A stretch of 64,000 nucleotides of DNA from Candidatus Latescibacterota bacterium (lineage in GTDB: Bacteria; Latescibacterota; UBA2968), in assembly GCA_965208125.1 (NCBI GenBank), contig OZ242320.1:4864001-4928000 (forward strand), read 5' to 3'. The position numbers and the translations under genes are program-made. Shown in pieces: positions 1 through 64,000 of the stretch. The number at the start of each line of letters is the position of its first letter. Within the stretch, counting starts at the first letter, position 1. The notes beneath the pieces were generated by a model. The model worked only from the letters and a program-made list of their open reading frames with translations. It was not told the origin of the DNA and ran no database searches.

Positions 1-329
1 TCAATGCCAATCTGGTCGTTGTCTGCGCGGTCTTGAAAGACCATGTGTTCTTCGGTGGCAACGCCGCCTTTGTCAAATTGCACATAGGATTTCCCGATGA
101 TGATCTGTAAAAATCGTTCATCCGTGGGGTGGGGGGCAGAGCCTTTTTCATCGGGTGCTTTGATAAAATTGAGTTTTTGTGCGTGGACAAAGCGGTTGTG
201 CAAATTGGCGAGATGGGTTTGCCACACATTCTGAATAATAAAAAATGTAAGCAGCAAAAACAAGACATCAATAAACCCTTCGCCAGTGTCTAATAGTGCT
301 GCCAAAGGTCGCCTGTTGCGATGTCTCAC
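1..329 (-). CDS. ExbD/TolR-like biopolymer transport protein (runs off the left edge; not in ORF track)
   Basis: GTG at 329 just after the upstream TGA, AGGAG RBS upstream; translation VRHRNRRPLAALLDTGEGFIDVLFLLLTFFII contains the ExbD TM motif with conserved Asp; follows an ExbB-like gene. Confidence 0.75.
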   Translation of the reverse strand, partial: MRHRNRRPLAALLDTGEGFIDVLFLLLTFFIIQNVWQTHLANLHNRFVHAQKLNFIKAPDEKGSAPHPTDERFLQIIIGKSYVQFDKGGVATEEHMVFQDRADNDQIGI

Positions 330-330
330 A

Positions 331-1584
331 TCAATCTCCTATTCCTTTCCTTTCACCTGTGTCTATCTGATAAAAGTGCTGAATCAGGTCGAGCATGCGC
401 GCCCGATGTTGCAAGCTGCGGGCTTTGGTTTTGCGTATGAGGATCATGGATAGAATGCGTCCGAGAAATCCAATAGCTGTTGTGACGAGGGCAAAGTTGA
501 TGTAGTGTGCCATTTTGAGCTGGGTTTGAGCAGGGCCTTCACCCACTTTCATGGTGTCTTCCAAAATTTTGAAGGCATCTATCATGCCAATCACTGTGCC
601 CAAAAGGCCCATGGAGAGCGATAGAAGCCCCAACATGCCAAATCCTTCGGATAGGCGATCTTCAATTTCATCAAAGAGAAGATAGATTTTGTCGGTACAT
701 CGCTCGACCAATCGGGCCTGATCAGATGCGATTTCAGATTCGACAGATGTGAGGATAGCATAGAGTTCTGTGTTTTCAGATAGGGCGTAATCGGCGTTGT
801 ATTGACCGCCCCATAGGAGGTTAATGCCCTGCTTCTGAACGATTTGCGCGTCGGAATTGGTGAAGAAGCGGTCGGATGACAGGTCATGAGACAAAACCTG
901 GGCATAACGCACAACCATATAGAAAGGCAAAGCGATCAAGAGCAGGATCAAAACCGTAGAAAGTGGACCGCTGATGTTGGAGATATAGCGCCCGATGGAT
1001 TCGGCCAAATCACCGCCGCGAACAACCGTGGGTACGGCATTGTCGGCTGCAAACGCGATTTGAATGTCCTCAAACTTATATTCGACCATCTGCGTATTGG
1101 GCGCAATGGGACCAGCGGCTGTATGGTCAAAGTCCATCGCATAGCTCCGATTGTTGTGTCGAAAGCTCAAATCGTCGATCACGGCACTGTGGCTGGCATT
1201 GCGCGTGCGAATGACGAGGCTATCGACGGGCACGTCGGGTATTTCGATCCATTCGCGTTGCGTGCCGGTGTGATAGGTTACGTCACTTCCCTGTGTGTGT
1301 ACGATTACGGCGATGGGTAAAAAGCGATCTACATTCTTGAAACGGATATCTGTGACTGCAATTTTTTGTTTTGGATTGTCGGGTTGTTGGAATGTGACGG
1401 TAAGTGCCTTCCAAAAAGTTCCCCCCTGAAGGACTTGCCCACCTTGCAGCCCGGTGATAGCTCCATCGAGCCAGATTGCTGCTTTTGTGCAGATATAAAG
1501 GCCAACAAAAAGGGTAGCGAGATAGAGTGCTACCTGGGCAATGGGATTCTTTTTAAGAATGGGATGATTTAGAATCTGTGCCAT
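331..1584 (-). CDS. MotA/TolQ/ExbB proton-channel family protein with large N-terminal extracytoplasmic domain
   Basis: C-terminal LGLLSLSMGLLGTVIGMIDAF...ALVTTAIG motif; start uncertain (ATG 1584 chosen, ORF open to 1644). Confidence 0.75.
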   Translation of the reverse strand: MAQILNHPILKKNPIAQVALYLATLFVGLYICTKAAIWLDGAITGLQGGQVLQGGTFWKALTVTFQQPDNPKQKIAVTDIRFKNVDRFLPIAVIVHTQGSDVTYHTGTQREWIEIPDVPVDSLVIRTRNASHSAVIDDLSFRHNNRSYAMDFDHTAAGPIAPNTQMVEYKFEDIQIAFAADNAVPTVVRGGDLAESIGRYISNISGPLSTVLILLLIALPFYMVVRYAQVLSHDLSSDRFFTNSDAQIVQKQGINLLWGGQYNADYALSENTELYAILTSVESEIASDQARLVERCTDKIYLLFDEIEDRLSEGFGMLGLLSLSMGLLGTVIGMIDAFKILEDTMKVGEGPAQTQLKMAHYINFALVTTAIGFLGRILSMILIRKTKARSLQHRARMLDLIQHFYQIDTGERKGIGD

Positions 1585-1730
1585 GTATTCTCGGTATTTG
1601 GGCATGCAATAAGAAATCTCCACGTATATGGTATCAGAGACCAATTTGCAAAATTTAAGGCTTTATTCCGAAATTATCCACCAAAACTTTTAACCATACG
1701 GGGCGAGAATGATTCGGTTCTGACAACTGA

Positions 1731-1780
1731 AAGAAGCCCCATCTAAAATCGCTTGCACGATCTCGGATGGGGCTTTTTTT
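1731..1780. terminator. Rho-independent terminator (bidirectional; fits the cupin gene on minus strand)
   Basis: AAGCCCCATC...GATGGGGCTT inverted repeat with T7 on plus strand and CTTCTTTC on minus strand. Confidence 0.7.
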
Positions 1781-1798
1781 ATACTCATCAATTTCTTT

Positions 1799-2530
1799 TT
1801 ATGCAGCGATAATCATATAGCTAAACCATTCGCTGTGGGGATTTTTGATGTGATAGGATGTGCCGGGGGGTAAGTGAACCACATCGCCTTCAGTGATGTG
1901 CTGTTCACCCTCAGATGTGACGAGGATGCCCCTGTTTTCGAGAATCCAGAAGCCGAGTTCTATGTCGTCATAACATCGCGCAATACTCTGCTGACCGGGT
2001 TGTACGGCTTCTCTGTCGATAAAGGCGATGGATTTTAAGCAGCCCGTATTTTCTTCGCCGACAGGGCCAAGTTGATGCCAGCGAATCGCGCCTGCGCCAT
2101 CGCTTACGGGCAAAACGTCTTCCCAGTTGCGGATCACACATTCGCCTCCGGGTTCGGTGTCGATATTTTTGCTGAGAACGAGGTGCTCGAGCCATTCGTC
2201 GTTCATGTCGTTGAACATCTGATGGTAAATATCCGCGGGCAAATACACGGCGTCGCCGGGACGTACGGCAAAGCGGTCTTCTCCTACGAGAACTTCGCCG
2301 CTGCCGCTGATGATATAGTACGCCTGTTCAGTTTTGGGGTGTTTGTGGTGGTCAGAGGTTTTGCGCCCTTGAAGTCCGTGTTTGACGATGCCCTGTATAT
2401 TGTGCAACTGCGGGGAGTCGTCTTCACTGTGTTTGGGCGTCGCATTTCTCTGTCTTAATCCCGGCCAGCGAATCGCGCTCAGGTGCGCCACTTCGGGTTG
2501 CTGGTCTCGCCAGTTTTTGATGTATGCCAT
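1799..2530 (-). CDS. Bicupin (two cupin domains) protein
   Basis: HKHPKTEQAYYIISGSG...VRPGDAVYLPADIYH; second degenerate copy EGDVVHLPPGTSYH; repeated (Y/V)I(K/R)NW.D starts. Confidence 0.8.
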   Translation of the reverse strand: MAYIKNWRDQQPEVAHLSAIRWPGLRQRNATPKHSEDDSPQLHNIQGIVKHGLQGRKTSDHHKHPKTEQAYYIISGSGEVLVGEDRFAVRPGDAVYLPADIYHQMFNDMNDEWLEHLVLSKNIDTEPGGECVIRNWEDVLPVSDGAGAIRWHQLGPVGEENTGCLKSIAFIDREAVQPGQQSIARCYDDIELGFWILENRGILVTSEGEQHITEGDVVHLPPGTSYHIKNPHSEWFSYMIIAA

Positions 2531-2645
2531 GTTTGCCTCTTGTAAGTGTGAAAGAATTTTCGGATTATCTAAGTTAATACGATTGTCTTGTGCCGCAATT
2601 CAAAAGTAGGTAGGGACTCTCGTGTAATGAAAAAGGAGATCGACA

Positions 2646-4106
2646 ATGCATGATCCCTATTCACTGATTGGCGTGCGTTCATTTATCAATTGCTGTGGTA
2701 CGCGAACGATTCACGGAGGGACGCTGATGTTGCCGCAGGTGCGCGAAGCGATGATGGCTGCTTCGCACTTTTTTGTCAATATGGATGAGCTCATGGCGGG
2801 GGTGGGTAAGCGTTTGGCCCTGCTCACGGGAGCAGAGTGGGGAATGGTGGCCTCTGGCGCGGCGGCATGCCTGTGTCATGCAACAGCAGCATGTGTGACG
2901 GGTGGCGATCCCGAGTTGATGTTTCGGTTGCCCGATACGAGCGGGATGAAGCGCGAGGTCGTCATGCCCAGAGAAAGCCGATTTACCTATGATCACGCCA
3001 TTCGTTCAGTGGGTGTGACAATCGTGGAGGTGGATAATCTCAGGGAAATGGATGCGGTGCTCGATCGGGAACAGGTGGCTATGGTCGCCTTGCTGGGGAC
3101 CTGGGAGGCGGATATGACGCTTGAAGCGATTGTTGACATGGCGCGTCCGAGAGGTGTCCCCGTGCTGGTCGATGCAGCGTCGGAGCATCTCCAATCTCCT
3201 GAACCATATACCAGTCGCGGAGCGAATTTGGTCGCTTATAGCGGCGGCAAATACCTGCGCGGACCTCAGCCTACGGGCTTGTTATTAGGCGATCGCGACC
3301 TTGTCGAGGCCGCCTGGGTGCACGCTGCACCACATCATACGCTTGGGCGTGCGATGAAGATCGGTAAAGAGGAGGTTATGGGCATTTTAGCGGCAGTGGA
3401 ATATCTGCTGGTGGGACGCGACCCCGAGCGGGAATTCGAGGGCTGGATTGCCGATCTCGAGACGATTGTGCGGCATGTAACGCGTGTATCGGGTGTAGAA
3501 GCTGAAATTCTCGCGTCTGATCAGTCGGATGTTCCCAGGGTGGAAATCCGTTGGGATGGTGATCGCATTGGCCTGACAGGTCTTGAATTGCGCGAACAAC
3601 TTTTGTGCGGTGATCCACGCATTATGCTGGATGATCGAGGGGCAACGGATACGTCTATTTTTATTTTGCCATTTTCGCTACAACCTGGGGAAGCAGATAT
3701 TGTTGGCATACACATTCGCGATGCATTATCCCACGCGCCTTTATCCTCGAAAGAAAAGGAGCGAGAACCCATTGATGTCTCGGGTACATGGGAAATTGAA
3801 ATCGCGCTGGTTAGAAAAACAGCGCGTCATCGCGTGGATATCGAGCATATTGCCGGTGTTTTAACAGGTACTCACCAGACGCGCTGGCTAAAAAATGCGC
3901 TAAATGGCTCGGTGAATGGAGATGAAATCGCATTTACGAGCCAGCATCGGTTTGAGGGAACCCATCTGTCTTATCGGTTTGTGGGCACAGTGTCAGGTGA
4001 CGAAATGCGCGGCGAAGTTGAAATGGGCAGTTCGGGACAGTCTGCACCCGGGCCGTTGAATCAGCGCGAATACGGCACAGCGAGATGGCGGGCGGTGAGG
4101 CAATAG
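2646..4106 (+). CDS. SelA-like / DgaE-family PLP-dependent enzyme with C-terminal extension
   Basis: INCCGTRTIHGG, VLVDAASE, PLP-lysine motif YSGGKYLRGPQ, GRAMKIGKEE; AAGGAG RBS. Confidence 0.8.
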   Translation: MHDPYSLIGVRSFINCCGTRTIHGGTLMLPQVREAMMAASHFFVNMDELMAGVGKRLALLTGAEWGMVASGAAACLCHATAACVTGGDPELMFRLPDTSGMKREVVMPRESRFTYDHAIRSVGVTIVEVDNLREMDAVLDREQVAMVALLGTWEADMTLEAIVDMARPRGVPVLVDAASEHLQSPEPYTSRGANLVAYSGGKYLRGPQPTGLLLGDRDLVEAAWVHAAPHHTLGRAMKIGKEEVMGILAAVEYLLVGRDPEREFEGWIADLETIVRHVTRVSGVEAEILASDQSDVPRVEIRWDGDRIGLTGLELREQLLCGDPRIMLDDRGATDTSIFILPFSLQPGEADIVGIHIRDALSHAPLSSKEKEREPIDVSGTWEIEIALVRKTARHRVDIEHIAGVLTGTHQTRWLKNALNGSVNGDEIAFTSQHRFEGTHLSYRFVGTVSGDEMRGEVEMGSSGQSAPGPLNQREYGTARWRAVRQ

Positions 4107-4126
4107 GCCATTTGGAGACCAGAGCG

Positions 4127-5131
4127 CTATCTGGAAACGGATACAGTTTTTCCAGTTTTACCCGATTCCATTGAGGCAAAGATGAGTGCCATTGTTTTGC
4201 GTACATCTTGCGCTGATGCTTGCGCGAGTGGGCGATTGTCGCGGATGGCTGTGAGAAATTCGAGGTGTATGGTGGGTTCGCCAGCGAGGTGAACGGTTTC
4301 GGGTATGTGCTGTTCTTTGCCATTGAGCAATAAAGGTCCGCTGGTGCCGTTGAGGTGAATGACGCCTTCATCGCCCATTACGGTCCATTCCGTGCCTGCA
4401 CGATGGTGAAATGAGAGGGTGCAGTTGAGGATGGCATTGCTTTCTGTTGTGGCGATGAGAGAGACTTCGTCTTCAATGTCGATATCGGGGTGTGGATCGA
4501 TATTTTGCACGATTGCCGAGACGGATACGGCTTTTTCGTCTATCCACCATAAGAGTACATCGAGCGAGTGGACGCCAATGCCGGGTAGAATGCCGCCCGA
4601 CAATTCTTGACGCGCAAACCAGCTATTTTCGTCGCCGCCGCGACCCGATCCAAGTCTGCGGTGGATGACGTGGCGAATTTTTCCCACAGCTTTTTCTTCG
4701 AGTAGCTTTTTGACCTGGCGAATCGCTGTTGAAAAACGCTGGCTCTGTCCAGACATGAGCAATTTGCCTTTGGCTTCGGCGGTAGCGATCATGTCATCGA
4801 CATCTGCGAGGGTAAGCGCCATGGGTTTTTCGATGAGGGTGTGTAATCCTCTTTCGAGACAGGCAATGGTGTAATCGCGGTGCAGGAAGTTGGGCACGGC
4901 AATAATTGCAGCATCTGCTTCCACGTTTGCAAGCGCGTCGTCGAGGTTGTCAAAGGTAGTTGACACACCATATTGGGTTTTTAGATTATTGCGTGCGTCT
5001 TCGGATGGATCAACACCGGCGACAATGATGCCGAGTTCTCCCAGGGATTCCAAACCGCTGGCATGGCTTAAAGCCATGCGCCCGCAACCGACGAGTAAGA
5101 TGCGAATAGGAGTTTTCATCGCGTTCTCCAT
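4127..5131 (-). CDS. Gfo/Idh/MocA family oxidoreductase
   Basis: VGCGRMA Rossmann motif, IEKPMA, GGILPGIGVHSLD. Confidence 0.9.
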   Translation of the reverse strand: MENAMKTPIRILLVGCGRMALSHASGLESLGELGIIVAGVDPSEDARNNLKTQYGVSTTFDNLDDALANVEADAAIIAVPNFLHRDYTIACLERGLHTLIEKPMALTLADVDDMIATAEAKGKLLMSGQSQRFSTAIRQVKKLLEEKAVGKIRHVIHRRLGSGRGGDENSWFARQELSGGILPGIGVHSLDVLLWWIDEKAVSVSAIVQNIDPHPDIDIEDEVSLIATTESNAILNCTLSFHHRAGTEWTVMGDEGVIHLNGTSGPLLLNGKEQHIPETVHLAGEPTIHLEFLTAIRDNRPLAQASAQDVRKTMALIFASMESGKTGKTVSVSR

Positions 5132-5148
5132 TTACTGGATGGGTAGGA

Positions 5149-5652
5149 TCAGATATCTTCGGTTTTTGGAGTGATGCGAAAGCCCAGGCGTTCGTAGAGG
5201 CGCACGGCGGGTTCACGCCAGAGGGCTGTGTTGAGATAAGCGTCGGCATACCCGCGTGCAACGAGTTCTTTGAGGGCGCGGAGTGAGAGGGCATAACCGA
5301 GTCCATGCCCCCGGTATTTGGGATCGGTACCAACCCAGTGGATGAGGCCAACTGATTTTCCTCCGTAATGGGCTTCCCACGCGCTGGCAGTTGCTACCAT
5401 GTAATCGCCTTTGAGAGCGACAAAAATGCGCTTGTAATCGCAGCATGGTTCATGGGTGAATGTGGCGTGAAAATTGTCGGTGGTCCAGGGTTTTCCGCCT
5501 TCTTCGCCAAAAGCTTCATTTTTCATGCGGACCCATTCTTCTTCCTCGCCGGGCTGAAGCGTGCGAATTGTAAAGCCTTGGGGGACTGTGTATTCGGGTA
5601 GCGGTTCGCTTAGAGATCGACGCATGCGAATGCCGCTTGTGCGATTATTCAT
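5149..5652 (-). CDS. GNAT family N-acetyltransferase
   Basis: VGTDPKYRGHGLG acetyl-CoA motif A; AVRLYERLGF motif B. Confidence 0.9.
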   Translation of the reverse strand: MNNRTSGIRMRRSLSEPLPEYTVPQGFTIRTLQPGEEEEWVRMKNEAFGEEGGKPWTTDNFHATFTHEPCCDYKRIFVALKGDYMVATASAWEAHYGGKSVGLIHWVGTDPKYRGHGLGYALSLRALKELVARGYADAYLNTALWREPAVRLYERLGFRITPKTEDI

Positions 5653-5655
5653 AGT

Positions 5656-6666
5656 CTAAAAATCCAGGAATACGGTTGCCGGACGATTGTTTTCAATGGA
5701 TTCAATTATGGCGCAGCATACGGCGACGGACCGCGCACCATCAACCGCGTCGATCAGCGGTTTTTCGCCACTTTCAATGCAGGATAGAAAGTGATCGAGT
5801 TCCTGGGGGCACGTATGGTCTTCTGCGCGTATTTCAATTGGGAGCTCAGACCATTCTTCGACGTGGGGCATACCGCCGATGAAGAGTTTGTTTTTGTGAA
5901 TAGACCCTTTGGTGCCGTGGTAGCTGAAGTTGAGGTTATAGGGAATTTCAGCACCGCAGGAAACCAGACATTTGCCCAGGGCACCGGATTCAAATTTTAA
6001 GTTTGAGATAACCGTGTCGTACCAGGGAACATTGGGAATATTTTTGTTCACGCCATACGCGCTGACTTCAACGATTTCTCCGGCGAGCCATCGCATGAGG
6101 TCCAGGGGATGGCAGGCCCCGCCGATAATGGGCAGTTGGCCTTCTTTTTCCGTGTCCATCCACCAGTCGTGACCGGGCAGGGGCAAGAAGGGTTTGAGGT
6201 CGTGGATGTAGTCACTTTCTACAAAACAGGCTTCTCCCAGCGTGCCGTTGTGAATAAGGTGGTGAATGGTTTCAAATATGTTGCTAAATCGCGCGCCGTG
6301 ACCAACCATGACTTGTCGTCCGGACTGTTTGGCTGCATCGACGATTTTTTGACAGTCTTCAACTGTAACGGCGAGGGGTTTTTCCACAAAGACATGCTTG
6401 CCCGCGTCGAGCGCGGCGACAGCTTGATCTACGTGTTGTGAGTTGGGCGTGCAGAGATAAATGATGTCTATTTCGGAATCGGATAGGACGTTTTCGTATT
6501 CTGTCGAGATTTTATCTGTGCCGTATATCGCTTGCAGATCTTTCGCGACCTGTTCGCTGCGTGGCGTTGTACATATTGTTCGCAAATGTGCATTGGGATG
6601 CGCTGAGATGGCTTTGATGTGTTCGCCACCGATATAGCCCGTTCCTATCACGGCAATCGCATTCAT
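5656..6666 (-). CDS. Gfo/Idh/MocA family oxidoreductase
   Basis: IGTGYIG, TPNSQH, VEKPLA, GACHPLD; AGGAGG RBS. Confidence 0.9.
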   Translation of the reverse strand: MNAIAVIGTGYIGGEHIKAISAHPNAHLRTICTTPRSEQVAKDLQAIYGTDKISTEYENVLSDSEIDIIYLCTPNSQHVDQAVAALDAGKHVFVEKPLAVTVEDCQKIVDAAKQSGRQVMVGHGARFSNIFETIHHLIHNGTLGEACFVESDYIHDLKPFLPLPGHDWWMDTEKEGQLPIIGGACHPLDLMRWLAGEIVEVSAYGVNKNIPNVPWYDTVISNLKFESGALGKCLVSCGAEIPYNLNFSYHGTKGSIHKNKLFIGGMPHVEEWSELPIEIRAEDHTCPQELDHFLSCIESGEKPLIDAVDGARSVAVCCAIIESIENNRPATVFLDF

Positions 6667-6701
6667 CGGAAGACCTCCTGTAGTTGTCCAACAAAGCGCA
6701 A

Positions 6702-6743
6702 AAATGTAAGATTGAAAATGTAAAATTAAAAATTAAAAATTGG
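6702..6743 (+). repeat. Degenerate 7-nt tandem repeat, 6 units
   Basis: aaatgta agattga aaatgta aaattaa aaattaa aaattgg. Confidence 0.7.
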
Positions 6744-6777
6744 GCGGTATGTTAAACTAATATGCGAGAGGTGGAAT

Positions 6778-8154
6778 ATGGCACAAGAAAATCGACCAAA
6801 TGTGTTGTTCATTTCGTTTGATGATTTAAATCACTATGTGGGATTTTTGGATCGCGCCCCAAATGCTGTGACCCCTCATTTTAATCGGTTGGCCGAGCGA
6901 TGTATAGTATTTGAACGCACGTATTGTCAAGCGCCGATTTGCAATCCCTCGCGGGCGAGTTTGATGAGTGGGTTGCGGCCATCCACTACGGGTGTTTATA
7001 ACAATCGACAGCCGCTCAGATTTTCGGAAGCGGGGAGAAATTGTGTGACATTGCCGCAGCACTTTCGGCAAAATGGCTATTTTACAACGGGCAGTGGCAA
7101 GGTATATCACGGCAAATTTCCCGATCCAATGTCGTGGGATTCTTATGTACCGAGTTTGTTTAATCAGTCGCATTCCGGCGCAGAACCCGATCATCATCCC
7201 GTAAATGGCATGAAGGGTATGGGCAATCTGGACTGGGGACCGATGGATGTTACCGATGAAGATATGCAGGATTACAAGGCTGTGAGTTATTGTGTTGAGC
7301 AATTGGGGACCAGGCATGACAAACCCTTCTTTTTGACGTGTGGTTTTAAGCTGCCGCATTTGATGTGGCATGCGCCGAGGAAGTATATAGAGGCTTATGA
7401 TCTGAATGATCTCCATTTGCCCGAGACACTGGAGAATGACCTGGACGATGTTCCCGAGATCGCGCAGCGATGGGCCAATCAAAAACCGCATGCACGTATC
7501 GTGGAAGCGGGGCAATGGAAGGAAGCGATTCGGTGTTATCTGGCGTGTATCAGTTTTGTCGATACGCAAATTGGACGATTGATAGATGCGCTGGATGCAA
7601 GTGCTTATGCAGAGAATACAGCAATTGTTTTGTGGGCAGATCACGGGTGGCATTTGGGCGAAAAAAGCCATTGGAAAAAGAGTACGTTGTGGGAAGAGGC
7701 CACGCGCGTACCCTTGCTTATTTCAGCCCCGGGTTATTCGCCTGGCCCCTGTTCAGAGCCAGTGGGATTGATCGATATTTATCCCACGCTAATTGCGTTG
7801 TGCGGCTTGCCCGTCCGCGAGGAATTGGAAGGCCGAAGCTTGGTGCCACTGATGGAAAATCCCAATCGCAACTGGCCCTTTCCCGCAATCACCACACATG
7901 GGCGTGGCAATCATGCGGTGCGGTCCGAGCGATGGCGATATATCCGTTATGCAGATGGATCAGAAGAGCTTTACGATCACAGACATGACGAGATGGAATG
8001 GAAAAATCTGGCGCATAGCCCTATGTTGGGCGAGGTTAAAGAACTTCTATCACAGTGGTTGCCAGAGAATAATGCGCCGGATGCTGAGATTGTTGAATGG
8101 CCTGATGAGACAGAGAGTTATCGATCGAGGATCGAGGCGATGATGGACGAATAG
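6778..8154 (+). CDS. Formylglycine-type sulfatase (iduronate-2-sulfatase/choline-sulfatase-like)
   Basis: PNVLFISFDDL, CNPSRASLMSG (CxPxR), GKVYH, ADHGWHLGEK; no signal peptide apparent. Confidence 0.9.
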   Translation: MAQENRPNVLFISFDDLNHYVGFLDRAPNAVTPHFNRLAERCIVFERTYCQAPICNPSRASLMSGLRPSTTGVYNNRQPLRFSEAGRNCVTLPQHFRQNGYFTTGSGKVYHGKFPDPMSWDSYVPSLFNQSHSGAEPDHHPVNGMKGMGNLDWGPMDVTDEDMQDYKAVSYCVEQLGTRHDKPFFLTCGFKLPHLMWHAPRKYIEAYDLNDLHLPETLENDLDDVPEIAQRWANQKPHARIVEAGQWKEAIRCYLACISFVDTQIGRLIDALDASAYAENTAIVLWADHGWHLGEKSHWKKSTLWEEATRVPLLISAPGYSPGPCSEPVGLIDIYPTLIALCGLPVREELEGRSLVPLMENPNRNWPFPAITTHGRGNHAVRSERWRYIRYADGSEELYDHRHDEMEWKNLAHSPMLGEVKELLSQWLPENNAPDAEIVEWPDETESYRSRIEAMMDE

Positions 8155-8182
8155 ATAAAGGAGAATACAAGCTGATCGCTCC

Positions 8183-10162
8183 TCACCATCCATGCACTAT
8201 ATGGCCTGCGTCGGGAAACCAGATGGCATCGACGCCTGTGGAGATGCCAACGCCAAGCAAGTATCCGATCATGAGGCCATACCAGAAGGGCAGGGATTTT
8301 CGGTAGAGCGCGACGCCGCCAAAACGCATGATGAGTGCTTTGGTCGCCCACACAACGAGCAGACTAAAACCATAGCGGCGGGTGGGAAAGGCAATGGCTA
8401 CGGGATTAAAGGGCCACCAGGAAAAGCGCGTGCGTATGTAAGTCAAAAAACCGGCTATCGCAAATCCCCAGAGCCACACGCCCAATTTTTCGATGTCGAA
8501 GTAGAGTATTGTCGAGCCTTCTACATAAGGCACCAGGCGCACGAGATGGTTCCAGTCGCCCAAATAGAGTGGTCCGTTCATTCCGCCGTCCATGTAGCTG
8601 CGATATAGCGAATCGGTAGCGGTTGTGATACAACCCGTGATGTAGGCTATGGGAATGATGGCCCAGACCATGGGGTGCCGCTTGAAGTGGTTGCCCAGCA
8701 TGCGAAAGTAGTGGGGGACAGACATGGTGGCGGTGAGGCGAATGGGCATGCCAGCAAAGCCATTGCGGTTGATCATCCAGATTGTCGTGAGTGTTCCGGG
8801 CGACATGTTGGCCGTGCCACCCATTTGCATCCACACAGTGCCTCCCTTATCGGCACCCAGTCCGCCCGTACCTCCGGGGGACAAAAAGGTGAATCCGGTT
8901 GCTGCGGCGTATTTGGCAACGCCGAATAGCGCGATGAACATCAAGGTGAGTTGCACTATGGTTGCCCACAGTTCCATGCCTGCGGCCAGACACCAGCCCG
9001 CGAGGAATATGACCGAAGCCGCGAGGCCGAGCCAGGCAGTTCGATAGGTGACTGGTGTTCCATCGTCTGCGGCTCTGTTGCTCATCAGCGCACATTCGAG
9101 GGTGTTTTTGAGGTGTTTGCGCGATACCCATAATGACCAGGCGACGAGAAAAACGAGTGCGCCGTGGGATTCGAAGCTGAGTATTTCTGCCGGTGTCGCT
9201 TGCTGTCCCTGTAACCCCACGGTGATGCCAGTTTGGTTCATCAGCCCCTCTTTGATAATATTTAGGACATTGTAAAACCAAAAGCTGAAGAGCAAGTCGA
9301 GCGGGCACAAATAGGCCAGGCCCATTATCAGGGGCTGCATGCGTAAAAAATATCTTGGATAGTGATAGCCGATGTTTATCGCCATTTGTCCAGCGAGGTC
9401 GTAGATGGGAATATGCGGCAGGGTGTGGACAAAATAACCCGCGATATTCCAGCAGATCACAAAGGTCGAAATGCCAAACCCCACCCAAAATAGGGGGGCG
9501 TGAAAGACGACAGGCAGGCGATAGCCGGGTTCTTCTCGCAACATTTCGGTGGGGAAGGTGGCCATAGGAAAGGTGAGACGCTCTTTTTCATGCCACTGTT
9601 TGAAGAATAAGACGCTACAAAAAAAACCGGCCATGACCACGGATAAACAGGCGGCAGTCCACCAGAAGAGCGGACGGATCCACGGTTGCCAGGGAATAGA
9701 TGTGTTGGGTTCTAATCCCCCGTAGAGTTGTCCGATGACCACGGGCGATTTTTGCATAAAGAGCCAGTCGGGTAGCAGGGGAGCAATGACGTCGCCCACG
9801 CGGTTTTCGGGCGATGCGAGGTGTACCGGGGCAGAGATGTTGCCCAGGAGATAGCCCGCCCAGCCCGTTGTAGGCAGGTTGCCCACGAGCCAGACCATGA
9901 AGAAGATGGTCAACATTTCCGTGCGCGATAAGGCGCGTTTTGGCGCGACGAGTTTGAGTATGGCGTTGATGCCAACCCATGCGACAAAAGGGATCAGAGC
10001 CGATACGGGCATGTAGTTTTTTATCATGTTCCACGCAAAATGCGTGATGTAGATCGTCATGAGGGCAATGGTCAAGATGCCGAGCATGACCGCGCGTACC
10101 GTGATTCCTCGATCCTGTACATCGGGATGGGTTTCTGGAGATATATCTGTTTGTATGGCCAT
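8183..10162 (-). CDS. Polytopic membrane protein, DUF6785/DUF6784 type (putative transporter)
   Basis: Many TM helices; W++P..WW, QW.EKERLTFPM, WWPFNPV, RFGG..LYRK..PF..GL motifs. Confidence 0.7.
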   Translation of the reverse strand: MAIQTDISPETHPDVQDRGITVRAVMLGILTIALMTIYITHFAWNMIKNYMPVSALIPFVAWVGINAILKLVAPKRALSRTEMLTIFFMVWLVGNLPTTGWAGYLLGNISAPVHLASPENRVGDVIAPLLPDWLFMQKSPVVIGQLYGGLEPNTSIPWQPWIRPLFWWTAACLSVVMAGFFCSVLFFKQWHEKERLTFPMATFPTEMLREEPGYRLPVVFHAPLFWVGFGISTFVICWNIAGYFVHTLPHIPIYDLAGQMAINIGYHYPRYFLRMQPLIMGLAYLCPLDLLFSFWFYNVLNIIKEGLMNQTGITVGLQGQQATPAEILSFESHGALVFLVAWSLWVSRKHLKNTLECALMSNRAADDGTPVTYRTAWLGLAASVIFLAGWCLAAGMELWATIVQLTLMFIALFGVAKYAAATGFTFLSPGGTGGLGADKGGTVWMQMGGTANMSPGTLTTIWMINRNGFAGMPIRLTATMSVPHYFRMLGNHFKRHPMVWAIIPIAYITGCITTATDSLYRSYMDGGMNGPLYLGDWNHLVRLVPYVEGSTILYFDIEKLGVWLWGFAIAGFLTYIRTRFSWWPFNPVAIAFPTRRYGFSLLVVWATKALIMRFGGVALYRKSLPFWYGLMIGYLLGVGISTGVDAIWFPDAGHIVHGW

Positions 10163-10287
10163 TTTTGAAAAGGGAAGTTGAGGCCGAGTGAAAGGTGCTT
10201 TAATGACAGGGCAAAATAGGGCGAAGGTCAGAAGTTTTCAACTTAAATTTCTGTGAATCCATGGGGTGATCCCATGAGGAGGTTGTT

Positions 10288-11154
10288 ATGGACGTTTATG
10301 AGAAGTATTTTTTTGATGTGAATGGATATCTGGTAGTGGAGGATATTTTGTCTCCCGATCAGGTCGCAGCCCTCAATGAGGCGATTGATCACAATCGGGA
10401 CAATATTCGAATTCGCGAGGGGGAACTAAGGTTGTCGGGTGGCGCGGGTCAACACGGTAGTGAGGTTTCTATCGCACTGGAAGGATCACATGGACGAGGG
10501 GATATCGGAAGTATTTTGAGATGGCCGAAACCGTGGTGTCAACCCTTCCGAGATTTGCTATCCCATTTGCCAACGATGCGCTATATGCTCGATATGATCG
10601 GCAATGGGTTTCGCTATGGCAATGCCAATGGAATTAGCATGACCAAAGGGGCAGAAGGGCATTTGCTTCACGGCGGCGGTGGGTTTTTGGGCGGACATAT
10701 GTATTTCTGTAAGGATGGGAAGATGTGGAATAATCTGATTGCTGTGTGTTATCAGCTTGCCGATGTCAATCCCGGCGACGGTGGGTTTGTGTGTATTCCC
10801 GGCAGTCACAAGGCAAATTTTGAATGTCCGACGGATGTGCGCCGAATGGAGCGAGATTTGGGGTGTTTTAAACATATTCCCATGAAGGCGGGATCAGCGG
10901 TAATTTTTACCGAGGCATTGACACATGGCGCAATACCCTGGACTGCGGACCACGAACGACGGACCCTGTTGTATCGCTATGCCGCGGGGGGGTATGTCAA
11001 CCCGCCCAGTGGCAATGATCCCGCGAAATATGCGCCGTTTATGGATGAGTTGACACCGCTCCAGCAGGCTATTATGCAACCCCCACACAATGCGGGGCGT
11101 ATAGATATGGTCGCGCTGATCGAGGCAGAGAAAGAAGCAAGTGCTAAAAACTGA
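10288..11154 (+). CDS. PhyH-family Fe(II)/2-oxoglutarate enzyme
   Basis: YFFDVNGYLVVEDILS, GGFVCIPGSHK, AGSAVIFTEALTHG, ERR; proximal motif is H-G-G; GAGGAGG RBS. Confidence 0.85.
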   Translation: MDVYEKYFFDVNGYLVVEDILSPDQVAALNEAIDHNRDNIRIREGELRLSGGAGQHGSEVSIALEGSHGRGDIGSILRWPKPWCQPFRDLLSHLPTMRYMLDMIGNGFRYGNANGISMTKGAEGHLLHGGGGFLGGHMYFCKDGKMWNNLIAVCYQLADVNPGDGGFVCIPGSHKANFECPTDVRRMERDLGCFKHIPMKAGSAVIFTEALTHGAIPWTADHERRTLLYRYAAGGYVNPPSGNDPAKYAPFMDELTPLQQAIMQPPHNAGRIDMVALIEAEKEASAKN

Positions 11155-11155
11155 G

Positions 11156-11184
11156 TTGACAGGCTGTTTTTTTATTTTTATAAA
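11156..11184 (+). promoter_or_regulatory. sigma70-type promoter of the first molybdoenzyme operon
   Basis: TTGACA (11156-11161), 17-nt spacer, TATAAA (11179-11184). Confidence 0.6.
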
Positions 11185-11224
11185 TGTTCAATGCAGATGC
11201 AAATAGAAAGCATGAGGAGGTTCT

Positions 11225-11869
11225 ATGAATACAAATTTCACTCGCGAGGTCGTTTTTTCGGATGATACGGCAATGGAGCGGGCGGGGATGTCCAGGCGCG
11301 ATTTTATCAAAGGGATTATTGCCACTGGCGCGTCCATTTCTGCGATGGGATATGTGTTTGGAGGCTGCGCGGGTGATATGGGTAGCGCGCCGGGTGCGGT
11401 TGAGCGGCTCATTTCTCTCAATGTAAATGGTCGCGTGCGTCGCGTTGATGTTTTGCCGCAGGAAACGCTGGCGATGACGTTGCGGTACAAACTGGGGCTT
11501 ACGGGCACAAAGCTGGGGTGCGACCGGGGTGAATGCGGTGCGTGTACAGTGCTGGTCGATGATGTGGCGATGTATTCGTGTTCGACTTTAACCCACCGCG
11601 TTCGAGGCCGTTCGGTTGTTACTGTTGAGGGCCTTGAAGGCGAAGATGGCGCGTTGCATCCGGTTCAGCGGGCATTTATTGAAGAACTGGGACCTCAGTG
11701 TGGATTTTGCACGCCGGGCCAGGTGATGTCTGCGGTGGCACTGCTGAAGATCAATCCGGATCCAACCCGAGAAGAGGCGCGAGTTGCAATGTCTGGAAAT
11801 CTTTGTCGCTGTGGTGCTTACGATAATTATCTGAACTCAGTAATGCGCGCAGCAGAGGAGGCTTCTTAA
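11225..11869 (+). CDS. Xanthine-dehydrogenase-family 2x[2Fe-2S] subunit with Tat signal (PaoA/YagT-like)
   Basis: SRRDFIKG twin-arginine motif and hydrophobic stretch ending FGGC; GCDRGECGACT, QCGFCTPG, NLCRC. Confidence 0.92.
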   Translation: MNTNFTREVVFSDDTAMERAGMSRRDFIKGIIATGASISAMGYVFGGCAGDMGSAPGAVERLISLNVNGRVRRVDVLPQETLAMTLRYKLGLTGTKLGCDRGECGACTVLVDDVAMYSCSTLTHRVRGRSVVTVEGLEGEDGALHPVQRAFIEELGPQCGFCTPGQVMSAVALLKINPDPTREEARVAMSGNLCRCGAYDNYLNSVMRAAEEAS

Positions 11870-14266
11870 ATGGCATATCAATTGATTGGCAAGGATTTTA
11901 CGCCGCCAGATGTGGCGGCAAAGGTTACGGGTAAGGCAAAATACGCCGAGGATTTTCGCGCCGAAGGCATGGTGTTTTGTCGCTTGCTCCTGAGCACAAT
12001 GCCCCATGCGCGCGTTCGCAATATTGATGTGTCCGAAGCGATGAAGATGAAGGGCGTTTTGGGTATTTTAACGGCTGATGATGTGCCCGAGCAAAACGCG
12101 CCGAACAATCCCATTTTGACAAATAATCCCCATTATGTAGGGGACCCGATTCTGGCAGTTGCCGCGCTCGACGAGCAGACGGCACAGGATGCGATTGATA
12201 AAATTGCGATTGATTATGAACCCCTTCCCTTTACGCTCGATCCTCTGGAGAGTCTCTATCCCGGTGGCACAAATGCCCGCGAAGAAGGCAATGTTCGCAA
12301 CCGGCGTTCGGGAAGCGAGACAATCAAATGGACTGCTGGCGATTTTGTCGATAAGGATGTGTGTCCGACGGGCAAACCCGCAACTGAATGGTCTTATGGT
12401 GAAGTTGATCAGGGGTTTGAAAATGCAAAATTGATCGTGGATGAAAGCTTTGTCACGGCAAATAATCCGCATCATTCGATGGAACCGCGGTCGTGTATGG
12501 CCTTATGGGAAAACGGCAAGTGTTTCGTATATGGCGCAACGCAAAGCCAGAGTCGTCCCACGCGCGATCTTGCCCGTCTCCTGGGGATGGAGTCTGAAGA
12601 TCTGGTTTATATCGCGGAATACTGCGGAGGTGGCTTTGGCTCCAAAGGCACGGCGTATCCCGTGATGGCTATTCCGCCGCTTATGTCCAAAAAAGTTGGG
12701 CGCCCCGTGATGATGCGTATCAGTCGCGCGGAAGAGTATTTCATCGGGTCTGCGCGCCACGGTTTTCAGGGGCGAATTAAAATTGGTTTTCGCAGCGATG
12801 GGCGGATCAGTGCGCTGGATATGTACGTGATTCAGGAGAATGGTGCTTATCGCGGCGGTGGGGATTGGACCGCTGCTGGCGATGCGGTTTCGCTGGTTTA
12901 TACGCCCGAAGCCATGCGCTTCCGGGGGATTCCCGTATATACCAATACGCCGATTAGAGGAGCGCAGCGCGGTCCTGGACAAAATCAGATCGCCTGTGTA
13001 GTTGAACCCCTGCTCGACAAGGCCGCCGAGGAACTGGGCATTGATCAACTGGCGATTCGGCGCATTAATGCACCCGATAACGATTCGAAATACGGGCGCA
13101 GGCAAGGACCTGTGACGAGTGTTTATATGCGCGAGGCACTGGATAAAGGCGGGAAGGCTTTTGATTGGGCAGGGAAAAAGCAAAAAAGCCGTCAGAAGAG
13201 TGGCTCAAAGGTTATTGGTGTGGGGATTGGACAGGCTTATCACGCCGCGGGTTCAAATGGTTATGATGGTCTGGTGCGCCTGACGCCAGAGGGCAAGTTG
13301 CACATTCATTCGGGTGTTGGCAATCTCGGCACCTTTTCGCACACTGCAACCTCTCTCGCAGCCGCCGAAGTGTTGACGTGTAAATGGGAAAATTGCGTGA
13401 TTGAACGGGGCGACAGCCGCCGTCATTTGCCGTGGAACCACGCACAGTGGGGGAGCAATACCTCGTTTACGATGACGCGCACGAATTATGTCGCGGCTAT
13501 GGATGCGAAGAACAAATTGCTGGAGATTGCGGCAATGGATCTGGGAGGCTCTCCCGGCGATTACGATCTGGCTGATGAGCGGGTTGTGCATAAGGCGGAC
13601 AAATCCAAAAGCATGGGATTTGCAGATGCGGCAAAACGCGCAATTGAACTGGGGGGTAAGTACGACGGCCATGAAGCTCCCGAAGATATTCACGACATGA
13701 CAAAAGCCTCAGTGGCTGCACTTGCGGGGACGGGTTTGATCGGTGTTGCCAAAGACAATCTGAAGCGCGAGGGCGTTGTCCCTGCGATGGCTGTCGGATT
13801 TATCGAGATTGAATTGGATCTGGAGACTGGTAAATACGAGATTTTGGATTACGTGGGAGCTGCAGAGTGCGGCACAGTGCTGCATCCACAAGGTCTGGAG
13901 ACGCAGATCAAAGGCGGCGCAGTTATGGGTTTTGGTCTGGCTGCGCTGGAGCGGTACGTATATGATCCGCAAAACGGCCTTCCCGCAAATACAGTGCTCT
14001 ATCAATGTAAGCCGCCGTCGTATCTCGATGTCCCATCTGAGATGAAGACCGAGGTGGTCGATATCGCCGATCCTCAAAATCCAGTTGGTGCTAAGGGAAT
14101 AGGCGAGCCTGTGCAGGGTTGTGCCGCTGCCGCGCTTTTGTGTGCGATTTCAGATGCGCTGGACGGGCATTATTTTAATCGCATGCCAGTGACGACCGAT
14201 CATATTGTCAATGCAGCCGCAGGTCGCGAACAGTCGTATAAGGCGCTGCAAGTAAATACGGTGTGA
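11870..14266 (+). CDS. Xanthine-dehydrogenase-family molybdopterin-binding subunit (PaoC/YagR-like)
   Basis: KVTGKAKYAED, GGGFGSK, AQRGPG, QIKGG, KGIGEP catalytic Glu. Confidence 0.92.
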   Translation: MAYQLIGKDFTPPDVAAKVTGKAKYAEDFRAEGMVFCRLLLSTMPHARVRNIDVSEAMKMKGVLGILTADDVPEQNAPNNPILTNNPHYVGDPILAVAALDEQTAQDAIDKIAIDYEPLPFTLDPLESLYPGGTNAREEGNVRNRRSGSETIKWTAGDFVDKDVCPTGKPATEWSYGEVDQGFENAKLIVDESFVTANNPHHSMEPRSCMALWENGKCFVYGATQSQSRPTRDLARLLGMESEDLVYIAEYCGGGFGSKGTAYPVMAIPPLMSKKVGRPVMMRISRAEEYFIGSARHGFQGRIKIGFRSDGRISALDMYVIQENGAYRGGGDWTAAGDAVSLVYTPEAMRFRGIPVYTNTPIRGAQRGPGQNQIACVVEPLLDKAAEELGIDQLAIRRINAPDNDSKYGRRQGPVTSVYMREALDKGGKAFDWAGKKQKSRQKSGSKVIGVGIGQAYHAAGSNGYDGLVRLTPEGKLHIHSGVGNLGTFSHTATSLAAAEVLTCKWENCVIERGDSRRHLPWNHAQWGSNTSFTMTRTNYVAAMDAKNKLLEIAAMDLGGSPGDYDLADERVVHKADKSKSMGFADAAKRAIELGGKYDGHEAPEDIHDMTKASVAALAGTGLIGVAKDNLKREGVVPAMAVGFIEIELDLETGKYEILDYVGAAECGTVLHPQGLETQIKGGAVMGFGLAALERYVYDPQNGLPANTVLYQCKPPSYLDVPSEMKTEVVDIADPQNPVGAKGIGEPVQGCAAAALLCAISDALDGHYFNRMPVTTDHIVNAAAGREQSYKALQVNTV

Positions 14267-14281
14267 GAAGGGGGAAATGAG

Positions 14282-15271
14282 ATGCTCAAAGATATGATGG
14301 CTAATTTTGAGTTGTATCAGCCCGCGACGATAGATCACGCGCTGAATTTAATGGATCGCTATGGCGATGACGGTTGGGTTCTGGCAGGCGGTCAGGATAG
14401 TTTTGACTGGTTTAAGGACCGCGCCAAGAAGCCCCAAGCAGTTATCGATATTAACGGTATTGATGATTTGCATGGGATACGGGAAACAGCCGATGGGATT
14501 GAAATTGGGGCGTTGACCACGCTGACAGAGATTGAGACAAGTGCCCTGATTAAAGAGAAATACGGCGTGTTGGCCGATGCTGCGCGACATGTTGCCAGTC
14601 CACAAATTCGCAATGCGGGAACGATTGGGGGCAATGTCTGTCAGGATACGCGGTGCTGGTATTATCGGTATGGTCTGGATTGTTATCGGGCGGGCGGGAA
14701 TACATGTTATGCCGATACGCCCGAGGGAATTGACCGCGAACATTGTCTTTTTGGGGCAGATCGGTGTATCGCTGTGTCGCCTTCAGATACTGCACCCGCA
14801 CTTGTTGCCCTCGATGCGCGTATGGTGGTTGTAAATGGCGATGGGGAAAAAGAGGTGCAGGCAGAGGACTTTTTTATTGGTCCAGATGTGGATATTATGC
14901 GCATGACGATTTTGCAACCGGGTGATTTGCTCAAGTCGATTGTGATTCCCAACACATGGGCAGGCGCGCGTTTTTATTTTGAAAAGGTGGCCGAAAGGAA
15001 CACATGGGATTTTGCGCTGGTCAATATTGCCTCTGCGATGAAGGTGGATAACGACGCGATTGCCGATATCCGAATAGCCTGCGGCGGTGTTGCCTGTGTG
15101 CCGCTGCGCTTGACGGTTGTGGAAGAGGTGGTCAAGGGCAGTCCCCAAAATGGCACGTCTGCCGATCTCGCTGCGAGTGCGGCAAGCCGAGGCGCCACGC
15201 CGCTGAATTACAATGGGTTTAAGATTCCTCTGATGGAGAGTCTGGTCAAACGGGCAATACGAGAGAGTTGA
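14282..15271 (+). CDS. Xanthine-dehydrogenase-family FAD-binding subunit (PaoB/YagS-like, with [4Fe-4S] insert)
   Basis: LAGGQD, IRNAGTIGGN, Cys-rich insert RCWYYR...CYRAGGNTC...CIAVSPSD. Confidence 0.92.
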   Translation: MLKDMMANFELYQPATIDHALNLMDRYGDDGWVLAGGQDSFDWFKDRAKKPQAVIDINGIDDLHGIRETADGIEIGALTTLTEIETSALIKEKYGVLADAARHVASPQIRNAGTIGGNVCQDTRCWYYRYGLDCYRAGGNTCYADTPEGIDREHCLFGADRCIAVSPSDTAPALVALDARMVVVNGDGEKEVQAEDFFIGPDVDIMRMTILQPGDLLKSIVIPNTWAGARFYFEKVAERNTWDFALVNIASAMKVDNDAIADIRIACGGVACVPLRLTVVEEVVKGSPQNGTSADLAASAASRGATPLNYNGFKIPLMESLVKRAIRES

Positions 15272-15426
15272 TGGATATTTTTCGATATACCAGCGATGCC
15301 TGGGGACAGCGGGTTTTAGAAGGTCTTTCGTGGGACCTGATCGGATATTTTGCAGGTGCTGGCGTTGTGTTTATTGTTTTGCATGCGGGTTATATGCACT
15401 TTTTTGTGAAAAAAAACGGTCAATGA
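15271..15426 (+). CDS. 51-aa single-TM protein (missed by ORF track); possibly the N-terminal part of the downstream cytochrome b
   Basis: MDIFRYTSDAWGQRVLEGLSWDLIGYFAGAGVVFIVLHAGYMHFFVKKNGQ*; TGATG overlap upstream and ATGA overlap downstream. Confidence 0.75.
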   Translation: MDIFRYTSDAWGQRVLEGLSWDLIGYFAGAGVVFIVLHAGYMHFFVKKNGQ

Positions 15427-16049
15427 ATGCTTTGCAGAGACATACCCTCGCTACCCGAATCAATCACTGGTTGATGGCAGCGTGTATTATAGCCCTGTTG
15501 CTGACTGGTTTCTTGCCGATTTTGGGGATCAAGTTTGCGTGGGTGACGCTGCACTGGGTTTCTGGGGTGATTTTTACTGCTTCTGTTCTGTTTCACATTA
15601 TTTATGCCCTGACCCGGCAAGACTGGCGGTCTATGTGGATCGCACGAGGAGAATTTGCAGATGTTCTTTCCTCGTTGTCGGGTTCGATCAAGGCTTTGAA
15701 AGTATCGCCCGGCAAATACTGGCTGATGCAAAAAGTTTATCACCATATTGTGGCGATTATTAGTCTGATTGTCTGTGTGACGGGTATTTTGATGTTGTTT
15801 AAAATAGATTCCCCTTTCTGGACGCGCGATCCTTATGTTTTTTCAGGTGAAAGCTGGGGTATTATTTATGTTTTGCACGATTTTTCGGGTCTGTGTTTTA
15901 TTCCGCTGATTATGATGCATGTTTATTTTGCGATACGTCCAGAGAAACTTTTTTATACGCGATCGATGATTAAAGGATGGATTACAGACGAAGAATATCG
16001 CGCACATCACGATCCAGAGAAGTGGGATGCTAAAAGAAAAGGCGCATAA
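15423..16049 (+). CDS. Di-heme cytochrome b subunit (FdnI / Ni-hydrogenase cyt b family)
   Basis: RHTLATRINHW, TLHW, PGKY..MQK.YH, LHD, MHVYFA..P, SMIKGW; four TM helices; ATG 15423 preferred over track start 15330. Confidence 0.85.
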   Translation: MNALQRHTLATRINHWLMAACIIALLLTGFLPILGIKFAWVTLHWVSGVIFTASVLFHIIYALTRQDWRSMWIARGEFADVLSSLSGSIKALKVSPGKYWLMQKVYHHIVAIISLIVCVTGILMLFKIDSPFWTRDPYVFSGESWGIIYVLHDFSGLCFIPLIMMHVYFAIRPEKLFYTRSMIKGWITDEEYRAHHDPEKWDAKRKGA

Positions 16050-16052
16050 CGC

Positions 16053-16433
16053 ATGGCAGATGTTTTCTCAGAGTGGGCGCAACATATTGAAGCGATTGAG
16101 TCGGGTTATGAATTGATGCTGGCTTATGCCGCACAGGGAATAGAAGGGGGAGGTGATTCAGACTCTCAGATACGACACGCGCTAAAAGAGATGAATAACG
16201 CGCTCGATAACCTGGAAGAATCTGGAGCGCGTATCGCAAGAGAAAGAGGACTTGCGGATTATCGAGATTTTTTGGACGAGATGAATGCCGATGCGAAAAG
16301 AGCGCAGGCGGGCATTAAACTCGTTCTGGGCAAGCCAGCCATCAGTTCCCAGTTGATCGATAACTTAAATGCCTCTATCCATTTGCGTACACTGCTGACC
16401 GATCTGTTTTTAATTGACGAGGCTTTAAAATAA
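16053..16433 (+). CDS. Helical hypothetical protein, last gene of the molybdoenzyme operon
   Basis: 3 nt after the cytochrome b stop; 126 aa, protein-like (IESGYELMLAYAAQG...ISSQLIDNLNASIHLR). Confidence 0.75.
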   Translation: MADVFSEWAQHIEAIESGYELMLAYAAQGIEGGGDSDSQIRHALKEMNNALDNLEESGARIARERGLADYRDFLDEMNADAKRAQAGIKLVLGKPAISSQLIDNLNASIHLRTLLTDLFLIDEALK

Positions 16434-16463
16434 TAAAAGGGGTGCGCTTCAGGGATTCCGATT

Positions 16464-18974
16464 ATGGTTCAAATTCTACGTAAGGATCATCCCCGGCTGT
16501 ATCATCCAGTCGATGATCCGGATTACAGGTTCGACCCGCCGGAGGATGCGGCGAGAAAACGAATCCTTAAGAATATTCTCGCAGATTGCGAGATTTTTTA
16601 TTTTCAGCGTCCGTGGAAACGGATTCCCGAACGGCCTCACAGTCCACATCCGTACCACCAACTATACCTGACGTTCTATACGGGGATGCACGCAACTGCG
16701 CTGATAGAGCATTACGCGTTCGCCTGGCGGCTGACGGGGGATCCGCGCTGGTTGAAACGGGCGAGAGATTGGTTGCGCGCGGCGGTGGAATGGGAGCATA
16801 GTGACAAGATAGAAGAGCATTTTTATACGGCCAACCGATATATGCAGGCGTTTGCGCTGGCGCTGGATCTGCTCGACAAAGCGTTGCCCGACGTAGAAAA
16901 AAAACAGGCGACCGCGTGTCTGGTTCAGATGATGAGCCGCTGGTGGCCAGATGTGGAGCGGAACCGATACTCATCGGATGGACGACACCACGCCGTGGTT
17001 GACAACGGGCATTTTGGCGTGGCGGCTTTGTATTTGTTGGGAAAACATCCCGATGCAGAAGCCTGGTTGTCGGCCGTGATCGATCGGTTTCGCAGCGGGG
17101 TGATGCCCTATGGCTGCGGGCGAGACGGCGCACCGGGCGACGGGCCTGCGTTCTGGCCGTGGGAAAATTTGTGGATGCTTCACTTCGCCGACGCGCTGCA
17201 CAATGTGACGGGGGAAGATCTGTATAAGGCGTTTCCGAAACGATTGGAGCGGCCTTTGACGTGGTTTCGGTATCATCTGGCACCGCCGCCAGTGATCGAA
17301 GACAGGCTGTATTACCCGGAAAATTCAAATGTTATTTCGGGCAGCCAGCTAAATGCGTGTTCGGTGCCCCTCCTTCGGCTGGCGCAGGAGGCTGGAGACG
17401 CCGAGATGCGGGACATAGCACTCGGCGATCCGAGACTGGGACGGCTCTACCGGTTTGGGATGGGAGTGAAGGGTACAACGGCGGAATGTATGATCGCATA
17501 CGCTCCGTACGCTTATTGTTATTGCGATCCTGAGTTCCGGCCGTCGAGTCGCAAGATTGTATTGCCGCTTTCAAAGAAATTTACCCGAATGCACTACGGA
17601 GAGACCGGATTGCTGCGCAGCGGATGGGACAGGGACGCTGTGGTCTGTTGCGTGTCGGGATACAAAGGCGGGAGCGCACATGGGTTTATGAACTTACACG
17701 TGCAATGGGGCGGATATCCGATTCTGAAGACGATTTCTGCGGAAGAGTCCCAGCCGGTGGCCTGTGGGAGTCTCCCGTTCACAGGCGGGCAAAACGAAAT
17801 CGTCGCATTTTTGAGGCAACTGGATACAGCAGCACCGTTTGAACGGTTGCGCGTGCGGTCCATTCGAACAGATCATGAATACTGGCTGTTGAAAGGGACT
17901 TTTCCGATCCTTGTAACAGCACTGAGACGCCGGAGACGAGGTGTAAGAATGATGCGAAATAGGGGGGAGGGATTCGTGCGATTGAATGGTCGTGATTATC
18001 TGCAGTACGAAAGAGCACCTTATTTTAATCCCAGGGCAGGTGAATTGCGAATGCGCTTCCGGTTAAACGGCGAGAGTAGAAAAGAAGGACCAGAGGTTTT
18101 GTTTAATACGGGAATCGGTGTGGGAAGGGTCATGGGAAGCCGGGTAAATAATTATTCGCTGGCAATAATGGACGGGGACGCGCTGACATTTGTTGTGCAG
18201 AGCCAGCGAAATACGTCGGTAGAGGTCGTCTCATCGATGAAAATTGAACCCGACAGATGGCATGATGCGGTTATCCGATGGGGCGGGTTCAACCGGTCGG
18301 GAGATAATCCGTTTATTGAAATCGATGTGGATGGGTGCAGGAACAGGTGCGACGACCGCGCGATTTTCGGTGAACTGGATCTGGATTCGCAGAATCTGCA
18401 GTCGCGTGCGGAACCGAGGACATTTTACATCAAGTCGAATACGGTGCTGGCGTTTGGGGGCGCAGTGCAGATGCCTGGAACGGGGGTGAAATGCGACCTT
18501 GACAGGGTAGATCTGAAATGCCCAGGACGCAGGCAGTTGCTGTTGGATTTTGAGACGGATCTGGGTCCAGAAACCGGAAATGGCGCGCTGGGCTGGAAGT
18601 TGAATCCGGTAGATTTGAGGCAGGTCCGGGGAAAACAGGCGCATTTTGGTGCGGGTGGACGATCAATCAATGCGTTGCTTCTTTACGGAGAGGATGCCTA
18701 TTTTGAGAGGGAGGAGGTGCCTTTCGCGCCTTCTGGACTGGCGGCGGGAAGTCTGACGAGTTTTGTCCCAGGGGCGCGGGATGCGAACACGCGGGTGCTG
18801 CTATCGACCCTCGGAGATATTCTGGTTTTTGCTTTTGCAGAGCGCCAGGCAAATGCGCGTGTAGTACAGAACGAGAATGGATTCGAGATTGGTGTTGAGA
18901 AAGAGCGGTACGGGTTTGACGCGAATACAAGGGGAGAAGAGATCCTCACCCTGCGCTCAGCCGTAATGGAGTAA
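16464..18974 (+). CDS. Heparinase II/III / alginate-lyase-like (alpha/alpha toroid) protein with LamG-like insertion
   Basis: AFAWRLTGDPRWL, GRDGAPGDGPAFW, LLRSGWD, AHG segments; PDRWHDAVIRW...IEIDVDG LamG-like segment. Confidence 0.55.
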   Translation: MVQILRKDHPRLYHPVDDPDYRFDPPEDAARKRILKNILADCEIFYFQRPWKRIPERPHSPHPYHQLYLTFYTGMHATALIEHYAFAWRLTGDPRWLKRARDWLRAAVEWEHSDKIEEHFYTANRYMQAFALALDLLDKALPDVEKKQATACLVQMMSRWWPDVERNRYSSDGRHHAVVDNGHFGVAALYLLGKHPDAEAWLSAVIDRFRSGVMPYGCGRDGAPGDGPAFWPWENLWMLHFADALHNVTGEDLYKAFPKRLERPLTWFRYHLAPPPVIEDRLYYPENSNVISGSQLNACSVPLLRLAQEAGDAEMRDIALGDPRLGRLYRFGMGVKGTTAECMIAYAPYAYCYCDPEFRPSSRKIVLPLSKKFTRMHYGETGLLRSGWDRDAVVCCVSGYKGGSAHGFMNLHVQWGGYPILKTISAEESQPVACGSLPFTGGQNEIVAFLRQLDTAAPFERLRVRSIRTDHEYWLLKGTFPILVTALRRRRRGVRMMRNRGEGFVRLNGRDYLQYERAPYFNPRAGELRMRFRLNGESRKEGPEVLFNTGIGVGRVMGSRVNNYSLAIMDGDALTFVVQSQRNTSVEVVSSMKIEPDRWHDAVIRWGGFNRSGDNPFIEIDVDGCRNRCDDRAIFGELDLDSQNLQSRAEPRTFYIKSNTVLAFGGAVQMPGTGVKCDLDRVDLKCPGRRQLLLDFETDLGPETGNGALGWKLNPVDLRQVRGKQAHFGAGGRSINALLLYGEDAYFEREEVPFAPSGLAAGSLTSFVPGARDANTRVLLSTLGDILVFAFAERQANARVVQNENGFEIGVEKERYGFDANTRGEEILTLRSAVME

Positions 18975-19005
18975 CGGATATCTCCCTGTATAGATGGAGT
19001 ATATA

Positions 19006-19039
19006 AAGGTCGTGAATAGATGACTCACGGTCTTTTTTT
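19006..19039. terminator. Terminator between convergent genes
   Basis: AAGGTCGTGA...TCACGGTCTT stem followed by T7. Confidence 0.6.
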
Positions 19040-19051
19040 AAATATTGCCTA

Positions 19052-19882
19052 TCAGGGGCACTCGCCGCGTGTGAGTCTGCTCTGGATGTCGTCTAATACA
19101 GCCGGCACGTCCCAGATGCCATCGACGACATAGTGTGCACCTGCCTGGTGCATGCGCTGATATACAGTCTCGAGTTGTGTTTGCAGGACTTCGGGATCAA
19201 GGCTATTGATTTCTTCTTCGTTTAGACCGATTTCATTTCCTGTTTTTGCAAGGCCAATAGTCCACATACCGGCATTGAGGCCCTCTTCGATACCGGGGAT
19301 CGTGTCATCGACTTTAACACAGGCTGCAAAGGGGTACACGCCCAGTTGCAGGGCATTTTGGACACACATCCAGGGGGCTGGGCGGCCTTCGGGGACGTCG
19401 GTCGCACATACGGTTGCGTCGGGTTCGTAACCTCGTTTTTTGGCTTCTTCCTGCAATAGTGCCATCATTTCGCCTGTATATCCAGTAGTTGATCCTATTT
19501 TTAATCCGCGCTTGCGAAACTCGGCAACTGCTTCCAGTGTACCGGGAATCAAGTCGGCGTATTCAGCCAGACAACTCAGTTGCAAGGGCACAAATGCTTC
19601 AAACATCTCATCAATATCCGATTCCTCCGGTGGTCGATTGTAGGTATCTTCCCAGCGCTGGTGTACAGATTCGATTTGAGATATCTTTCGGATGTGGACT
19701 TTTTTATGCGCTCCCATTGGCGCGCGCGCCTCGGCCATGCTGATAGGCACTCGCATGCGTTCGTACACCTGGCGGAAGACCACAGCCGGCGCGTAACATC
19801 CGTAATCCATCGTGGTTCCCGCCCAATCTAAAAAAATGGCTTTTAGCGCACCGCGATATGTACGTCGAAAATTAAAATCCAT
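19052..19882 (-). CDS. phnX: Phosphonoacetaldehyde hydrolase (phosphonatase)
   Basis: HAD motif DWAGTTMDYG, Schiff-base Lys region PMGAHKKVHI, STTGYT, GRPAPWM, KVDDT..GIEEGLNAGMW. Confidence 0.95.
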   Translation of the reverse strand: MDFNFRRTYRGALKAIFLDWAGTTMDYGCYAPAVVFRQVYERMRVPISMAEARAPMGAHKKVHIRKISQIESVHQRWEDTYNRPPEESDIDEMFEAFVPLQLSCLAEYADLIPGTLEAVAEFRKRGLKIGSTTGYTGEMMALLQEEAKKRGYEPDATVCATDVPEGRPAPWMCVQNALQLGVYPFAACVKVDDTIPGIEEGLNAGMWTIGLAKTGNEIGLNEEEINSLDPEVLQTQLETVYQRMHQAGAHYVVDGIWDVPAVLDDIQSRLTRGECP

Positions 19883-19914
19883 TTTCTGTCCTTTCTGATT
19901 TATTGGCGAAATGA

Positions 19915-21063
19915 GTGAATCGTCTCGTGAAACAGATTACCTGCATGGCACCCGGGGCTATTGAGACTGTGCCGTCTTTGTTAGATGACAGAGCCGTGCG
20001 GTCTGTTTTTGTGGTGGCTGATCGCACAGCCTACGATAAATCCGGTGCAAAAATATATCTGAAATCCGCATTACAGGGGCGCATCCATACCATCTTTGAT
20101 GATTTTGCACCTAATCCCAAATACGCCGATGTGATACGCGGTGTCAAATTATGGCACGCACATCCATGTGATATGATGATTGCCATAGGTGGCGGATCTG
20201 CAATTGATTTGGCCAAGCTCATTGGCATTTGCGGTACACATCGCGGGCAATACCGCGAACTTCTTACAGGGAATATACCGATTCGGGATAAGGTCGCACC
20301 ATTAATCGCCATTCCCACCACAGCGGGTACGGGGAGTGAAGCGACACATTTTGCTGTGGTTTATGTCGAGGAACAAAAATATTCCGTTGCACACGCCAAT
20401 GTGTTGCCCGACTACGCAATTATCGATCCCAATCTAACGGCCAATTTGCCACCTTCTATTACCGCACATACTGGCCTGGACGCACTGTCACAGGCTGTTG
20501 AATCTTTGTGGAGTGTGAATGCAACCGCGCAATCGCGTGTTTTTGCAAGCGAGGCTCTGGAACTGGTGCTCGATAATCTCGAGGCCGCTGTTCACCATCC
20601 CACGCCCGATGTACGCGCTAATATGTGTCGCGCAGCCCATCTATCTGGCAAAGCGATCAATATCAGCAAGACCACAGCGCCTCACGCGATTTCCTATACG
20701 CTCACATCTCAATTTGGCGTGCCTCACGGTTTGGCTGTGGCTCTGACATTGGGTGCCCTTTTAATATACAACAATGGGGTAGTCAGTGGTGATTGTTGGC
20801 ATCCCAAAGGTGTTGCTCAAGTTCAGAAAGACATCAGAGAGATCAACAGGCTGATAGGGGTTGAGAACTCTGAAGAAGCGAGAAAACACATTGATGATCT
20901 CATCAGCGCCATTGGTTGTCCGACCCATCTGCGACAGGTCGGTGTGGCTACCGATGCAGATCTGGAAATACTTGTGCAGAATGTCAATACGGAACGTCTA
21001 AAAAACAATCCCCGCGCCCTGTCGCAGTTTGAGCTAAGATGGATACTCAAAGAAATCCATTAG
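19915..21063 (+). CDS. Iron-containing alcohol dehydrogenase, phosphonoacetaldehyde reductase (PhpC/FomC-like) type
   Basis: PNP, GGGSAIDLAK, PTTAGTGSEATHFAVVY, DALSQAVESLWS, AINISKTTAPHAISY, VPHG, ERLKNNPR; start GTG 19915 or 19927. Confidence 0.85.
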   Translation: MNRLVKQITCMAPGAIETVPSLLDDRAVRSVFVVADRTAYDKSGAKIYLKSALQGRIHTIFDDFAPNPKYADVIRGVKLWHAHPCDMMIAIGGGSAIDLAKLIGICGTHRGQYRELLTGNIPIRDKVAPLIAIPTTAGTGSEATHFAVVYVEEQKYSVAHANVLPDYAIIDPNLTANLPPSITAHTGLDALSQAVESLWSVNATAQSRVFASEALELVLDNLEAAVHHPTPDVRANMCRAAHLSGKAINISKTTAPHAISYTLTSQFGVPHGLAVALTLGALLIYNNGVVSGDCWHPKGVAQVQKDIREINRLIGVENSEEARKHIDDLISAIGCPTHLRQVGVATDADLEILVQNVNTERLKNNPRALSQFELRWILKEIH

Positions 21064-21152
21064 AGGTATTATGGCAGAGGCTTTAAGAGAGGTCGAGACA
21101 GCACGCGATCGCCCAGATACGGTCACTCCGAGCAGTGGGTAAGATACGCTTT

Positions 21153-22556
21153 TTAGACAGTAAATTCTGGCCGGCCGAGAGCGTCAGTGGAGTTTTGTCG
21201 CTGGTAGATGGGGATCTCACCGCCAGCGTCTTCGAGAATACGGTGTTTTGCCCGTTTGATTCTATCTGCTGCTCTTTCGGCAATGTTCTGGGTGCAGTCC
21301 GGGTCTGATTCCAGGTCGAAGACGCGTGGACCAGAAAAGTCCCCCTGAGAAAAGAACCATGTGGTATTGTCTTTGTACCAGACGGAATTGCCGTATCGGC
21401 ATGTTAGATAGTCTCGCTCGCTGAAGGTTCCCGAGGATTCAACGATGGGTAGCAGGCTCTGTCCGTCGATTTGTCCAATCGGTGAGACGCCGGAAATGTC
21501 GAGCACTGTTGCGGGTATATCGAGGGTATAGACAAAGGCGTCGGATATGCTTCCGACGCCTTTGTTTTGTGGGTGTCGCAAGATCATCGGGATGCACATG
21601 GTACCCGGATACATGTAGTCTGCGGGTTTGCCAATTATGCCTTCGGCATTGTCGGCGAAATTTGTGCCGTGGTCGCTCAGAAAAATGACCATGGTATTGT
21701 CGTGCAATCCCACTCTGTCGATTGTATCGACCAGCCGTCCAAACCAGGTATCCACCATTGTGACGAGTCCGGCGTAGTTGGCGCGAATAGAAGCGAGTCG
21801 ATCTTCGTAGTCGGGATTGGCGCTCAAGGGACCATAAGGTACATTGAGACAGATGGGTACTCTATCTTCGCGGCTACCATACAGATCGTAGTAGTGGAGC
21901 GGTGCTTCCCATGTTTCGTGGGGGGTGAAGCTATCGACGTAGAGATAAAAGGGTGCGTTTGAAGCGTTTTGCTCCAGAAACTCAATGGCAGCGCGAAACG
22001 TCCGCGCAGCGGGCCAGGTCTCTTCGGGACGCTGGGGTTGCACATTGACCAGGTGGGCGCGGATCAGATTCTGAGGCTGTCCTTCTCTGAGTTTATAGCA
22101 TTCGATCAATGCCGGGTCTGCTGCGGCTATGGCGCGATAGCGGTCCTCTGCCTGGCCGCGAATGAATTGCCATTGGCGGAAGCCCCGGATAAAATTCATT
22201 CCAGGGACAAAGTAATGGGGGACATCGGCAAAGAAACCGGTGTGATAACCAGCCTGGACCAGTGCTTCGGCGATTGTACCCTCATCACCCGACATGGGCT
22301 GCCATCCGGCGAGATAGACATTATCCCAGGGAACGGGACTATAGTCTTTGAAGGGGAAGGCTCTGCGACCGGTGTGAAGGGTTCGCCGCGTCGGAATGGT
22401 GGGCAGGCACTCGGGATGGGCATTGGTGAAGCGCACGCCCTCTTCGGCAAATTGGTCGAGGTTTGGCGTGTGGATCCAGTCGTTTCCATAAGCGCCCAGG
22501 AATGAGGTGCGAAACGTATCGGCCACTATAACGACGATGTTCATAGGGTCTGACAT
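21153..22556 (-). CDS. Sulfatase-fold (alkaline phosphatase superfamily) hydrolase with Thr at the nucleophile position
   Basis: NIVVIVADTFR, TPNLD, PTIPTRRTLHTGR, PHE.W, SDHG. Confidence 0.85.
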   Translation of the reverse strand: MSDPMNIVVIVADTFRTSFLGAYGNDWIHTPNLDQFAEEGVRFTNAHPECLPTIPTRRTLHTGRRAFPFKDYSPVPWDNVYLAGWQPMSGDEGTIAEALVQAGYHTGFFADVPHYFVPGMNFIRGFRQWQFIRGQAEDRYRAIAAADPALIECYKLREGQPQNLIRAHLVNVQPQRPEETWPAARTFRAAIEFLEQNASNAPFYLYVDSFTPHETWEAPLHYYDLYGSREDRVPICLNVPYGPLSANPDYEDRLASIRANYAGLVTMVDTWFGRLVDTIDRVGLHDNTMVIFLSDHGTNFADNAEGIIGKPADYMYPGTMCIPMILRHPQNKGVGSISDAFVYTLDIPATVLDISGVSPIGQIDGQSLLPIVESSGTFSERDYLTCRYGNSVWYKDNTTWFFSQGDFSGPRVFDLESDPDCTQNIAERAADRIKRAKHRILEDAGGEIPIYQRQNSTDALGRPEFTV

Positions 22557-22625
22557 TGGGATCTCCTTTGAGAAAAGCAGTGTGTAAGTGTATTAAAACT
22601 ATATTTATCCAAGAGTATTTTATAG

Positions 22626-23648
22626 CTATTCATTTCCCCAGGGGTATGATTCCACTCGTAGAGATCGATCCACATCTGACAAAGCGATTTTCGCCCCCCC
22701 TTGCTTCGAGGAGTGATGGATGGCAAATCCTATCTCTGTGGCCCTGCGTGCATGATTGATGTCACAGGCCGTGCGATCACCCGTTTCGATAGCTTGCACG
22801 AGGTCGCGCACCATTGCAGGTCCCGTCGGCCACGGGTCTTTGTCTGTAGGAAGACTGAGGGACTGGTAAGTATCTTCTCGGCAGAGATGGGCGTGCGTTG
22901 CGTCAGAGAGGATGGATAGATGCCCTTTTTTTCCTGTGATTTGAAAACTGGGACCTTTGCCGCCATCCATTGTGATGTAGGCGACTACGCCGTTATCCAG
23001 ACCAATTTGAGCACGCGCAGGTGGGTCGAGTTTGCGGCGTTCATCGTCTGAATCGCCGTGGTCAATCAAGCCACTGACCCATAGGGGTTCAGGATCGCCC
23101 AATAAGCCCAGCAAGGCGTCGTACCAATGACAACCGTGGTTGATTGTGTTGGGCAGGCCATAAGCGACGAGACTCGTGATGGTTCCAATGAGATCACTCT
23201 TGTTCTCGCGAAGGTGGCGATAGGGGAGAGACCAGCGCCGGTCAAGGCCAAAGCAGAGGGGGATATCTGTACACGCAGATATAATGCGATCCATCTCTGC
23301 AAGGGTGGTTGTCAGGGGTTTGTCGCAGAGGATGCCCCGAACGCGTGCTGCGGCAGCGGCCTCGATCTGATCTGCGTGCATGGTCTGGCGCGTGGCAATG
23401 CAGAGTACATCCGGTTTGATCTCTTTGAGCATGTGTTCATAGTCACCAAAGGTTGGGATATCGCCCCAAACATCCCGCCAGCAGGTGACAAATTCCGCTC
23501 GCGTTTCCGCGCCGTAATCGAATACACCAACGATCTCAGTTTCCGGAATGGCTCGAAAAGCCGCGGCAAAATTGTGATGGGTCAAATCGTGTAGCAACAT
23601 GCGGTGGCAACCCGCAACAGCGACCCTCAGTGTGTTTTCTTTGGCCAT
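22626..23648 (-). CDS. Gfo/Idh/MocA family oxidoreductase
   Basis: VAVAGC, IATRQTMH, CDKPL, HGCHWYD; ATG 23648 with AGGAGG RBS. Confidence 0.85.
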   Translation of the reverse strand: MAKENTLRVAVAGCHRMLLHDLTHHNFAAAFRAIPETEIVGVFDYGAETRAEFVTCWRDVWGDIPTFGDYEHMLKEIKPDVLCIATRQTMHADQIEAAAAARVRGILCDKPLTTTLAEMDRIISACTDIPLCFGLDRRWSLPYRHLRENKSDLIGTITSLVAYGLPNTINHGCHWYDALLGLLGDPEPLWVSGLIDHGDSDDERRKLDPPARAQIGLDNGVVAYITMDGGKGPSFQITGKKGHLSILSDATHAHLCREDTYQSLSLPTDKDPWPTGPAMVRDLVQAIETGDRTACDINHARRATEIGFAIHHSSKQGGAKIALSDVDRSLRVESYPWGNE

Positions 23649-23835
23649 CTCTATGGTCCTCCTGTAAACTATTTTGATTATTGAAACCCAAAGTAACATA
23701 TCCAGCGACAAGAGTAAAGAACTGAAACACTGCGAATGTCCAAACGAGATTCAAGACTTGCCCTACCTATGATTTTGCTTATTTTTTTATACAATATATT
23801 TCAGAAGCAATCACCTCAATATTTGGAGTATTAAT

Positions 23836-24276
23836 ATGGCGATTAAACAGCTTGAACCCGGAGAAGCAAAAGCCGCGATGGATGAGACGGAAAATTCGAT
23901 TTATCTCGATGTGCGCACGGAAATGGAGTTTGCCCAGGGGCATCCCGAAGGCGCTATCAATATCCCTATTGCGGTCCCCGGCCCAGCGGGCATGGTGCCA
24001 AATCCCGATTTTTTGAATATTGTGCAAAAAACACTACCCGATAAAGAACAGCCCATTTTTTGTGGGTGTCAGAGTGGAATGCGTTCCCAGATGGCCGCGG
24101 ACTTGATGGCGCGGTTGGGGTATTCGAACCTGGCCAATGTTCAAGGAGGCTTTGGTGGAAAAGTCGAAAATGGCGTTCTCGTAGTGGTAGGATGGCGCGA
24201 TTCTAATTTGCCTGTCGAAACCGTTGTCAATGATTCCAATTCTTATGCGAGTATTAAGGCGCGGGCAGAGTCATAG
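23836..24276 (+). CDS. Rhodanese-like domain protein
   Basis: LDVRTEMEFAQGHPEGAINIP, active-site loop CQSGMRS, VQGG. Confidence 0.9.
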   Translation: MAIKQLEPGEAKAAMDETENSIYLDVRTEMEFAQGHPEGAINIPIAVPGPAGMVPNPDFLNIVQKTLPDKEQPIFCGCQSGMRSQMAADLMARLGYSNLANVQGGFGGKVENGVLVVVGWRDSNLPVETVVNDSNSYASIKARAES

Positions 24277-24300
24277 CTCGATTATTTCATTTGAAGTAGA

Positions 24301-25386
24301 ATGGAATATAATTCTACTTTTATTTTGTGGCAGAGGCATTTACGGGTGATTAAAGCAAAAAATAAAAAAGCGCCTGAAGCATTTGTTGACATGGCAAATG
24401 TACAGATCGGTAGCCGGGTTCTGGATCTCGGCTGGGAGGGAGATTGTCTCGAATGCTTACAAAAAACAGGTGCTCGGGTGACTTTTGTAGGGGAGGATAT
24501 TCGCGCTGTGCAAAAGGCAGAAGTGCTTCGGATAAACGGGGTGCTCAGTGCAATGCCAGCACAGGTGATTTCCGACGTACGTGTCGTATTTTACAAACCC
24601 GCACAGAGATCTGCCAAAGGTCAGGTATTTGAATGGATTGATCAGGGCTTTCAGGTGCTTGAAATGGGTGGCGCGCTTTATCTGGCAGGTCAGCGAAATC
24701 GCGGCATTAGAAGTTATGCCGCATATTTACAGGCGGTTTTTGGCAATAGCAAACGCGCAGGACGCGTGGGCAGAGTGGAAATTTATAGCGCAAAAAAAGA
24801 GCAGGACGATCCTTGCCAGGCACCGGTTGACAATCGAATGACATTTGAATTGCCCGATTTGCCGGGCAGTCCATACAGCGTTGAAACCCGTGCGGGCGTT
24901 TTTTCACGAGATGGACTCGATAACGGGACGAGATTGCTGATCGACTGTATGGAAGTTCGATCCGCCGACCATGTACTGGACTGGGGATGTGGCTGGGGCG
25001 CACTCGGTATGGTTGCTGCGCGTCTATCTGTAAAAGGCAATGCAACGCTCGTCGATTCGAATATTCGCGCTGTTTCCTGCGCGGAGGAAAATTTGAGGCG
25101 AAATCGGATTTGCAATGCGGTAGCCCGTGTGGGAGATGCTCGCATTTGGGATCGGCGCGAGAAATTCGATCTGATTGTTTCCAACCCGCCCTTCCACGAT
25201 GGCAATACTGCGGCACACCCCCTTATTGAGGGTGCTTTGGGGGCACTGAGACCAGGAGGGCGTTTGATGCTTGTTGTGATGCGTCCAGCAGCGTATTTGA
25301 AACACATTCGCAGGGTTTTTGGACAGGGGAAGATCATGGCGCAAAAAAACGGGTATGTCGTTCTTGAGACCCATATTGGGAACTAA
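24301..25386 (+). CDS. RsmC-like class I SAM-dependent rRNA methyltransferase
   Basis: GVFSRDGLDNGTRLL, LDWGCGWG, SNPPFH; degenerate N-terminal MTase domain; start uncertain. Confidence 0.8.
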   Translation: MEYNSTFILWQRHLRVIKAKNKKAPEAFVDMANVQIGSRVLDLGWEGDCLECLQKTGARVTFVGEDIRAVQKAEVLRINGVLSAMPAQVISDVRVVFYKPAQRSAKGQVFEWIDQGFQVLEMGGALYLAGQRNRGIRSYAAYLQAVFGNSKRAGRVGRVEIYSAKKEQDDPCQAPVDNRMTFELPDLPGSPYSVETRAGVFSRDGLDNGTRLLIDCMEVRSADHVLDWGCGWGALGMVAARLSVKGNATLVDSNIRAVSCAEENLRRNRICNAVARVGDARIWDRREKFDLIVSNPPFHDGNTAAHPLIEGALGALRPGGRLMLVVMRPAAYLKHIRRVFGQGKIMAQKNGYVVLETHIGN

Positions 25387-25438
25387 TGTATCACACAGGC
25401 GTTTATCGCAATGAAGTATAAGGTCTGATAGTTGGTCA

Positions 25439-25508
25439 CGGGTTTCCGCAAGTGATTGGTCTGGTCCCCTCCCACCAGATTGAGCGTCTCGCGGAAGCCC
25501 GCTTTTTT
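25439..25508 (+). terminator. Long hairpin terminator downstream of the RsmC-like gene
   Basis: CGGGTTTCCGC...GCGGAAGCCCG outer stem, TCTGGT/ACCAGA inner stem, T6 tail. Confidence 0.6.
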
Positions 25509-25558
25509 GTGGTTGACACATCCATTTTCAGAGCGTTAATTCTCTCCCGCCAAAAGGC

Positions 25559-25587
25559 TTGACAGCCCTGAACTCCGGTTGTATTCT
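25559..25587 (+). promoter_or_regulatory. sigma70-type promoter of the second molybdoenzyme operon
   Basis: TTGACA (25559-25564), 17-nt spacer, TATTCT (25582-25587). Confidence 0.6.
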
Positions 25588-25677
25588 TAACTTCTTAGAA
25601 AAATTCAAAAGCATCCGCAGATGGATGGGTAATGAACGCAGACAAAATCTGTGGTTTTAATAAAGAGGAGGAAAATT

Positions 25678-26553
25678 TTGAACGCATTTGATTATGAAGC
25701 ACCCCAGTCTGTAGATGAGGCTATTTCTCTGCTCAGCGAGGGAAATGGCAATGTCGGCATTCTGGCGGGCGGTACGGACTTGATCGCGCAGTTGAAGGAG
25801 GGTCGCAAGATCGATTTGATGCTCGATCTCAAGCGGATCCCCGAAGCAACTGCGTTGAGTTTTGATGAGGACAGCGGTTTGAGTATTGGCGCGGCAACAC
25901 CGTGTTCCCAAATTTACGGTTACGATGTTGTCCAAAGCCGTTATCCCGCGCTTGTAGATTGTACTTCGCTCATCGGTTCTATTCAGATTCAAAATCGCGG
26001 ATCTATTGGGGGCAATTTCTGCAATGCCTCGCCTGCAGCGGACACCCCACCTGCTGTTATTGTTCTGGGTAGCACATGTCGTATTGCGGGGCCAAATGGC
26101 ACGCGTGAAGTAGCCGCAGAAGATTTCTTTACCGGTCCCGGACAAAGTGTTCTTCAATCCGGTGAGTTTCTCATTTCTATTCACGTGCCAACTCCTGCTG
26201 CCAATTCGGGAGCGTTTTTCCTGCGATTTATTCCGCGCAATGAAATGGATATCGCAGTCGCCAATGCTGCGGCATCTGTGGTTTTGGACAGCGAGAAAAC
26301 GACCATTCAAGAGGCGCGGGTGTCAATTGGAGCTGTCGCCCCCACCCCCTTGCTCGTTGCCGATGCGGGCGCAGCACTTGAGGGGAAATCGGTGGATGAT
26401 GAAGACGCTATAGAAGCGGCGTGCGCGGCATCGCGCGCAGCAGCCAGGCCAATTAGCGATATGCGAGGTACTATCGAACAGCGGGTTCACCTGTCCGGCG
26501 TTTTGACGCGCCGCGCCATTCAGGGAGCCATTCAGAGAGCAAAGGAGTCTTAA
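25678..26553 (+). CDS. Xanthine-dehydrogenase/CoxM-like FAD-binding subunit
   Basis: LAGGTDL, IQNRGSIGGNFCNASPAAD, PISDMRG; TTG start after AGAGGAGG. Confidence 0.92.
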   Translation: MNAFDYEAPQSVDEAISLLSEGNGNVGILAGGTDLIAQLKEGRKIDLMLDLKRIPEATALSFDEDSGLSIGAATPCSQIYGYDVVQSRYPALVDCTSLIGSIQIQNRGSIGGNFCNASPAADTPPAVIVLGSTCRIAGPNGTREVAAEDFFTGPGQSVLQSGEFLISIHVPTPAANSGAFFLRFIPRNEMDIAVANAAASVVLDSEKTTIQEARVSIGAVAPTPLLVADAGAALEGKSVDDEDAIEAACAASRAAARPISDMRGTIEQRVHLSGVLTRRAIQGAIQRAKES

Positions 26554-26557
26554 TCGC

Positions 26558-27034
26558 ATGCCAGGAAAAGTTCACGTTACAACGACAATTAATGGAGAAT
26601 CGGTCGAGTTTTTGTGCGAACCTCGGCAGACAATTCTCGAAGTTTTGCGGGATCAACTCGATCTTACGGGCACGAAAGAGGGTTGCAGCAATGGCAACTG
26701 CGGCGCGTGTAGCATACTGGTCAATGGAGAGGTTATCGATGCCTGCCTGATGATGGGTGCCGAAGCCGAGGGACAGGAAATTACGACTATCGAAGGTGTT
26801 GCAAGTGCCGATGGTTTGCATCCTCTTCAGCAGAAATTTCTCGAACACGCAGCCCTTCAGTGCGGCATTTGCACACCGGGCTTTATTGTGGCCGCCAAGG
26901 CATTGCTCGATCAAGAGTCTAATCCTTCGGAAGAACGCATTCGGTTATACTTAGCGGGGAATTTGTGCCGTTGTACGGGGTATGACAAAATCGTTCGCGC
27001 GGTGCAAGACGCCGCGTCTGAAATGACCGAATAG
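26558..27034 (+). CDS. CoxS-like 2x[2Fe-2S] subunit
   Basis: GCSNGNCGACS, QCGICTPG, GNLCRCTGY; no Tat signal. Confidence 0.93.
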   Translation: MPGKVHVTTTINGESVEFLCEPRQTILEVLRDQLDLTGTKEGCSNGNCGACSILVNGEVIDACLMMGAEAEGQEITTIEGVASADGLHPLQQKFLEHAALQCGICTPGFIVAAKALLDQESNPSEERIRLYLAGNLCRCTGYDKIVRAVQDAASEMTE

Positions 27035-27049
27035 GGAGGTGATCCCATA

Positions 27050-29344
27050 ATGGCGACAAAAACAGAAGATTATCTGGGGATTACGGATTACAAAGTTATT
27101 GGCACCAGTCCGATACGGCACGATGGCGTCGATAAAGTCGTCGGTCGAGCAAAATACGGCGCAGATATCGATATGGCGGGTATGTTGCACGGGGCAGTTG
27201 TGCGCAGCCCGCACGCGCATGCACGGATCAAATCGATAGATACGAGCAAGGCAGAAGCGTTTGCAGGTGTAAAAGCCGTGATCACGGTTGAAGACCTGCC
27301 ATTGCAAGAAGACAAAATTGAAGACCTGGGTGAAGGCGCTGCCAATCTCCAGCATCTGCGCGCAAATGTACTGGCCGATGGCAAGGTATTGTACCACGGG
27401 CATGCAGTGGCTGCCGTTGCGGCAACAGATATTCATACGGCGCAAGAAGCTGTCGATTTAATCGATGTCGAATACGAGGTATTGCAACCCGTTCTAACTG
27501 TCCAAGAAGCCATGCAAGAGGACGCGCCTTTGCTTCTGGAAAACCAGACCACTGAGTCGCTGGGCGAAGATACGGGACAAAAAAGCAATGTGTGTACCCA
27601 TTTTCGCCATGAATTGGGCGACGTGGAGAAGGGATTTGCAGAGGCGGAACTCGTCATTGAGCGAGAATTTGATACTGCGACGGTTCACCAGGGGTATATT
27701 GAGCCGCAAAATGCCACAGCCTTGTGGAGTGCCGACGATCAGATCACGGTGTGGTGCAGCACGCAGGGCGCATTTACAGTGCGTGAACAGACCGCGCAGA
27801 TATTGGATGTGCCGGTTTCACAGGTCAAAGTCGTTCCCATGGAAATTGGCGGTGGATTTGGAGGTAAAATTCGGATTTATCTCGAACCTCTGGCCGCGGT
27901 TCTGTCGAGAAAGACGGGACGCCCTGTCAAGATGGTCATGAGCCGCACAGAAGTTTTGCTGGCTACTGGACCAACCGCTGGCTCTTTTATCAAGTGTAAA
28001 ATGGGGGTTGACAAAGCGGGTAAGATCGTCGCTGCATATGCGTATATGGCGTATGAGTCGGGTGGTTTTCCCGGTAGTTGGGCAGCTCCAGGAGCTATGT
28101 GCATTTTCGCGCCCTACAATATTCCCAATGTGTTGATTGACGGGTACGAGGTGCTGGTCAATAAACCGCAGACCATGGCTTATCGGGCACCCGGCGCGAC
28201 CAATGCCGCTTTTGCTTCAGAGACGATTATCGACGAGCTTTGCGAACAATTGGATGTTGATCCACTCGAGTTTCGGCTCAAAAACTCTGCCAGAGAAGGC
28301 ACGCGGCGTGCAGATGGTCCGGTTTATCCGCGAATTGGTAACGAGGAATGTGTCAAAACGGCTCTGTCTTCAGAGCACTACGCGACGCAACTCAGTGGTA
28401 AAAACCGCGGGCGCGGGATTGCGTCGGGTTTCTGGTTCAATGTGGGTTTGAAGTCGAGTGCTGCTGCCAGCGTAAATTCCGATGGCACGGTCAGCCTCGT
28501 CGAAGGTTCTACGGATATTGGCGGAACTCGAACATCTATTGCAATGCAATTGGCCGAAGTACTCGGCATTAGGGCCGAAGATGTCAAGCCACAGGTCGTT
28601 GATACGGATTCTATCGGCGATACAGATGTGACTGGGGGAAGTCGCACGACATTTGCTACAGGGTGGGCGGCCTATCAGTGCGCCCTGGATATCAAGGAGC
28701 AATTGATTGAGCGTGCGGCAAAATTGTGGGAGATCTCGACTGATGATGTGGCTTTTAACGATGGCACATTTTCTTCATCTGATTCTTCTAAAACCATCTC
28801 GTTCAAAGAGTTGGCCGGAATGCTTGACGAAACAGGTGGCCCCGTTATGGGTAGAGCTACCGTAAATCCGTCCGGCGTGGGCGGTGCTTTTGCGGTCATG
28901 ATTGTCGATATTGAGGTCGATACCGAAACGGGTAAAGTGGAGATTTTGCGCGTCTCTATGATCCAAGATGCCGGCAAGGCTGTTTATCCCAGTTATGTCG
29001 AAGGGCAGATGCAAGGGGGCACAGCACAGGGTATTGGCTGGGCACTCAACGAAGAATACGCCTATAATCGGGATGGCCTTTTGACGAATGCGAGTTTGCT
29101 CGATTATCGGATGCCCACATGCCTCGATTTGCCCATGATTGAAGCCCATATCGTCGAAGTACCAAATCCCGGTCATCCCTACGGTGTGCGAGGGGTGGGG
29201 GAAGTGCCGATTGTTCCGCCTGCTGCAGCAATTGCAAATGCGATTTACGATGCTGTGGGCGTGAGAATGACGAATTTGCCCATGTCACCCGGTGAAGTTC
29301 TCAAATCGTTGTGGGCAAAAAATGGGGGAAATGGGACAGGCTGA
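27050..29344 (+). CDS. Xanthine-dehydrogenase-family molybdopterin-binding subunit (not form I CODH)
   Basis: GGGFGGK, AYRAPG loop, TGGSR, EGQMQGG, RGVGE. Confidence 0.92.
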   Translation: MATKTEDYLGITDYKVIGTSPIRHDGVDKVVGRAKYGADIDMAGMLHGAVVRSPHAHARIKSIDTSKAEAFAGVKAVITVEDLPLQEDKIEDLGEGAANLQHLRANVLADGKVLYHGHAVAAVAATDIHTAQEAVDLIDVEYEVLQPVLTVQEAMQEDAPLLLENQTTESLGEDTGQKSNVCTHFRHELGDVEKGFAEAELVIEREFDTATVHQGYIEPQNATALWSADDQITVWCSTQGAFTVREQTAQILDVPVSQVKVVPMEIGGGFGGKIRIYLEPLAAVLSRKTGRPVKMVMSRTEVLLATGPTAGSFIKCKMGVDKAGKIVAAYAYMAYESGGFPGSWAAPGAMCIFAPYNIPNVLIDGYEVLVNKPQTMAYRAPGATNAAFASETIIDELCEQLDVDPLEFRLKNSAREGTRRADGPVYPRIGNEECVKTALSSEHYATQLSGKNRGRGIASGFWFNVGLKSSAAASVNSDGTVSLVEGSTDIGGTRTSIAMQLAEVLGIRAEDVKPQVVDTDSIGDTDVTGGSRTTFATGWAAYQCALDIKEQLIERAAKLWEISTDDVAFNDGTFSSSDSSKTISFKELAGMLDETGGPVMGRATVNPSGVGGAFAVMIVDIEVDTETGKVEILRVSMIQDAGKAVYPSYVEGQMQGGTAQGIGWALNEEYAYNRDGLLTNASLLDYRMPTCLDLPMIEAHIVEVPNPGHPYGVRGVGEVPIVPPAAAIANAIYDAVGVRMTNLPMSPGEVLKSLWAKNGGNGTG

Positions 29345-29394
29345 TTTGTGAGGAATTGAATAGACCGCGATGAATCTAATCCAAAGGGGGTAAC

Positions 29395-29994
29395 ATGAAT
29401 CGAGTGATTTCAATATTAGCTGCCTGGGGACTGGCAGCCCTGATGGTGCTGTGTGTTCCTCAGATGGCCAATGCCCTGGGGGTGGGAGTCAAAGCGGGTG
29501 TGAGTCTGACGCGCGAACAGCAGTTTGACACCTTTTATGGTATGGGTGGACAATTTGACTCTCACCGATGGATGCTCGGAGGCAATCTCGACCTGGGATC
29601 GGTTATGTTGCCAAAATTGCATCTGATGCCGGGCATGGATATCGCGGTACAGGAAAATTTGCGCGTTTATGTTGTCAATATGGATGTCGTTTACTTTTTT
29701 CATCAAACTCCGGTCGGACGGGCCTATGTCGGCGGTGGTTTTGGAACCCACTTCTTTCGCCCCAAAACAGCGTTGGATACCACAGAGCCAGACCCCGCGG
29801 CAGAAGCGTCTGAAGATATCGTCCTTGAGGGCCCGCAAAACGACACCAAAATCAGCGTAAATATCCCATTGGGGTATCGGCGCAAGTTGGGGCCTGCGCT
29901 GTCCTGGTTTGGCGAAATAAAACTCATCATTGCCGACGATGAGAAAGATAGCGCATTGCAATTCACAATTGGTTTTCACTTTGGTAATGAATAG
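29395..29994 (+). CDS. Outer-membrane beta-barrel protein (OmpA-TM-like)
   Basis: Signal peptide ending ANA, GVGVKAG first strand, AYVGGGFG, terminal FTIGFHF. Confidence 0.7.
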   Translation: MNRVISILAAWGLAALMVLCVPQMANALGVGVKAGVSLTREQQFDTFYGMGGQFDSHRWMLGGNLDLGSVMLPKLHLMPGMDIAVQENLRVYVVNMDVVYFFHQTPVGRAYVGGGFGTHFFRPKTALDTTEPDPAAEASEDIVLEGPQNDTKISVNIPLGYRRKLGPALSWFGEIKLIIADDEKDSALQFTIGFHFGNE

Positions 29995-30003
29995 GAAGGA
30001 TTT

Positions 30004-30102
30004 ATGGCGGGTAGTGAACGCAGAAAAGAGCTTCGCCGAAGGCGACAGCGGCGAAAAAAACGCCTTAAAGCACGTCGTCGAGAAGGAAGAAGTGGGAAGT
30101 AA
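30004..30102 (+). CDS. 32-aa arginine-rich small protein (DUF6800-like; missed by ORF track)
   Basis: MAGSERRKELRRRRQRRKKRLKARRREGRSGK*; AGGAAGGA RBS, 9 nt after the upstream stop. Confidence 0.7.
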   Translation: MAGSERRKELRRRRQRRKKRLKARRREGRSGK

Positions 30103-30228
30103 GAAACAATAATAGACATGGCGATTAAAAACGAATAGACAATAAGAACCCTTGCCATATATGCGATTTTTTGTACATTAAAGAGAATTATATCAGACCC
30201 GTAGTGTCATTTTACAGGAGGTTTTTCA

Positions 30229-30594
30229 ATGGCTAATCCCAAAGTCGTCGCCTATTTAAAGCCAGTCTGTGGTTGGAGCGGTGGGGTGCGCGCTGTTCTG
30301 GCAAAATATGGATTGGAGTACGAAGACCGCGATATTATTAACAATCCCGACAACTATCGCGAGATGGTTATGAAGAGTGGGCAGCCCTTACAGCCCTGCG
30401 TGCAGGTTGGGGATACGATGCTGGCCGATATCAGCGGTGATGAGTTGGAAGGTTGGTTAATCGCAAATGGGTACCAGCCTGCAGGTCCAGATCCCGCAGT
30501 TCCGACGGATCGTTCCTGTACAGATGAAGAGCATGAGGCAATGGCGCGCGCAGCACAGCAACCGACCATTGCCAACCCTCACTTTGGCCGATAA
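30229..30594 (+). CDS. Glutaredoxin-like protein
   Basis: CGWS active site, SGQ...PCVQVG cis-Pro motif; AGGAGG RBS. Confidence 0.85.
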   Translation: MANPKVVAYLKPVCGWSGGVRAVLAKYGLEYEDRDIINNPDNYREMVMKSGQPLQPCVQVGDTMLADISGDELEGWLIANGYQPAGPDPAVPTDRSCTDEEHEAMARAAQQPTIANPHFGR

Positions 30595-30619
30595 ATACAA
30601 GGTATTGGTTTTTACAGCG

Positions 30620-30656
30620 AGGCGATCCTCAAGGTTAAGGGTCGCCTTTTTCTTTT
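30620..30656 (+). terminator. Rho-independent terminator
   Basis: AGGCGATCCT...AGGGTCGCCT followed by TTTTCTTTT. Confidence 0.7.
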
Positions 30657-30707
30657 GCGCGAATAAGAGCCATTTGCAGATACTTTTATATTTAGGTAGT
30701 GCATTCT

Positions 30708-31388
30708 ATGCAGACGCGCGTTCTCGAAAAAGAGATTGCAGGATGTACCCTGTGCAAACGCCTGGTCGAATACTGCCACACCTTTGATCTGGCGGAAAAC
30801 CGCAAAATTGGCGATTGCGATTACTGGGCAAAACCAGTTCCAGGGTTCGGAGATGTCAATGCGCAATTGCTCATTATTGGCCTGGCTCCCGGCGCACACG
30901 GAGCCAATCGCACGGGTAGGCCTTTTACGGGCGATGGTGCTGGCGATGTGCTTTACCGCGCACTCTTCCGGCACGGTTTTGCCAATAGAGAAACAGCGAT
31001 TGATCTCCATGACGGCATGCGCCTGGATAATGTGTATATCACCAATGCCGTAAAGTGTGTTCCGCCTCAAAATCGCCCCAATGCTGAAGAGAAGCGTACC
31101 TGTCTCGACTGGCTGGTGCAGGAGATGACCGTTTTGTCTCGAGTGAAAATCGTTCTGGCGATGGGCAGAGATGCGTTTGATAGTTATATTCGGCTGGAGA
31201 GGGCAGCAGGGCATTTGACGAGGCTGAACGCCTACCGTTTTCAACACGGCGGCGTGTACCAGTTGGACGATAAGATTCTCGTAGCGACTTATCATTTTAG
31301 CCGCTACAATATGAATACAGGTGTTCTGACAGAAGATATGATTGATGTGTTGTTCCAGCGCGTAAGTGCATTGCTGTGTGAAGTGTGA
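30708..31388 (+). CDS. udgB: Family 5 uracil-DNA glycosylase (4Fe-4S)
   Basis: CTLCKRL, GLAPGAHGANRTGRPFTGD, AVKCVPPQNRP, YHFSRYNMNTG. Confidence 0.88.
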   Translation: MQTRVLEKEIAGCTLCKRLVEYCHTFDLAENRKIGDCDYWAKPVPGFGDVNAQLLIIGLAPGAHGANRTGRPFTGDGAGDVLYRALFRHGFANRETAIDLHDGMRLDNVYITNAVKCVPPQNRPNAEEKRTCLDWLVQEMTVLSRVKIVLAMGRDAFDSYIRLERAAGHLTRLNAYRFQHGGVYQLDDKILVATYHFSRYNMNTGVLTEDMIDVLFQRVSALLCEV

Positions 31389-31473
31389 AGGAGGAAGTGT
31401 GAAGGAGGAAATGAGTAGAAGCATCCGCTCTGGGGAGGTGCAGGGTGGCCTTCTTACTTCTAACTTCTCACTT
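31377..31473. repeat. Two opposed 7-nt tandem arrays between convergent udgB and hpt
   Basis: Plus strand tgtgaag tgtgaag gaggaag tgtgaag gaggaaa (31377-31411); minus strand tgagaag ttagaag taagaag (31470-31450). Confidence 0.75.
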
Positions 31474-32001
31474 GAGTTCATTCAGTACAGCGATGTAGGG
31501 AAGGTTTCGATAGGCTTGATTGTAGTCGAGACCATAGCCTACTACAAACTGATCCGGAATGGTGAAACCGCAGTGATGAATGGGGACGGGTACGATTCTG
31601 CGGTCTGGTTTGTCCAGGAGGGTGCAGATACCGAGGCTGCGCGGGTTTCTGTCCTTTAATAATGTGAGAAGTGCGGAGATTGTGCGCCCGGTATCGACGA
31701 TATCTTCGACGATGAGTACATGACGGTCGTCAATTTCACGACTGAGGTCTTTTTTGAATGTCACTGTGCCCGAGCTACTTGTACCGACATAACTCGAAAT
31801 CGCAATGAGATCAATTTCAATGGGACAACTTATCGCACGCGAAAGATCGACTAAAAAGTAGAGGGCGCCTGTTAAGATACCCACGAGAATAACACCGTCT
31901 GGATACTGTTCGGAAATTTCGGCACCGAGTTCACGAACGCGGTTTTGGATCGTTTTTTCGTCAATTAATATAGAATCGGGATGAAGGACAAAATCCTGCA
32001 C
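31468..32001 (-). CDS. hpt: Hypoxanthine phosphoribosyltransferase
   Basis: VLIVEDIVDTGRT PRPP motif, LLDKP.RR, FVVGYGLDY...YRNLPYI. Confidence 0.95.
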   Translation of the reverse strand: MQDFVLHPDSILIDEKTIQNRVRELGAEISEQYPDGVILVGILTGALYFLVDLSRAISCPIEIDLIAISSYVGTSSSGTVTFKKDLSREIDDRHVLIVEDIVDTGRTISALLTLLKDRNPRSLGICTLLDKPDRRIVPVPIHHCGFTIPDQFVVGYGLDYNQAYRNLPYIAVLNELK

Positions 32002-32123
32002 TGGAAAAATCTCCTTGTGATGGAAGATGGTATAACTTAAAGAATTTATTTTTTAAGTCAAACCCATTGGGGCTAACTCATATCCAGAGCGCGTATATCT
32101 CCTGCGGTATTTGCAGGAATCCC

Positions 32124-32152
32124 TTGATTCAGATTTGTAAAAATGCTATATT
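32124..32152 (+). promoter_or_regulatory. sigma70 promoter (extended -10) upstream of mutL
   Basis: TTGATT (32124-32129), 17-nt spacer, TGcTATATT. Confidence 0.55.
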
Positions 32153-32174
32153 TGCGTCGAAGCTTGTGCTTCAC

Positions 32175-32293
32175 AAAAAAACGCCTTGAATCTGCATGAG
32201 GGTAGCCCCGCAGGAAGTTTTCCGCTGTTTTAACACCGGGACTTCGACAACCTTTTCGGCGCCCGGCGGGTTAGGCGTTTTTTGTTTTCTTTT
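32175..32293 (+). ncRNA. Candidate structured RNA / attenuator in the mutL leader
   Basis: Closing stem AAAAAACGCCT..AATCTGC / GCGGGTTAGGCGTTTTTT enclosing three hairpins, then a U-rich tail. Confidence 0.4.
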
Positions 32294-32311
32294 TTCACAT
32301 CTATCCTCAAT

Positions 32312-34105
32312 ATGCCCAATACAATTAGCATACTTCCGGATGAGATTGCCAACCGCATCGCTGCTGGGGAAGTGGTTGAGCGGCCGGCATCTGTAGCAAA
32401 AGAACTGGTTGAGAACTCAGTGGATGCGGGATCGGACCGCATTGTGGTTGAAGTTTCTGCTGGCGGCAAGGAGAGCTTGCGAGTCAGTGATAACGGATGC
32501 GGGATGTCGCGCGATGACGCGCTTTTAGCTCTCGAAAGGCACGCGACGAGCAAAATTCAAAGTCTGGATGATCTAAAAGGGTTGCTCACACATGGATTCA
32601 GGGGTGAAGCATTGCCCAGTATTGCCGCTGTTTCGCGCATGACCCTTGAAACTCGTCTGGTAGGTGCGGTTGAAGGAACGCGAGTATCCGTGGTAGGCGG
32701 GCGCGTGCAGGATGTATCCGCGATTGGTCGCGGACAGGGTACGGCTGTTACATTGCACGGTTTATTTTTTAACGTGCCCGCCAGACGGAAATTTCTCAAA
32801 AGTGTCGACACGGAATTTCGTCATATTGTGAACGCGGTGACGGCCATGGCCATGGCCTATCCCGAGATTGGGTTTGACCTCAAGCACAATGGTCGCCAGG
32901 TGTTGCAACTGAGCAAGTCTCGCTTTGATCGGCGAGCAGAACAGATATTTGGCGTGCGATATGGCGCAGATGCCATCGGTGTTGAGAGCAAGACAAGCGG
33001 GATTGAGGTTCGGGGCTTTGTGGGCAAGCCAGAGTCCGCACGAAAATCCGGCGCCCAACAGGTTTTGATTGTTAATAATCGATGGGTGCAACACAAAGCC
33101 ATCGCTTTCGCAGTTTACGAAGGATATGGCGGACTTTTGCCCAGGGGGCTTGCGCCGTCGTATTGCCTCTGTCTGAGCATTGATCCAGCGCGTGTGGATG
33201 TCAATGTCCATCCTTCAAAGCGAGAGGTTCGCTTCGCCGACGAGCGTTCAATTTACAGCCTGATCACCCAAGCGGTTCAACAATCGCTGCGCGGCGCAGA
33301 TCTGATTCCAGAAATGGGCGATGCTGTTATGCCTGTGGCAGATATACCTGTGAGCATTGCAGAATCCCCCGAGATTACCTATCAACTCGGACAGCCCAAA
33401 GTTGGCGGACAGCCCCAGATGGCATTGCCCCTGACAATGAGAATGTCGCAAGACAGAGCAAAGCCAGGGACCGGGATTAATACCGATGGTCTCGATGAAG
33501 AGGATTTTACACGGATTTCCGTATGGCAGTTGCACAGCAAGTACATTTTGGCGCATATCAAAAATGGTTTGATTGCGATTGACCAGCAGGTTGCCCACCA
33601 GAGGATTTTGTACGAACGCGCCATTGACAATATGCATACCCGTCCCGCAACGAGCCAGCGGCTGTTGTTTCCACTGACACTCGATTTTGGTGTCAAAGAA
33701 ATTTTTATTGTACGCGAGGCTATGCCCTTGCTGGAAAAAATGGGGTTTGGTATCCGTGATTTTGGGGGACATACTGTTGTAGTCGATGCCATTCCCCTGG
33801 GACTGAGAACGTGGCAAGACGGACAGCTTTTGCGAGATATGATTCGCGATATGGCCGAAGCCGAGCAAGCGACTTCTGTTCCGCCTTCCGTTCAAACGCG
33901 GCAGATCGCGCCCGAGGAACATCGGCTTGCATCGGTTTATGCCTGGCACACGTCAATTCGCACGGGTGAGGATTTATCGACAGAAGAAATGCGCGCGCTT
34001 ATCGATCAATTGTTCGCAACGCGAGAGCCTTTCGTCAGTCCTTATGGCAAGCCGACTCTTGTGAAGATCGGGCTGGATGAAATCGACAATCGGTTTAAGC
34101 GGTAG
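32312..34105 (+). CDS. mutL: DNA mismatch repair protein MutL
   Basis: NRIAAGEVVERPASVAKELVENSVDAG, RHATSKI, GFRGEALPSI, DVNVHPSKREVRF. Confidence 0.97.
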   Translation: MPNTISILPDEIANRIAAGEVVERPASVAKELVENSVDAGSDRIVVEVSAGGKESLRVSDNGCGMSRDDALLALERHATSKIQSLDDLKGLLTHGFRGEALPSIAAVSRMTLETRLVGAVEGTRVSVVGGRVQDVSAIGRGQGTAVTLHGLFFNVPARRKFLKSVDTEFRHIVNAVTAMAMAYPEIGFDLKHNGRQVLQLSKSRFDRRAEQIFGVRYGADAIGVESKTSGIEVRGFVGKPESARKSGAQQVLIVNNRWVQHKAIAFAVYEGYGGLLPRGLAPSYCLCLSIDPARVDVNVHPSKREVRFADERSIYSLITQAVQQSLRGADLIPEMGDAVMPVADIPVSIAESPEITYQLGQPKVGGQPQMALPLTMRMSQDRAKPGTGINTDGLDEEDFTRISVWQLHSKYILAHIKNGLIAIDQQVAHQRILYERAIDNMHTRPATSQRLLFPLTLDFGVKEIFIVREAMPLLEKMGFGIRDFGGHTVVVDAIPLGLRTWQDGQLLRDMIRDMAEAEQATSVPPSVQTRQIAPEEHRLASVYAWHTSIRTGEDLSTEEMRALIDQLFATREPFVSPYGKPTLVKIGLDEIDNRFKR

Positions 34106-34107
34106 TC

Positions 34108-35028
34108 ATGGCCACGCTTCGAGATATTCTGGTGATTGCCGGACCGACGGCATCGGGCAAAACGGCTGTGGGCATTGAACTCGCACAGAGATTAAATGGC
34201 GAGATTATATCGGCAGATGCGCGCCAGATTTATCGTTTTATGGATATTGGGACGGCAAAGCCGACGGCTGAAGAACGGGCTGCTGTGCGCCATCATCTCA
34301 TCGATTTTGTCAATCTCGACGAAGATTATAGCGCGGGGCAATTTGCCGAAGATGCATCTGAGGTGATTAGGGATCTTCTGCATCGCGGCAAGGTACCCAT
34401 TGTGGTCGGGGGAGCGGGATTGTATATTCGCGCGTTGTTCGATGGCTTTTCACCTATGCCGAAAATCCCAATAGAGATTCGCGCGCGATTGAAGGAAGAG
34501 GGGAGAGATTGTCTTCCCGAATTGTACGAAAGGCTGTGTGTGGTCGATCCCGAATGGGCTGCAAAAATTCAGGCGACCGATACACAACGCATTCTGCGCG
34601 GTCTGGAGGTCTATGAAGCATCGGGCAAACCGCTTTCTGAATATCAGAAGGTGCCGCCAACGCCACCGATCCGTCATGCTGTATCTTATTTTGGTTTATA
34701 CTGGGAGCGCGAAGCACTCTATGACCGGATCAATGCGCGGGCGTGTCTTATGTTTGAGAATGGCCTGATTGAAGAAGCAAAAAGTCTCCGCGATAAAGGT
34801 TACTCTCCCGATCTAAACGCGCTCAATGCGTTTGGGTACCGGGAAATATTTCAATATCTCAATGGTGTGACGACGCTTGATCGCGCGCTTGCCGATTTGC
34901 AACAGGGTACGCGACGCTATGCCAAGCGACAGATGACTTTTTTCCGCAGAGATGAGCGCATATTGTGGGTAGATGGCAGCGATAAAGGTGTAGCAGATGC
35001 CATCTTGCAAAACCTTGAAACATGTTGA
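34108..35028 (+). CDS. miaA: tRNA dimethylallyltransferase
   Basis: GPTASGKT, DARQIY..MDIGTAKP, VGGAGLY, TRRYAKRQ.T; canonical mutL-miaA synteny. Confidence 0.97.
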   Translation: MATLRDILVIAGPTASGKTAVGIELAQRLNGEIISADARQIYRFMDIGTAKPTAEERAAVRHHLIDFVNLDEDYSAGQFAEDASEVIRDLLHRGKVPIVVGGAGLYIRALFDGFSPMPKIPIEIRARLKEEGRDCLPELYERLCVVDPEWAAKIQATDTQRILRGLEVYEASGKPLSEYQKVPPTPPIRHAVSYFGLYWEREALYDRINARACLMFENGLIEEAKSLRDKGYSPDLNALNAFGYREIFQYLNGVTTLDRALADLQQGTRRYAKRQMTFFRRDERILWVDGSDKGVADAILQNLETC

Positions 35029-35053
35029 CATCACATGGGAACGCCTGTAAATT
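35025..35053 (+). promoter_or_regulatory. Promoter of tRNA-Gly
   Basis: TTGACA (35025-35030), 17-nt spacer, TAAATT (35048-35053). Confidence 0.6.
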
Positions 35054-35069
35054 GGCTATTCCTTGCGGA

Positions 35070-35145
35070 GCGGGAATAACTCAGTTGGTAGAGTGCAAGC
35101 TTCCCAAGCTTGATGTCGCGGGTTCGAGTCCCGTTTCCCGCTCCA
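35070..35145 (+). tRNA. tRNA-Gly (anticodon CCC)
   Basis: GCGGGAA acceptor stem, anticodon arm CAAGC-TTCCCAA-GCTTG, GGTTCGAGTCC T-arm, encoded TCCA end, 76 nt. Confidence 0.97.
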
Positions 35146-35163
35146 AAAAAATAATGAAAATCA

Positions 35164-35201
35164 CGGGCAATCTCAAAGCGGGTTGTCCGTTCTTTTTGTT
35201 T
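35164..35201 (+). terminator. Terminator after tRNA-Gly
   Basis: CGGGCAATC...GGTTGTCCG followed by TTCTTTTTGTTT. Confidence 0.6.
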
Positions 35202-35254
35202 CATGTATTGAATAAACCCAATCGGCGCAATATACTGCGTCCGAAGGAGTTTTG

Positions 35255-36001
35255 ATGGATAACGAAATTCGCATTCACTATGTCAGCCATTTTCTCAAGC
35301 TGAGTTTGTGGTATGCGCGGTTTTTGATGGGGCGAGAGGGGATTGGGTTTGAATATGCGATTACTTCCCGAGCTAATGTGTATCGCAATACGGATTTTTT
35401 CGATGGCGAAAACCATCCTGCACGGGGGTATGAGGACCCGGATTGGGACGCCTATTTGAAGGGTTTGAAGGCCATTTTTGATCGTTGCGAGGGCGAGGCA
35501 TGGGAGGAAGAAGGGCTGGCCTATTTGTGGCCCCGCGTGAAGAAGGGTTATAGCAGGCCTTCTACAAAGGGCCGTCCTTACGAATGCTGGACGTATGACG
35601 ATGGCGACGATTATATCGCGATCCATATTGGCAATGTGTATCAGCCCAAATCGCCTTTGAGTGAAATGCGAGATGCATTTATGGGCACATTGCTGCAATT
35701 GTTAAAGGATACGCAACAGCGACGCTCCGATGTCAAGACTGTGAGGTGTGGCAGTTGGCTCAATTCTGCGCCGCCATTTCAAGATCTATTTCCCAAAACC
35801 TGGCGCGAGAGCGCGATGGTGAGTCCAAAAGCGGGATATACGATGGGGCATTGGGGCCAGTTTATGGACCGCACAGGGCGTTTTCATACAAAAAATGGCG
35901 CGCATTTGCGGGCAACAGGGGAGTTTCTCTATCCCTGTTCGACTTGTTATGCGCCGATTGATGAGATTGTGGCGCATCTGGAGGCTATGGTGAAGGGTTA
36001 G
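35255..36001 (+). CDS. Hypothetical protein, possibly with a GNAT-like acyltransferase C-terminal fold
   Basis: AAGGAG RBS; IAIHIGN...SPL and CGSWLN motifs. Confidence 0.6.
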   Translation: MDNEIRIHYVSHFLKLSLWYARFLMGREGIGFEYAITSRANVYRNTDFFDGENHPARGYEDPDWDAYLKGLKAIFDRCEGEAWEEEGLAYLWPRVKKGYSRPSTKGRPYECWTYDDGDDYIAIHIGNVYQPKSPLSEMRDAFMGTLLQLLKDTQQRRSDVKTVRCGSWLNSAPPFQDLFPKTWRESAMVSPKAGYTMGHWGQFMDRTGRFHTKNGAHLRATGEFLYPCSTCYAPIDEIVAHLEAMVKG

Positions 36002-37239
36002 ACAGGTTGTTTTTCCAGAGTCTCGGGGACGAGAAAGAGGAAAATGCCCGCTGCGGAAAGGCCAATACCTGCAATAGCCAGAGCAGCAGGCGATAGACCG
36101 AAGAAGTCGGCGACATAACCGACGCATACGGGACCAGACATGCGTCCGCCATCGCCGATGAGGCGCCAGAGGCCCAAAAATTCGCTCAGGGCATCGCGGG
36201 GTGCAAGGTCGGCCCCCAGGGTCATCATGGCTCCTGAACTGAGGCCATTGCCAAATCCGAGCAGACTGGCGGCGAGGAGAAGTGCGATAAATTCTCCTGT
36301 GATGAGGCTAAGGAAAAAAAAGGGCAAATTCAGGTGAGCGGCCAGGGATTCTGTGAGAGGGATAAGCGCCATCCCAATGGCTTGTAGGGCGAAGCTGGGT
36401 ACATTGGCGAATTTGCGTCCAAAGCGGTCCATGATGACCCCAGCGGGATAAAACATCATCATGTCGATAAAGCCCGAGACCGTCATGATGAGGCCGATTT
36501 GTTCATATCCCAAATTGAGGACTTCGGCGCCGTAAAGCGGTATGATGATGTAGCGACCACTGCGAATGGTTTGGGCAAAGAGCTGACCTGTACCTGCAGT
36601 GATCAGATTTTTGCTGTGGGCGCGAAAGATGTTAGCGAAGTGTCGCGCAAGGCCGTGTTGCGGTGGCGATACGCGCTTGCGAGAGGCTTCAACGGCGATT
36701 GCCGCGACTACTGCGGCTAAGAGTGAGATTCCGCCATAAACGAGAAATGGATATTTTACGGAGGTGACCGAGGCAATATAGCCGCCGATGACAGGGCCCC
36801 CAAAGGTGCCGATACGGCTGATGCCACCAAATACAGAGAGGGCGCGGCCCCTCTGGTGGACGGCTGTGGCATCGGCCAAATAAGCATACCGCGAGATGTC
36901 CCAAAGTGCGCCGCCTATCCCGCCCACAAAGCGCAGCAGGAAGACTACAGAGATGGATGGTGCAAAAAAGAGGCCTGCGCCGCACAATGCAACTGTGAGG
37001 GCCCCCAATAGCATCGCGGATTTGCGACCAATGCGGTTGAGTACCATGGCCGCGGGCAGGTCGCCAACGAGGTGGCCGATACCCTCGGCAGCGAGCACGA
37101 GACCGACGAGGCCGTAAGAAATGTCAAACGATTTGGCGTAGAGTGGCAATATGGGGACGAGCAGGCCACTGCCCAGTCTGAGTAAAAATGTGGGGATAAA
37201 GACGGGGAGGATAAGGGGGTTGCGGATGATTGCGCTCAT
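35998..37239 (-). CDS. MFS transporter
   Basis: About 12 TM helices; NRIGRK and DRFGRK loop motifs; start MSAIIRN at 37239 avoids overlap with the divergent gene. Confidence 0.9.
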   Translation of the reverse strand: MSAIIRNPLILPVFIPTFLLRLGSGLLVPILPLYAKSFDISYGLVGLVLAAEGIGHLVGDLPAAMVLNRIGRKSAMLLGALTVALCGAGLFFAPSISVVFLLRFVGGIGGALWDISRYAYLADATAVHQRGRALSVFGGISRIGTFGGPVIGGYIASVTSVKYPFLVYGGISLLAAVVAAIAVEASRKRVSPPQHGLARHFANIFRAHSKNLITAGTGQLFAQTIRSGRYIIIPLYGAEVLNLGYEQIGLIMTVSGFIDMMMFYPAGVIMDRFGRKFANVPSFALQAIGMALIPLTESLAAHLNLPFFFLSLITGEFIALLLAASLLGFGNGLSSGAMMTLGADLAPRDALSEFLGLWRLIGDGGRMSGPVCVGYVADFFGLSPAALAIAGIGLSAAGIFLFLVPETLEKQPV

Positions 37240-37284
37240 TGAAGTAAAAAACAAAAATAAGAGGCAAAAAGCAACCACTACACA

Positions 37285-38016
37285 ATGGATTTTCCAATAC
37301 GCGAAATATGTTATGCGAGCGGTATTTTTTGGATTGCGGGTAGCTTGCAAGGGTTGACAGGGTTTGGGTTTAATCTGCTTTCTATACCGGCAATGGTTTT
37401 GTGGTTTCCCGCACAGGTGGTTGTGCCCGGGGTTTTGATGTCTTATTTGCCTTTGGGCACCGGCCAGTTTATTCAACTGCGGCGGGATGTGGATTGGAAG
37501 GTGCTGGGGATGATTGTGGGTACTGCGATTGTGGGTATGCCTTTGGGCGCGTTTGTGTTACGCGATACAGATGCAGAAGTGATGAAGCGCGCCATTGGTT
37601 TGGCGATGGTGGTATTAGCAATTGTTCTGCAATTGCGACCGGGTAATCCTTTTCGACATGATGCACTGACCTGTGTGGGGGTGGGTATGTTCAGTGGTTT
37701 TTTGTCGTCCAGTATCGGTGTATCTGGACCGCCTATCGTTCTGTTTGGACTGAAACAGCGCTGGCCGCAGGCGATGATGCGCGCAACGCTTTTGACCTGT
37801 TTTTTGTGTACTTCTACGTTGAGTCTCTGTGTGTTGTGGGCAGTAGGAGTGTTGACGCTTGAGAGTTTGCAATTCGTCCTCTGGGGTGCGCCGGGTTTGA
37901 TTTTGGGATTTTTGACCGCGACCTATCTCCGCGCACGGGTTCACCAGGTGGCGGTGTTTCGCTGGATTTCGATTGGTATGGTAATGGCTGGCGGATTGGC
38001 TGCGGCGATTTTTTGA
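37285..38016 (+). CDS. Sulfite exporter TauE/SafE family protein
   Basis: AGSLQGLTGFGF, GMPLGA, SGFLSSSIGVSGPP. Confidence 0.88.
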   Translation: MDFPIREICYASGIFWIAGSLQGLTGFGFNLLSIPAMVLWFPAQVVVPGVLMSYLPLGTGQFIQLRRDVDWKVLGMIVGTAIVGMPLGAFVLRDTDAEVMKRAIGLAMVVLAIVLQLRPGNPFRHDALTCVGVGMFSGFLSSSIGVSGPPIVLFGLKQRWPQAMMRATLLTCFLCTSTLSLCVLWAVGVLTLESLQFVLWGAPGLILGFLTATYLRARVHQVAVFRWISIGMVMAGGLAAAIF

Positions 38017-38028
38017 TGATGGGCAAGT

Positions 38029-38090
38029 GCGTGCCTGTCAGTTGATTAAACTCAACGGCCTGTTGATTGGTCAGGCACGCTATTTATTTT
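38029..38090 (+). terminator. Hairpin/terminator between the tauE-like gene and metH
   Basis: GCGTGCCTG...CAGGCACGC with inner GTTGA/TCAAC stem, T-rich tail. Confidence 0.55.
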
Positions 38091-38139
38091 ATCTTTGTCC
38101 TCGACTTTTTCCTGTTCAACCGAATAAGAGAAAAGATGT

Positions 38140-41100
38140 ATGCGTGATACAGATACAACCATTCGCAACTTGATGTCAGAGCGCATTTTGCTGCTCGATG
38201 GGGCGATGGCTACGATGATTCAGGCTTACGATCTGGACGAGCAGGCGTTTCGAGGCGAGGACTTTGGGGATCATCCCATTGATGTGAAGGGGTGTAGCGA
38301 TCTCTTGTGCCTGACGCAGCCGCATTTGATCGCGGATATTCATCGGCGATTTTTGGATGCTGGGGCGGATATTATCGAGACGAATACGTTTAATGCCACG
38401 CCGATTTCAATGGCGGAGTATCAGCTTCAGGACCGGGTTTACGATCTCAACGTGGCAGCCGCGCAGGTTGCGCAAAAAGTAGCGGATGAGGTGACAGTGC
38501 AAAATCCGGATAAACCGCGATTTGTTGCGGGTGCTCTGGGGCCAACGAGTTGTACGCTTTCGCTGTCGCCCAATGTGAATGATCCGGCTTTTCGCACGCA
38601 TACGTTTGAAGATGTTGTCAAAGGGTATTACGCGCAGATCGAGGGTTTGATGGCAGGGGGTGTGGACCTGATCCTGGTGGAGACGGTGTTTGATACGCTC
38701 ACAGCCAAAGCCGCGCTATTTGCCGTGTCGCGTTATTTTTCGGATTACGGCGTAAAAGTACCCGTGATGATTTCTGGCACAGTGGCCGATCAAAGCGGAC
38801 GCACGTTGTCCGGGCAGACCATAGAAGCGTTCTGGTTGTCGGTGGCGCACGCACAGCCCTTGAGTGTGGGGATTAACTGCGCTCTCGGTGCGCGGGAAAT
38901 GCGGCCTTATGTGGAGGCTTTGTCGCATTTTGCACCGGCGTTTATGAGTTGTTATCCCAATGCGGGTCTGCCCAATGAGTTTGGGGAATACGACGATTCT
39001 CCGGGCCACATGGCGGGTGTTTTGGGCGATTTTGCCGCGCAGGGTTGGCTCAATATCGTGGGCGGATGCTGTGGCACTACGCCCGAATATATCGCTGCGA
39101 TTGCCGAGGCTGTATCCGATAAGGCGCCGAGAAAAATTCCCGAGCGTTCTTCTGTGTCGCGCTTTAGCGGTTTGGAGCCGATGATTATTTATCCAGACTC
39201 CAATTTTATTATGATTGGCGAGCGCACCAATGTAACGGGGTCGCGACGGTTTGCGCGGTTGATCAAAACGGGCGATTATGCGGCGGCACTGGCAGTTGCG
39301 CGCGAGCAGGTGGTTGGTGGTGCGAATATGATTGATGTCAATATGGACGAGGGGTTGCTCGATTCAAAAGATGCTATGGCGACGTTTTTAAAGCTGATCG
39401 CGGGCGAACCCGATATTGCGCGCGTGCCAATTGTGATTGACAGTTCCGATTTTGAGGTGATTGAGGCCGGGTTAAAATGTGTGCAGGGCAAGGCGATTGT
39501 CAATTCTATTAGTTTGAAAGAGGGCGAGGCGGTTTTTAAGTCGCAGGCAGAAACCGTGTTGCGCTATGGTGCTGCGGTTGTGGTAATGGCGTTTGATGAA
39601 AAGGGGCAGGCGACGTCGATTGAAGATAAGGTGCGGATTTGCCAGCGCGCATATCGCATTTTGACCGAAGATGTGGGGATGGATGCGTCGGATATTATTT
39701 TTGATCCGAATATTCTGACCGTTGCAACGGGTATAGAAGAGCATAACGATTATGCAGTCAATTTTATCGAGGCAGTGAAGCAGATCAAAGAACTGTGCCC
39801 GGGCGCGAAGACGAGTGGTGGCGTGAGCAATATTTCATTCTCTTTTAGGGGCAATGATTATGTGCGGGAGGCGATTCATGCGGCTTTTTTGTACCACGCG
39901 ATTCAAGCGGGTCTGGATATGGGCATTGTCAATGCCGGACAGTTGATGGTGTATGAGGAAATTCCCGAAAATTTACGCGTGCTGATTGAAGATGTGTTGT
40001 TCAACAGGCGGGAAGATGCAACGGAACGGCTGGTGGATTTTGCCGAGTCTGTGCGGTCAGAGGGCAAGAGCCGTGAAAAAGACGATGCATGGCGGCAGGG
40101 GGCGGTTGAAGATCGCTTGAAGCACGCGCTATTGCACGGGCAGTCAGAGCATCTTGAGGAGGATCTGGAGGAGGCACTTGGCAGGTACAAACCGCTGGAG
40201 ATGATTGAAGGTCCGTTGATGGATGGGATGAATGTGGTGGGCGATTTGTTTGGCGCGGGCAAAATGTTTTTGCCTCAGGTGGTCAAAACAGCGCGCGTGA
40301 TGAAGCAGGCGGTGGCATATCTCGAGCCTTTGATGGAAGATGAGAAGGCAGGCGGCGGGGCGCGGGGCAAAGTTCTGATGGCGACTGTGAAGGGGGATGT
40401 TCACGATATTGGCAAGAATATTGTGGGCGTGGTTTTGGGGTGCAATAATTACGAGGTGATCGATCTGGGTGTGATGGTGCCCGCGGATCGCATTTTGAAA
40501 GTTGCACGAGAAAAGGCAGTCGATATTATCGGGCTGAGCGGTTTGATTACACCGTCGCTCAATGAGATGGTTCATGTTGCAGGGGAGATGCAGCGCGAGG
40601 AGTTTGACGTGCCCCTTTTAATTGGGGGAGCGACCACGAGCCGCAGGCATACGGCGGTGAAAATTGCGCCGGTTTACGAATATGCAACCGTGCATGTGAA
40701 GGATGCTTCGCGCGCAACAGGTGTGGTGGGCACGCTGTTGAACACAGAGCAGCGCGATGAGTATGTACAGGCAAATCGCGAGTCGCAGCAGCGGGCACTG
40801 GCGGAGTTTAATATTTCTCAAAGGCCGCTTATTTCTTACTCGGATGCACTGGCGCGTCGCCAGACGTTTAATTGGGCACAGATCGATCTTCCCAGACCCA
40901 GTTTTACGGGTGTGCAGACTTTGCGCGATTGCCCAATTTCTCAATTGGTCGATTTTATCGACTGGGGACCGTTTTTCCACGCCTGGGAACTGCGGGGCAG
41001 TTATCCGAAGATATTAAATGATCCTCACAAGGGCACAGAGGCGCGCAAATTGTTCGACGACGCACGGGCGATGCTTCAGGCGATTGCCGATGAAGGATGG

Positions 41101-41796
41101 CTCAGCGCACAGGCTGTGTACGGATTTTTCCCTGCAAATGCCGATGGCGACGATATTGTCGTGTTTGAAGATGAGTGCAGAGATACCGAGCGGGCGCGGT
41201 TGCCGATGTTGCGCCAGCAGCAGGAAAAGCGCGCAGGGGGACCGTATTTTTCACTGACCGATTTTGTCGCACCTGCCGGATATGCAGATTATATCGGGGC
41301 ATTTGCCGTGACTGCAGGATTGGGCGTTGACGCGAAAGCTGCGGCGTTTAAGGACGCGCTGGACGATTACAATGCCATTTTGCTCCAGGCTGTAGCGGAC
41401 CGCCTGGCTGAGGCATTTGCCGAATTTTTGCACGCGAAGGCACGGAGAGATTGGGGCTATGGTCTGAGCGAATCGTTGAGTAATGAGGATTTGATCAGGG
41501 AGAGATATCGCGGTATTCGTCCCGCGCCCGGTTATCCAGCCTGTCCGGATCACACGGAGAAGCAGACTTTGTTTGATTTGCTCGGGGTTGAGAGAGAGGC
41601 GGATATTCGGTTGACTGAGAATTTTGCCATGACCCCTGCGGCTTCGGTCAGCGGCTGGTATCTCGCACATCCCGATGCGCGCTATTTTGCCGTGGGTAAG
41701 ATCAACGCGGATCAAGTGACCGATTACGCACGGCGGAAGGGAATGCAGATGGCAGAGATGGAGCGCTGGTTGGTGCCGAATTTGGGGTATAAGTAG
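38140..41796 (+). CDS. metH: Cobalamin-dependent methionine synthase
   Basis: [38 protein letters not shown]12 motif, [14 protein letters not shown]. Confidence 0.98.
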
Positions 41797-41819
41797 AGAT
41801 AGCGAAGAAGGAAAACAGC

Positions 41820-42428
41820 ATGCATGTTTATATCGTATTTGCTCATCCGAGTAAGCGGTCTTTTACGGGTGATGTGCTGGCAGAGTTTTGTCGTGGGTTG
41901 AAGGATGGAGGCCACTCATACGAGATAGGCGATTTGTACGAAATAGATTTCAGGACTGATATGAGTCTGGACGAATACAACCGGGAGATGAATGTCTATG
42001 GCAATCGTCCGGAATTACCTGTGCCCCCTGATGTGCAGGCTGAACACGCAAAGATTGAGAAAGCCAATGGCCTAGTGTTCGTATTTCCAGTTTGGTGGAG
42101 TGATGGTCCGGCAAAATTGAAGGGCTGGTTTGATCGGGTCTGCGTCTGTGGATATACGTATGTGTATGAGAACGAGAAATACCCGATGTCTGGACTCGAG
42201 ATTGATAGGGCATTAGTCTTGTGTACTGCGGGTCACACACTTGAGGATCTCGAAGAAACCGGTATTTTAGAGAGTATGCGGTGTATCTATCTCAATGATC
42301 GCCTTCGCCCTGAAATAGGCGTGGCACGGACGGATATGGTTGTGTTGGGTGGGACGGTTGAAGGCGGAGAAAGCGTAAGGCACAAGAATCTCGCACGGGC
42401 TTATCATTTAGGAAAGGAGTTTTGCTGA
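41820..42428 (+). CDS. Flavodoxin-like NAD(P)H:quinone oxidoreductase (Flavodoxin_2)
   Basis: AHPSKRSF, DLY, FPVWWSDGPAKLKGWFDRV. Confidence 0.9.
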   Translation: MHVYIVFAHPSKRSFTGDVLAEFCRGLKDGGHSYEIGDLYEIDFRTDMSLDEYNREMNVYGNRPELPVPPDVQAEHAKIEKANGLVFVFPVWWSDGPAKLKGWFDRVCVCGYTYVYENEKYPMSGLEIDRALVLCTAGHTLEDLEETGILESMRCIYLNDRLRPEIGVARTDMVVLGGTVEGGESVRHKNLARAYHLGKEFC

Positions 42429-42464
42429 AAGTATTCCATATATATGTTTGTCCAACAAATAGTT

Positions 42465-42508
42465 AGCCCTACAAGTTCAATTAATTTTGTGGGGCTTTTT
42501 TATTTTTT
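42465..42508 (+). terminator. Rho-independent terminator
   Basis: AGCCCTACAAG...TTTGTGGGGCT followed by TTTTTATTTTTT. Confidence 0.7.
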
Positions 42509-42642
42509 AGCAGTCTATTTTCTATATTGTCGAATAATCTTATATTTGAAAAGCGTTTGGTGTGTTTGACTGAGCGTTGTATTTTTTGAAAAATGAATGT
42601 GTGAGAGGTAAGGCTCAATTAACCGCTGAAAAGGCATAAACA

Positions 42643-44058
42643 ATGCGCAGAGCGAAAATTGTGAGTACACTCGGGCCAGCGAGTTCTTCGGAGCGCGTGA
42701 TAGAGCAACTGATTGGGGCGGGGGTAGATGTTTTTCGGCTCAATTTTTCACACGGGACGCGGGATGAACACGCGGAGAATGTTGGGCGGATTCGGCAGAT
42801 TGCGGATAACATGCAGCGCAGTATCGCCATTTTGCAGGATTTGCAGGGTCCAAAAATGCGGGTGGGGAAACTCGCAGAGGATCCGATTGAATTGGAGGAA
42901 GGCAGCAGGCTGACGGTGACGACCCGCGAAGTTCCGGGCGATGCCGAGTGTGTATCGACAACTTATGCGAGATTGCCTCGAGATGTGAAGCCTGCGGACC
43001 GCATATTGCTCGATGACGGACATATTGAGTTGCTGGTGCGCGAGGTCTATGGCTCGGATGTCGTGTGTGAGGTTGTGGTGGGTGGGCTATTAAAATCCAA
43101 TAAGGGCATCAACTTGCCCGGGGTACAGGTCAGCGCGCCTTCTCTGACGACCAAAGACCGGGAGGACCTGGATCTGGGCATCGAATTGGGCGTGGATTAT
43201 ATTGCTTTGTCTTTTGTGCGGGAACCCGACGATGTGCGAGAGGTTCAACATATTATTGAACGGGCAGAGAAGGAGATCCCCGTTATTGCAAAGCTGGAAC
43301 GCGCCGAAGCTATCGATCACCTCGAAGATATTCTCGATGTCGCCGATGGCGTGATGGTTGCGCGGGGCGATCTGGGCGTAGAATTATCACCTGAAGATGT
43401 GCCAGTGATCCAGAAACGCGTGATTACGGCAGCCAACCGCGCAGGGGTATTCGTGATTACGGCCACGCAGATGCTGGAGTCGATGACCGATCATCCGCGG
43501 CCCACGCGCGCCGAGGCGTCAGATGTGGCCAATGCGATTTTCGACGGCACCGATGCGGTGATGCTATCTGGGGAGACCGCAATAGGCAAATATCCCGTTC
43601 AAACCGTGCAAATGATGGCGCGGATTATTGAGACAGCCGAAGCGAGTGTGGAACTGGCTCCACCAATTTTGAATCTGGATTCATCGCTCTCTTTTCCCGA
43701 TGCGATTGGGCAAGCTGCCGCCGCGGTATCGACAGCGGTATCTCCCAAAGCCATTGTCGCATTTACCCAATCGGGATCCACAGCGCGTCTGATTTCAAAG
43801 CGCAGACCGCGCACGCCGATTATTGCGTTTACGCCCAGCGCGAGGATATGTCGGCGGTTGTGCTTGTGCTGGGGGGTTGAACCTCGTCAAATTACGCTGA
43901 TTGACGATACGGATCGCATGGTAGCGGAAGTTGAAGCGCGTTTGCTCTCTGAGGGCAATGTGCGTTTTGGTGATACACTGGTGATTCTGGCTGGTGCGCC
44001 CATCACGGCGCGGGCTGAGACCAATTTGCTGAAATTGCATCGGGTTGGAGAAATATAG
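42643..44058 (+). CDS. pyk: Pyruvate kinase
   Basis: RAKIVSTLGPAS, RLNFSHG, DLQGPK, MVARGDLGVE, ATQMLESM, DAVMLSGETA. Confidence 0.98.
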   Translation: MRRAKIVSTLGPASSSERVIEQLIGAGVDVFRLNFSHGTRDEHAENVGRIRQIADNMQRSIAILQDLQGPKMRVGKLAEDPIELEEGSRLTVTTREVPGDAECVSTTYARLPRDVKPADRILLDDGHIELLVREVYGSDVVCEVVVGGLLKSNKGINLPGVQVSAPSLTTKDREDLDLGIELGVDYIALSFVREPDDVREVQHIIERAEKEIPVIAKLERAEAIDHLEDILDVADGVMVARGDLGVELSPEDVPVIQKRVITAANRAGVFVITATQMLESMTDHPRPTRAEASDVANAIFDGTDAVMLSGETAIGKYPVQTVQMMARIIETAEASVELAPPILNLDSSLSFPDAIGQAAAAVSTAVSPKAIVAFTQSGSTARLISKRRPRTPIIAFTPSARICRRLCLCWGVEPRQITLIDDTDRMVAEVEARLLSEGNVRFGDTLVILAGAPITARAETNLLKLHRVGEI

Positions 44059-44063
44059 CTCTC

Positions 44064-45836
44064 ATGGATGAAAAACTGATAGAAAATAAGGTCCTCAAAT
44101 CGAGGGCCTGTTTTATACTGATCGCTCTGATGGTCGTTGTGCCAGCTCATGGGGAAACGCCATCTGATGCCCCCATTGTGAGATGGCTGCACATTTCGGG
44201 TCACCGGGTGGTTTGGGGGGGGGAACTGAAAGCGCTGATGGTCACCCGCGCTTCGCCATGGTATGATTTTCTTCCCTGGATCCACGCGCGTAGATACGAT
44301 CCTTTGACGCTTGCCTCTGATCTGAAAAAATTGCGAGCGTATTACCGCGATCTGGGATATTTGACAGTATCGGTGCATTCGACTATTGAGCAACTTAGCG
44401 CAGATGAGATAGGGCTGGGAGTACACATCACAGAAGGACCTTTGACGCGGATTTCCAGAACGTCAGTAATCGGCGGTGAAGATATCGAAAACGCTTTTGG
44501 ACAGCTTGAGGGCAAACCGCTATCGAGCGACCTCGTGAACAAGGGCGTGTCGGAGGTGGTGAGTGAGTTGCGGAACAAGGGCTATGCATTTGCGCGTGCT
44601 GAGGTCGAGACGACGACTGTAGGGCAACAGGCCGAACTCGTCCTAAAACTTGCACCTGGCCCTGTGTGCAGTGTGGGCGTTGTGCAAATATCGGGACACA
44701 AAGCCGTGGCGGAAAATACCATCTTGCGCGGTCTCACATTTAAGTCGGGCGATCAATTTAGCGAAGAGGCATTGCAAAACAGCCAGTACTTGCTCTACCG
44801 TGCGGGAGTGTTTCGGTCTGTGGCTTTGGGATTGGCAGATAGCATAGCGCACGGCAATCGGGTGGATGTAGCTTTGCGCGTGTCCGAACGCCCCTTTCGC
44901 ACGTTGCGCGTGGGCACGGGGTACGACACGGATGAAGACTTGTGGGCCTCGGGCGCGTGGACACATCGCAATTTGGGGGGGGATTTCCGTCAGTTCAAGC
45001 TGTCTGGGCGCATTTCCGGAAAGAACAGGGAAGCGGTTATTGGCCTGCGGCAGGCGCATTTTAGGGGCAGTCGCAATTGGTTGAATATCGGTGGGTTTGT
45101 ACAGCGCGAACGGCAGGCTGCATTTGTGCAAGAAGAGGTGGGGGGCAATATATCTATCGAGAGAAATCTTACGAGGGCGACAGATGTGATCGCGCAGTTC
45201 AGCGGTGGCGTCGTTGATTTTTCGGCCGATAGTGCGTTTGCCGAGATAAAGGTCGGGTTGCTCAGGGACACGCGCGACGATATTTTTGACCCGCAATCGG
45301 GCATGCTCGTACAGTTCGCCTTGCGCGAACGCGGGCGGTTTCTAAGGGCGGATGGCGAATTTTTGCAGACGACGGCAGAGGGACGCTGGTTTCGTCGCAT
45401 ACCCTTGAGAAGTGTGTTGGCACTGCGCGTACAGGGCGGCGTGATTTTTGAACTGGGCAAGGCGGGCGGCGTACCCAATGTCGAACGGTTTTTTGCCGGG
45501 GGACTCAATAGCGTGCGGGGGTGGGGGGTGGATAAATTGGGGCCAAAAGATCATCAAGGTGAGCCAACAGGCGGTTTGAGTCGCGTAGAAATGAGCATGG
45601 AGATTAGAACACAGGTATTTTTTTCACTGGGTACAGCCATTTTTATAGATGTGGGCAATGTCGATGCGACGTTGGGGGCGTTTAATCCCGAATCGCTTAA
45701 GTACGCTGTGGGCGCAGGGCTTCGGTATTTGAGTCCGGTTGGTCCTGTGAGATTTGATGTGGGATACCGCCTGTCGGATGATAGTACTGTGAAAAAACGT
45801 ATTCAGTATCACATCAGTTTGGGACAGGCGTTTTAA
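44064..45836 (+). CDS. tamA: Omp85 family protein with three POTRA domains (TamA-like)
   Basis: POTRA repeats, RFFAGG.NSVRGW, GLRYLSPVGPVRFD, terminal ISLGQAF; adjacent to tamB. Confidence 0.8.
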   Translation: MDEKLIENKVLKSRACFILIALMVVVPAHGETPSDAPIVRWLHISGHRVVWGGELKALMVTRASPWYDFLPWIHARRYDPLTLASDLKKLRAYYRDLGYLTVSVHSTIEQLSADEIGLGVHITEGPLTRISRTSVIGGEDIENAFGQLEGKPLSSDLVNKGVSEVVSELRNKGYAFARAEVETTTVGQQAELVLKLAPGPVCSVGVVQISGHKAVAENTILRGLTFKSGDQFSEEALQNSQYLLYRAGVFRSVALGLADSIAHGNRVDVALRVSERPFRTLRVGTGYDTDEDLWASGAWTHRNLGGDFRQFKLSGRISGKNREAVIGLRQAHFRGSRNWLNIGGFVQRERQAAFVQEEVGGNISIERNLTRATDVIAQFSGGVVDFSADSAFAEIKVGLLRDTRDDIFDPQSGMLVQFALRERGRFLRADGEFLQTTAEGRWFRRIPLRSVLALRVQGGVIFELGKAGGVPNVERFFAGGLNSVRGWGVDKLGPKDHQGEPTGGLSRVEMSMEIRTQVFFSLGTAIFIDVGNVDATLGAFNPESLKYAVGAGLRYLSPVGPVRFDVGYRLSDDSTVKKRIQYHISLGQAF

Positions 45837-45855
45837 ATCGTAGAGACTATTTGAG

Positions 45856-48800
45856 ATGAGTAGGCGAGCAAAATCAATAATCTGGATTCTGGTCAGCGCG
45901 GGCATTGTGCTGGCGGTAGGCACAATACTGGTCGCGGGTGGCTATGCCAACGGTATTTTGCGCGATTTGGCGCAACGTGCCCTGTCCAGGCAAGGGGGTG
46001 AGGTCTGTCTAATTGGTGAGATCCAGGGCAATCCACTGGGAGATTGTCGCATCGTGGATGTGCAGGTCGGAGATTGGGTGCGGGTGGATACACTCAATGT
46101 GGCGTACAGTTTTGGGAGCCTGCTAATTGGGAAAGTTGTAGTTCATCGGCTGAGGTTGTCGGGGATTGAGATGAGGATAGATGCCTCAGGCGAAGAGACC
46201 GAGACGCCGAGGTGGGGTGTTCCGCCCCCCCTGGATTTAGCTATCGAGTCGCTGGAGATTGCGAATGCCAATGTCATAGTTGATGGTACACAGGTGCGCG
46301 ATATCTCGCTAAAGGGCGCTATTTTCGCGGGAGAATCTGAGTATCGTTTGATTCTGGAACGCTTTCGTTCGGTACAATTCGATCCGCCACTGGAGGTGTC
46401 CAATCTGTCGGGTATCGCCATTTTGCAGGCCGATCACTTGCAACTAAAGGATGTGGCGTTGCACACCCACGGCTCTCGAATTTTGTTGAGCGGATCAATG
46501 CGACAATTGGATAATCCCGAGGTGGATTTCGTTGTGAAAGCCGATTCTCTACGGCTGGTAGATCTCAAGCCTCTGATTGATCTGCCCACACGCGCTATGC
46601 AGATGCGTGGAAACTTGAAAGGTAGCCTTCAATCCCTTGTCACAGAATTAGTTGTGGAAGATGAAGAGGTTTCAGTTGGGTTTAATGGCGTCATGGGAAT
46701 TGCACCGTCCGCAGTGCGTGGAGACGCGGTTTTTAAGATCGAGACCAATGACCTCATCTCGTTGGGATACACAGGACTTGATGCTGATTTGCCCCGTATC
46801 AGCACGAGTCTGGATGGGATGATCACTTTCGCTGTGGATTCCTCTGGCGTGGAGAGCGCCGTTGCCGAGGGTGTTTTTCGGCGCGTGCAGTTTGGAGATG
46901 CGCGATTCGATTCCGTGCGTTTTGCCGTCAATTTGGCAAATGATCTGTTGCAAACGCAGATCACTGCTAACGGACCAAGTGGCAATATAGCGGGTAGCGG
47001 GGAAGCTCGGTTGACTACCTGGGATGGCGAATGGGAAATGCGATTCCGCGATCTGCACGCTGGGCATTTTCCCGGCATGCCTAAAGAGGTCGGGCCGACG
47101 ACGGGGCGTATTGATGGTGCAAGATATGTAGATCAACGGCTTTTTATCGATCATTTTGAGACGACTTTTCAGAATTGGGGGTCGCGCGTCAACGGAAATG
47201 GACGGTTGCATTTTGAAAACGAAAAGCTGGCTATTGCGGGGAATATCCAGGCGGATGTCGTATTGTCCAGTTTGACGGGCACAGATAGGTGGGGGACATC
47301 TCTGACGCTTGCGGGCAATGTGGAGGGCATGGTGGAGGGAGACTTGACAGCTGAATTGGCGGGGAATATCGCGGACAATGCCGCGGCTGATAGTTTGCAC
47401 ATTTCTGCGTTGGTCAATTCTGAGGGGCGATCTGATATTCGCGCTGAACTATCGGGCGCGGGCGGGGTGTTTTCCACTCAGGGGCATATTGATCGGCATT
47501 CTGAGGGCCAATGGCTGATGGATGTACAGGATTTAGAGGCGATAGGCGAGGTGATAGGTATAGATTTATCGGGGGCAATGGCTCTATCGGGCACATGGTC
47601 GGGAACGTTGGATGCACCCGGTTTTTCTGCACAAGGCGGCGCGGATAGCCTTGTGATTGAGGGTATTCCGCTTCAAAATGTTGCGATTGAGACGCAATGG
47701 ACGCGTCCAGATTCGGGTGCTGTCACCTTGAAGGTGGATCGCTTGACCTGGGGTGAACGGTCGTTGCAGGCGGTTTTTTTCAATGCCGCGTATAATCGTG
47801 GCGAAACATTATTTTTGTTAGGTAGTGGCGAGCAGGTAGATGACCAGATCCTTTTTCAGGGACGCGCGAAACAGGAAGCAGAGCATTTGCAGGTGGCAAT
47901 GGATTCGCTGTACGTTAAGGTTGATCAGATGGTATTGCATAACGAGGGACCTGTGCGATTCGCGTATTCTCCATCTCACGGTGTTCACATCGGGCATTTG
48001 GTGCTTTCTGGACCAGCGGGAGGGCGTCTGATCGCGCAAGACCAACAGGGCTTTCAGGCAACTGTAGAAGTGTTGTTGAAAGATCTGGACTTGCGTCCCT
48101 GGGCATTTATGGCGGGTGCTACAGGTATGGGGGGTATTCTCAATGGGGAAGTGCTTTTTGCTGGTACATTGACCGATCCCCTTATTTTTATTCAATTCGC
48201 TCTTGCAAAGGGCAAAATATCGGGTGTGGGATTCGATAGTGCCACAGGAGAGATGTCTCTGGGCAATGACAGGATACACTTTGAGGTGAAAGTCGTACCC
48301 GATGGAGATGAGGTGCTGGCACTGTTTGGTAGTTTTCCCCTTGCAGGTACAGGTGATATGCATTTGCGCGCTCGGTCTGAGGGGATCGCGTTGAGGACAG
48401 GCCAGAACACAGCGGATGAAAAAACGGAATTAGTGGGGATAAAACGGTCCGAGGAATTAACATTGGGTACAGCTCCAAACGCGTTTTTTGATGCGGCTGA
48501 GGGAATTTCTGGCGTGCTATCGTTTGATTTGGAAGCGCGTGGTCATTTTGTGCAACCAGATATTCGGGGAGTGCTCGAAATTCGAGATGGGACGTTCCAC
48601 ATGCCCGATCTGAATCGGTCTTACACACCCGTTTCGGGACGTGCTGTGTTTGGCGAAGGGAAAATTCAGATTGACAGTCTTGCGATTGGGAATTCGGCGA
48701 ATCTTTCTGGCGATATAACGCTCGAGGGTTTTTTGCCGAGCAGATGGGATTTGTCTGCACAATTTCGCGATTTTGAACCGGTTGCGCGCTCCGAATTACA

Positions 48801-49740
48801 AATCGTAACAGATGGGCAATTGCAGATTGAGGGAACGCCGCAGGGCAACAATGTCAAGGGCAAGTTGGCGATGAAACAGGCTGAGATTCGCTTGGCAGAA
48901 TTGCTCGGAGTACCAAGCCTGACGACGAAACAGGCAGATATTCGCTTGACGGAATTGTTCGAAGGACCGGGTACGGAAATGCCACCATTTCTGAGTGCTC
49001 CGGAAATACGCCTGCAAGTGTCTGCTGACAGACAGGTGTGGTTGCGCGATCCGGCCTTTGAGGTTGAAATTGGGGGTGATCTGGATATAATAAAAAATCG
49101 CGAAGATTCGCGTATTTATGGCACGATGTCGAGCCGCCGGGGCAATTACATCTGGCAAAACCACCGCTTGCGTATTACACAGGGCGAGGTTCAATTTCAG
49201 GGCAGGCCCGACTGGAATCCCGACCTGGACATTCGCGCCGAGACGCGTGTGCGTGCTGTGGATAGGGGGCCTGTCGATATTATTGTCACAGTGGGGGGAA
49301 CTTTGACGTATCCACAGATTTCGTTTGACAGCAGCGATCCGTCATTTGGAGGGGATGTGGGGGATATTGCATCTCTATTGTTGACTGGTAGATCGGCTGA
49401 CCAATTTAAGTTTTCCCGCGAGCACACCCTGGACCTATTTGCGGGGGTTGTTGCAAATCGCCTGGGGCGACACATCGGGGAAAAATTACATCTGGATGTA
49501 GTGGAAATCGACTTTGGCGAAGGCAGTATCTCCAAGATTCGATTGGGCAAGTATATTGGAGACAGGTTGTTTATGAGTTATGCAAAGGATATTTCGAGCA
49601 CGGCTTATGAAGCGGCGATGGAGTTTGAAGTATTGTCAGGGCTGACATTGGAAGCGAGTCAGATAGAAGAGGTGCATGAAGATACAAAGTATCGACGCAG
49701 GCGAGGATCGGTAGGGTTGTTCTGGAAAAAAGAGTGGTAA
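45856..49740 (+). CDS. tamB: Translocation and assembly module TamB-like protein
   Basis: N-terminal TM anchor, long beta-rich body, C-terminal DUF490-like region (F.G.PDWNPDLDIRA, LGKYIGDRLFMSY). Confidence 0.82.
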   Translation: MSRRAKSIIWILVSAGIVLAVGTILVAGGYANGILRDLAQRALSRQGGEVCLIGEIQGNPLGDCRIVDVQVGDWVRVDTLNVAYSFGSLLIGKVVVHRLRLSGIEMRIDASGEETETPRWGVPPPLDLAIESLEIANANVIVDGTQVRDISLKGAIFAGESEYRLILERFRSVQFDPPLEVSNLSGIAILQADHLQLKDVALHTHGSRILLSGSMRQLDNPEVDFVVKADSLRLVDLKPLIDLPTRAMQMRGNLKGSLQSLVTELVVEDEEVSVGFNGVMGIAPSAVRGDAVFKIETNDLISLGYTGLDADLPRISTSLDGMITFAVDSSGVESAVAEGVFRRVQFGDARFDSVRFAVNLANDLLQTQITANGPSGNIAGSGEARLTTWDGEWEMRFRDLHAGHFPGMPKEVGPTTGRIDGARYVDQRLFIDHFETTFQNWGSRVNGNGRLHFENEKLAIAGNIQADVVLSSLTGTDRWGTSLTLAGNVEGMVEGDLTAELAGNIADNAAADSLHISALVNSEGRSDIRAELSGAGGVFSTQGHIDRHSEGQWLMDVQDLEAIGEVIGIDLSGAMALSGTWSGTLDAPGFSAQGGADSLVIEGIPLQNVAIETQWTRPDSGAVTLKVDRLTWGERSLQAVFFNAAYNRGETLFLLGSGEQVDDQILFQGRAKQEAEHLQVAMDSLYVKVDQMVLHNEGPVRFAYSPSHGVHIGHLVLSGPAGGRLIAQDQQGFQATVEVLLKDLDLRPWAFMAGATGMGGILNGEVLFAGTLTDPLIFIQFALAKGKISGVGFDSATGEMSLGNDRIHFEVKVVPDGDEVLALFGSFPLAGTGDMHLRARSEGIALRTGQNTADEKTELVGIKRSEELTLGTAPNAFFDAAEGISGVLSFDLEARGHFVQPDIRGVLEIRDGTFHMPDLNRSYTPVSGRAVFGEGKIQIDSLAIGNSANLSGDITLEGFLPSRWDLSAQFRDFEPVARSELQIVTDGQLQIEGTPQGNNVKGKLAMKQAEIRLAELLGVPSLTTKQADIRLTELFEGPGTEMPPFLSAPEIRLQVSADRQVWLRDPAFEVEIGGDLDIIKNREDSRIYGTMSSRRGNYIWQNHRLRITQGEVQFQGRPDWNPDLDIRAETRVRAVDRGPVDIIVTVGGTLTYPQISFDSSDPSFGGDVGDIASLLLTGRSADQFKFSREHTLDLFAGVVANRLGRHIGEKLHLDVVEIDFGEGSISKIRLGKYIGDRLFMSYAKDISSTAYEAAMEFEVLSGLTLEASQIEEVHEDTKYRRRRGSVGLFWKKEW

Positions 49741-49775
49741 AGAGAAAGCGTGGAAGCGAAGCAAGTATTGTATAG

Positions 49776-49815
49776 AAACTGCTATCCGAAAAATATCGGA
49801 GGGTAGTTTTTCTTT
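49776..49815. terminator. Bidirectional terminator between convergent tamB and the asnB-like gene
   Basis: AAACTGCT.TCCGA...TCGGA.GGTAGTTT hairpin with T-rich tail. Confidence 0.5.
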
Positions 49816-51514
49816 ATGGAGTAATCTTTAGAAGTTCAGCCACTTCTTCTGATGTGCGGTATTTACCGTCAAAAAGTTGGAGAAGATAGAGTTGATAGGT
49901 CATGTAGCGCCCCAGAATAACAGTGTGGTCTTCACCTGCGAGGTGGCGTTGCCAAAGTTTGGAGGTGTTAGATGTGTTGTAGAGAAGATGATCGCACAAA
50001 TTTTTGCCCGGCGATTGGCGCAACCAATTGGCGTAATCGGCAAAGGTCTGGGACGTGGGGTTGCGCAATCCTGTGAGTCTCCGCAGAATTTTGACGGTCC
50101 AGGAAGAATGAGATATGGGAAATCCTGTGGCTTGATAGGGAATATCCTTGAAATATTCGGGAAAGGTATCGAGAAGCATTTGTCGGTAAAGGCGATTGTT
50201 AGCTTTTTGTTGCAGGGGAATAGAATAGAGAAATTCTTGTACCTGATTGTCGAGAAATGGCAAGCGGTATTCGAGGCCGTGTAAAAGTCCCAGACGGGGA
50301 CCGTAAATGGTGAACCCACGCATACGCCAGTCTATGTAAAAAGCGTGTGCCGATCCCACTTTACTAAATGCGGTTTTGAGGTGTTGGGCCGTGTTGCGAT
50401 CTGCCTGGACGTGTAGCTTATTTTTCAGGTAAGCAGAGAGTCCGTTTGGATAAAATAGATGGCCCGCACCTGCCAATCCATCGCCTCCCGCCCCATTAAG
50501 GTAGATATCACAGGCTTCTTTCTGTTGCTTGAGGTGTTCAATACCGTGCATATGGAGGAAATCGAGCGCGCCATCGGCATACCACACGCCGGAGATTCTC
50601 GGCAAGAGCCAATTTTGACTGTGGATAGGGAGAATGGTGTGTGGTGCGTTTTTTACGGATGCGGCCTGGGCTGCAATGCGAACATCTGCGCTGTCGGGAT
50701 GACCGAATGTGAAGATTTGAGGCGTGCCGGGCATGGCGGCGAGGATAGCACGCGAATCGAGGCCACCGCTGAGAGCGAGACCGGTTTGTGGCGAGGTTCT
50801 CTGTTCCACGGCAGTGCGAAAGCGCGCGCTCAATTCATGTGCCAATTCGAGTTGGCTGTGATGCCCAGTGAGAGGGGCAATTTCATCCCATGACCAGTAG
50901 CGCTGCTGTGTAAGACTACCATCCGAGATGCAAAATGTCATTTGCGTTGCAGGAGGCACGGGCGCAACGTCTTTGAGCCATGTGCGATCAGAAGGCAATT
51001 GTCCGGTGGAGAAAAACATGTCGCGAGAAATGGGGTCAATCACAGGCGAAAATTCAGGTAGCGCGAGGAAGGCTTTGGTCTGAGATGCCCAGGCAATGCG
51101 ATTGCCCAGGCGCGTCCAGTAGAGCGGTCGCAAACCATAGCGGTCGGTGATAATGTGTAGTTCATTTTTGTGCGTATCGAAAATTACGCCAGAAAAAAGG
51201 CCATCGATGCGGTTCAATTGTTCGCTCTCGCCTGTGATAGTCTGAATCAAAAATTCGGGGTCAGAGGTAGCAGAGCGAGTCAGCGCGGCGCGATTAAAAA
51301 ATTCACCGTCGAGCCAGACAATATGTCCCGTTTCTGTCTGGCAAACTGGGGGTGTGGTACACCAATCTGGTGCGAATGCAACGCCTGCAAGATGCGGGGC
51401 AAAGACGGTGCGGTGCGCTTTTTGATGTACGACAAGGCTATCTACCATGCGCGTGAGCGAGTGGGTGAGTTCACGAGGTGTAAGAGGCGATTGGGATATG
51501 AATCCTGCGAGCAT
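49814..51514 (-). CDS. Asparagine synthetase B-like amidotransferase lacking the N-terminal catalytic Cys
   Basis: LDGEFFN, TDRYGLRPLY, LSGGLDSR, NGAGGD, RLPFLD; N-terminus MLAGFIS. Confidence 0.8.
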   Translation of the reverse strand: MLAGFISQSPLTPRELTHSLTRMVDSLVVHQKAHRTVFAPHLAGVAFAPDWCTTPPVCQTETGHIVWLDGEFFNRAALTRSATSDPEFLIQTITGESEQLNRIDGLFSGVIFDTHKNELHIITDRYGLRPLYWTRLGNRIAWASQTKAFLALPEFSPVIDPISRDMFFSTGQLPSDRTWLKDVAPVPPATQMTFCISDGSLTQQRYWSWDEIAPLTGHHSQLELAHELSARFRTAVEQRTSPQTGLALSGGLDSRAILAAMPGTPQIFTFGHPDSADVRIAAQAASVKNAPHTILPIHSQNWLLPRISGVWYADGALDFLHMHGIEHLKQQKEACDIYLNGAGGDGLAGAGHLFYPNGLSAYLKNKLHVQADRNTAQHLKTAFSKVGSAHAFYIDWRMRGFTIYGPRLGLLHGLEYRLPFLDNQVQEFLYSIPLQQKANNRLYRQMLLDTFPEYFKDIPYQATGFPISHSSWTVKILRRLTGLRNPTSQTFADYANWLRQSPGKNLCDHLLYNTSNTSKLWQRHLAGEDHTVILGRYMTYQLYLLQLFDGKYRTSEEVAELLKITP

Positions 51515-51586
51515 AAAGAATGCCTTTTTGACTACCAACTGAAGTTCTTTCGAGATTAGGTGTAATCAATATAAGAAAAACTTCAT

Positions 51587-51612
51587 TATTTCACTTTTCA
51601 TTTTTCGTTTTT
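51587..51612 (-). repeat. Short 7-nt tandem array
   Basis: tttcact tttcatt tttcgtt on the plus strand (aacgaaa aatgaaa agtgaaa on minus). Confidence 0.5.
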
Positions 51613-51665
51613 ATTGGTACAATACAGCGGTTCTAATATCATCGCATTTAACCACAGAGGTCGGA

Positions 51666-52877
51666 ATGACAGAGAAGAACTACAAGGTTCGCGCGGCGCA
51701 TTGCAATTGGCGAGCATCGGAAGAAGAAATATACCGGACGTTGTGCCGCATTACAGATCCATTGCATCGGTCGTGGGAAAAGCTGGAGAAAGCCAATCGG
51801 ATTGTGATTAAGTTCAATATGATGAAGCTACACAACCGCATTATTTATTATATGGGGCGGCGGCGCGAGTTGGTCGATGATATGGTCGCACGCGCTGTTT
51901 TGCGTTTGTTGCGAGAACGAACCCGTGCGGAAATTATTGCGACGGATACCAATCCCTATACGCGCGAACATCTGATGGGTGAGGATTTTAATTACGCGCA
52001 TATTTTGAAAGAATACGATGTGGGGTTTGTCGATTCAAATGCGCCGCCGTTCAAACAGTATGACGTGCCAGGCGGCGGATGTATGTTTGATCGCTATACG
52101 CTCAGCGCGTGTTTTGAAGGGGCAGAGGTGGTTTCTGTGGCGAAGATGAAGAATCATCTGTTTATGGGGATTACGCTTTGCATGAAAAACCTCTTTGGCT
52201 TGCCTCCAATCACGCTGCCACACGGCCGCGTGAGATCCTATTATCACCACTTTATCCGCCTGTCTTATGTGTTGCCCGATTTGGGATTGATCACCCAACC
52301 TTGTCTGAATATTGTGGATGCACTAACCGGGCAATGGGGTAGAGAATGGGGCGGACAGGGGCGTATTTGCAATGCGTTATTAGCCGGTGACCATGTAACC
52401 GCAACGGATGCTTGTGGTGCCCATTTGATGGGTCACGATCCTGCGTCTGATTGGCCTAATCCACCATTTCGGCGCGACCGCAACCATTTGTTGATCGCAG
52501 ACAGACGCGGTTTTGGTACGGTTGATCTGAACGAGATCGATTTTGAGAGCGAAGTTTCTGCACCTCTGGCTGAGTTTGATTCAGAGCGCACAGATAGCGA
52601 GAAAATTGTGGAAAGCTGGCGTCGCACCACCTGTGAGCAGGCCCTGCTTTACCAGGACCATCGGCGGGATATCGTTGACCGATATCGGAATGAATTTATC
52701 TTTTTGCAAGATGGCGATGTGGTCTGGCACGGTGCAGATCCCGCTAATTTGGGCAGCCGCAGGCAGTTGAGTGGACAAAAAAAGGACCAAGGGATGTGGC
52801 TTAAGCTGGTCGATCCCGAAGAAACCGAAGGCGAACGCTTTGAGACTTATGAGGCGTGTTTGAGAATGACGGGGTGA
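51666..52877 (+). CDS. DUF362 family protein with C-terminal extension
   Basis: IVIKFN, VSVAKMKNH..GITLCMKNLFG, NIVDAL.GQ, D.TATD...A.LMG.DP. Confidence 0.8.
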   Translation: MTEKNYKVRAAHCNWRASEEEIYRTLCRITDPLHRSWEKLEKANRIVIKFNMMKLHNRIIYYMGRRRELVDDMVARAVLRLLRERTRAEIIATDTNPYTREHLMGEDFNYAHILKEYDVGFVDSNAPPFKQYDVPGGGCMFDRYTLSACFEGAEVVSVAKMKNHLFMGITLCMKNLFGLPPITLPHGRVRSYYHHFIRLSYVLPDLGLITQPCLNIVDALTGQWGREWGGQGRICNALLAGDHVTATDACGAHLMGHDPASDWPNPPFRRDRNHLLIADRRGFGTVDLNEIDFESEVSAPLAEFDSERTDSEKIVESWRRTTCEQALLYQDHRRDIVDRYRNEFIFLQDGDVVWHGADPANLGSRRQLSGQKKDQGMWLKLVDPEETEGERFETYEACLRMTG

Positions 52878-52905
52878 CGAATAGACGAATAGACGAATAG
52901 ACGAA
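52876..52905 (+). repeat. Octamer tandem repeat (GACGAATA) x3.75
   Basis: gacgaata gacgaata gacgaata gacgaa, starting within the stop codon. Confidence 0.9.
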
Positions 52906-52996
52906 CCCCGCCCGTCACCCCAAGTCAGTGCGAGCTTCGATAAACTGCTGACGCAGTTGTACACCGTTCCGTTGATTCATTTAAGTCAGTAAACTT

Positions 52997-53758
52997 ATGC
53001 ATACCTGCTTAGAACCAAATACGGCCCATGTCTGGGCAGTGGATTTAGAGCGCGAGACATTTGATGGTCATATGTTGGCCGAGACGCTATCGGCAGATGA
53101 GTGGGGGCGTGCTGACAGGTTTGTCTATGAAAAGCACCGGGCGCATTTTGTTGCCGCACGCGGCTATCTGCGCGCGATTCTCGCCAAATATATGCAGTGC
53201 AAGCCAGGTGAACTGGCTTTTTTTTATGGCGAACACGGCAAACCCGCTCTGGCATCCCCGTGGGACAAATCCCAATTGCAATTCAACCTGAGCCATGCGG
53301 CTGGATTGGCCCTTATTGCGATTTCCTCGCGCTGTAAAATTGGGGTTGATGTTGAGCATCTCAGTCGTAAGGTCGGCCATATGCAAGACATCGCGAAACG
53401 TTTTTTTGCACCTGGTGAATACGAGCGGTTGCGTGCGTTGCCGCGAGAAGAACAGCGTCGGGCTTTTTTTTCTTGCTGGACGCGCAAAGAGGCATATCTG
53501 AAAGCTGTGGGCACTGGTCTTGCCCAGTCCTTAAAAAATTTTGAAGTTAGTTTGGGACGCAAGGCAAAATTGTTGTGGATAAAAAAAGGCAATATAGAGG
53601 ATTGGACACTGCGACACCTCGAACCAGCGAAGGGTTATGTCGGATCGGTGGCGATTGCGGGAAAAGATGTTGAGGTGAAGATCGTGAAACACTTTATGCC
53701 CGACCTTTGTCTGAACAATAATGGTGCGAACGCGAAATGCAGAGCAGTATCTCTGTAA
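52997..53758 (+). CDS. Sfp-type 4'-phosphopantetheinyl transferase
   Basis: GKP, FNLSH, IGVDVE, WTRKEAYLKAVGTGL. Confidence 0.92.
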   Translation: MHTCLEPNTAHVWAVDLERETFDGHMLAETLSADEWGRADRFVYEKHRAHFVAARGYLRAILAKYMQCKPGELAFFYGEHGKPALASPWDKSQLQFNLSHAAGLALIAISSRCKIGVDVEHLSRKVGHMQDIAKRFFAPGEYERLRALPREEQRRAFFSCWTRKEAYLKAVGTGLAQSLKNFEVSLGRKAKLLWIKKGNIEDWTLRHLEPAKGYVGSVAIAGKDVEVKIVKHFMPDLCLNNNGANAKCRAVSL

Positions 53759-53777
53759 CCGTCCGATGCAGGAGTAG

Positions 53778-56006
53778 ATGATGAATCGTTTACTGGATAA
53801 TGGACAAAACGGTAGTTTGAATTGGTTGAGACACGCTTTGCCCGAAGGCGAAGATGAGCTTATCCGGGTGCAGACTGATCTTGATGAAAAAGGCGACTTT
53901 GGAAACCAGTGGGTGGTGGTGACGCGCAATCGCGTGCTGGTGCGGCAAAATGGCTCGATAGCAGATATTCCTATTTCAGAAATAGAACTGGCGCGAACAG
54001 AGGCTCTGGTGGGCGGTGCGCGTCTGGAAATTCATCGAAAAAATAAGCCGACCATTCATGTTCCGTATTCCCTGACGCAGGCACAAAAATTTTCGGAGAC
54101 CACGCGAGGGATCGAGCAACTGCGCAAGGGGCAAGAATTTTTTATCAATGCGCATCTGGATCGCACAATCTGCGAATTGTGTGGTAGGCTATTGCCCGAA
54201 AAAAATGGGATATGTCCGGCCTGTTTGAACAAATTTGCAACGTTGGGACGCATTGCATCGTATTTGAAGCCCTACAAAATACGCGCAATTGTGCTGGCTC
54301 TGGCGTCTATTGTGACGACGGTTGCCGAATTGATTCCGCCTTACGTGACCAAGCTCATTGTCGATGATGTGCTGGTGCTGCCCGAGGGCGCGGAGATGCT
54401 GTACGACGAGCGGCTCAGTTTGCTCGGCTGGCTCGTGCTGGCTCTGGTGGGTATCAGACTGATAACCTGGGGGGCAGAATGGGCGCACGGCTGGACAGTT
54501 ACGTGGCTTTCCGCACGGGTGACTGCGGACATCCGCAGCCAGCTCTACAGGCGTTTGGAATTACTATCCCTGCAATTTTACGACAAACGGCAAGTAGGCG
54601 CTGTGATGTCTCGCGTGACGACAGATAGCAGTCGTTTACAGATGTTTTTGGTCGATGGATTGCCCTATCTGGTGATCGAGGCGATGATGTTGCTGGGAAT
54701 TCTCGCAGCGCTATTTATGATGAGTTGGTCACTGGCTATCCTCGTGCTGATTCCCGTTCCGTTAATCATGATCTGGGGATATGCGTTTTATCGTCGGATG
54801 CGGAAATATTTTACCCGCTGGATGCAGTCGTGGTCTGAAACTATGGCGCGGGTCAATGAAGCGCTCACAGGCATTCGCGTGGTGAAGGCATTTGCACAGG
54901 AAAAGCAGGAAATTCGGGTGTTCAAAAGGCGCAATGATAAATTGACGCGCATCGGTATTACTACAGAGGTCAATCGGGGCATTTTTTACAAAACGATGAC
55001 CTTATTGACGGCGGCTGGCGTGATTATTGTATGGTATTATGGAGGGCTTGAGGTAATTGATGGGGAGTTGACGCTTGGCACTTTGATGGCTTTTTACAGT
55101 TATATGATGTTGCTCTACGGCCCCTTGGAATGGTTTGGGATGGTCAATTCGTGGATGACGCGTGCAATGGCCGGTGCAGAGCGAATTTTTGAGATTATCG
55201 ACACGCCCTCCGAGGCGTATCAAGATCCCAATGCCGTGCCGATGCCGCATATTGAAGGGCGCGTGAAGTTCGATGACGTCACATTTGGATATGACAAGAG
55301 CAAGCCCGTGCTTCACGAAATCAATCTCGATGTCAAACCGGGGGAGATGATCGGGCTGGTGGGAAAATCTGGCGTGGGCAAGACGACAACGGTAAATCTG
55401 ATTTGTCGGTTCTACGATGTTGACCGCGGAAGCATTGAGGTGGATGGGGTGAATTTGCGCGATATTCGGCTGGAGGATTTGCGATCTCAAATTGGCATTG
55501 TGTTGCAAGAGCCGTTTCTGTTTTCGGGCAGTATTGCGGAAAATATCGGCTATGGTAAGCCGAGCGCGACATTCGATGAGATTGTGGAAGCGGCCAGGGC
55601 TGCCCATGCACACGACTTTATCGTGACAAAGCCCGATGGTTACGATACGCTTATCGGCGAGCGAGGAGAATCGCTTTCGGGGGGTGAACGGCAGCGCGTG
55701 TCCATTGCACGGGCCATTTTACACGATCCCAGGATTTTGATCTTAGACGAGGCCACATCGTCTGTTGATGTGCAAACGGAAAAACGCATTCAAGATGCGG
55801 TTGTGCGATTGGTCAAAGGACGAACGACTTTTGCTATAGCCCACCGTTTATCCACCCTTCGCAATGCCGATCGACTGGTGGTGATGGACGCCGGACGCAT
55901 TGTGGAAATGGGAACGCACCGCGAATTGCTGGAACAGAAAGGCATGTTTTACAAATTGGTGCAGATGCAAGAAGAGATTTCACAGATTATTGCAATTAAG
56001 GAATAG
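53778..56006 (+). CDS. ABC exporter (TMD+NBD) with N-terminal accessory domain and Zn ribbon
   Basis: CELC...CPAC; GKSGVGKT, LSGGERQR, ILDEATS, IAHRLST. Confidence 0.93.
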   Translation: MMNRLLDNGQNGSLNWLRHALPEGEDELIRVQTDLDEKGDFGNQWVVVTRNRVLVRQNGSIADIPISEIELARTEALVGGARLEIHRKNKPTIHVPYSLTQAQKFSETTRGIEQLRKGQEFFINAHLDRTICELCGRLLPEKNGICPACLNKFATLGRIASYLKPYKIRAIVLALASIVTTVAELIPPYVTKLIVDDVLVLPEGAEMLYDERLSLLGWLVLALVGIRLITWGAEWAHGWTVTWLSARVTADIRSQLYRRLELLSLQFYDKRQVGAVMSRVTTDSSRLQMFLVDGLPYLVIEAMMLLGILAALFMMSWSLAILVLIPVPLIMIWGYAFYRRMRKYFTRWMQSWSETMARVNEALTGIRVVKAFAQEKQEIRVFKRRNDKLTRIGITTEVNRGIFYKTMTLLTAAGVIIVWYYGGLEVIDGELTLGTLMAFYSYMMLLYGPLEWFGMVNSWMTRAMAGAERIFEIIDTPSEAYQDPNAVPMPHIEGRVKFDDVTFGYDKSKPVLHEINLDVKPGEMIGLVGKSGVGKTTTVNLICRFYDVDRGSIEVDGVNLRDIRLEDLRSQIGIVLQEPFLFSGSIAENIGYGKPSATFDEIVEAARAAHAHDFIVTKPDGYDTLIGERGESLSGGERQRVSIARAILHDPRILILDEATSSVDVQTEKRIQDAVVRLVKGRTTFAIAHRLSTLRNADRLVVMDAGRIVEMGTHRELLEQKGMFYKLVQMQEEISQIIAIKE

Positions 56007-56012
56007 CTTCAC

Positions 56013-58292
56013 ATGAATTATGTACCTGGAAAACCATTGATCGAAAGACTTCCGCCATCCGTGGCAAAAAAACTGAATGAGGCGAAGCCCAATGGCGAGA
56101 CTGTGCTGATGCAGGTGGCGACAGATCTGGACGCGTCCCTGAATTACAACCCGCAGTGGGTGGTGGTGACCGATCAACAGGTGCTGGTGATCCCCGAATC
56201 GGGTGTGGATGGCACGCAGACGATGGCGATTGGCGATGTGGAAGACGTGAAAGTGGAGGAGCATGTGGGGTTGGGCGCTCTGGCGTTGACGCACAAAGCA
56301 GGACCCGAGATACATGTATCTTATTCGCCATCTCTTACCGCTGTGTTTGCCGAAGTGGCCGATGGCATCCGGCAGTTGAAGGACAATGAGCCACTAATAT
56401 TGCCCACAGAATTAGAACAGACGCATTGCGAGAATTGTGGCAAGAGATTGCCCGAAAAGAATGGGGTGTGTGCTGCGTGTTTGAAAAAGTGGCAGACGTT
56501 TCGACGCATTGTGAGTTATATGGCCGCTTATCCCGTGCGCCTGGTCACCACCATAGCCCTGACATTTGTCAGCGCTTTATTTACGCTGTTGCCACCCAAA
56601 ATTACGGAGTATGTGATTGACGGTGTTTTGACAGCGGGCTGGGACGCGGTTACAATTCCATTAATTGCTTCAACAGATCGCCTTAATCGCTTGGGACTGT
56701 TGATTTTAGGGCTTGTTATTATACGGCTATTAATCTGGGGCGTCGATGTGGTGATGGCTGCGCTGAGCCGATCATTGGGGTTGCGCGCTATCGGCGATTT
56801 GCGGGAAGATCTCTACCGCGCGTTTCAGATGGTGCCCGTTCGCTTTTACGATCGGCGAAAAGTAGGTGCGCTGACGTCCCGCATGAATAATGATACGGAC
56901 CGCATGGAAGTGATCATGACGTATGATTTTTATTATGTGTTTTCCAACAGTTTGTTATTTGTCGGTATTTTGGGCTTTCTGGCGTGGATGAACTGGCAAC
57001 TCACACTATTTGTGGTGGCACCTATTCCGCTGATTGTGTTCGCCGGCACACGGATATGGTACCGCATTATGACATTCTGGACGCAGTGGTCGGGAAAGTG
57101 GGGCAGACTTTCAGCGCAGTTGAATGAGTCAATTCACGGTATTCGCGTTGTAAAAGCATTTGCACAGGAAGCAAAAGAGAGCGAGCGTTTTGACCAATAC
57201 AACGAAGATTTGCGCGATGTGGATACCAGAGGTGAACGGGCCTGGTTTGTTTTTTGGACCGTGACAAATCTGTTTATGAACGTGGGGGTGTTTTTTGTAT
57301 GGTACTTCGGCGGCAGACAGATTCTGGGCGGCGAATTGACGTTGGGTGCGTTAATCGCATTTATGAGTTATCTCTGGATGTTGTACCAGCCACTGCGCTG
57401 GTTTGGCGATTTCTACAGTTATATTTTGCGGGCATTTGCCGGCGCGCAGCGCGTGTTCGAAGTGATTGATTCCGAACCCGAGCCATACCAAAAACCCGAT
57501 GCTGTGCGCTTGCCTAAAATTGAGGGACATCTGGAGTTCGAGTCCGTGTTCTTTGGTTATGATCCCGGCAAGCCCGTGCTCAAAGGAATTGACCTGGAGG
57601 TGAAGGCGGGTGAGATGATTGGGCTTGTGGGCAAATCCGGTGCTGGCAAGTCAACGTTGATCAATCTGGTGTGTCGGTTTTACGATCCCGACCGCGGGCA
57701 GTTGTTGATAGATGGCGTACCGATGACCGATGTGAATTTGCGCGATTTGCGATCCCAAATTGGGATGGTGCATCAGCAGCCCTTTTTGTTTGATGGCACA
57801 ATTGCCGAAAATATCGCCTATGGCAAACCAGACGCGACCTTTGACGAGGTGATGCGCGCCGCAATCGCAGCCGAAGCACACGAGTTCATTGTCAAAAAAC
57901 CCGATGGTTATGACATGCGGGTAGGAGAAAGCGGCGGACGTCTTTCAGGCGGAGAAAAGCAACGGGTGTCTATCGCGCGGGCAATTTTGCACAATCCGCG
58001 GATTCTCATTCTCGATGAAGCCACGTCTTCGCTGGATACACCTACCGAGAAGAAGATACAGGTGGCGATTGCGCGCCTGGTCGAGGGGCGCACGACATTT
58101 GCTATTGCACACCGTTTGTCAACCCTTCGCAGTGCAGATCGGCTCGTGGTTATGGATGAAGGCAATATCGCCGAAGTTGGTACGCATCAGGAGTTGATGG
58201 ACCGGGAAGGCATTTTTTATCGCCTGGTCAAGACGCAGCAAGAGACGACGCTGGATATGTTTATGACTGCGGTGGGGATAGAGTTGGAGTGA
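56013..58292 (+). CDS. ABC exporter (TMD+NBD), paralog of the upstream gene
   Basis: CENC...CAAC; GKSGAGKS, LSGGEKQR, ILDEATS, IAHRLST. Confidence 0.93.
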   Translation: MNYVPGKPLIERLPPSVAKKLNEAKPNGETVLMQVATDLDASLNYNPQWVVVTDQQVLVIPESGVDGTQTMAIGDVEDVKVEEHVGLGALALTHKAGPEIHVSYSPSLTAVFAEVADGIRQLKDNEPLILPTELEQTHCENCGKRLPEKNGVCAACLKKWQTFRRIVSYMAAYPVRLVTTIALTFVSALFTLLPPKITEYVIDGVLTAGWDAVTIPLIASTDRLNRLGLLILGLVIIRLLIWGVDVVMAALSRSLGLRAIGDLREDLYRAFQMVPVRFYDRRKVGALTSRMNNDTDRMEVIMTYDFYYVFSNSLLFVGILGFLAWMNWQLTLFVVAPIPLIVFAGTRIWYRIMTFWTQWSGKWGRLSAQLNESIHGIRVVKAFAQEAKESERFDQYNEDLRDVDTRGERAWFVFWTVTNLFMNVGVFFVWYFGGRQILGGELTLGALIAFMSYLWMLYQPLRWFGDFYSYILRAFAGAQRVFEVIDSEPEPYQKPDAVRLPKIEGHLEFESVFFGYDPGKPVLKGIDLEVKAGEMIGLVGKSGAGKSTLINLVCRFYDPDRGQLLIDGVPMTDVNLRDLRSQIGMVHQQPFLFDGTIAENIAYGKPDATFDEVMRAAIAAEAHEFIVKKPDGYDMRVGESGGRLSGGEKQRVSIARAILHNPRILILDEATSSLDTPTEKKIQVAIARLVEGRTTFAIAHRLSTLRSADRLVVMDEGNIAEVGTHQELMDREGIFYRLVKTQQETTLDMFMTAVGIELE

Positions 58293-58295
58293 ATG

Positions 58296-58330
58296 AATTA
58301 AAAATTAAAAATTGAGAATTAAGAATTATT
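58296..58330 (+). repeat. 7-nt tandem array, 5 units
   Basis: aattaaa aattaaa aattgag aattaag aattatt. Confidence 0.75.
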
Positions 58331-58345
58331 TGATCGGAGATTTTG

Positions 58346-58915
58346 ATGGCTACGGATATGCTGGAGATGGAAGTGGAAGAGATTGTAGAAAACACAGAAG
58401 AATGGAAGCCGGTACCGATTGAGATGGTGCATCCCGAATCGGTTGATCCGCGTAAGATCCGCTTGTTTAAGGAGCCACAGTGGATTTTGCGGATGACGAT
58501 TGAAGGGGATCGGTCCTATACCCGCGTGAAAGTGGTGCGAGCCGCGCCTTTGACGGAACCAGATCGCTATTTTTGCATTCTGGATATCAAGGACGAAGCG
58601 ATCTGCATGATCAAGGATCTGGCTGATTTGCCAAAAGAGAGCCAGTCTCTCGTGTATGAAGAACTGGATAATCGGTATTTGACGGCGGAGATACAAAAGA
58701 TTGTGGCATTGCAAAATGAATACGGAGTGACTTACTGGACTGTCGATACCGACCGGGGCAGGCGCGATTTTGTCGCCAAGTCCGTCGCCGAAAACGCGCA
58801 GTGGCTGGGAGAGACGCGGTTGATGATTTTTGATGTGGATAATAACCGCTTTGAGGTGCCTGATATACGGGCGCTGGACCGCCGCAGTCAGGGGTTGTTG
58901 GAATCGGTTGTGTGA
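58346..58915 (+). CDS. DUF1854 family protein
   Basis: VVRAAPLTEPDRY, EELDNRY...I.KI, W.VDTDRG.RDF, I.DVDNNRF.VPD...LD.RS...L; start uncertain. Confidence 0.8.
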   Translation: MATDMLEMEVEEIVENTEEWKPVPIEMVHPESVDPRKIRLFKEPQWILRMTIEGDRSYTRVKVVRAAPLTEPDRYFCILDIKDEAICMIKDLADLPKESQSLVYEELDNRYLTAEIQKIVALQNEYGVTYWTVDTDRGRRDFVAKSVAENAQWLGETRLMIFDVDNNRFEVPDIRALDRRSQGLLESVV

Positions 58916-59046
58916 GGGGCAATTTTATCGGCATATTATGTAAAACAACCGGGTGTCATAGGTATTATGGCACTCGGTATTTTTTTAGAAGCTGTCTTAA
59001 AACCCTCGGGATTAAGAGAGTCTCTTTATTACGAAATGAATCATAG

Positions 59047-59103
59047 CCAATTGACGTGGAATGGGAGGCCGAAACCGGTAAAATGCGAGACGGTGACAAG
59101 TGA
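59047..59103 (+). pseudogene. C-terminal remnant of a Phd/YefM-type antitoxin
   Basis: PIDVEWEAETGKMRDGDK* ends in a GTGA overlap with the vapC start; in-frame TAG immediately upstream. Confidence 0.55.
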
Positions 59104-59498
59104 TTCTACTCGACACGCACGTTATGCTGTGGCTCAGATTGGGTGTGCCGCGATTGGGGACCAGTGCCCGATGCGAGATTGACCAGGCGTGGCAGTCCAA
59201 TGAAGTGGGAGTCTCTGCAATTTCGTTCTGGGAAGTGGCAATGCTCAAGGATAAAGGACGGATCAGGTTTCCTATGGATGTCGGACTATGGCGCCGGGAG
59301 CAACTGGCACAGGGCTTGATCGAGATTTCCGTTGATGGTGAAATTGCCACTCGTGTCGGTCTTCTTCCTGACATGCACGGCGACCCAGCAGATCGCCTCA
59401 TTGTCGCCACTGCGTTAGCTGGTCACAGGCTGGTGACCGCTGATCGGAGAATTCTCGATTGGTCCGAACAGTTGAACCGGCTGGATGCAGCCAAGTAG
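59100..59498 (+). CDS. vapC: PIN-domain VapC toxin
   Basis: ILLDTHV.LW, SAISFWEV, HGDPADRLIVATA, LVTAD. Confidence 0.92.
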   Translation: MILLDTHVMLWLRLGVPRLGTSARCEIDQAWQSNEVGVSAISFWEVAMLKDKGRIRFPMDVGLWRREQLAQGLIEISVDGEIATRVGLLPDMHGDPADRLIVATALAGHRLVTADRRILDWSEQLNRLDAAK

Positions 59499-59811
59499 AA
59501 AGTCCTTATTTTTTTCACCTCAAGTATGTAGCGGAATAACCACCTAAAGCAGTTGACCCCGACAATCGAATTGTAAAAGGTGCGCCCCTGCATTTTTGAT
59601 GCTGGGGTGTTCTTTTTTGGGGCGGGGTATCCTGTTCATTCTTGCATCACTGGATAGAACCACTCCAGTGCGGGCTCTGATCATCCTGATCCTTTTTTCT
59701 TGTATGGTAAGTCTTGAATCACTAACTTGTCGAAACTCATTGAGACATTGGCGCGTCTTATTGCAATCGAATATCAGCAAGTCATTTTAATCCGGTTATC
59801 TGGAGGTTTTT

Positions 59812-61566
59812 ATGCGAAAGAAAATAGGTCGAATTTTGGCGTGGATTGGTGGGATTACGATTGGGTTGGTCGTCCTGACCATCTTGGCCGTTGTATTGAT
59901 GTCTGGCGAAGATCCCGTACCCGATCAGGTGATTTTGGAGATCAACCTGGAGCAGGGGGTTGCGGAGTATGTACCCGAAGATCCGTTTGCAAAGTTAATC
60001 TCAGACGATGTGCGCTCGCTGCGCGATGTGGTAGGTGCTTTAGACGCGGCGGCTTCAGATGACCGCGTTGTGGGGTTGCTGGCCCGAGGGGGCGGAGCAC
60101 CGATGGGCTTTGCGCAGGCACAAGAAATAAGAGATGCGGTTCTGGCGTTTGGAAAAAGCGGAAAACCCACCGCGATTTTTGCCGAGACATTTGGCGAATT
60201 TGGATCGGGAAATGTCGGATATTATCTGGCGACAGCATTTGAGCGTATCTATCTCCAACCTTCGGGCGATGTGGGTTTGATCGGACTGGCAATGGAGCAC
60301 CCTTTTGTGAAGGGGACATTGGATTCGCTTGGGATTGGCGTGCAGATGGATCACCGGTATGAGTATAAAAATGCGATGAACCTATATACCGAAACTAAAT
60401 TTACAGACGCGCATCGCGAGGCGAGTGAGATACTTTTGAAGTCGATGGTCGATCAGATGGTTCTGGGTATTTCACGGGCGCGGGGTACAACGCCCGAAGC
60501 TGTGCGCGATCTCATCAATCGAGGACCATTTTTAGCATTATCTGCCCATGCCGAAGGCCTGGTAGATAGTCTGGCGTATTGGGATGAGGTGCGCGATCTG
60601 GTGAAGCGAGAGCATGGCGAAGATACCAAATGGCTGGATATCGTGAATTATCTCAAGCGCATTGATGAAAAGCCTTATAGTGAAGGGACAAAGGTGGCGT
60701 TGATCTACGGCGTGGGACCTGTGCATCGTGGCAAGAGCACCTATGATCCCTTGTATGCGTCAGGGACAATGGGCGCGAGTACCCTGACCAAAGCTTTTCG
60801 CGATGCGGTGAAGGATAAGGATGTGCGTGCAATTTTGTTTCGAATAGACTCTCCCGGTGGGTCTTATGTTGCTTCTGATGCGATCTGGCGCGAGGTTGCC
60901 AAAGCTAAGAAGGCAGACAAACCCGTGATTGTATCAATGGGTAATGTAGCCGGTTCTGGAGGATATTTTGTGGCGATGAATGCCGATAAAATTGTGGCGC
61001 AACCCGGTAGTATCACGGGATCCATTGGGGTGTTAGCGGGCAAATTTGTGACAACTGAGTTTTGGGAGCGTATGGGCATTACCTGGGATACAGCGCAAGT
61101 GGGTGAAAATGCGCTAATATGGGGCACGGGTGCAGAATTTACACCCGAACAATGGGCGAGATTTCAGACGTGGTTGGACCGCATTTATGAAGATTTTACT
61201 GCAAAGGTTGCCGAGGGGCGCGACATGTCACAGGCTGATGTTCACGCCGTCGCAAAGGGGCGAATCTGGACTGGTGAGGACGCCAGGGCGCATGGTCTGA
61301 TCGATGAATTGGGCGGCATGAAGACCGCGATGCGTCTAATTCGGGAGGCATTGGAGTTGGAAACTGATGCTTCTCTCAACCTCGTTGTATTTCCCAAAGA
61401 AAAGACGCTCATAGAACAGGTGATGGAAAAAGGACTGATCCGCACGCTGAGCAATGGCGATGCGCTGGCGCGACTCGCCACAGAGTTACAACCCGTTTTT
61501 CGCTTTGCGCGTACAATGGGGCAGCCACAACAGGTTTTGGAGATGACACCCGTGGATATTCGGTAG
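59812..61566 (+). CDS. sppA: Signal peptide peptidase SppA (67K long form)
   Basis: YYLA, EYKNA, RIDSPGGS, SMGNVAGSGGY, TGSIGV, GRIWTG..A...GLID. Confidence 0.93.
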   Translation: MRKKIGRILAWIGGITIGLVVLTILAVVLMSGEDPVPDQVILEINLEQGVAEYVPEDPFAKLISDDVRSLRDVVGALDAAASDDRVVGLLARGGGAPMGFAQAQEIRDAVLAFGKSGKPTAIFAETFGEFGSGNVGYYLATAFERIYLQPSGDVGLIGLAMEHPFVKGTLDSLGIGVQMDHRYEYKNAMNLYTETKFTDAHREASEILLKSMVDQMVLGISRARGTTPEAVRDLINRGPFLALSAHAEGLVDSLAYWDEVRDLVKREHGEDTKWLDIVNYLKRIDEKPYSEGTKVALIYGVGPVHRGKSTYDPLYASGTMGASTLTKAFRDAVKDKDVRAILFRIDSPGGSYVASDAIWREVAKAKKADKPVIVSMGNVAGSGGYFVAMNADKIVAQPGSITGSIGVLAGKFVTTEFWERMGITWDTAQVGENALIWGTGAEFTPEQWARFQTWLDRIYEDFTAKVAEGRDMSQADVHAVAKGRIWTGEDARAHGLIDELGGMKTAMRLIREALELETDASLNLVVFPKEKTLIEQVMEKGLIRTLSNGDALARLATELQPVFRFARTMGQPQQVLEMTPVDIR

Positions 61567-61580
61567 CCAAGGAGGGCATT

Positions 61581-62333
61581 ATGATAACCGCAGATTTTGA
61601 AGCGTATTTGACAGATGATTGGTATGGGCAGCAGATAACGGTTGATGCTTTGCTGGAATGTGAAGCCGAAGCGGGGTTTGAAATGGCGGTGGTAATGCCG
61701 CAGACCAAGCCCCTTCCGGATAATGATGGATTGCTCGACAAGACAGCGAGACACTCTCAGCTTTTGCCCTGTCCCCTCGTGGATCCGCATTGGGGCGAAG
61801 AAGGGATTTCTGCACTTAAGGCATATGTTGACCGCGGTGCTCAGGGCGTGAAGCTGATGGGTGCTATTCACAAATACAATGTGGATGATCCCATGGTGAT
61901 TCCGTTTGTCGAGGCGGCGAGAGATCTCGAGATTGTGGTATCGATTCATTCTGGACGCGACAACTGTAGTGCCGAACGCATTGGCAATGTGGCGCGACAA
62001 GTGCCCGGGGTGCCGATTATTATGGATCACATGGGCTTTCCCGATGGGTTTGACACAGCGCTTGAAGTATGTCGTGAATGCCCCGATGTGTATCTGGGCA
62101 CAACGATTCTGCGATTTCACAAGTTGTGGGCTATTAATCCCGAAGAAACCGTGCCACATGAAGTCAAACAAGCCGTTGATGAATTGGGAGCCGAACGGAT
62201 CGTTTTTGGGTCCAATTTGCCGGAATATCGCCCGGTTCAGGTCAAGCGAGCGATTCAGCGGTTGGAATTGGGCGACGAGGCGGAAGCTCTGATCTTTGGG
62301 GGTAATTTGGGTCGGATTTATGGAATTGAATGA
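61581..62333 (+). CDS. Amidohydrolase-2 family protein with atypical metal ligands
   Basis: GVKL, VSIHSG, IIMDHMG, LGAERIVFGSN.P, IFGGN..R.Y. Confidence 0.8.
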   Translation: MITADFEAYLTDDWYGQQITVDALLECEAEAGFEMAVVMPQTKPLPDNDGLLDKTARHSQLLPCPLVDPHWGEEGISALKAYVDRGAQGVKLMGAIHKYNVDDPMVIPFVEAARDLEIVVSIHSGRDNCSAERIGNVARQVPGVPIIMDHMGFPDGFDTALEVCRECPDVYLGTTILRFHKLWAINPEETVPHEVKQAVDELGAERIVFGSNLPEYRPVQVKRAIQRLELGDEAEALIFGGNLGRIYGIE

Positions 62334-62358
62334 AGTGTGAAATGTGAAATGTGAAATG
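62331..62358 (+). repeat. 7-nt tandem array, 4 units
   Basis: tgaagtg tgaaatg tgaaatg tgaaatg, beginning at the stop codon. Confidence 0.85.
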
Positions 62359-62359
62359 A

Positions 62360-62393
62360 GGGCGGCCTGTGGGCACGCCCTTTTTTATTTTTT
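62360..62393 (+). terminator. Rho-independent terminator
   Basis: GGGCG...CGCCC followed by TTTTTTATTTTTT. Confidence 0.65.
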
Positions 62394-62520
62394 ATCTTTA
62401 TCTGTGTTTATCGCTGTCTTCTTTTTATAATTTTCCTTGATTTTTTTTCATAAACTTGTTTAAATTTTTGGTTTTGAAAATTAGTCGTCCTTCCCCATTT
62501 TTCAGGAGGTTAGTTCCAGA

Positions 62521-63465
62521 ATGATTCGAGTTGAGAATTTGGAGAAGTATTACGGCGACATTCATGCACTTAAGGGCATTGATTTTGAGATTGACGACGG
62601 GGAAATCGTCGGATTCTTAGGTGCAAATGGCGCGGGTAAATCTACGACATTGAAAATTATGACGGGCTTTTTAGCACCCAGTGCCGGTAATGTCTTTATA
62701 GACGACATGAATATCCGGGACCATTCGCTGGATATTCGCGAGCAAATCGGCTATTTGCCCGAAATGAATCCCCTGTACGGGGAAATGAGAGTGTATGACT
62801 ATCTCGAGTTTATAGCTCAAATTCGCGGTATAGACGCGGGAGAGTTCAAAACGGCTTTGGATCGCGTGGTCGAACAATGTGGTCTGTACGATGTGATTCA
62901 TCTGCCCATTTCTGCGTGTTCAAAGGGGTATAAACAGCGCGTCGGGCTGTCTGCCGCGATTCTGCACGATCCCAGGGTATTGATTTTCGATGAGCCGGTC
63001 TCCGGGTTGGATCCCAACCAGATTGTGGAGATTCGGCACCTGATTCGAGAATTGGGCCAGCAGAAGATGGTGATTATATCCAGCCATATTTTGCAAGAGA
63101 TTGAAGCCACTGTGGATCGCATTGTGATTATTGATCACGGCGAAATTGTAGCCAATGGGACGAGTCAGGAGTTGATGGCGGGATTTATGGGACGCACACA
63201 ACTGACGCTCGATGTAAAATACACCAATGAAGAGAGCCTCGCCGCGCTGACCAACAGCGTTGATGATATCGAAGTTGCAAATATAGAGATGGTAGATGGG
63301 CGCAGTGTTCTGTCGATAGAATACGCCCGTGAGGTGGATCCCCGCGAGGCGATTTTTGATTATGCAAAAAACAGTGGCTGGGCCATTTTGGAGATGACGC
63401 AAAATCAGGTTCACCTCGAAGATGTGTTCCGCGGATTGACTGGGGAAGGAGGGAGTGATGAATAA
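62521..63465 (+). CDS. ABC transporter ATP-binding protein (GldA-like)
   Basis: GANGAGKST, SKGYKQRVG, DEPVSGLDPNQ, SSHIL, LEDVF. Confidence 0.9.
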   Translation: MIRVENLEKYYGDIHALKGIDFEIDDGEIVGFLGANGAGKSTTLKIMTGFLAPSAGNVFIDDMNIRDHSLDIREQIGYLPEMNPLYGEMRVYDYLEFIAQIRGIDAGEFKTALDRVVEQCGLYDVIHLPISACSKGYKQRVGLSAAILHDPRVLIFDEPVSGLDPNQIVEIRHLIRELGQQKMVIISSHILQEIEATVDRIVIIDHGEIVANGTSQELMAGFMGRTQLTLDVKYTNEESLAALTNSVDDIEVANIEMVDGRSVLSIEYAREVDPREAIFDYAKNSGWAILEMTQNQVHLEDVFRGLTGEGGSDE

Positions 63466-64000
63466 TGTAATGGCGATTTATCGCAAAGAAGTCGGCGCGT
63501 ATTTCAAAAGTCCCATGGCGTATATTTTTCTGGTGTTTTTCGCCCTGTTTAACGGCTATTTCTTTAGCAACACATTCTTCCTGTTCAGTCAGTCAGATAT
63601 GCGGGCACTATTTAATATTACGCCGATGATTTATCTGATTTTTGTACCCGCGGTCACGATGGGGGTGCTTGCACGCGAGAAAAGCGCGGGCACACATGAG
63701 TTGATGGCGACACTTCCGATTAAAAATTTTGAACTGGTGATCGGGAAGTATTTGTCGGCATTTACCCTGGTGTTGGCCGGGCTGGGTTTTACGCTGATAC
63801 ATTTTTTTACACTTCTGGCCGTTGGTACAAATATCGACTATGGCGGCGTAATCTGTGGGTATTTGGGACTGGCTCTGGTGGGAGCATTTTACGCAGCTAT
63901 TGGCACGTTCACGAGCAGTTTGACGGATAATCAGGTGGTTGCATTTATTCTCGCAGCAGTATTTGTATTGGTTTTTTATCTGCTCGATAAATTGCTGATT
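63458..64000 (+). CDS. ABC-2 permease (GldF-like; runs off the right edge, not in ORF track)
   Basis: MNNVMAIYRKEVGAYFKSPMAYIF...PAVTM...AREKSAGTHELMATLP...VIGKY...TDNQVVA; overlaps the ATPase stop. Confidence 0.88.
   Translation, partial: MNNVMAIYRKEVGAYFKSPMAYIFLVFFALFNGYFFSNTFFLFSQSDMRALFNITPMIYLIFVPAVTMGVLAREKSAGTHELMATLPIKNFELVIGKYLSAFTLVLAGLGFTLIHFFTLLAVGTNIDYGGVICGYLGLALVGAFYAAIGTFTSSLTDNQVVAFILAAVFVLVFYLLDKLLI

Follow-up and report, generated by a model that had tools for sequence, protein, structure and literature searches.

A predicted 2-hydroxyethylphosphonate dehydrogenase paired with phosphonoacetaldehyde hydrolase in a Latescibacterota genome

In a Latescibacterota genome assembled as one contig (G000; 5.75 Mb, 96.4% complete), the gene for phosphonoacetaldehyde hydrolase (phnX) stands head-to-head with that for an iron-type alcohol dehydrogenase (ADH), which raises the question of what the two enzymes do together and in which direction the dehydrogenase runs. 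2-Hydroxyethylphosphonate (HEP) is found in marine dissolved organic matter and in phosphonoglycans, and, to our knowledge, C-P lyase was its sole documented catabolic fate until 2026. A first-pass annotation of the 64,000-nucleotide stretch of this genome that was analysed here, referred to below as the window, had suggested that the ADH works oxidatively, converting HEP to phosphonoacetaldehyde (PnAA), and is pulled by PhnX. On the sequence side, this suggestion is supported by the identity of the genes, the clade and signature residues of the ADH, the lack of rival pathways among the profiles searched in the genome, and the co-inheritance of the two genes, and the divergent pair is probably a self-contained unit for HEP use that releases phosphate.

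In the proposed mechanism, the PhpC-type dehydrogenase would oxidize HEP with NAD+ to PnAA, a thermodynamically unfavourable step, and PhnX would pull this step by irreversible C-P hydrolysis of PnAA to acetaldehyde and phosphate, giving a route that would operate without O2, without C-P lyase, and without a transaminase. The flux direction, the substrate, and the cofactor named here are those that we infer for this ADH. An oxidative pathway of PhpC and PhnX has been shown in vitro for the PhpC of Paraburkholderia fungorum (Piazza et al., Protein Sci 2026, PMC13576164); according to sections 2.3 and 2.7 of that paper, the enzyme oxidizes HEP with NAD+, the addition of PhnX drives the reaction with release of phosphate, and there is no activity on ethanol, isethionate, or 2-aminoethylphosphonate (AEP). 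The same paper describes phnW-less PhpC/PhnX clusters in four phyla, and Latescibacterota has no occurrence in its main text. Given this work, the reading of the first-pass annotation is probably right but no longer new, and since the mechanism has already been shown in vitro elsewhere, the pair opens no new question; it extends the known PhpC-PhnX route to a phylum unnamed in the main text of PMC13576164.

Gene layout and product identity

The features of the locus are collected in Table 1. The hydrolase reaches 336.3 bits with the model TIGR01422 (cut-off 220) over model positions 2-251 of 251, and it is the only protein in the whole genome over this cut-off. Its residues 12-268 align end to end with the solved phosphonoacetaldehyde hydrolase 2iof (E 4.7e-75), a Bacillus-type PhnX, and D19, C29, M56, K60, and H63 correspond in the alignment to D12, C22, M49, K53, and H56 of 2iof_A. 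Going by published work on the Bacillus cereus enzyme, D19 (in DWAGT) is presumably the HAD nucleophile and K60 the Schiff-base lysine. Judged by its profile score, the gene encodes a full-score PhnX.

Table 1. Features of the phnX/ADH locus, with positions in the window
Feature	Position	Strand	Remarks
phnX, phosphonoacetaldehyde hydrolase	19052-19882	minus	276 aa; TIGR01422 over cut-off
Spacer between divergent start codons	19883-19914	no strand	32 bases to GTG 19915
PhpC-type Fe/Zn ADH (predicted)	19915-21063	plus	382 aa; PF00465 + PF25137
Sulfatase-like (Thr-type) gene	21153-22556	minus	neighbour of the phnX/ADH pair

The ADH matches PF00465 with 140.4 bits and PF25137 with 106.7 bits, and homologues 49-52% identical to it carry the NCBI name phosphonoacetaldehyde reductase. 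Its start is annotated at GTG 19915, with in-frame alternatives readable at GTG 19927 and ATG 19945, and translation from ATG 19945 would lengthen the spacer to 62 bases. Both motifs quoted in the first-pass annotation, DALSQAVESLWS and AINISKTTAPHAISY, are found in the ADH translation, and the claim made there of a phnX gene head-to-head with an Fe-ADH bearing these signatures is confirmed alike by open reading frames, profiles, and motifs.

Sequence features were scanned over 18800-21300, covering promoters (by consensus scan) and terminators. Within this region, the phnX/ADH spacer has no sigma-70-like site in the consensus scan and no promoter or terminator, and promoter-like sites are fewer than in shuffles. 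Profile searches of the neighbouring genes found sulfatase-family genes near the pair and no HEP transporter or regulator adjoining it; HEP entry and the regulation of the pair are likewise matters that we infer.

Clade and signature residues of the dehydrogenase

The best NCBIfam model for the ADH is TIGR03405 (the Phn_Fe-ADH/PsrA equivalog), whose cut-off of 423.7 bits it misses with 214.9 bits, and the general Fe-ADH models come almost level with it at 188-199 bits. The TIGR03405 score was dropped as a test of PhpC identity because pepM-linked members of the clade described below fail it too, at 181-200 bits, which indicates that the cut-off covers the proteobacterial subclade only. Judged by these scores, the ADH lies outside this equivalog, which takes in less than the PhpC type as a whole. 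Most PhpC-type enzymes go undetected by TIGR03405, and surveys relying on this model will undercount HEP catabolism.

The placement of the ADH is based on a tree of 94 Fe-ADH rows, obtained by a quick IQ-TREE search with SH-aLRT support and no bootstrap, rooted at the midpoint, and leaving out the named reference enzymes (characterised PhpC, FomC, and DhpG). The ADH falls within a clade of 31 rows (SH-aLRT 99), where phosphonoacetaldehyde genes adjoin the ADH gene in 20 of the 21 rows with genomic context: pepM and/or ppd in 13, phnX in 6, and phnA together with a phnY-like gene in 1 (L043). The pepM/ppd neighbours of L045 and L052 are confirmed over cut-off; in L043, phnA scores 510 bits, over cut-off, and the phnY-like gene 600 bits as a best match. 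The sole unlinked row is L044, whose ADH lies where its contig ends. Four proteobacterial rows, about 30% identical to the ADH, form a second clade (support 100) that is likewise linked to phnX or phnA/phnY; the 3 members tested in this clade pass TIGR03405 with 459-545 bits. Phosphonoacetaldehyde-gene neighbours occur in 0 of the 56 other locus rows of the tree, where phnY-query matches below 45% identity were scored as generic aldehyde dehydrogenases.

The residues K155, S157, D189, Q193, W199, T253, H257, Y261, T264, H271, R361, and N364 are all present in the ADH. Among them, T253, Y261, R361, and K155 are the counterparts of the HEP-binding residues T256, Y264, R349, and K157 of P. fungorum PhpC, and the tyrosine is described as strictly conserved in PhpC and as phenylalanine in sulfoacetaldehyde reductase (PMC13576164, section 2.8). 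The Asp/His/His metal ligands are found as D189, H257, and H271, and the fourth ligand is Q193 where P. fungorum PhpC has histidine; glutamine occupies this position in 22 of the 31 clade rows, including pepM-linked ones. Each of the 35 rows in the two clades linked to phosphonate genes has the Thr/Tyr/Arg/Lys set, and the Thr/Tyr/Arg trio occurs in only 2 of the 59 rows outside them. The full seven-residue signature (S157, W199, T253, Y261, T264, R361, and N364) occurs in 33 of the 35 linked-clade rows (29/31 and 4/4), with isoleucine for W199 in one row of the larger clade and glycine for N364 in another, and in 0 of the 59 rows outside. The check that the first-pass annotation had named for the clade of the ADH comes out in its favour: the ADH sits inside a clade of phosphonoacetaldehyde-linked Fe-ADHs and carries the signature residues. 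It is predicted to be a 2-hydroxyethylphosphonate dehydrogenase/phosphonoacetaldehyde reductase of the PhpC type.

The degradative PhpC and PhnX clusters described in PMC13576164 likewise combine a pf00465 dehydrogenase with phnX and have no phnW or pbfD, and the logic of a reversible oxidation followed by an irreversible hydrolysis would be common to both, as are the Thr/Tyr/Arg/Lys residues. The assayed degradative PhpC is proteobacterial and seemingly belongs to the subclade that is about 30% identical to the ADH and passes TIGR03405, a placement derived from the statement in that paper that PsrA is highly similar to the assayed PhpC, whereas the ADH belongs to the other subclade and has glutamine instead of histidine as the fourth metal ligand. 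A second class of HEP dehydrogenase, the pf00107 zinc dehydrogenase PbfG, is proposed to play this role next to phnX or phnY-phnA and has an unrelated fold; no PbfG-like gene adjoins phnX in the window. A threonine-dehydrogenase-like gene close to a PhpC-type gene in another Latescibacterota genome (L129) is only a candidate for PbfG.

Co-inheritance of the pair and other phosphonate genes

Both genes are present in 16 of 21 genomes of the genus (G000 included) and are adjacent and divergent in 16/16; neither is present in the remaining 5, and no genome has just one. In one of the five pair-less genomes, the flanking p126 and sulfatase-like genes are about 16 bases apart, so that the phnX/ADH segment is cleanly absent in that relative. 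In the other four, which are complete, the whole block left of the rhodanese gene is missing, a synteny break that says nothing on a three-gene unit.

Beyond the genus, the pair is also head-to-head in a second Latescibacterota genus (G063; ADH 66% and PhnX 82% identity), and in a third lineage (G010) what comes after the ADH is a truncated phnX together with a transposase of the Mutator family. ADHs of this type adjoin phnA in two further genera and lack both phnX and phnA as neighbours in three other Latescibacterota genomes (G097, G098, and G067). Among sampled distant homologues, phnX/ADH adjacency is rare (2 of 79 loci). Its recurrence in 15/15 other genomes of the genus with both genes and in the second genus makes the adjacency more than chance. 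The two genes are co-inherited, being gained or lost together, in agreement with the conserved adjacency that the first-pass annotation had proposed to look for.

The first-pass annotation had noted no pepM, ppd, phnW, phnA, or C-P lyase gene in the window, and this absence extends to the whole 5.75 Mb genome, where profile searches found none over cut-off. The best scores are 123.2 bits for pepM (cut-off 319.6), 41.8 bits for ppd (312.5), 77 bits for phnW with TIGR02326 (400.8) and 103.7 bits with TIGR03301 (360.8), 42.4 bits for phnA (407.6), and 395.1 bits for phnY (635.7), and phnJ has no match. This search took in pepM, ppd, phnW, phnJ, phnA, and phnY; a PbfD-type amine oxidase or the PhnY*/PhnZ route may be another source of PnAA. 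The PhpC-PhnX route would reach an uncultured phylum, in a genome seemingly without another phosphonate pathway.

Competing readings and occurrence in sponge libraries

In one alternative, which is improbable, the ADH would be an acetaldehyde reductase/ethanol dehydrogenase clearing the acetaldehyde released by PhnX, with PnAA coming from AEP through an unrecognised transaminase or oxidase. The near-equal scores of general Fe-ADH models and TIGR03405 on the ADH would suit such a role, the oxidase may be of the PbfD type, and the genome does encode class-V aminotransferases with 77-104 bits on the PhnW models; these, however, are far under cut-off, at distances of 0.39 and 1.74 Mb from the pair. 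The clade mates of the ADH, moreover, adjoin pepM/ppd, where acetaldehyde is not produced, the ADH has the Thr/Tyr/Arg phosphonate-binding set that is missing in 57 of the 59 unlinked Fe-ADHs, and ethanol is unused by P. fungorum PhpC (PMC13576164, section 2.7). The PhnW-PhnX pathway for AEP shares the final PhnX cleavage via PnAA but is fed by a transaminase, whereas here the feeder would be a dehydrogenase and the genome has no phnW over cut-off.

It is very unlikely that the ADH works reductively, turning PnAA into HEP for a cell-surface or secondary product, with PhnX as a competing or salvage enzyme. Both enzymes tested in PMC13576164 kinetically favour reduction and the equilibrium favours HEP (section 2.6), and Lockwood et al. 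2022 (PMC9381506) read pepM-less phpC as a repurposing of AEP to HEP. The nearest clade members also include biosynthetic pepM-ppd clusters. The Streptomyces enzymes PhpC/FomC/DhpG/AglG (EC 1.1.1.309) are of the same family and catalyse the reaction predicted for the ADH, and the pepM/ppd-linked Streptomyces ADHs L056 and L061, which may be orthologues of these enzymes, are within the 31-row clade at 31-33% identity to the ADH. Those biosynthetic enzymes, however, sit in pepM-ppd clusters and make HEP, whereas the partner of the ADH is a hydrolase, and nothing over cut-off for pepM, ppd, or phnW exists in the genome to provide PnAA. In addition, profile searches found no HEP-attaching transferase genes adjoining the pair, and it would be futile to pair a reductase with an enzyme that hydrolyses the very substrate it reduces.

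That the ADH is a sulfoacetaldehyde reductase/isethionate dehydrogenase beside phnX by chance is hardly credible: its nearest solved structure (6jko/6jkp, 158.9 bits), from Bifidobacterium kashiwanohense and a sulfoacetaldehyde reductase per Piazza et al. (PMC13576164), shares the Asp/Gln/His/His metal site, and sulfatase-family genes are nearby, but that enzyme has phenylalanine at Tyr261, its phenylalanine-bearing clade is separate (support 99), has asparagine for Arg361 and is located next to class-III aminotransferases, a different genomic context, the SarD model NF050025 gives only 121.2 bits (cut-off 700), and phnX and the ADH are co-inherited.

Two roles considered for the sulfatase-like neighbour, as a phosphonate-ester hydrolase feeding the pair or as an enzyme freeing HEP from phosphonoglycan esters, are unsupported. 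The gene is kept in 13/13 close relatives, but one relative has it without the pair, and G063 has the pair without the gene; among 66 sulfatase-like loci outside the genus, none has phnX, ADH, phnA, phnY, pepM, or ppd within 8 kb.

Contigs assembled from RNA libraries (four runs, three studies) extend over phnX and the ADH with 85-97% likeness, and one 2364-base contig spans both genes; since these contigs come from relatives, DNA may be present in the libraries, and divergent genes do not form one transcript, they are not evidence of expression. Relatives 90-97% identical occur in sponge metagenome and metatranscriptome libraries. It is possible, if rather doubtful, that the preferred reading of the pair as a HEP-using unit has an ecological side, in which a strain-variable two-gene cassette would make these Latescibacterota users of HEP only, with no AEP transaminase, phosphonoacetate, or C-P lyase routes, HEP of the sponge holobiont would be selective, and carriers and non-carriers of the cassette in a single symbiont population would differ in niche. 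One library contains both alleles, with and without the pair segment.

Gene pair and genomic setting

The window occupies positions 4,864,001-4,928,000 on a single contig of 5.75 Mb with a completeness score of 96.4%, and its nearest relatives are Latescibacterota metagenome-assembled genomes. The first-pass annotation had described phnX head-to-head with an iron-type alcohol dehydrogenase (the window ADH) bearing PhpC/FomC-type motifs, and this observation is real: the two divergent open reading frames are present (table below), and both motifs occur in the translation of the window ADH, for which 19927 and 19945 are alternative in-frame starts. Residues 12-268 of the phnX product align with solved PhnX structures (2iof, E 4.7e-75), with conserved counterparts of D12, C22, M49, K53 and H56 of the 2iof chain, residues which we take to have catalytic roles. 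The gene is present as a single copy in the genome.

Coordinates of features in the window and at related loci
Feature	Position	Strand	Details
phnX, phosphonoacetaldehyde hydrolase	19052-19882	-	276 aa; TIGR01422 336.3 bits, cut-off 220 (full-score match)
Fe-type ADH	19915-21063	+	382 aa, GTG start; PF00465 + PF25137
Sulfatase-family gene (PF00884)	21153-22556	-	T-I-P-T-R vs sulfatase C/S-x-P-x-R
Second sulfatase-family gene	6778-8154		
DUF6785/DUF6784 protein	8183-10162		
PhyH-family dioxygenase	10288-11154		
Xanthine-dehydrogenase/CO-dehydrogenase-type set, first, with following cytochrome b561-like gene	11225-16049		2Fe-2S, molybdopterin, FAD subunits
Cytochrome b561-like membrane protein	15420-16049		
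DUF4962-like (heparinase-like) protein	16464-18974	+	836 aa; weak match
Xanthine-dehydrogenase/CO-dehydrogenase-type set, second	25651-29344		2Fe-2S, molybdopterin, FAD subunits
PhpC-type ADH, phnX fragment, transposase	L126 8135-11010		fragment 151 aa, model positions 4-130 of 251
DUF72 - ADH - phnA - PhyH	L123 6316-10397		
DUF72 - ADH - phnA - PhyH	L128 7727-11618		
DUF72 - ADH - phnA - PhyH	L129 6497-10664		
DUF72 - ADH - phnA - PhyH	L132 364-4532		

The lack of pepM, ppd, phnW and phnA, initially remarked for the window, extends to the whole genome, in which none of these genes (two models for phnW) nor phnY scored above cut-off, and phnJ gave zero matches; with respect to the genes sought, the genome seems to be without another phosphonate route. 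Family profiles recognised no transporter or regulator among the genes adjoining the pair.

Aligned with solved sulfatases, the sulfatase-like protein beside the ADH has Thr53 at the formylglycine position (Cys/Ser precursor), and this residue does not vary among 22 aligned sequences; a nucleophilic Thr would suggest an enzyme that transfers phosphoryl rather than sulfuryl groups. Homologues with 68-73% identity occur across Poribacteria, Gemmatimonadota, Chloroflexota and Candidatus Moanabacter; as none of the 66 loci of this family outside the genus lies near phosphonate genes, the gene was rejected as part of a phosphonate system. The window also contains two xanthine-dehydrogenase-type gene sets, the first followed by the cytochrome b561-like protein and a 126-aa protein (p126) without a family match.

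Affiliation of the window ADH

The top NCBIfam model for the window ADH is TIGR03405, at 214.9 bits and below the cut-off of 423.7, with general Fe-ADH models close behind (188-199 bits); two paralogues elsewhere in the genome reach 185 and 163 bits on TIGR03405. The profile score alone leaves PhpC-type identity unsettled, and relatives were therefore gathered from three sources: 120 listed homologues, six of which (49-52% identity) carry the NCBI name phosphonoacetaldehyde reductase, 13 close loci, and 79 further loci obtained via a 29-sequence alignment. Open reading frames neighbouring all sampled loci were clustered and recurrent clusters named by NCBIfam; phosphonopyruvate decarboxylase (455 bits), PEP mutase (393 bits) and phosphonoacetate hydrolase (510 bits) exceeded their cut-offs, and a PhnY-like aldehyde dehydrogenase had its best match at 600 bits, just below the cut-off of 636.

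After removal of 12 loci (nine redundant close relatives, one fused and two truncated reading frames), a 94-row tree was built in a quick IQ-TREE run and rooted at its midpoint, with SH-aLRT as the only branch support; in its context counts, phnY-query matches below 45% identity were treated as generic aldehyde dehydrogenases. The window ADH falls inside a 31-row clade (support 99), where phosphonoacetaldehyde enzymes adjoin 20 of the 21 context-bearing rows, the sole unlinked ADH (L044) being located at a contig end. Beside 13 of these 21 rows, two Streptomyces loci among them, lie pepM and/or ppd; phnX accompanies six (the window, four close relatives and one Bacillota locus), and one Planctomicrobium locus has the order phnA-phnY-ADH. 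Four proteobacterial rows, all phnX- or phnA/phnY-linked, form a second clade (support 100), and the three members tested pass TIGR03405 (459-545 bits); because pepM-linked rows of the 31-row clade reach just 181-200 bits, the cut-off of this model spans only the proteobacterial subclade. No phosphonoacetaldehyde-enzyme neighbours were found at the remaining 56 locus rows.

In PhpC of Paraburkholderia fungorum, the metal ligands are D191, H195, H260 and H274, and 2-hydroxyethylphosphonate (HEP) is contacted by K157, T256, Y264 and R349; conservation of Tyr264 is strict in PhpC, whereas sulfoacetaldehyde reductase has Phe there (Piazza et al., Protein Sci 2026, PMC13576164, section 2.8). The corresponding residues of the window ADH are D189, Q193, H257 and H271, and K155, T253, Y261 and R361. 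The metal site thus differs in Q193 versus H195; since Gln occupies this position in 22 of the 31 clade rows, including pepM-linked ones, it does not separate functions. The closest solved relative, 6jko/6jkp (158.9 bits), has the Asp/Gln pair in common with the window ADH but carries Phe opposite Tyr261. All seven residues of a signature (S157, W199, T253, Y261, T264, R361 and N364 in window numbering) are present in 33 of the 35 rows that make up the two phosphonate-linked clades (29/31 and 4/4), the exceptions having I for W199 in one row and G for N364 in another; outside these clades the full signature occurs in none of 59 rows, two of which have the Thr/Tyr/Arg trio.

A separate Fe-ADH clade adjoins class-III aminotransferases (L083, L095, L104, L110, L074, L063 and L102), with Phe in four and Tyr in three of its seven rows at the PhpC Tyr position, and Asn (5/7), Leu (1/7) or a gap (1/7) at that of Arg361. 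This clade is probably sulfoacetaldehyde-reductase-like and provides a natural contrast group for PhpC.

Proposed direction of the reaction and published precedent

The reading best supported by the sequence comparisons, and one in which we place considerable confidence, is that the window ADH would oxidise HEP, pulled by PhnX. The mechanism suggested by the first-pass annotation is favoured by the clade, the signature residues, the genome-wide absences and an in-vitro precedent: P. fungorum PhpC catalyses NAD+-dependent HEP oxidation, with no appreciable activity on ethanol, isethionate or 2-aminoethylphosphonate (AEP), and when PhnX is added, oxidation continues and phosphate is released (PMC13576164). 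The same article describes degradative clusters in Pseudomonadota, Bacillota, Fibrobacterota and Planctomycetota, with phpC homologues accompanied only by phnX or by phnY-phnA. As this mechanism has been in print since September 2026, the pair would represent a further case of a known route, in a phylum unnamed in the main text of that article, where the string 'Latescibact' is absent. Lockwood et al. 2022 (PMC9381506) noted that pepM is missing from about half of the genomes with phpC, and interpreted this as repurposing of AEP into HEP. The genes listed for sponge Latescibacterota in PMC12993501 include phnW, phnY and phnA, with phnX and phpC not in that list.

Conservation within Latescibacterota

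Among 168 Latescibacterota genomes, PhnX is above cut-off in 32 and the window ADH type (E 1e-70 or better) is present in 27. Within the genus, 16 of 21 genomes (the window genome included) carry the two genes, which are always adjacent and divergent, five have neither, and none has just one. Conservation of the adjacency is borne out by these genomes and, outside the genus, by one (G063) with the pair head-to-head among helicase and HNH genes (ADH 66%, PhnX 82% identity). Four of the five pair-less genomes are complete and differ across the whole block left of a rhodanese gene; in the fifth, the flanking p126 and sulfatase-like genes are about 16 bases apart, so the phnX-ADH segment is cleanly absent. 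In a contig from one RNA library (X19), just 18 other nucleotides stand between window positions 16431 and 21160, so that the DUF4962-like gene, phnX and ADH are missing, the same join as in that genome; since X19 also has a 2364-base contig spanning phnX and ADH, both alleles coexist there. The two genes behave as a two-gene gain-or-loss unit. The DUF4962-like gene between p126 and phnX is shared by 7 of the 13 close relatives, and the gene content around the pair therefore varies.

Eight of the 11 genomes with this ADH type outside the genus were examined. Besides G063, there is one (G010) in which the ADH precedes a phnX fragment of 151 aa and a Mutator-family transposase; at locus L126 this arrangement resembles a pair broken up by an insertion element. 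The ADH adjoins phnA in three (G066, G070, G071) and neither phnX nor phnA in three others (G067, G097, G098). Among 79 distant ADH loci sampled from all phyla, only two have phnX nearby. Other Latescibacterota genera have this ADH type in the order DUF72 - ADH - phnA - PhyH-family dioxygenase at four loci, where phnY was not detected; at one of them, L129, a Zn-ADH that resembles threonine dehydrogenase and may be PbfG-like is located two genes away from the PhpC-type ADH.
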